Part shown: one piece after another, positions 1 through 32,000 of the stretch
Layout of the letters: each line of letters starts with the position of its first letter
How positions within the stretch are numbered: the stretch's first letter is position 1
NCBI GenBank assembly: GCA_054661495.1
Contig: BAAFSQ010000016.1
Coordinates: 30,001 to 62,000 of the forward strand
From: Zygophlyctis sp. KS116
Taxonomy: Eukaryota; Fungi; Chytridiomycota
Length of the DNA stretch: 32,000 bases
Direction: 5' to 3'
The notes under the pieces: generated by a model
Database searches by the model: none
Seen by the model: the letters and a program-made list of their open reading frames with translations, nothing else
What the model was told of the DNA's origin: nothing
Program-made: the position numbers and the translations under genes

Positions 1-290
1 GATTCACCTTTTGCAAAACTTGGATTTCCGATCTAAATAGATTTTCACTGCCTATTGTATTAAAAATAGTATAAATTACTCTTAAACTTTAACCGATCAA
101 TTATTTTACATGCAAGCTGAACATTATCGGATTTCCTAGTGACAATCTTTACAATCGCAAATGATCCAGTTCCCAATACATTTCCGATTTGGTATTTTTC
201 TGTAAGAACATCATCAAGCTCTGTAGTATTAGATCTTTCGGAACTGGAAGATTTCTTAAACAAGGCAGATAATTTCTTCAAAAATTTCAT
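1..290 (-). CDS. Ser/Thr protein kinase, CaMK (Cmk1/CaMKI-like), 5' part only; continues beyond window start
   Basis: MKFLKK...KYQIGNVLGTGSFAIVK...LACKII (Gly-rich loop and AxK). A 28-nt GT-AG intron at 79..52 is followed by SENLFRSEIQVLQKVN (alphaC Glu). ATG at 290 is preferred because ELP4 ends at 314. Confidence 0.85.
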
Positions 291-313
291 ATTTAGAGTA
301 AACAAATATAATC

Positions 314-1514
314 TTAAAATAACTCTGAACATGATTTTTCAGATCCTGGAGTTTCTTCTTCTGGGGGCAAATGAAATGTTTCAATAGTAAACTTTTTACG
401 CTGTACTTTAAATCCAAGAGACTTGAGATCTAATGGAGAAATACGTGAGTTTGGAGTTAACGAATGAAACCTTTGTAACCGTATCGGATGAATTAGACCA
501 GTGTATTCCGAGACATATAATGGATTAATATCTCTAGGAGATCCTAAATATTAACAAAAAAACAAAACTTGCCAGAAAACGATTCAACTTCCAAGACAGA
601 GTCGCATGCCCATTCCATTTTCCTAATTAGAGGATGAGAGGAAACATTATAAAAATCATTATATAAATATGCAGGAACTGTTATTAAAACAGCTGCATTA
701 TAAGATCTAAGAATACTCTTTAAAGCATAAAGAAAATGAATGCAAGACTATAAAATCAGTACTTCAAATTTACCATTGTTTGATTACCATTTTGATGATA
801 ATTTTCATTTGATAAATTCGTCAAATCTGGCCATAAACTTGATCCAAAAGAATCTATTCCTATTCTTAAAACAGATTTCGGAGAGTCTTTTTTAATTGAA
901 CTTAAAGACTCTAATTCACTTTTTATGAGTTTTAACAAGTTTAAAAATATCCCTTCTTGACTCTGATTTTCAAGCACTGATTCATCCACAGTTTTCAGTA
1001 AATTGTCTTTATCTAATTTAGTTGTAAGATCAAAACTAGAACAATATAACTGATCTACTGGAGCATTTTGATAAAAATCACTAGATACTGATCCTAAATT
1101 TTGATATCTCCATGCTATTTTCATTTGATCATTCCTTAATTCTCCCAACTGCCTAGTCATTGGCTTTGATCTAATATTAATAGTATTTTTTGAATCATTC
1201 AAACACTGATTATTTTGACCAGATTTAGATTTTGAAAGACCCATTAACCCATCTTTAAAGAGATTTGGATCAGAGTCTAAAGAAACAATCATTCCTTGAT
1301 GCCCACAAACAACACCTTGAGCCATAAAGTATTTTAATATTAACGATGAGTAGTCTGACCAGCGATCTTGTTTGATCATTGTAATAGTCCCTAAAAAGAG
1401 TCCGCCTCCAAGTAGATCATCTAAACTTTGAATTCCAGAAGAGATCTGAGGATGCCGATTGATTTTAACTCCAGGCGGTGCAGAATATCCTGAGAATTGT
1501 CTAAATGAACTCAT
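314..1514 (-). CDS. ELP4: Elongator complex subunit 4 (RecA-like fold)
   Basis: ISSGIQSLDDLLGGG, LILKYFMAQG, MKIAWRYQ, FDLT, LRIGIDSFGSSLW. Spliced exons give HFLYALKSILR and C-terminal LGFKVQRKKFTIETFHLPP...ELF*. Introns at 773..748 (GT-AG) and 572..544 (GC-AG). Confidence 0.92.
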
Positions 1515-1557
1515 AAAATTTACTTAAAATAGAAAACTCTCAGGACAACCTCTAAAA

Positions 1558-2007
1558 ATGTTTGGAAAATGGATCGTCTTGGAAGGGATATCAACTCCTT
1601 GTAAATCAATGGTTACTAGAAGAATTATAAAATCTTATCCTGGATGTATACAACACATTACTCTTGATCTATCAAAAGACTTGGTCTCAAATCTAGAAAA
1701 TATTCTAAAAATTAAGGAAAAGATCTCTAGTCTTTTATTAGAAAACATTTCAGTGATTTGCAATTCTTGGATTTCTTCAAGTTTGGCCATGGCATCGCAA
1801 CCCAAGTCCGATCATGAAATGCGTCTAGTCAATGAAATATTAAAGTCTTCTCGTCCAGACTTATCAGTTGCATTAGTGTCTTTAGGCTCTGAATATGAAA
1901 GAAAACTTTTAGGATCTGAACATATTGATTTAGTCTTGCTTTCAGACCAAGATGACGATGGAATTTCAAGATTAGTTTTAAATCATTTATTGCATCATGA
2001 TTTCTAA
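1558..2007 (+). CDS. Degenerate thymidylate-kinase-like protein (probable pseudo-enzyme)
   Basis: Three dTMP kinase motifs occur in order. GKWIVLEGISTPCKS resembles the P-loop GKLILIEGxDxxGKT, LLENISVICNSWISSSLA resembles LLEGKNIVMDRYVYSGVA, and RPDLSVAL resembles KPDLTLFL. The intronless ORF fills the gap between neighbours. Confidence 0.6.
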   Translation: MFGKWIVLEGISTPCKSMVTRRIIKSYPGCIQHITLDLSKDLVSNLENILKIKEKISSLLLENISVICNSWISSSLAMASQPKSDHEMRLVNEILKSSRPDLSVALVSLGSEYERKLLGSEHIDLVLLSDQDDDGISRLVLNHLLHHDF

Positions 2008-2017
2008 GAAAAATATA

Positions 2018-2503
2018 CTAGCAAATGAGCTTCAATTCCATTAATGATTCTTGAATGATTGATTCTGTAAAGTCATTTGTAATCTTTTCCAGAATATTTG
2101 AATTTTCTAAAGGAATTTCTACATCTGATACTAGTTCCATTTGAACTTGATCATTCTCTTGATCAGTCTTTTCCACTTGTTCTACTTCTTCTTCCAACTC
2201 CATCGGAATAGAAATCGGATCCTCCAAAATTCCCTCCTTATTCACTTGTTGGTCTAATGGTGCCACATTTAGAGATTCCTCAATTTCCATATTTAGAGTT
2301 TGTTCAGAGTAATCGGTTTGAATATCTACTTGAATCATCTCATCCAATGTAAATCTACTAATCTTGAGAGTTGATGTAACTTACAATCTCTTGGCAGACA
2401 TTTCATATTCAGCAATTCTCTTTTTATGAGTCATGATCTCTTCTTGCATCTCTGCAATACATTGTAAGCTGTAAATATATTTATCTCTCAAATCAATAGT
2501 CAT
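2018..2503 (-). CDS. Novel family member 0: N-terminal coiled coil plus acidic tail, no repeat module
   Basis: Exon 1 (2503..2385, missed by the ORF track) encodes MTIDLRDKYIYSLQCIAEMQEEIMTHKKRIAEYE. A GTAAGT intron (2384..2355 or 2358) joins it in frame to the acidic ORF 2018..2347. The N-terminus matches MKIDYQDKYISTLEDILRLRQEV of member C. Confidence 0.7.
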
Positions 2504-2693
2504 TTAATAATTGTTTTTAGAATATTGTAAAATTTGTAGTTTACTCTAGAGAGCATGGCCAGACTTTTATTAAATGGAATTGTTGATGATTACAGGTGCA
2601 TTCATCAAGGATCATGGACAATGCATCATAAAGTATAATGCAATATACGTACATAGATCAGATGTTCAAATTGTGCAAAGCTTCCGATAAAAA

Positions 2694-4685
2694 ATGAAAC
2701 TGCAAGCACAAGTTTTTGACAATGGAGTTGCAATAACCGCTAAAATTGAATTGGATGTAGAAAAGTATATTCCTGCAGTTGCATTGGCTGCTCTAAAGAT
2801 ACCTCAGACTATTCCTCCTCCAGTTCAAGAGGGAGATTCGGTTCCGTTAAGATGTTTTGATCCGGGATTCAAGAATACTATAGTCTGCAAAACTAATATA
2901 TCTTTAATAGAGCCGGATGGAAAATGCTACTATCGTGGATATGATTTGGAAGACTTGGTGGCTAGATGTAACTATTTGGAAGTTTCTTTTCTATTAATAC
3001 ACGGTTATTTACCAAACTCTGTAGAGTATGATAACTGGGCTTATCAAGTACTTCATCATACTTATATTCATACGGAATTACAAGGTCAAATGGCAACTTT
3101 TAGATATGATGCTCATCCGATGGGGATGTTTTTAGCTACGCTTGGTAATTACTAGAAAATTTAGAATTTAGCATCACTATCTACGTTTCATCCTGAAGCT
3201 AATCCGGCTTTAAAAGGTGTTGATATGTATACTAAAGGTGATTCTATACAAGCAAATAGGAAAAGAGCAATCTTTAGAATGTTGGGGAAATCAATGACAA
3301 TAGCTTGTAATACTTATAGGCATAGAATAGGTATGGGAAATTTGGGATTTTAATAAATTAGGGCGTCCATACAATAGTCCAATGCCAAATTGCAAAAATT
3401 ATGCTGAAAATATTTTATACATGGTTGACAAATTAAATGAAGTAGATTATAAACCTGATGGTCGATTAGTTAGAATTCTTGATAAAATATTGATTATACT
3501 TGCTGGTAATTTTTTTAAAGCTTATTTTTTTAGAGCATGGAAGTACTTGCTCTACAGTCATGATGAGGCATTTAGTTTCTAGTGGTGTTGATCCTTATAC
3601 TGCTCTGGCTGGGGCTGGAAGTGCGCTATTTGGAGAACGGAAAAGGTGTTTTTTTAAACTCATTATTAGTGCTGCAGTGATTGATATGATTAAGAAGATT
3701 GAATCGTTAGAAAATATTCCTTCATACTTGGATCATATTGTTAATAAGAAGCCTTACAAGACTGATAAGAAACCACCACTTTTGCAGGGTTTCGGACATC
3801 GAATATACAAGGGAATAGATCCAAGAGTGAAGATGTGCAAGGAGTTGGCTTTTGAGGTGATGCAGTGATTAATAATCTCTAGTTATTTGATTTAATGGGG
3901 AAAGATAGTACTATTGAAATCGCCATTGCCTTAGAAGAGCAGGCAATAGCTCATCCTTGGTTTATTGAGCGTAATCTCTTTTCAAATATTGATTACTGGA
4001 CGGCCATTCTATTTTACACTTTGGGATTTCCTGAAGATATGTTCCCTGTATGGTCTATGGTTCCTCGTATATCTGGATTTATTGCGCATTGGCTCGAGTC
4101 TTTAGATGATCCAGAGTATAAAATTTATAGGCCAAGGCAAATTTTCACTGGTATGAAATATTCCTGATTATAAATAGGAATACCTCATCGATTGTACGAG
4201 GAAGATAACCGGTCTGTAACTGCCTCGTCTTCTCTGGATGCGCGATATGCTAAATCAGATCCTCAGGCTGCCATACGGCGTAATACTGGTGATCAAAGAT
4301 CATCAGCTGATATTCTTGCGCTGATCACAAAAACAGAATCTGAAATCAAACGAGTCAAGTCTGAAATGGCTTCTAGTCATGAACATTTAGAAAAGGTAGA
4401 TACGCCAATTACTGACACTGGTGCTTCAGGGGCTGCTATTTTATCCGCGAGCTGGATGACTAGACAATATTCTCAAGGCAGGTCGATGTCTGATATGAGC
4501 AAGGTATGTTGTTTTATCTTAAATATTAGAAACTGGACCTGCTTCAGATGGAGCTGATCAGTTTAAAGGAGAAACAAAAAAATATGACTTCGCCAGTAGA
4601 TCAGCAGTTTCCTGATCTCAGCTCCGGCGGTCGAAGCTCTCCTCGAGCTATCAACAAGGATACTACTCATGGAATCAAAAAATAA
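2694..4685 (+). CDS. Citrate synthase-like protein (peroxisomal/bacterial type-II-like) with degenerate active site and C-terminal extension
   Basis: LRCFDPGFKNT, YYRGYDLEDL, DAHPMG, FHPEANPAL, EHGSTCST, GFGHRIYK..DPR, NIDYW and IYRPRQIF lie across several short introns. The last exon KLDLLQMEL...GIKK ends at TAA 4683-4685. Confidence 0.88.
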
Positions 4686-4714
4686 GAGTAAAATGAATAA
4701 ATATCTCTGATTTT

Positions 4715-6920
4715 CTACTTATTGTCTTCGTAAAGCTTGCCTAGAATCGATGCAATTCCATCCTTTTTATGCTTGATGTACTTTTCGGGATTCTTGGAAA
4801 AATCGCTTGCTGTTTTTAATGATGAAGAAAAAAATTACCATTATATCTATCGTAAAATCTTTCGTACATTGGTAATAATATATCTCTTATATCTTTGACC
4901 ACTTGCTGTCTAAGGTCGACATCTGGAACTGAGTACGACGTGCTTGTTTTTGCAAATTCATCAAATGATTCATTGAAGCCCTTTAATCATAAATTAGCCA
5001 TTAAATACCTTAAATCTTTCTTTTATCCCTTCTTTTTGTTTTGAAGTCAGCGCATTTACGATAGCACCATCTTGAACATTGGTTGAATCCATTAGAAATT
5101 GAACGCAAGGTATCCAACTACGGATTTAAAAATAAGTATTTTACGTGCTTTTGTAGAGGTCCATCTGTTTAGATAGAAGTCGACTTATATTCTCCAAAAC
5201 AGACTTTTCAATAACATCGTTGAGTTCTGATGTTTGAATGCTTTTCTTAATATAGTGAAAATTATTTAATAGAAAAACGGCAGAGAATACTGCTTTCTTG
5301 TATCCTTTTGCCTTAATTTCAGTGTCAACCAAAAGCGCTTCAATTACTAAGATAATTACAAGATCTTACTTACCCCGGCATATTAATTGCGAAAAGGTTT
5401 TAATATTTACGAAATTCCCACTCTAAAAATAAAATTATTTTGAAATTTTACATTTTGCTTCTCCAATATCAAACTGATTGCCACTTTATATTCATGCAAT
5501 CGTTTTAGAGTATTTAAAGTTGTACTGGTAACTTCATGAATCGTTGCATCAGGCGCTAGAGCTGATAATTTGTTGGGATCAGTCTTTTAATTAGAATTTC
5601 AGCTAAATTACGTTGAGATCACCAATTAAAGATTTCAGAAATAATACAACTACCGTGTTTAATGATTCTTGATAATTCACAAATTCATTTCCTTTTGGTC
5701 CTATATTTCCAAACTATACTTTAAAAGCACAAAAAATACTTCCAGTGCTTCGGTATCACTAAATTCATGTATCGCATTCCATATATCTAAAACAATCGCC
5801 ACATCCCCAAACTCTTTCTTTTGAAGACTCTTTTTAGTTCTATTATAAGCAGATTCTGCAGGCTCTAAAAACTTTTCCGTAGCTTTAGCAAAGACACTAC
5901 CAAAAATGAGCGATCCATACACAGGACTGAAAAACTTTTGAATAAGATCCTTTTCATTCTTTTTTTAAGATTTAAAGTAAACTACCTTCATTAACCATGC
6001 CATCCTTTTATAATAAACAATCAGTAATGTAGAACCTTTATCATATCTGATAGACTTTAAACCGTGTTCCTGTTCTTTTGCCGCCTTATAAATGTCCTTT
6101 AGTGACTGATTTACAAAGTTTTCCCGAGCCGTTTTGTAAATTTCTGCAAAGTTAGAAGCAGCTCCAGCACTATTTACAGATAATTCTAAGTAACGTGTCA
6201 GATTGATTGCTTTTTGAAGTTTATCCTTTGGTAAATGAGGATAACCTTAATTTAATTTTAAATTTCTTACCAACACCATCAAACGCCTTAGCTTCTAACG
6301 GCTCACTGATAAGTTCTAACCATTCTGAGAGCTTTACGTCCAAATTAGCATAAGCCTTTTTTTGCAACTCTTTCTATCAAGAATTAATCCAACAAATTTT
6401 ACCAGACCAATCATAGAAGCATCCCCCGCTGTATACTTTAGATCTTGTAATTTTTCAATTGCCTCTTTGATCCTCTTCATAGATTCTAAATAATCTTCCA
6501 GATGCTCATCAACTATCCTAACCGTGTCAATTAAGTTGTTGTACCCAGTGTTAATAGTAGCCTCTTCAGCAGAGAGCACATCAAAGAGAGATGTTAATTT
6601 TCCAACAATAGACTTCATTTGATTAACGCCTACATTTAAGACACGACTTGTTACGTTCTTCTACTTTAGTGAGCTTCTGAGTTGCAGCATGAATGGGTAT
6701 AATTACTCCTTCTAGTTTACTCAATCGTTGATCTATAGATGTCAGCATTCCAGTCTAAAGCCTAAAAAAACTTGTAAATTACCACTTTGTCTGAAAACAC
6801 ATTTGTCCGAGTTAAACTCATTTCCAAGACTTGTAATTCCTTTTGGTCTTGTTCCAGTTTCAGTTGAAGCTGTCGCTGCTTCTCAAAACGAGACTCTGCC
6901 TTGGAAGCGGACGATATCAT
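4715..6920 (-). CDS. EXO70: Exocyst complex subunit Exo70 (multi-exon)
   Basis: N-terminal MLTSIDQRLSKLEGVIIPIHAATQKL, DATIHEVTSTTL, AVFLLNNFHYI, YSVPDVDLRQQ and C-terminal FSKNPEKYIKH...KLYEDNK*. Exons are separated by short GT-AG introns. Confidence 0.92.
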
Positions 6921-6985
6921 AAACGGGAAATTAAAATAGATTCAGTTCACATTTTAAGAAAAACCACTGTCCCCAATCAAATTCA

Positions 6986-8589
6986 TTAAAATACTGCCGC
7001 CTCGCCAAACCTCTTTTTGAGCTCTGCTGCCGCCCAATCCCTGAACTCATTCTTTAACATTGCAGGGATTCCAAAAGTAGATCTTGCTTGATTGCCATGA
7101 ACATAGCGTAACGCACATTCTTCCTTGAAAGCATCCAATCCCCCCATTTTTTCAATCAAATATTCTTTGGCTCTATTCTTGAACTCTAGACGGAAATCTC
7201 TAGGAGTATCTGAATAAGTTGGCATAACAGACTCTAATACTCTAATAGTTTAGTAAAAAATAAATTTACTTATTGTATAATTCTAGTCCTGAATCATTTA
7301 CGACAGCGTGCTTAACATCAGTTCTAGACACTTTTCTGATTTGATCTGAAGATTCATCAGCCTGAATAGCCCTTTTTTCACCTCGCGGTTCTTTATCCAA
7401 TACAGCTTGAACACTCTTCATATACTTGAATTTTTCACAAAAAGAATCCAGAAAACTATCAGCCATTTCTTGAGGAATAGCCAAGACTTTAATGTCAACT
7501 CCAGGAACATTCAATTTACGCTCTTCCAAAGAATTACTGAGCACAAACGCTTTAACAAAGAGTGCAAATTGCGGTAGATTTAAATTCAAATCTGTAAACT
7601 TCTTTTCGACAATTTCAACCCAAGATATCCATCCTGGAAATGAAGCTTCCTTTGATATTCTCTTCTTTTTAGATGCACTTGACTTTTCTTTTTCAATTTG
7701 AACTTTACCAGATTCTCTTCTTCTTGGAGAGGCAGTCTAACATTAAAAATTTTAAATTTACTTTTCCTAAAATTCTTGCTTGCTCTTCCTTCCATTTAGC
7801 CAACGGACCTCTATCCAGCATTCCTTGCTCAATCTTTTCATCTAACCATTCCCCAAAAGTTTCTTGTAATTTTTCTGGAAGCGCTACAACAATCTTATTC
7901 TTTTCATTCAACACTTTACACTTTTTAACCTTTTCTTCTGGTATATTTTCCAATAAAAATTCTGTAAATGCTGCTTGTAATCTTTGTTTAGCAAGCATTG
8001 CCATTTGTCCCAAACTTCCTGGATGACTTTCTTTAATGACATCAGTCCATGAAATTAGAGTATCTCCGTCCAACTCTTCAAAAGCTTCTTCTTCCTCTTC
8101 TTTATCACTAGCCAGAGTCTTTTCTACTAGATTCTTTTTTGGAGAAACTCGCTTTGGGATAACCTCTTCAACCTCTGAAACAACTTCTTCGGCGTATGCT
8201 TCAGACGGAGTTTGTTCAGAATCTGAAAGAACTTCTTCCACAGACTCTATTTCCCTTGAAGTTTGCTTGACTCTTTCTGGAGAAACATGTCTTTCTTTAA
8301 TAGGAGAAACCTTTTTCTGTGCTGGTGACTGACTAGTTTTGACAGGACTTTTGGTTAAAACTTGAATTTCCGCCTGGTCTTCCTCTCCACCTTCCAATTC
8401 CTTAATTCTAGTGAGAAGCTTTGAAATCAGTTCATCCTTTTGAGCAAGTTTCTCATTGATTTGAACTCTACTTTCCAGTTCTTCAATGTATTTGTTCTTG
8501 TAGTATTCTACAGTCTCTTGCGATGACTTTGGGCTTTTCCCCGAAAACATTGAAGTTAACATTTCGATTTTCTCCGATCTGTAGGACAT
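6986..8589 (-). CDS. Novel family member A: coiled coil + 3 W..GIP..F..W modules
   Basis: YYKNKYIEELES coiled coil. Modules: ISWTDVIKESHPG...VALPEKLQETFGEW, ISWVEIVEKKF...LAIPQEMADSF and LYNKVLESVMP...TFGIPAMLKNEFRDW. Introns 7761..7737 and 7269..7242 restore the frame. Confidence 0.8.
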
Positions 8590-8629
8590 TATCTGCAGAT
8601 TCAATTTTTAATTTGTGATGTAAAAATGT

Positions 8630-8644
8630 AAAAAAAATTAAAAA
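8630..8644 (-). terminator. Putative RNA polymerase III oligo-T terminator of the tRNA
   Basis: T5 and T8 runs on the minus strand start about 7 nt after the tRNA 3' end. Confidence 0.55.
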
Positions 8645-8650
8645 GTAATT

Positions 8651-8723
8651 CGAGACCGGCAGGGTTCGAACCTGCGACCTTCTGGTTCGAAGCCAGACGC
8701 GCTACCGATTACGCCACGACCCC
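8651..8723 (-). tRNA. tRNA-Arg(UCG), intronless
   Basis: GGGGTCG-TG-GCGT AATCGGTA GCGC-G-TCTGG CT TCG AA CCAGA-AGGTC-GCAGG TTCGAAC CCTGC-CGGTCTC-G folds as a 73-nt cloverleaf with A and B boxes and anticodon TCG. Confidence 0.95.
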
Positions 8724-8870
8724 GATGAATGATTAAAATTTGCACTGCTATATATAGCAATATTATTTGCATTTGCACTTTTGCTAGTTTTGAAAAATCG
8801 AGTTGGATAGATACTACTGAGCTTCTTCAAAATGAATAAAATCGCTATTTATTCTTTTCAGTTTATATTC

Positions 8871-10240
8871 TTATAATTGTAGGAGAGCTGATAAAATCAA
8901 AGACAATGTTTCCTTAATTCCAAAATTTCCTATTCCGCTATTCGAAGAAGGAGGTCGAGTAGGATTAATTTTATCAGATCCAGATGACTGATTTTCTGTT
9001 ATAGAGATAGAAGGCTGATTTTCTATTATAGAGATAGATGGCTGATTTTCTATCACTATCATTGCATTAAAAAGTTCCATAGCATTAATTTGATTATGGA
9101 CATTTAAAGGTGGATTAGAATATCCAGGGAGCCAGAAATTACTGCAAGAAAATTCTGAATTGCATGTGGAATTCATTGCAACTGCAGAGGTAGACACCAA
9201 CTTTTTAATTGAATCCTTGATAGAGTTGTCATTACAGTTTTCGAATAAATGGAATAAACCTCTTATAGCAACACCTTTAAATTGTGGCTGATTTTCTTTA
9301 CAACCTCCAGATATTTCACATTGATCAGTTATAATTTCACGATCAGTAAAAACAGTTTGAAAATAAGATAAAACAATTTTAGCATCAGTCAAATATTTGA
9401 TATCTCCTGTGGCTTTGAATAACCATCCAGCTCCTGAAAGAAAAAGTCCTGAATTATAAGAATGCTGATTTTTTTCTATCTGCCAACACTGAGTAGCGTA
9501 TTGACCATCATATATTATTCCTGTATCTGTTACTAAACCAGACTCTTTTAGCCAATTGTACATATCAATAGAATTTTTCAAAATTGATTGATCATTGGTT
9601 AAAAGGAACAATCGTACTCCAAGAACTATTCCTTGAACATTTGAAATTGTAGACTTGTATAGACGATGATTGTCTATATTACTATTTCTATCACGCATCC
9701 AATAAATTCCACCTCCACATTCATTATCCCATTGAGAAAACATTTGATCAAAAGTATTTCTAGCTAATTGGATATACTTGACGCCATTAGGCATATTTGC
9801 ATCTGATCCTAATATTTCAGCTCCTCGAATTACTTGACTTTAACATGATTAAAATTACCTGCCAATCCGTACCATCCCAAATCATCATTCCATCGACCAC
9901 GAATCTGCCAGCTCCCATCAATTCTTGGTCCAATAAAAGATGCCGTCTCCCCAAAGGATGCATTTCCTAATGCACCACCAATCACATTAAGATAACGATC
10001 ATCTTTAGAAGTATAAGAATACTCCATCATTGCACCCCAAAACATACCCATTTCAAACCACTGGAATCCAGAAGAGGTTTCAGATTCAACAGGCGGAATT
10101 ACACCCATTTCGTTTGGAGAATAATATGCCATCAGATTATCAGCGACTTTTGCTGCTGCTTCCAAAATTGAAGCTTTGCTATTTATGGAGAATGCAGCAT
10201 TTGCCACTCTGATAGCCAACAGAAAGACAAAAAAATGCAT
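8871..10240 (-). CDS. Glycoside hydrolase family 76 (Dfg5/Dcw1-like), secreted, probably GPI-anchored
   Basis: Signal peptide MHFFVFLLAIRVANA, catalytic WNDDLGW, CGGGIYW, YKSTISN, IIYDG, SYNSGLFL, FKGVAIRGL, and an S/P-rich stalk with hydrophobic C-terminus. One 26-nt intron at 9858..9833. Confidence 0.9.
8988..9053. repeat. 27-bp coding tandem repeat (~2.5 copies; IENQPSISI) in the GH76 stalk
   Basis: ctgattttc recurs at 8988, 9015 and 9042. Confidence 0.85.
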
Positions 10241-10432
10241 TGGATGTGATAGACTTCAAGTCCCTAACCAAGTAAAAATCAAGTGCTTGGATTAAAAGAT
10301 CTACATGTCAAGGCTGTAGATGCGCATGTAAATTTGATTGCTTGTTAGTCACTGACTGATGGTAGACGACTATTTCCCCCACAAATATGCGATAGTGATG
10401 TCATCGTCACAGTTTCTCAAAAGTCTACGGAA

Positions 10433-11585
10433 ATGGACTCTAATAAGGTTTTAAAGGCGCTAGAAGATAAATGCAGACTGCAGGAACAGCTTAATGCTAA
10501 AAACGAAATAATCGCTCAATTACAATCTCAGATTTCCATACTGACGGCTTCAAGAAAGCTTAAAAGAAGAGTTTCTTTCAGTGATCTAGAATCGGCACTT
10601 GATGAAGATGACAGATTGCAATTCAGATCTACAATCATTAATGCTAAAAGTTTGTACTGTAGAAATATAAACTAATTGATAGATCAGCCTCCCGGAGCAG
10701 CCGATGGATCCATTCTGGTGCTAAAGATTTCAAAAATATAAGCATTGATGGAAAGAAGAGTTCTATTCCAAAATCTAAAAGATTGTCTAAAACTAATCTC
10801 AAGCGATCATCAGAGGGAAGTGATAACGGTATTGAAACTCTAATCTAAACTTAGAGCGTGTACCATATGAAACCAAGGTTGAGGAAATGGAGGGAAATCC
10901 AAATGAAAATATATCTCTTAGGTCAATAATTGAAGATCGGCATAGAGGAAGCTGGGGAGGCATGACTTCTCATCAAAAAATCTCGTTATACAATGCTACA
11001 ACAGCTTTTTTGAAATCTAATAATTTATCTGTAGGGGACAAATTACAAAAATTGGAAATGCCGCGAGCTTTCAAAGTCATTTTTGATGAATATCTTGATT
11101 TTGTAATAGATCAAGATATCTTTGCTAGTTCTAGATCCAAAAACAAAGAGGACAAAATTTCAGATGAACAGATTTTTAATGATGCATTGATTAGACTAAA
11201 AAAGCGCCACCAAGTGGATAGAGCGAATTCTTTAGCTAAAAAAGAATCTACTAAGAGAATATCATTTGGTAAATCTGAAGATTCAGAAATGTTATCTCTC
11301 TCTTCGAGAAAAAAGAGAAAAACTTCTCCAAAGCACCTCAACGGTCCAAAAAAATCGAATTTCTCAAATTTGAGAAATACCAAGAAAATATCATCTGATA
11401 ACAGTGATTTAAAATCAGCGAAAATCCATGCTAAAGCAAATCAGGGGCGAAATAGCCTTTTAGTGGCATCTGTCACAGAGAAATCTTTAAAAGCAAAAAA
11501 AGCCAGCGCAACTAAACTGAAATCTTCAAAATATGAGAAGCATCATGTTGATTTAAGCTCGCTATTCTCGTGGTTTTCCTCTTAA
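10433..11585 (+). CDS. Novel family member B (inverted): coiled coil + 1 module + long basic tail
   Basis: KVLKALEDKCRLQEQLNAKNEIIAQLQSQI coiled coil. Two short introns (~10655-10682 and ~10829-10854) link it to the module ISLRSIIEDRHRG...AFLK...LEMPRAFKVIFDEYLD. RKKRK is NLS-like. Confidence 0.7.
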
Positions 11586-11655
11586 CGAATTTGTAAAGAA
11601 TAAAACAATTTTTACCAAAAAATAGACAATATTTACAAGAGCTGCTATTAACCTC

Positions 11656-13462
11656 TTATTTATTTAGAATAGTTTGTTCATCATCAAAATCTTCTTCTTC
11701 TTCTTCCCTTTCAGGTGGTATGACTATAGTATTAAAGCTATTTTCAGCGTGACTTGCAAACCATAATTCGAATTCATCCTTTAGTATAGCTGGAATTCCA
11801 TAATCCCGTTGATCATCAGTCTCCTCGTCTTCAGAGTCAGAGTCATCTGAAAAACATACAAAACAGTGATCAGGTTCCAGGCCAGCTGGGAGTAGAGATC
11901 CATTCAAAAAATACTTTATCGCATTCCGTATTTTCCCCTCAAAATTTGAATCATTCAACAAATCATCAAATTCTGAAACAAACTTATCTTCAATTATATC
12001 CCTCCAATGGAATAGCTCTGTACCATTCAAAACTGCCTTCCTAAAAGGACGCATAACATGTTGAGAATCAGTAAATTTAAAAATCCCAGAATTTAATGTT
12101 GGAAATTGTTCTGGGACACGATTTTTATCTGCCAAAGGTTGTTTTTCTACGTCCAAATGTGCCGGTTCTACAACTTCAACACCTGATCTAGCCTTATCAT
12201 TAGATGTATCCAAAGAGAGACATTTTGGAATCTGCCAAGTGATTTTTGGATGAACTTTATTTCCTCCGTTTTGATGATAATGAAACATTGAAAGAAAAGA
12301 ATTAAAAAACTCTTCTTCTGTTTCAGAAGGAACACCCCATGCTGAATCTTTTTCAATCTCTGCCTGAACTACTTTGAATGCAATATTTCGAGATAGGAAG
12401 TAATCCCGAACAAACTCCTCGTGTATAAAACCTACTATAAATGAAGGAAATCTAATTCGAACTATTTCTAACCAGGACCTGAACTCTGGATAAACTAGTG
12501 CCAAAGAGTCTGGAAATTCTTGATATTCGTTCCCATGCTTCTATAATATAAAAAATAAAAAAATATTTTACAACTCCTAAAACAGGCTGCATTTTTGCAT
12601 TTCTTTTCTTCTCTTTCACTTTTGAATCTAATAGTCCAGCACCAATTCTTTCAGAAAACCAATCACTAAAATCATCTGCCCAATCTTCTGGAATAGCAAT
12701 CAAAGGTATTCCATTCTTATTTATAGCAGCACAATACATTATATCTCTCCAATGTAACCGTGTAGATAAGAAATCATGTACTGCTTGTTCGATTCTAAAT
12801 TTGTCTGTAAAATTTAAATGACTTAGAGATCCAGGATGCGTAGATTTAATAATTTCAGCCCAACATATTAACGACTCTTGTAATTGATTAGACCATGAAA
12901 CATATTTTGCTGGATCAATTTCAATTGGCGGTAATTCCTTTTCCTGTTTTGGAGTTGATTCTACAGACTTTCTGACAGGAGTCCTCTTCTTCTTTTCCAC
13001 TTCCTTTTTCCTGTCAACTTCTCTTTTTCTCTCCGCTTCCTTTTTCTTCTTGTTGACAGGATTCTTATTAATTTTAGAGCTTGAGAATGTTTTCTTTGGT
13101 ACAGAATTCTTGGGCGTATCGCTACAAACTTGCCTAGACGTTTCAGATGTCCTGGGTGTAACAAACTGGTTTTGATGGTGTTTGTATACTTTTGTATTAT
13201 GTTTTTCCTTTAAAGTTTTCCAATGATTTTCCATATGATTTTCCTGATGATTTTCCTTATGATTTTCCAGAGAGAATTCATATTGTGTAATTGTATCCTG
13301 CGTGCCTGTTAATTTTCCCTCTAATTCAGATATTTTACATATTTTCCTGGATATATTCTCTTCCATTGCAACAATTAATAGTGATTTTGACTCTACTTCC
13401 TGTCGTAACCTCAGAATATCTTCCAGCGTTGAAATATACTTGTCCTGATAATCAATTTTCAT
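11656..13462 (-). CDS. Novel family member C: coiled coil + 3 modules
   Basis: MKIDYQDKYISTLED. Modules: CWAEIIKSTHPG...AIPEDWADDFSDWF, SWLEIVRIRFP...WGVPSETEEEF and HWRDIIEDKF...YGIPAILKDEFELWF. Intron 12571..12541 joins the two ORFs in frame. An alternative ATG is at 13498. Confidence 0.8.
13223..13268. repeat. 12-bp coding repeat x4 (ENHK/ENHQ/ENHM/ENHW)
   Basis: atgattttcc recurs with period 12. Confidence 0.8.
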
Positions 13463-13501
13463 TTTAAAAAATTTATTTTCCCAAAAAAACTCCATCATTG
13501 G

Positions 13502-15415
13502 CTAAAATAGCCGTTGTAATTCCTCTCTAGCCCAATCAAGGAAACTAGACTCTAGAAATTTAGGAACTCCAAAAGTTGTAAACATTGTATCATGTGCACG
13601 GGCCTGTAATTTACACAATTTTACATTTTCAGATCCCAATCTACCTCTAAGCCATTGAAGGACATTCTTCTTCATTATAAGACGTTTATCCTTGTCTTGT
13701 GTATTGTAATTTGGCATTAAAATTGTAAGTAATCTGTACATTTAGTAAAAATTAGTTATTACGTATTGTATCTAGTCATTGGAGGCTCTTTTTTAGGAGA
13801 TCCATTAGTGATAGAATTGTTGTTCACAATTGTTAAATCTTTGGTACTAGGAGCAGAGACTTGATCAAAGGAGGGAATGATGTTTTTCATTCTTTCTGGT
13901 AACACAGGATTTTGAGGTAAATCTTGAAAGGTTATAGAGTCTTTAATACTAGGCTCTAAAACTTCTTCTTGCTGAGAGTTTGAGAGAGAAGGATAAAATC
14001 TTGCTGTAAAGTCTTTCACATATTTATCCATCAAATTTGGTGGGATTCCCATTGATGAATGATTACCAACAGAGACAGATTTTGGAGATATTCCATTTTC
14101 TGTACAAAAGTTCATGGTAAATGTGATAAAACGTTTTTCTACTCCAATTTCTTTATCAAGACGCTGTTTTAAGAGTAAATCCCATGGTATCCATCCTTGG
14201 GTTGACTTTGATGATTCCAATACAGATCCAGAGACTCTATTGAAAATTTGGCTTTCTAAATCACGCATTTTTAGAGATTCATTAAATGATTTAGGAATAT
14301 TTTTAGAGGGAAGATCATAGCCTGTAGATTCCATTAATTCATCAATATCATCCAGAGCATTATTTATAATAATAGGACTCTTTGAAATTTCTTCTTCTTG
14401 GACTGATACAACATCATTCTCCTGAATGGGTTCAATTACCATACTTTGACCAGACTCCAGCTCTACCTCTTCTATTTCATCCAGTACAGATGGTATTATT
14501 TTCATGGTAAACCTTTGTTCAGTTTGAGGAACATAATCAGCCTTGTCTGACTCTAATTCAGACTCTGTATCACTAATTTTAGGAATATGTTTCTTTTTTT
14601 GATATTTCTCGACTACCTTTTCTTTAAAAGACAATTCAGGAGCTTCTTTCTCCATACTATCTTCATCAAAGAGTTTAACAAGTGCTGGATCTACTTTTGG
14701 GCTTTCTATTATTTGATTTGTAATAGATTTCCTTTTCAAAGGAGATCCAACCTCATCCTTGTTCTTTAACCTGAAAAATACTTACAACTTTAAAAACTCT
14801 CTTCTTCTTCTTAGCCTTTGGAGAAGAAAAAAGCCCTTCATCAATCTTTCGATCAAGATAATCATTATACTTGTTCACAAATCCCTTTGGAATATGTTCT
14901 GGATCAAGTGGTAGTTTGTATTTTTTCTGGAAATGTATAGTAGTATTTTTCAATTGTGTTTTTTCTCTGTTTGTGAGCATTCCAACAGTCCCAGAATGTC
15001 TAGAGTCTATTATAGAAGTAAGAGGAATCTGTTCTGCAAGATCTCCATCTGTTTCTGATCCTGAAGAGTCATAGACTGAGCTTTCCGAATCTGAATCTGA
15101 AACTAATTCTATTCTTCTTTTCCTAATTTCTCCTCTTGTTTGAACTAATTCTCTTCTTCTCAAATCTATTTCACCTCCAACATTTGTTTCTCTTCTTTCC
15201 TCTATTCCATCCGTCGTATGAGCTAGCTGCCCAGTTGAATAAACTATTTCTCTTGTTCTGTTGATCCTCTCTTGTTTCAAGTCTGGCAAGTTTGGCTTCA
15301 ACAGCTGAGCCTTGAGATCGATCACTTCACTCTGCAATGAGTTGACCTTGCCTTGAAGAATGATCTTATCGTTCAACAGTTGAATGTATTTGTCCTTGTA
15401 ATATTCAATGCTCAT
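13502..15415 (-). CDS. Novel family member D: coiled coil + 3 modules
   Basis: MSIEYYKDKYIQLL. Modules: IPLTSIIDSRHSG...HIPKGFVNKYNDYL, WIPWDLLLKQRL...MGIPPNLMDKY and RYNTLLTILMP...TFGVPKFLESSFLDW. Introns at 14785..14764 (22 nt) and 13762..13734. Confidence 0.8.
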
Positions 15416-15483
15416 AAATTTATCAGCCCAAGCCTCAAACATTCCAAATCAAAGCCCTCACACGGCAAAATTCCATTAAATAC

Positions 15484-17561
15484 TTAAAATATGTCTACAG
15501 CAATACGTTCCCAGTCCTGAAGTGGGACGTTTTCAATTCCATACATTCCCCGCAACAATAATATTCCCCATTGTTTAAAGCCAGCATGCCATTCAATAGG
15601 AATTCCAAAAGTTGAGATAATATTGCCAGAATCAGATTCTACAGAGATTATATTTTCCAACAGTCGTGCACTAGAGCCTAATTTTTGAGAAATATATCCT
15701 TCAACGTGCTTTTTAATTGCTTGGCGATCACTTATAGGAACAGAACTAAATGTCGGCATTAGACCTGAAAGAAGACTAGTCGTTAAATAAAAAATATTAC
15801 TCTGTATAAATTGTTAAACTTGTTTTTTCATTTTCTGTACAAGGAAATACCATGGGAATATCAGAAAGAACATTAGTTGAAAAATAATCTTCAATCAGAG
15901 GTTCAATAGCAAATGGACTGGGTTCTACTGGGAAATTATGAATAAAGTTTTCAAACTCTGCATCTGATTCTTCACTAGTGCTTGGAGCAGTTTTGATATT
16001 CTTTTTTGGTTTTGATTCAGAAGAGGTTGGTTCTAGAGAATGTTTTAGAGATTCGCTAGATTCATTTACTTCATAGTCTTTAAATCCACGTCTATAATGT
16101 AATTCATACCATTCATAAAACTTTTCAACAAGTGAAGATGGGATCCCAAATGAACTGCGTCCTCCATGATATGATCTTATTTTAGTATCATCCTGGGAGA
16201 AATTAGTGGCATTTTTCTCCAAAAAGTCTCTTAATCCAGTCATAATATTATCAAACATAATGGTCCTAGGATCAGATAAAGCTTCATCTTTAAACTTATC
16301 CATTGCTAGATCCCTCCAACAGAAAAAGTATTCATCATTAATTTTTTTACTAGAAATACAAGGATTATTTACAAGCTCCGCGATGAGTGGTGATTCTTGT
16401 TCCTGACCAGAAAGATCCTCCGACATTTTTTTAATAAAATCATCTGAAAATCCGGCAGGAATTCCCACGCATAATATTGAATTAGAGCTCTTGGTCTTTT
16501 TCTTTGGAAGCTTTTGTATTTCAAGAAAATCATCTGCAATTTGAGACATTTTAGTCAAGTCTATTGACACATGAGGCATTCGACTTTTCACAAGATCAAT
16601 CCATGGAACAAATTCATTATAATTTTGAGAATTCTAAATATTACAAAATCAAACCTACATTGGGACTTTCTAAATTGTCGTCAGACATATCTATCGTAAT
16701 CAACTGAGAATTTCTCCTAGATTTTCCGTTATTTTCTTTCTGAGAAGATGAAGAGCTTGATTTTGATTTGACTGTAGGTGTACACAATGGCGTCTTCTTT
16801 TTTATATTTTGAATCCTTTCTACAGTTCCGTCCACGACCATTTTCTCAAAAAAATCTTCAAATTCTAAAGCTAATTCATCCGGTATTCCCCATGTATATG
16901 CACCATCTCTATAGATATAGCATTTATGATATGCAACCTTGTCTAAACGATCATCTATTGTGTAAAGACTTTCACACTAAATCTTACCCAAGAATTCCAA
17001 CACATATTTTTCCCAAGAGCTATGATTATGAGGTTTAAGTAATTTAGGGTGATTTTGCTTTACAATTTTAGCCCATGCTACTAACTTATCATCATCCAAA
17101 TCTATTTTCTCCTGATTACTATGTTCCGATGGCGTGTCTGACTCAGAGTCTGAAGACAGATCATACTGACTAAACTGCTGATAGTTGAATGGCTTCTTCC
17201 CCGACACTTGCGACACTTGACTTTGATTAACAGAAACTTTTGGTTTAGATTCAGCGAAATCGGATGCCGGATTGTTCCTGCAATTATTTAAACTGATTGG
17301 TTGCTGTTCATTAGTCTGTCTAGAGTCCAGCTCTTCCAGCACCGATGAATTATGCAAAGGAGCAATAGTATGATGAGTCTTTTGATGGTGAAAAGACACT
17401 GTACAATGTGGACATTTGGAGGTTTCTATTGTGTTTATATGTTTTAACAAATCATTATTAATATTCTCCTGTTCCCTAAGCTGTGTCTGTAGAATAGTTA
17501 ACTTCTCAGTGAGGGAAATTCTCTCTTCAAGTCCAATCATGTATTTTGTTTTGAAATCCAT
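15484..17561 (-). CDS. Novel family member E: coiled coil + 4 modules
   Basis: MDFKTKYMIGLEERI. Modules: VAWAKIVKQNHP...TWGIPDELALEFEDFF, VPWIDLVKSRMP...VGIPAGFSDDF, FCWRDLAMDKF...SFGIPSSLVEKFYEWY and IYTDLLSGLMP...TFGIPIEWHAGFKQW. Introns at 16987..16955, ~16658..16634 and 15800..15776. Confidence 0.82.
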
Positions 17562-17594
17562 CTCTGGGGAAATTTACTTTTTTTCACGGCGGCG

Positions 17595-19385
17595 TTAACG
17601 CTCCCATTCGGCCAACGGCACTTTTTCTCCATACTCTTGTCTCAGCTGTACCAATGCCCATTTCTGAAAATCTAACAAATTCTCCCTGGGTACTCCATAC
17701 GATATCTTGACTGATCCATTCTTATCCTTCTGCAACAATTTACAGTCTTCCAGTGATCCAACATTTTCTAGTAGATACTCCTTTACAGAGTTACGGAGTC
17801 GAGCACGAGAACTTTTGGGCTGTGCGTTGAAGTCTGAATACAAATCTTTTAGAATTCTAATTTTTAGATTGGAAAAAATAAATACATATTATATCGAATA
17901 ACGTTTGATTTTGATTTTTTAACGCTATTACTAGGGATACATAGTCCTTCATTGATAAGAATATTATCATCTGCATCTGATTCTTGTTTTACAGCTGAAA
18001 CATTTTCTTGACTCTTTAAACATGTTTCATTATTGATTTTTTCAGAGTTCTGATCAGTAACTATATCCAGACATTTAAATCTAGATGCGAATTCTTCTTT
18101 AAACCAAGATTTAAAAGTAACTTCAAAAGGTTTGGGAATGTATAATATCTTTTGATTATCCATTTCCTCAAAAGATAGTCCGATTGAAGGATAATTATCA
18201 GTTAAAAACTTTTTAACTGCAGATTTTGCACGTTTATATAGCTCTTTATCACCCTTCATAGCTTTAACAGCTTCTGGTAAGAAAGAATTTAGCAAATCCA
18301 ACCAAATATACATAGTTATTCCTTTTAGTTTTATTTCTTTTAGACTCGTAAGTGGAGAAAATCTTTTCAAGCGAGATTCGGCGGCTTTATCAGATCTGAC
18401 TGGAGAATCATTTACATCCTTTTTAGAAGCAGAAAAAACTTCCCGATGATACTGGTCAGAAGGTAGTTTTGCTATAAGCCTTGGAGAAAAACTGTTTGAC
18501 GAGCTTGACAATTTTTCAGATCTTTTCGGAGTCAGTTTTCTTGATGAGACTTTTACAGTATCTAGTTCAAATTGATTTGATTTAAAATCTGCTTTTGTTG
18601 ATTTTTCAGAGGATGAATCATTTTCAGTTCCATCATAAACTACTATTCTCCTTGCGGGAGAATACTTTTTCCTTAAAGACCTTCCCGTCCGTCTTTTCCC
18701 CATACTCTCAGAAGTGTCAGAATCCACCGTTGAAACCGTCCCTGTTAAAATAGGCTCATCTATTTCCATTGGAATAACGTCCAACTTTACAGGTTTATCC
18801 ATTGAATCATCTTGTTTTACAGGTACTATTGAAGTTGAATCTTTTACATGTACATGATTATTTTCTTCTAATAGACAGGATCCTAGGATCTTAATCTAGA
18901 CATAAACTACCTTTATGCAGTCCTTTCTGCCACAAATCACTAAAGTATGCTGCAAATTCCACATGAAATTGTGTAGGAATCCCATAATAAAGTTTGCCAG
19001 AGGAGCAATCAGATTCGACTTTTTCTAAAACTAGATTGCGATCAGTGATAAATGTTTTGACAGCAAGATCATATAAATCAGGATTATCATTAAAAGATTT
19101 AAAGTATTTCCTGACAACATCCAGCCATGAAACAGTTTTCTCCTCGGCAACAACATTTGCAGAGATCCCAAGCTTTCTTTCCAACTCTGCAGAGTATTTG
19201 ATCAATGATTCCAACTGAGCGTTCTTTTCCTCCAAAACTCTAATCATTGTATCTCTCTCTTGAGTAATCTTTAACTTCTCTTCCAATGCAGCAATATATT
19301 TTGCCTGATACAATGAGTCTTGATCGGTTTCAGGACTTTTGGTTTGGCTGGAAAAGCTCAATGCTCTGGATAATATGTCATTCAT
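17595..19385 (-). CDS. Novel family member F: coiled coil + 3 modules
   Basis: LYQAKYIAALEEKL. Modules: VSWLDVVRKYF...YYGIPTQFHVEF, YIWLDLLNSFLP...LYIPKPFEVTFKSWF and RYNIILKDLYS...SYGVPRENLLDFQKW. Introns at ~18910..18883 and 17885..17857. ATG 19385 was chosen because the gene G stop is at 19396. Confidence 0.8.
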
Positions 19386-19395
19386 CGGTTCAAGA

Positions 19396-22300
19396 TTAGG
19401 GCTCCGGATCAGATTTATTAACACACAAATCTTGTAATAACTCGCTAATCCATTCATTAAAAGAGCTTTCTAGCATTTTTGGAATTCCCAATGTAGCAAA
19501 CAATTGTCCAGAAGGAGTTCGTGTCCAAATAACACATTCATTAGCAAAACTTTCACCTAACTTAGCTACTAACCATTTCTGCACTTGATCTCGGATTTGC
19601 ATTCTGGCTAATCTTGGAGCTTTACTAAAAGATGGCATAATGCTTAAAATCAGACTGCAATTTAAATTATAGAATAAAATACCGTGTATATCTCTTCAGA
19701 TCATGTAGATCAGCCAATGTAGTAGCAGAAAGAGAATCTGGCTTCTTTAGAGTTATTTCTGGTTCATCATCAGAACTATCATCAATGATTATTCTTTTTC
19801 TGGGAGGAGAAATGACAGTTTTTGGTGTAGCTTTTGGTGTGACTAAACCGCCTTGTTTTCTAAGTGGGCTATTTTTCGATTTTATGAGTTTTTTGGTTTT
19901 TTGATCATTTTTTGATTTTATTTCGGGAGTTTGAATATCATGATTATCAGAGATTTTAGGACTTTTCTTGTTTTCCTGATCATTGGAAGGTTTCGTCTAT
20001 CTTTAAAATAAATAAACTTACACACTTGATGCTTTTAGGAGTTTTAGTATTAATAATGATCAAATCGTCATCATTTTCTTGCTCTTCTATAATCTTTTCA
20101 TCTTTATTGGCAGCTGTATTTTTCTCGAAAGCCAAAATGTTTTCTGTTTTATCATCATCAGCTGTCTTTTTTTGATCATTTATTGATTTTATTTCAGGAG
20201 TTTGAGTGTCATGATTATCAGAGATTTTAGGACTTTCCTGGCTATTTTGATCATTGGAAGTTTTCATCTATCTTTAAAATATAAAAGCTTACACATTTGA
20301 TGCTTTTAGGAGTTGCAGTATTAATGATGATCAAATCGTCATCATTTTCTTGCTCTTCTATAATCTCTTTATCTTTATTGGCAGCTGTATTTTTCTCGAA
20401 AGCCAAAATTTCCTTATTTTCTAATGTGTCATCATCAACATCCGTAACATCCGTTTTAGTTTTTTTCGCAGTGTCATTCAAGATTGTAGACTGATCAGAT
20501 TTTCGTTTCGAGATCTTTGAAAGAATATTAGATAGATCATTTTGCACAATATTACGCATTCTAATGAATCTTCTCAAGGACTCTGTTACTTCTCGAATTA
20601 GACTCATGATAAGTCCACATTGTGATCCAAAGGCTTCGTCTATATTCAGAGACAGAGAAAGTTCCCAAATTTGGAATGGCACCTGTTCTACGCCAAATTT
20701 TTGCCTTAAAAATGAAACAGCTACCTTTTTGAAGGATTGTTCAAGATTTGCAGGGATGCCTAGAGTTGTCGCGGATTCTTTTTCAACCTTTCGAATAATT
20801 ATGCATTTATCCGCCCCTTGTTCCCCAAGTTTAGATACTAAAAATTCACGTATTCTGCCTTTAAACTGGATTCGAATTGATCGAGATATCTTATTATAAG
20901 ATGGCATTAGTTGAAGTAAAATACTAAAAATTTAATCAATATAGTTTTACCTATTATATCGAATTAAGTTCTGTGGCTTTTCATTAAAGATTACTGGGGG
21001 GAACTCCTTAATTTTTATTTCTTGGTCTAAAGCTGTAACAACTTCAGAATCGCCCGAATCTTTTTCCTTGACGCGCATTTGATCTCTACAAAAACGTTCT
21101 CTTTTTGGAGATTCATCATCCAATGATAATTTTGCACCTGCAAGTTCTTTATTGCTATTATTTTGAGCATGGTGGTTTACATCCCCTTTCTGGTCAGTCA
21201 TAATCCCTTCATTTAACTCAAGAACTTCATTTGATTTGACAGCTTCATTTATCTCCACGACTACATTTGACTCTACAACTTCATTTGATTTCACACCTTC
21301 ATTTGATTGCATAACTTCATTTGACTCAACAACTTCATTTGACTGCATAAGTTCGATTGACTCAACACCTTCATTTGAATCCACAACTTCATTTGACTCA
21401 ACAATATTTTCCAATTCTTGTTGTTTATTTTCCCCTATTTTGATAAGTGGAAAGATAAACTTACCGGGTAAGTAACTACCAAAAAGATTTTTCTTTAAAT
21501 CTGAAAGGTTTGAAGGAGGCATATATGACTGTATAGAAACAGCATCCGGGGAGCAATCTGGAGTAAGCTCTACGGGCGAACCTGGAGGAGAAACATTTGC
21601 TTCAGCGGCATTCCTAGCTGGAGTTAAGTTAACAAAATCATCATAAGTGGAACTTATGTCTGCATTGGCCGGTATGTTCACATCGCAATTATTAGCACTT
21701 GAATCTACAGCCTCTTGTTCTGTATCTTGTTCATCCGCTTTAGAGAATGCTTCATTTGAATCTATGATTTCAGACTTTTTGTTACTTGGATCTATTACAA
21801 CTGTTGCATTCTGCTCAGAAGTTAAATCAAGAGGCTGTGATTCATCTTTTCCAGGCTCTGAGAGCCAAGAAAAAGACCAAATAGGAGATGGAGGAGGTAA
21901 AGATTCAAACGCTCCGAGGAAATTGTTTTCACTAACGGCGGTAGATTCGTCATTTTCCACATTATCTTTTTTCGTATTTTGCGGATTAAACAGCTGGTCT
22001 AGTAAGCCTGAAATTTCTTGTGAGTTCAAATCATCTTCTTCAGATGCTCCATTGAAAGCTGAATGTTGCTTAAGATTAAGCCCACTTTCTATTGTGTCCG
22101 CTGAATCTAAATATGCATCGAATCCAGTTTGTAATTTAGCCTTAAACCATCCCATGAATTGTGATTCCAAAGATATGGGAATTCCAAAGGTTTTAATACT
22201 ACGAGTCGTAGAATCAACAATGCAATCAGCTAATTCAATTTTAAGTTTTCCAATATTTTCAGCAACAAACTTTCCAATAGACCAAGAAACATTTTTTTCT

Positions 22301-23232
22301 AGTTCTAATGATGACAAGATTTTTGTCATTTCAAGGGGAAATATGGCATTACATATATCCGGCCAGGCAGTAATTTTCATGGAGTTTCCCGTATTTGTTG
22401 TAGGAGATAATATAGAGCCTTTAGGAGTGCTATCTTCCGTCTGATTCATATCATTTTGATTCATTCTTGGAAACTTTCTAAAGAATTCTTCGAGAAATAC
22501 GTCAGTAAGTTGATCCGGAATACAAAGTTTTGATGAAGAAGAAGAAATTTTGTCCTCATCTCTTAATTGTTCAATCGTATCAGCATGATGAGCCAGAAAG
22601 GATTTGGCAAAATGTGAATGAATACTTTCTACCCTATAAGTTGGCAACTTTTGTCGAATTGTTTCAGCCCAAGTTCTCCAAATTGAAACCGGCTTATTTT
22701 CAGGTTTTTTCTGAAATTTTATATTTATATAAAATACCTTTTTTGAAGCAGGAGAGTTCTTTTTTTTAGGAGTAATTTGAGTTATCTTTACCATTTGTCG
22801 TTTTAACCAACTGATAAAAGGATCAACAAGCCTTGAGGGTATTCCATATTCCTGATTCGGCAGTTGAAGCTTCTTAATTTGATCAGAATCTAACTTTAGA
22901 CGCAAGAAATCCAAGACACTTTCCTTGAGTTGCTGCTTCTTCCGCAGCGTCAAATCATTAAATGCATTAGCGAAATGCTTGATCACCAAATCCTTCCAAT
23001 AAATTTGATCATTGTTAGCAGGCTTTTTTAACTTCTTTGCCTTTGCTGGTTCAACATTTCCTAGTTTTCTTTTTTTTGAATTTTTCTTCAGGATCTGGAT
23101 CTCTTCCTTCTTTTTCTCTATTATTCCTTCAAGCGATGACAATTCTCTGTGGAGCTCAACAAGCTCTTCTAGGCCATCCAAATATCGTTGTTGGAAAGAT
23201 CCTGTAGCGCATGAAGGTGCAACTTTAGTCAT
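19396..23232 (-). CDS. Novel family member G: coiled coil + 5 modules, with internal repeats (possibly a fusion of two paralogues)
   Basis: FQQRYLDGLEELV. Modules: IYWKDLVIKHF...YGIPSRLVDPFISW, RTWAETIRQKLP...LCIPDQLTDVF, TAWPDICNAIF...TFGIPISLESQFMGWF, RYNSILLQLMP...TLGIPANLEQSF and RYTRLILSIMP...TLGIPKMLESSFNEW. Introns at 20950..20924, 20292..20268, 20021..19997 and 19682..19655, plus probable in-frame introns at 22737..22711 and 21464..21435. Confidence 0.75.
19902..20410. repeat. Intragenic tandem duplication, period 271 bp, including a 25-nt intron in each copy
   Basis: tgatcat at 19902/20173 and gccaaaat at 20131/20402. Both copies encode ILAFEKNTAANKD..IIEEQENDDDLIIINT.TPKSIKC. Confidence 0.93.
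21206..21403. repeat. 18-bp coding minisatellite, ~11 copies (SNEVVE hexapeptide)
   Basis: Degenerate acttcatttgactcaaca units translate as VESNEVVDSNEGVES...KSNEVLELNEG. Confidence 0.9.
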
Positions 23233-23247
23233 TTAATCAGTCAGAAA

Positions 23248-23288
23248 CGCGAAAAGCACACGAAAAGCACACGGTTAAGCACACGAAA
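23248..23288. promoter_or_regulatory. Cluster of three SCB-type elements (CRCGAAA) embedded in AAGCACACG direct repeats upstream of gene G
   Basis: CGCGAAA at 23248-23254, CACGAAA at 23259-23265 and CACGAAA at 23282-23288. Confidence 0.55.
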
Positions 23289-23359
23289 TTTTTGACTCAA
23301 CTGATGACTGGTTGAACAGATTCTAGGTTCAACTAAACTGATGATTTATTTTACTTTTT

Positions 23360-26300
23360 CTATCCACCTTTTAAAATCTTATCAATCATTTGGTTAATAT
23401 ACTCTCTTTTCGGTTTAAGATCAACACCATTGAATTTAACAGATAGATTTTCACGAACCTGTTTCTTGGTCAGTGTCATGAGATCAGCAGTAGTCAGAAT
23501 ATTGCGAATTTCAGCGAGAATTTCGTTATCGCTCGGTAGAGCTGAAGTTTCTTTCATTGGTTGCATTGGAATAGATTGGGGACTGGGTTGAAAACTGTTG
23601 CGGTTCTGTATCGCAGCAGAATGTGAAAACATTGACATACGATTATTTGGTGAAATCGCTGCTATAGGCATTGATTTTTCAGTTGAAGATAGGCCTAAAG
23701 GAACTGAATTTGTAGATTCAGTTGCTGCGGATGTAGCAGATCCTACTTCCCATTGTTGATTAAGAGAAGCTTCATGTTCTTTCCAAGTTTTTAGAGGAAT
23801 TGATGATGGATCAAACTATTAATTTAATGATATTTTTATATATTACAGGCTCGGTATCTGCTAGATATAACATTTTCTTTCCTTCTCCAACTACTACACG
23901 GGTATTTCCCCATGAAAAATCATCAAAATGCCAAAAAGAATATATAGGAATCCAAAAACTAGAGTTAGCAAACTGATTGAAAGTTACGAAAATAATGGAA
24001 GTGCCAATATATAGAATAACATCCACATAATATGCTGCCATTCTCCCTTTAAGAGAAATATTATCACTATATATTAAAATTGTACTATTACCTTGAAGAC
24101 CATAAACTGCTGCAATCACAATAATAGAGATCAATGGAAAATTTTCTGTAGATGTAGTAACAGCGTATATCAAATATCCCAAGTACAAAACAGCTGCTGG
24201 TTGAATGAAGGTAGCTAACAAATCAATCATGACTACAAAACGCATGCTAAAGCAGCAGAATCCACAGAGCTGTCCCAAGCTCGTTAGTTCAATCAAATTA
24301 TGAACAGTAGAGTTAATCCATCGACGTCTTTGAGATAAAAGGACTGACCAAGATTCCGGAGCTGATGTACTACATCTGGCATCATTAATGAAGCAAGTTT
24401 TCATTTGAGGGAAATGTTTGAGAACCAATGTTGTCAGATATCTATCTTCTCCCAAGTGTAGAAGATTTTTTAAATGTAGTGTATCGACATTATTTTCGGC
24501 ATATTCTGAAAGAACTTCGTTAGAAACTAAAACTGGCATATTTTTTGCAGCAGAACGAATTCTATACATACAGAAACAACCGGGAAGACATGTAACTGTT
24601 CCAAACAGCGATTCAAATGCCTTCGATAAATTATGCGAAATAAAGTATTCATAAACCTGGATCATAGTCACCCAAGTCGTCTTATCGTTTGATATTTCCG
24701 TTTCCCCACACAAACCTACCACCTTTGAGTCATTCACCATATACGATATCATTCTATTTAAGGAATCAAACTGCACCTCCGTATCAGCATCCACCATAAG
24801 TACAAATTCATAGAAAGTTGGGTTCACACCAATAATATTCTTCAGGTGATGATAAAGTGTTATTTCCATAGGAGATAATCCTGAATTAAAGTGAACACGA
24901 TTGAAGAATCTCATAAGCACTAGTTGTGAATCTCTTTTTCCACGATTTCCCGGCTTGGTACGTTCTCCAGGTCCACCAACCTTAACAACAACAACAAATG
25001 GTACACTATGCCCCCTAATTTCATATAGTCCAGAGTAAATTTTAGCCATGTTATATTGCTTGTTTCCTTCTCCTATAGAATTGAAAGCTTGAGGTTCTGG
25101 ATCAATATTTGGGTCTACACCTAAAATATCCAATACAATCCGAGGAGTAGGGCGATCATTACCCGCCCCGACAATCATTCCATCGCAAACAACAAAAAGA
25201 AGTTTTCTTTTATCATCATAATTAAGGATCGCAAGTGATTCTAATGTCTTTGACAGCGAATCCTGTCCCTCGGTATAACAAGGAACCATCATGACTGCAA
25301 ATTTATCACTTTCGTCAGGCTCTATATGAGGCGAAAACCTTAATGCAGCTAAAAATTTAAATACAATGACAGAAGCAATAACAATAGATGCAGAAAGTAG
25401 CAAATAATTCGATAAAATACAGGACAAAGTATTTCGATTATCCAAAATGCCAACATAATAGAAATTATTCAAGCATCTAAGAGTGGCCCTAGCCAAAGAT
25501 CTCTCTAATTTCATGAATGCTTCCGTTGCATTTTTATTTCCTTTCGTGCTAAAGGCTTCCCTAAGACCCTTAAGATTATTATCAGCAGCCAAAAGCAAAT
25601 CAGCAGTTGTTGTATCATAAACGTTATTAAATATATAATAATAGTTCTAAAAAAATTAAAAACGCTTAACTTACCGGAGGTAGGCTTTCTTTTGACCAGC
25701 CAATATATCCTTCTGCATAGTTGTTCAATTTACCGATAACTTGAATTGAATTGCCATTACTTTCATTAAATCGATGCGTATAAGCCAAATCAGGCTGACG
25801 CTTCTTGATGCTATTCGTATCTTGAGGCAAATAATCCCAGGATGGATCTTGAGGTCTTTGTAAACTACAATAAGATCCAAAAGCATCCTGCTTATAAAAC
25901 AAACGGCTGACATCAACACCGAAGAACGCATCAAGATTATATTTGGCAATGTTCTGTTCCCCTTTAGCTGCTGCTGGAATGCTTAAATGAAAGTTTCTTA
26001 TCGGCTCAAAATTGTAGTAGCGACCATGTGAGCTTACCCATTTTGTGCCTTCCAATTCAACGGATGACTTTATATTGAGAGGAGGACAGATTATATATCT
26101 TAAACCAATAATCAGAAAGATTAGAGATGCATTCATTAGAAAAATGATGATGCAGAGTGCTAACTTCTCCCTCCATGCCATACGAATATCCGGTCTTTTC
26201 ATTTTTCCACAAAAAATCAAGAAAGGTGAAAATACCCACCAAGTAAGAGCCCATGTAATACAAACCCATGTTTTTCTCTTTTTAGAAACTTTAGAAACAG

Positions 26301-28790
26301 ATGCTACAGTTCCTGCTTGCTTTTTTGATTCGCCTGTTTGTTTTGAAATAATATCTTCCCGGATTGTAAGCTTTCGTAATTTTTTAGAGTCTCCGAAATC
26401 AGAATCAACTTCCGAATGAATATCATCGTCATTATAAGCAGAGCCATAATCTGATTCGTTATCATGACTCGATTCCATGCTAGCTGATTTCGATTGGATT
26501 CTAAACCACTTCAGTTTCGAGTCTGACAAGTAAATCTGTGTCCTGCCAAGAATCATTTCATTTGCTCTCCAATGCAGTGATGCGGAAATGCGATCTAATG
26601 CGGTACCAATTCCCTTATTCATACTTTGGTATTTTGATACGACTGCCCCAAACTGTGATTCAAAACTTTCATAAGAAATTCCAGGGAAGGCGACATTAGC
26701 AAATGCACGGCTTGTGGCGATTGCCAGTATAGAAAACTCCTCAATTTTCCGCCTTAACAGAGATAGAGTCAACCTCTTTGCATTTTTTTCGAATGGGTTG
26801 ATGCAGAAAACATTGTAGACTTTAGTATGAGACAAGCAAACCATTAAGTCATCCATTGAATTAAGATGGCTTGATATAGTTGTCTCTTTGATAGCTATGG
26901 ATTTCTTATCATTGCCACCTTTGCGTTTCATAGAAGGATTTCTTTTTAGTGTAGAATTCAAATGGGCAGAAACTATGTTTCCTTTGTGTAATTCAGTCTC
27001 AACACCAGCTGCAGATGAAAATAAAGATGCCAAAAAGGCAGAAATGCTGATCATTGAATCATTTTCTTCACCTACAGATGCCATATCTCCTGTATTTTTT
27101 CGAAACAGGACGATAAAATCTGATGAAATTGTTTCAGTATTTTTGATTTGGAAATCATTAACCGAATATTCAACTTTGGCAAAGTTATGTCGAATACCAA
27201 AAACAAACTGGCTTGAAGATGAAGTACAGCGGGAAGGAGGAATGTAGACAGGATCCTTTGAAAAACGACTATTCAAAGCACTTAAAATCATTTCTGAAGA
27301 GTGGTTTGTGCAAGTTTCTTCATTTATAGCAGCCAATAATCCGTTAGGCCCAGTAAAAAAGTTCAAAATTGGGGAATGATCAACACACGATATTTCTGGA
27401 GGGTTTAGCTGTTCAGACTTAAAAACGGCCAGTCTAGACATAATCAACTTAGAATCCATAAACTGTGAGATCCTCTCGAATGAAATATTTGAGCAAAACT
27501 CATAGAAAGACAGAGGCCGTGTTTCTGATTCAATTAGGGCAGGAAAGTCTAGAATCCCAACAAAATTATCTACTGCGGTTTCTTCCTTACATAAACGATC
27601 ATTAACTCTTCCTAAGATCCAAGAGAAAAGATGTGAATAAAGAGCTCTAGCCAATTCATCTCGACGAGCTGTGCTCTCATCTAAATTAAGAATTTCTGAA
27701 CAGAATTCATTGCCAATCACTTTAGTCTTGAATGTCAACACTGACTGAAGAGCCGATTCTGTGACTCCTAACAATTTTGAAGCACATGAAAGGGTTTCAA
27801 TATTCTTAATTGTAGCGGGCTCTTCAGTATTCAAAGGATTCTCAACAAACTGTAAATTTCCTAAGTGCAGAATCGCGGCAACAACCTGAAAAATAAATGT
27901 TTGAATCCTCCTTCCTATCCCAATGGATTTTAAGTGCTCGCGTAACTCTCTCATGTTTTCAATATCTTGAACAGTAACAACTGTACCGGTCCCACCAAAA
28001 CCCATTTTCCGCCCTAATGTACCCCTTCGCTTTCCAGACTGCAAATAAGAGTAAAGGTTTGTATCCGATTCTAAAAACATTGCATTCCTTTCATCAGCTG
28101 ATAAACCTTTACGATCAATTAAAATGTTGTTTACCACCAATAACTTGATAAAAGATATTGAAATTTCTTTCACCATCAGGAAGCGACTGATAAGAAGTAA
28201 CTCTACTTTTTTCAAGCAAATAGTCCAAAGTCTTAACACCAACCATTCGGCCTGATCTAGAGAATTGATACTCAGAATATAATGCAAATCGTGAAGAATT
28301 AACACTGTTGAAAACTTGAGCATGTCCAAATGATTGTAAAATAGTTTGCATCTTGATGGCACCAGTTAAAACTTTGGAATTCTTTTTAGCATTTGTACTC
28401 AAAGCCACCAAGTGTTTAACTATTTGCTTTCTTGCATTGGATTTTCCCGATCCATTCCCTCCTCTTCATATAAGTCATTATTTAATCTTACCGCATCACA
28501 ATTGTTTGATCTTGTTGAGTATGAATCATATCCACAAATGCAGTACTAGTCAATTCTAGCAAATGAGCTGTGACATTCACATCCACTTTTTCTGGCATTG
28601 ACCATTTTTCATCAGCAGACTGAGCATAATACAATGAATCTTTAGAATCCAAATCTGATGAAGGATTAACTGCAATCAAAACATCTGAGCCGACCCAAGT
28701 ATATCTTTTCTTTGCTTCTAGCCTTGATGCAATGGTCCCTACTATTGAATCTATATCAATGCTAGTCAGATATGATATATCTTCGTTCAT
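23360..28790 (-). CDS. Division-2 chitin synthase with N-terminal myosin motor-like domain (class V/VII type) and C-terminal DEK_C
   Basis: Myosin motifs [32 protein letters not shown] and ILHLGN. TM segment [10 protein letters not shown]2 motifs [38 protein letters not shown] and [16 protein letters not shown] motif [16 protein letters not shown]. Confidence 0.96.
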
Positions 28791-29209
28791 TGTTCTTTAT
28801 TTGTTGAATGCGAACGCCACAATTTTGCCTCGGTTGAATTTCTTCTGTATATATAATGCATTATCCATCAGACATTAGAGATAAATTATAACTATCATGT
28901 GTCCTTTTCATTGATCAATGATGCTGTGGAAATATGAGTTTTATTATTCGTTTTTTTCTGATGGTAATTGGTAGATCAACCGGATAAAGATTGTTGAGTA
29001 TGCTTTAAGTCTATTCTAATCGAAGTTTCCATACTTTGGACAATTTAATTGATGGACAACGCATATTGGAAAAAGATCTTTTTAAGCTCACTGAAAGGAT
29101 AATGCCATTTCAAGTCTATTTAGGATTGAATGAATATATTTGCAAGTTTAATGGCCTAAAAAAATATCCCAGGGCGATTTTACTTTTTTCAATCAATTTA
29201 AATAGTTGT

Positions 29210-29249
29210 TTACGTCAGATCACAGCGCGTGAAATCCATATTGACGTCA
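29210..29249. promoter_or_regulatory. Two CRE-like bZIP sites in the divergent chitin synthase promoter
   Basis: TTACGTCA at 29210-29217 and palindromic TGACGTCA at 29242-29249, with GCGCGTGAAA between them. Confidence 0.4.
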
Positions 29250-29266
29250 GACAAATAAATATAATA

Positions 29267-32000
29267 ATGCAAGATATAACTACCGTATATCAGTCAGCAG
29301 AAAATTATTCAGTAGTCCACAATTATCAGTAACCGAATCATTTAAAATGCCAACGTAATAGAAATTATTCGCTGCCGATATCACTTTAGAGCCCAATTTA
29401 TTCCATCCCTAAAAACCAAAGAGAAATCCATCACCAGGATAAGGATATAGCATGTGAAACGCATATGAGGCCAAGGACGTCGGAATGCTGGGCAATTAAA
29501 TGAAACTGAGCGGCTGACTGCCCAAATTAAATTTAATGCAAGATCGGTACTGCTTACATACATCAAACTGCCTATTATCTTTACAACCGATAGATGGGAG
29601 TATATCAAAGGCACTAGAGGATTTTATTGGTAGAATCTTGGAGTTATCAGTCACAGATAAGGACGATCAAATAATACTTTTATTGTAATTACAATATTTA
29701 ATACGAAAGAGGGACATCAGGATCAGGAAAGACAAACACATTTAATAGTGTCAGGAACTTATTATTGGCGGATTCTGATTTGATTAAAGGTATTCGTGAT
29801 GCTGATTCAATTTTGAATGCATTCGGCAATGTTTATGAATCAGAGGATCATTTCAATGCATCTAAGTTTGGGAAATATGTAGAATATCAATTTAATTCTG
29901 ATGGTACATTTCTGGGATGCAAGCTTTTAGAATTTTTTCTACAAAAACATCAAATCTATTCTGCTCAGCCTTTTCATATTTTTAATCATTTGATTGCTGG
30001 AGCTACGCCAATTGAAAAACAGTCATGGTAATATCTATATTGATTACTTATTTTTTAGGGAACTCAATGATAATCATCGGTATTTGGGAGACAAGGAAAA
30101 GTCAAGTATCAAAACTGGATCTCATATAATTTTCAATGCTCTTAGAAAGCAATTGAAGGCAATTGGGTGTGGTCCTAGAATGCAACAAGGTCTTTTTCAA
30201 GTCATATCTTCTATTTTACATTTGGGAGATATCAATTTTGAAATTACCAATATTCAAGAAACTTGTAAAATAAAGAATCAAAACAAATGTGCAGTGGCAG
30301 CAAGACTTTTAGGCTGTAAAGAGGAGGATTTAAACAATGCACTGATTACTAAATCAACATTAATTGGAACAGAGAAGTGCTCCATTGTTCTTGGGACGTT
30401 TGAAGCTGCAAGACAACGTAATCAGCTCGCAGCTTTACTCTATTCTCTTATTTTTTCCTGGCTCGTGGATCAAATCAATAAAGCATACTGTGTACAGGAT
30501 GAATTGGTTTCTCAATTCGTTGGTGTTTTTGATTTTCCTGGAGTCATGCCCAATAGAACAATTGGATTTGGATTTGAACAGCTCTTGGTCAACTATATGA
30601 GTGAAAGTCTAGATTTTCTGGCGAAAATCAAACTTTGCGACAAACAATGGATGCTATATGATGAGAATGATCTTACAGATTATAGTTCAAGTCTGAAAAA
30701 AATTGAGGATCAATCAGATTTAATTGATTTGCTTGGAAGTGAAAATACTGGATTGTTGTCAAGATTTTACTTGAATAGGCCTACGTTTAAAGAACTGAAT
30801 GCTATGTCTCATAAAAATGTTCATTTAGTGCCTGATAGAAAGAGAAAGCTGCCCACGCACTTTGCGATTCGTCACTTTACAGGGACGGTTGACTACAGAA
30901 TAGCAGATCTAGATATAATATCAGATTCATTTATTGGGGCTGACTTTGTCTCTCTGTTTGGAAATTCAGTGAATTCTAATGGTTCACCAAATGTATCTTT
31001 TATACGGCAGCTTTTTAACAAGCGTTTGATTTCCCTTGAATATGATCCGCATTCACCTCGCACAGTTTTGAAAGCTAGTGCTTCATCCATGCCAAACAGA
31101 ACGCCGTCATACAAAAAACACAATGGGATCTCTCCCCAACCAGCTTCATATGAATCAGAAACTCCATTGTCTCCTCTGCTAGCCTCATTTAAGCTATTAC
31201 TTACTGTATCAATAGATACATCTTGTCATTCTATATACCATTTTGATGAAAAGAAAAAGGAAGATATACGTGGTATTTTTGGTGATTTTGGATTAGAAAT
31301 GATGAAAAAATCATCCTGTTCAAAGTATTTTACCTCTTTACCACACGCTGAATTTCTATATCGTTATTCCGAAACAAACCCGAGATTCGAATTGTCGCAG
31401 AGCTCAAAAGAAGAGTGTGAGCTTGCATGTCGGGAATTACAATGGGATAATGAAAAAGCGATTGCTGGAAAATTTCGAATTTTTCTAACTTATGATGCAT
31501 GGAAAGAAATCAGCGTAAAGAAGCTTCAAAAAGATATTGAAAAATCGCCTTTGGATATTTCTCAGAATTTGGACGTCATAGAAGACTGTGAAAGTGAAGA
31601 TCATTCTTTGGTAGATCCGGTAGATTCTTTTTTTCTTGATGACGAGCTAGCAATCGCCATTATTCCAGATATTGAATCAGGGAAGGCCCGAAAAACCAGA
31701 ATATTTGAGGACATCAAGCCCATCCAGCCCTCTAAATGGAAATATCCTCCAGGTATGTCGCTCCAAAGAAAAGTATGGTTTACTTGTACATGGATATTAA
31801 CTTGGTTTATTCCTTCTGGCTTAATGAAAGTTTTCAAGCATCATACACCAGAAGTAAGAATCGCATTTAGAGAAAAGCTAGCTTTATGCATCCTGATTTT
31901 GCTGTCATGCTCAATGATGCTTTTTTTTATAATTGGCGTTGGGCCTCTTACCTGCCCAAGTCAAAATGTACTTTCTGCTGGGGAGGTCTCAGCATATAGC
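29267..32000 (+). CDS. Second myosin-motor chitin synthase, 5' part (start uncertain; runs off window end)
   Basis: DQIILL-intron-GTSGSGKT, ILNAFGN, NASKFGKYVEYQF and FHIFNHLIAG. A long open frame from ~30059 to the window end (absent from the ORF track because it has no stop) contains ILHLG, LYSLIFSWLVDQIN, FDFPG, FAIRHFTGTVDY and RKVWFTCTWILTW...RIAFREKLALC. The first exons could not be resolved and the start coordinate is tentative. Confidence 0.88.

What the first reader, a model, noticed from the sequence alone, without database searches (positions are those of the whole stretch)
6986..23232. Cluster of seven divergent paralogues of an unrecognised multi-module protein family
Seen: the ~20 fragmentary 'hypothetical' ORFs splice into 7 genes (A-G) with one architecture, namely an N-terminal coiled coil (Y/F-x-x-K/R-Y-h-x-x-L-E-E), charged low-complexity linkers, and 1-5 copies (about 22 in total) of a ~70-85-aa module. 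Module consensus: W-x-D/E-h-h-x3-(H/F/M)P ... amphipathic helix ending FL ... often C ... (T/Y)-h-G-I-P-x-x-L-x-x-x-F-x-x-W. Five genes (G,F,E,D,C) are head-to-tail. The copies are highly diverged, so the array is not a recent duplication. I do not recognise the module as a named domain. Inference: the helix-helix-hairpin-helix pattern and NLS-like basic tracts suggest a winged-helix-like nucleic-acid-binding domain. That would make this a clustered, lineage-specific family of dimerising nuclear regulators.
Basis: partly seen in the sequence, partly recalled or inferred. Interest (0 to 1): 0.92.

Follow-up and report, generated by a model that had tools for sequence, protein, structure and literature searches.

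The report
Chytrid-wide putative DNA-binding protein family
Seven neighbouring genes of a lake chytrid fungus are tandem copies from an undescribed protein family found across chytrids (including the frog and potato-wart pathogens), built from repeats of a new small domain that most likely binds DNA or chromatin.

The parts
6986..8589 (-). Gene A, 516 aa: coiled coil - M1 - M2 - M4; introns 7761-7737 and 7269-7242
   Evidence: orthologue beside GH76 in L034
10433..11585 (+). Gene B, ~365 aa: coiled coil - one degenerate M1 - basic tail; inverted, truncated relative of D's 5' part; introns 10654-10682 and 10829-10854 (uncertain)
   Evidence: orthologues in L032/L033
11656..13462 (-). Gene C, 591 aa: coiled coil - M1 - M2 - M3; intron 12571-12541
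   Evidence: same intron position in L033
13502..15415 (-). Gene D, ~618 aa: coiled coil - degenerate M1 - M2 - M4; introns 14785-14758 (acceptor uncertain) and 13762-13734
15484..17561 (-). Gene E, ~664 aa: coiled coil - M1 - M2 - M3 - M4 (the full ancestral set); introns 16987-~16955, 16658-16634, 15800-15776
   Evidence: orthologues in L031, L041
17595..19385 (-). Gene F, ~578 aa: coiled coil - M2 - M3 - M4; introns 18907-18883 (donor uncertain) and 17885-17857
19396..23232 (-). Gene G, ~1234 aa: coiled coil - M1 - M2 - M3 - M4 - M4; introns 22737-22711, 20950-20924, 20292-20268, 20021-19997, 19682-19655; recent internal repeats at 19897-20409 (271-bp duplication) and 21188-21421 (18-bp units)
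   Evidence: the L031 orthologue lacks the 20950-20924 intron and so shows the joined reading frame
2018..2503 (-). Probable eighth relative: the family coiled coil followed by an acidic tail, no module
   Evidence: coiled-coil profile 23.2 bits, E 2.5e-6, as high as genes C-E
23360..28790 (-). Myosin-motor chitin synthase with DEK_C tail: conserved neighbour that marks the ancestral site (not part of the family)
   Evidence: the Entophlyctis helioformis orthologue (up to 75% identity) has one family gene 2.7 kb downstream on the same strand

Best explanation
The seven genes are old tandem duplicates of a chytrid-wide, undescribed family of nuclear DNA/chromatin-binding regulators. SHOWN: the ancestral protein is coiled coil - M1 - M2 - M3 - M4, four paralogous ~75-aa domains in disordered, charged, S/T-P-rich linkers; in this lineage one locus beside the myosin-chitin synthase was amplified, and each copy lost or gained modules and has been kept by purifying selection. 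PREDICTED: each module folds as strand-helix-helix-hairpin-helix, the small winged-helix type of phage antirepressors, KilA-N/APSES, Dachshund and MerR/Xis-like proteins. INFERRED: helix 2 (class-specific conserved Arg/Lys/Asn/Ser) reads the major groove, the basic hairpin acts as the wing, the acidic helix 3 faces away; the coiled coil dimerises, so paralogues with different module sets could form homo- and heterodimers with different target arrays and regulate transcription or recruit chromatin enzymes.
Confidence: 0.65

Rival explanations
1. Nuclear protein-interaction scaffold: the modules bind histones, corepressors or other proteins, as the Ski/Dachshund domain largely does, and reach DNA only through fused fingers or partners.
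For: Dachshund match; fusions to GATA and Set9 fit an adaptor equally well; M1 is neutral.
Against: Most members have no other DNA-binding domain; conserved basic residues on helix 2 and wing of M2-M4; nearest Atlas structures are phage DNA-binding families.
Confidence: 0.18
2. RNA-binding repeat protein, like LOTUS, PheRS B5 or IF2-N, controlling stored mRNA or ribosomes, for example in the translationally silent zoospore.
For: PheRS B5, IF2-N and eIF2D appear among the weak structural neighbours; multi-copy small domains in disordered linkers are typical of RNA-binding proteins (own knowledge).
Against: Partners found are chromatin or DNA domains (GATA, BED-like, Set9); no RRM, KH, helicase or nuclease fusion among about 85 proteins scanned.
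Confidence: 0.1
3. A mating-type or self/non-self locus analogous to the multi-gene HD1/HD2 locus of mushrooms, in which divergent paralogues heterodimerise through N-terminal coiled coils.
For: Cluster of very divergent regulators with coiled coils; a second, independent cluster in Siphonaria; I know of no identified chytrid mating-type genes.
Against: Against a close relative, dS in the cluster (0.045-0.10) resembles dS of the neighbouring chitin synthase (0.053-0.063), and the N-termini are 88-96% identical; gene content and order are the same in all related loci; single copy within 10 kb in six other chytrids.
Confidence: 0.04
4. Cytoplasmic scaffold for wall synthesis or cytokinesis, kept beside the myosin-chitin synthase for co-regulation.
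For: Linkage to the chitin synthase is conserved to Entophlyctis; GH76 inside the cluster.
Against: Linkage is absent in Boothiomyces, Globomyces, Synchytrium, Polychytrium, Rhizophlyctis and Siphonaria; basic NLS-like tracts; chromatin fusions.
Confidence: 0.03

Closest known systems
Phage antirepressor-type DNA-binding domains Bro-N, ORF6N, Rha, AntA
   Same: Predicted fold of M2 (TM 0.53-0.58 by the query); modular use in several contexts.
   Different: No Pfam/PHROG hit in 148 modules; HHalign probability under 6%; no viral contig or phage record found; occurs as four fixed classes behind a coiled coil in intron-containing genes.
KilA-N / fungal APSES and SBF (Swi4, Mbp1, PCG2)
   Different: No sequence match; the genome has four separate true KilA-N loci; the module lacks the N-terminal hairpin and is repeated 1-8 times.
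Dachshund/Ski domain and MerR/Xis-like domains (pSK1 Par, RacA; SCOP 'putative DNA-binding domain' superfamily, grouping from own knowledge)
   Different: Scores are within the range of chance arrangements; longer second helix; no sequence similarity.
Basidiomycete HD1/HD2 mating-type clusters
   Same: Clustered divergent regulators with N-terminal coiled coils.
   Different: No homeodomain, no divergent gene pairs, no sign of balancing selection in the one comparison possible.

Membership tests
KilA-N/APSES | Match to the KilA-N profile PF04383 | tested here: not met
   0 of 148 modules; the family search of the genome hits four other loci only
KilA-N/APSES | Profile-profile homology | tested here: inconclusive
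   HHalign under 1%, but the controls between known related families also failed with these shallow alignments
KilA-N/APSES | Winged-helix core topology | tested here: inconclusive
Bro-N / ORF6N / Rha / AntA | Match to the Pfam or PHROG profiles | tested here: not met
Bro-N / ORF6N / Rha / AntA | Same fold (TM over 0.5) | tested here: met
   TM 0.53-0.64 for a Synchytrium M2, both sides predicted models, short domain; the M1 model did not retrieve them
Bro-N / ORF6N / Rha / AntA | Occurrence in viruses or prophages | tested here: not met
   Nothing in phage records, viral contigs (close relatives only), BFVD or 301 genomes of one bacterial phylum
MerR/Xis/Dachshund-like winged-helix superfamily | strand-helix-helix-hairpin-helix topology | tested here: met
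   DSSP of two confident models
MerR/Xis/Dachshund-like winged-helix superfamily | Structural score clearly above background | tested here: not met
MerR/Xis/Dachshund-like winged-helix superfamily | DNA binding through helix 2 and wing | not testable with these tools
   Only charge and conservation patterns
HD1/HD2-type mating locus | Homeodomain genes | tested here: not met
HD1/HD2-type mating locus | Deep allelic divergence relative to flanks | tested here: not met
   One close relative only: dS 0.045-0.10 against 0.053-0.063
Secreted effector family (Crinkler-like or other) | Signal peptide or translocation header | tested here: not met
   0 of 89 homologues and 0 of 7 models by hydropathy; Bd gene has no SignalP call and is higher in culture than in the host

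The most novel reading that the evidence does not exclude
A second, independent recruitment of a virus-type antirepressor winged helix into fungi (after SBF/APSES), which founded a phylum-specific transcription-factor family whose paralogues combine through coiled coils and control chytrid-specific development (zoospore-to-thallus switch, sporangial cleavage or sex) and can aim H4K20 methylation.
Probability: 0.2. Interest if true: 0.87.

Novelty: new variant of a known kind. Interest (0 to 1): 0.62.

Why it matters
Chytrid gene regulation is poorly described and is catalogued by Pfam domains, so a whole family with no Pfam signature has been invisible. It is present in every chytrid order sampled, including the amphibian pathogen B. 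dendrobatidis and the potato-wart pathogen S. endobioticum, and was not seen among named proteins outside the phylum. It gives a defined, confidently folded 75-aa domain with four ancient classes that can be expressed and tested directly, and a natural series from one gene to seven.

Tried and rejected
No Pfam, PHROG, PDB-sequence, Foldseek-PDB or BFVD match. The MRE11 hit (E 0.02) is two out-of-order fragments: chance. No RNA run was listed. One giant read-through protein for G-F-E-D-C: rejected as unlikely because stops, start codons and N-terminal coiled coils are conserved in orthologues while the spacers differ in length and sequence (10/84, 33/63, 68/55/79, 40/58 nt). Operon-like spacing as something special: rejected, the dispersed members have 16-68-nt spacers to unrelated genes. 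Transposon origin: no terminal repeats around the cluster. SCB boxes before G: absent in the distant orthologue and part of a short tandem repeat. The ankyrin fusion (P0030) is a single model that starts mid-module and may be mis-joined; not used as evidence. This genome's own Set9 has no modules. Literature searches by accession and by topic found no description.

Full report
SETTING. The window is C16:30001-62000 of a 12.7-Mb, 1175-contig assembly, 34% GC, with 25-33-nt introns; earlier scan notes call it a lake chytrid, and all named relatives of this family are chytrids. No sequencing run was listed, so nothing here rests on reads. To obtain bacterial genome handles for control profiles I scanned genome contigs with a citrate-synthase exon of the window.

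1. OBSERVATION. A motif scan and HMM on the six-frame translation give exactly 22 modules between 7001 and 23007 and none elsewhere in the window. Leave-one-out scores beat 500 shuffles for 15 of 16 seeds. Seven gene models close. Orthologous loci from metagenomes keep the order chitin synthase-G-F-E-D (L031, about 55-60% identity; L041, 93-96%), D-C-B (L033) and GH76-A (L034). Intron positions recur with unrelated intron sequences, one intron of G is absent in L031 and shows the joined frame, and stops and starts are conserved while spacers are not. So these are seven separate, functional genes: dN/dS 0.06-0.27 in modules and 0.22-0.63 in linkers, against 0.03-0.15 for the chitin synthase. 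Two more members lie on contigs C85 (coil-M1-M2-M4) and C153 (coil and two modules), and a coil-only relative at 2018-2503.

2. WHAT IT IS. The window profile finds 211 representatives at E 0.001 or better among 1.84 billion; many are 400-1800 aa with 2-8 modules. Named ones are hypothetical proteins of Rhizophlyctis, Borealophlyctis, Synchytrium microbalum and S. endobioticum, Polychytrium, Blyttiomyces, Siphonaria, Podochytrium, Physocladia, Obelidium, Rhizoclosmatium, Phlyctochytrium, Zopfochytrium, Quaeritorhiza, Fimicolochytrium, Globomyces, Boothiomyces, Entophlyctis and B. dendrobatidis. Thirty clusters were looked up; none named was outside Chytridiomycota, but the range was not exhausted. 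A tree of 95 modules (quick method, 85 columns, support 80-97 for the classes) and class HMMs built without the window sort them into four classes in a fixed order M1-M2-M3-M4. Window genes: A 1-2-4, B degenerate 1, C 1-2-3, D (1)-2-4, E 1-2-3-4, F 2-3-4, G 1-2-3-4-4. A phase-2 intron interrupts the start of M4 at the same codon in the window and in five other genera. Six cultured chytrids have one gene within 10 kb flanks; in Entophlyctis helioformis it sits just downstream of the orthologous myosin-chitin synthase, which points to local amplification of one ancestral gene. Siphonaria has a separate cluster of at least four genes in 16.5 kb with other neighbours, so clustering has probably happened more than once.

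4. FUNCTION CLUES. Rhizoclosmatium has coil-module-glutamine-rich-GATA finger-basic tract-module. Siphonaria and an unnamed protein have BED/C2H2-like fingers between modules. On lake-metagenome contigs an eight-module open frame ends in the N-terminal helix of SUV420H1/Set9 and continues after a 36-nt intron into the SET domain; a second protein only 34% identical has the same ending, so this is a conserved fusion, although a review of fungal SET proteins lists no extra domain for this group (PMC9692433). No member has a signal peptide or membrane helix. Class-specific Arg/Lys on helix 2 and the hairpin, and an acidic last helix, fit a DNA-facing surface. The Bd gene is expressed and higher in culture than in the host (PMC5364385), which argues against an infection effector.

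5. MECHANISM. Most likely (0.65): coiled-coil dimers bring several different winged-helix modules to DNA or chromatin and regulate transcription; the paralogues differ by module set and may heterodimerise. The architecture, age, selection and fusions are shown; the fold is predicted; binding, dimerisation and nuclear location are inferred. Rivals: protein adaptor (0.18), RNA binder (0.10), mating-type-like locus (0.04), wall scaffold (0.03).

6. NOVELTY. No Pfam family and no paper found. The cluster itself is ordinary tandem duplication; the new thing is the domain and its phylum-wide four-class architecture. The precedent is the viral KilA-N origin of SBF/APSES (PMC4862756), but no viral relative was found by sequence.

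Noticed in passing
L092:3675-7446 (also L093; P0082, P0158): Eight modules fused in frame to a Set9/SUV420H H4K20 methyltransferase in an uncultured chytrid-like lineage; this genome's own Set9 (C83) has no modules.
   Followed up: yes
L043:4154-20519: Independent cluster of at least four family genes in Siphonaria sp. JEL0065; model HDU68_008640 looks like two genes joined (M2-M4 then M1-M2-M3-M4).
   Followed up: partly
window 2018-2503: Coil-only relative of the family, possible dominant-negative partner.
   Followed up: partly
window 23248-23288: Three SCB-like heptamers just upstream of G, part of a short tandem repeat; kept in the close relative L041, absent in L031.
   Followed up: yes
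window 23360-32000 and L030:1-2800: Two myosin-motor chitin synthases head to head, each ending in DEK_C.
   Followed up: partly
window 8650-8724 and 8871-10240: tRNA-Arg(TCG) and a GH76 gene separate A from B; the L034 orthologue has no tRNA-like sequence in the 130 nt before A.
   Followed up: no
window 19897-20409 and 21188-21421: Recent 271-bp duplication that copied an intron, and an 18-bp repeat array, both in G's linkers.
   Followed up: partly
window 19386-19395: Only 10 nt between G's stop and F's start, against 84 nt in L031; F's promoter must lie inside G's coding end or the transcripts overlap.
   Followed up: partly
L032:4113-8459: A Ty3/Gypsy element sits right beside gene B in a relative, where the window has GH76.
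   Followed up: no
window 14758-14785: D's first intron seems to need an AAG acceptor in both the window and L033.
   Followed up: partly
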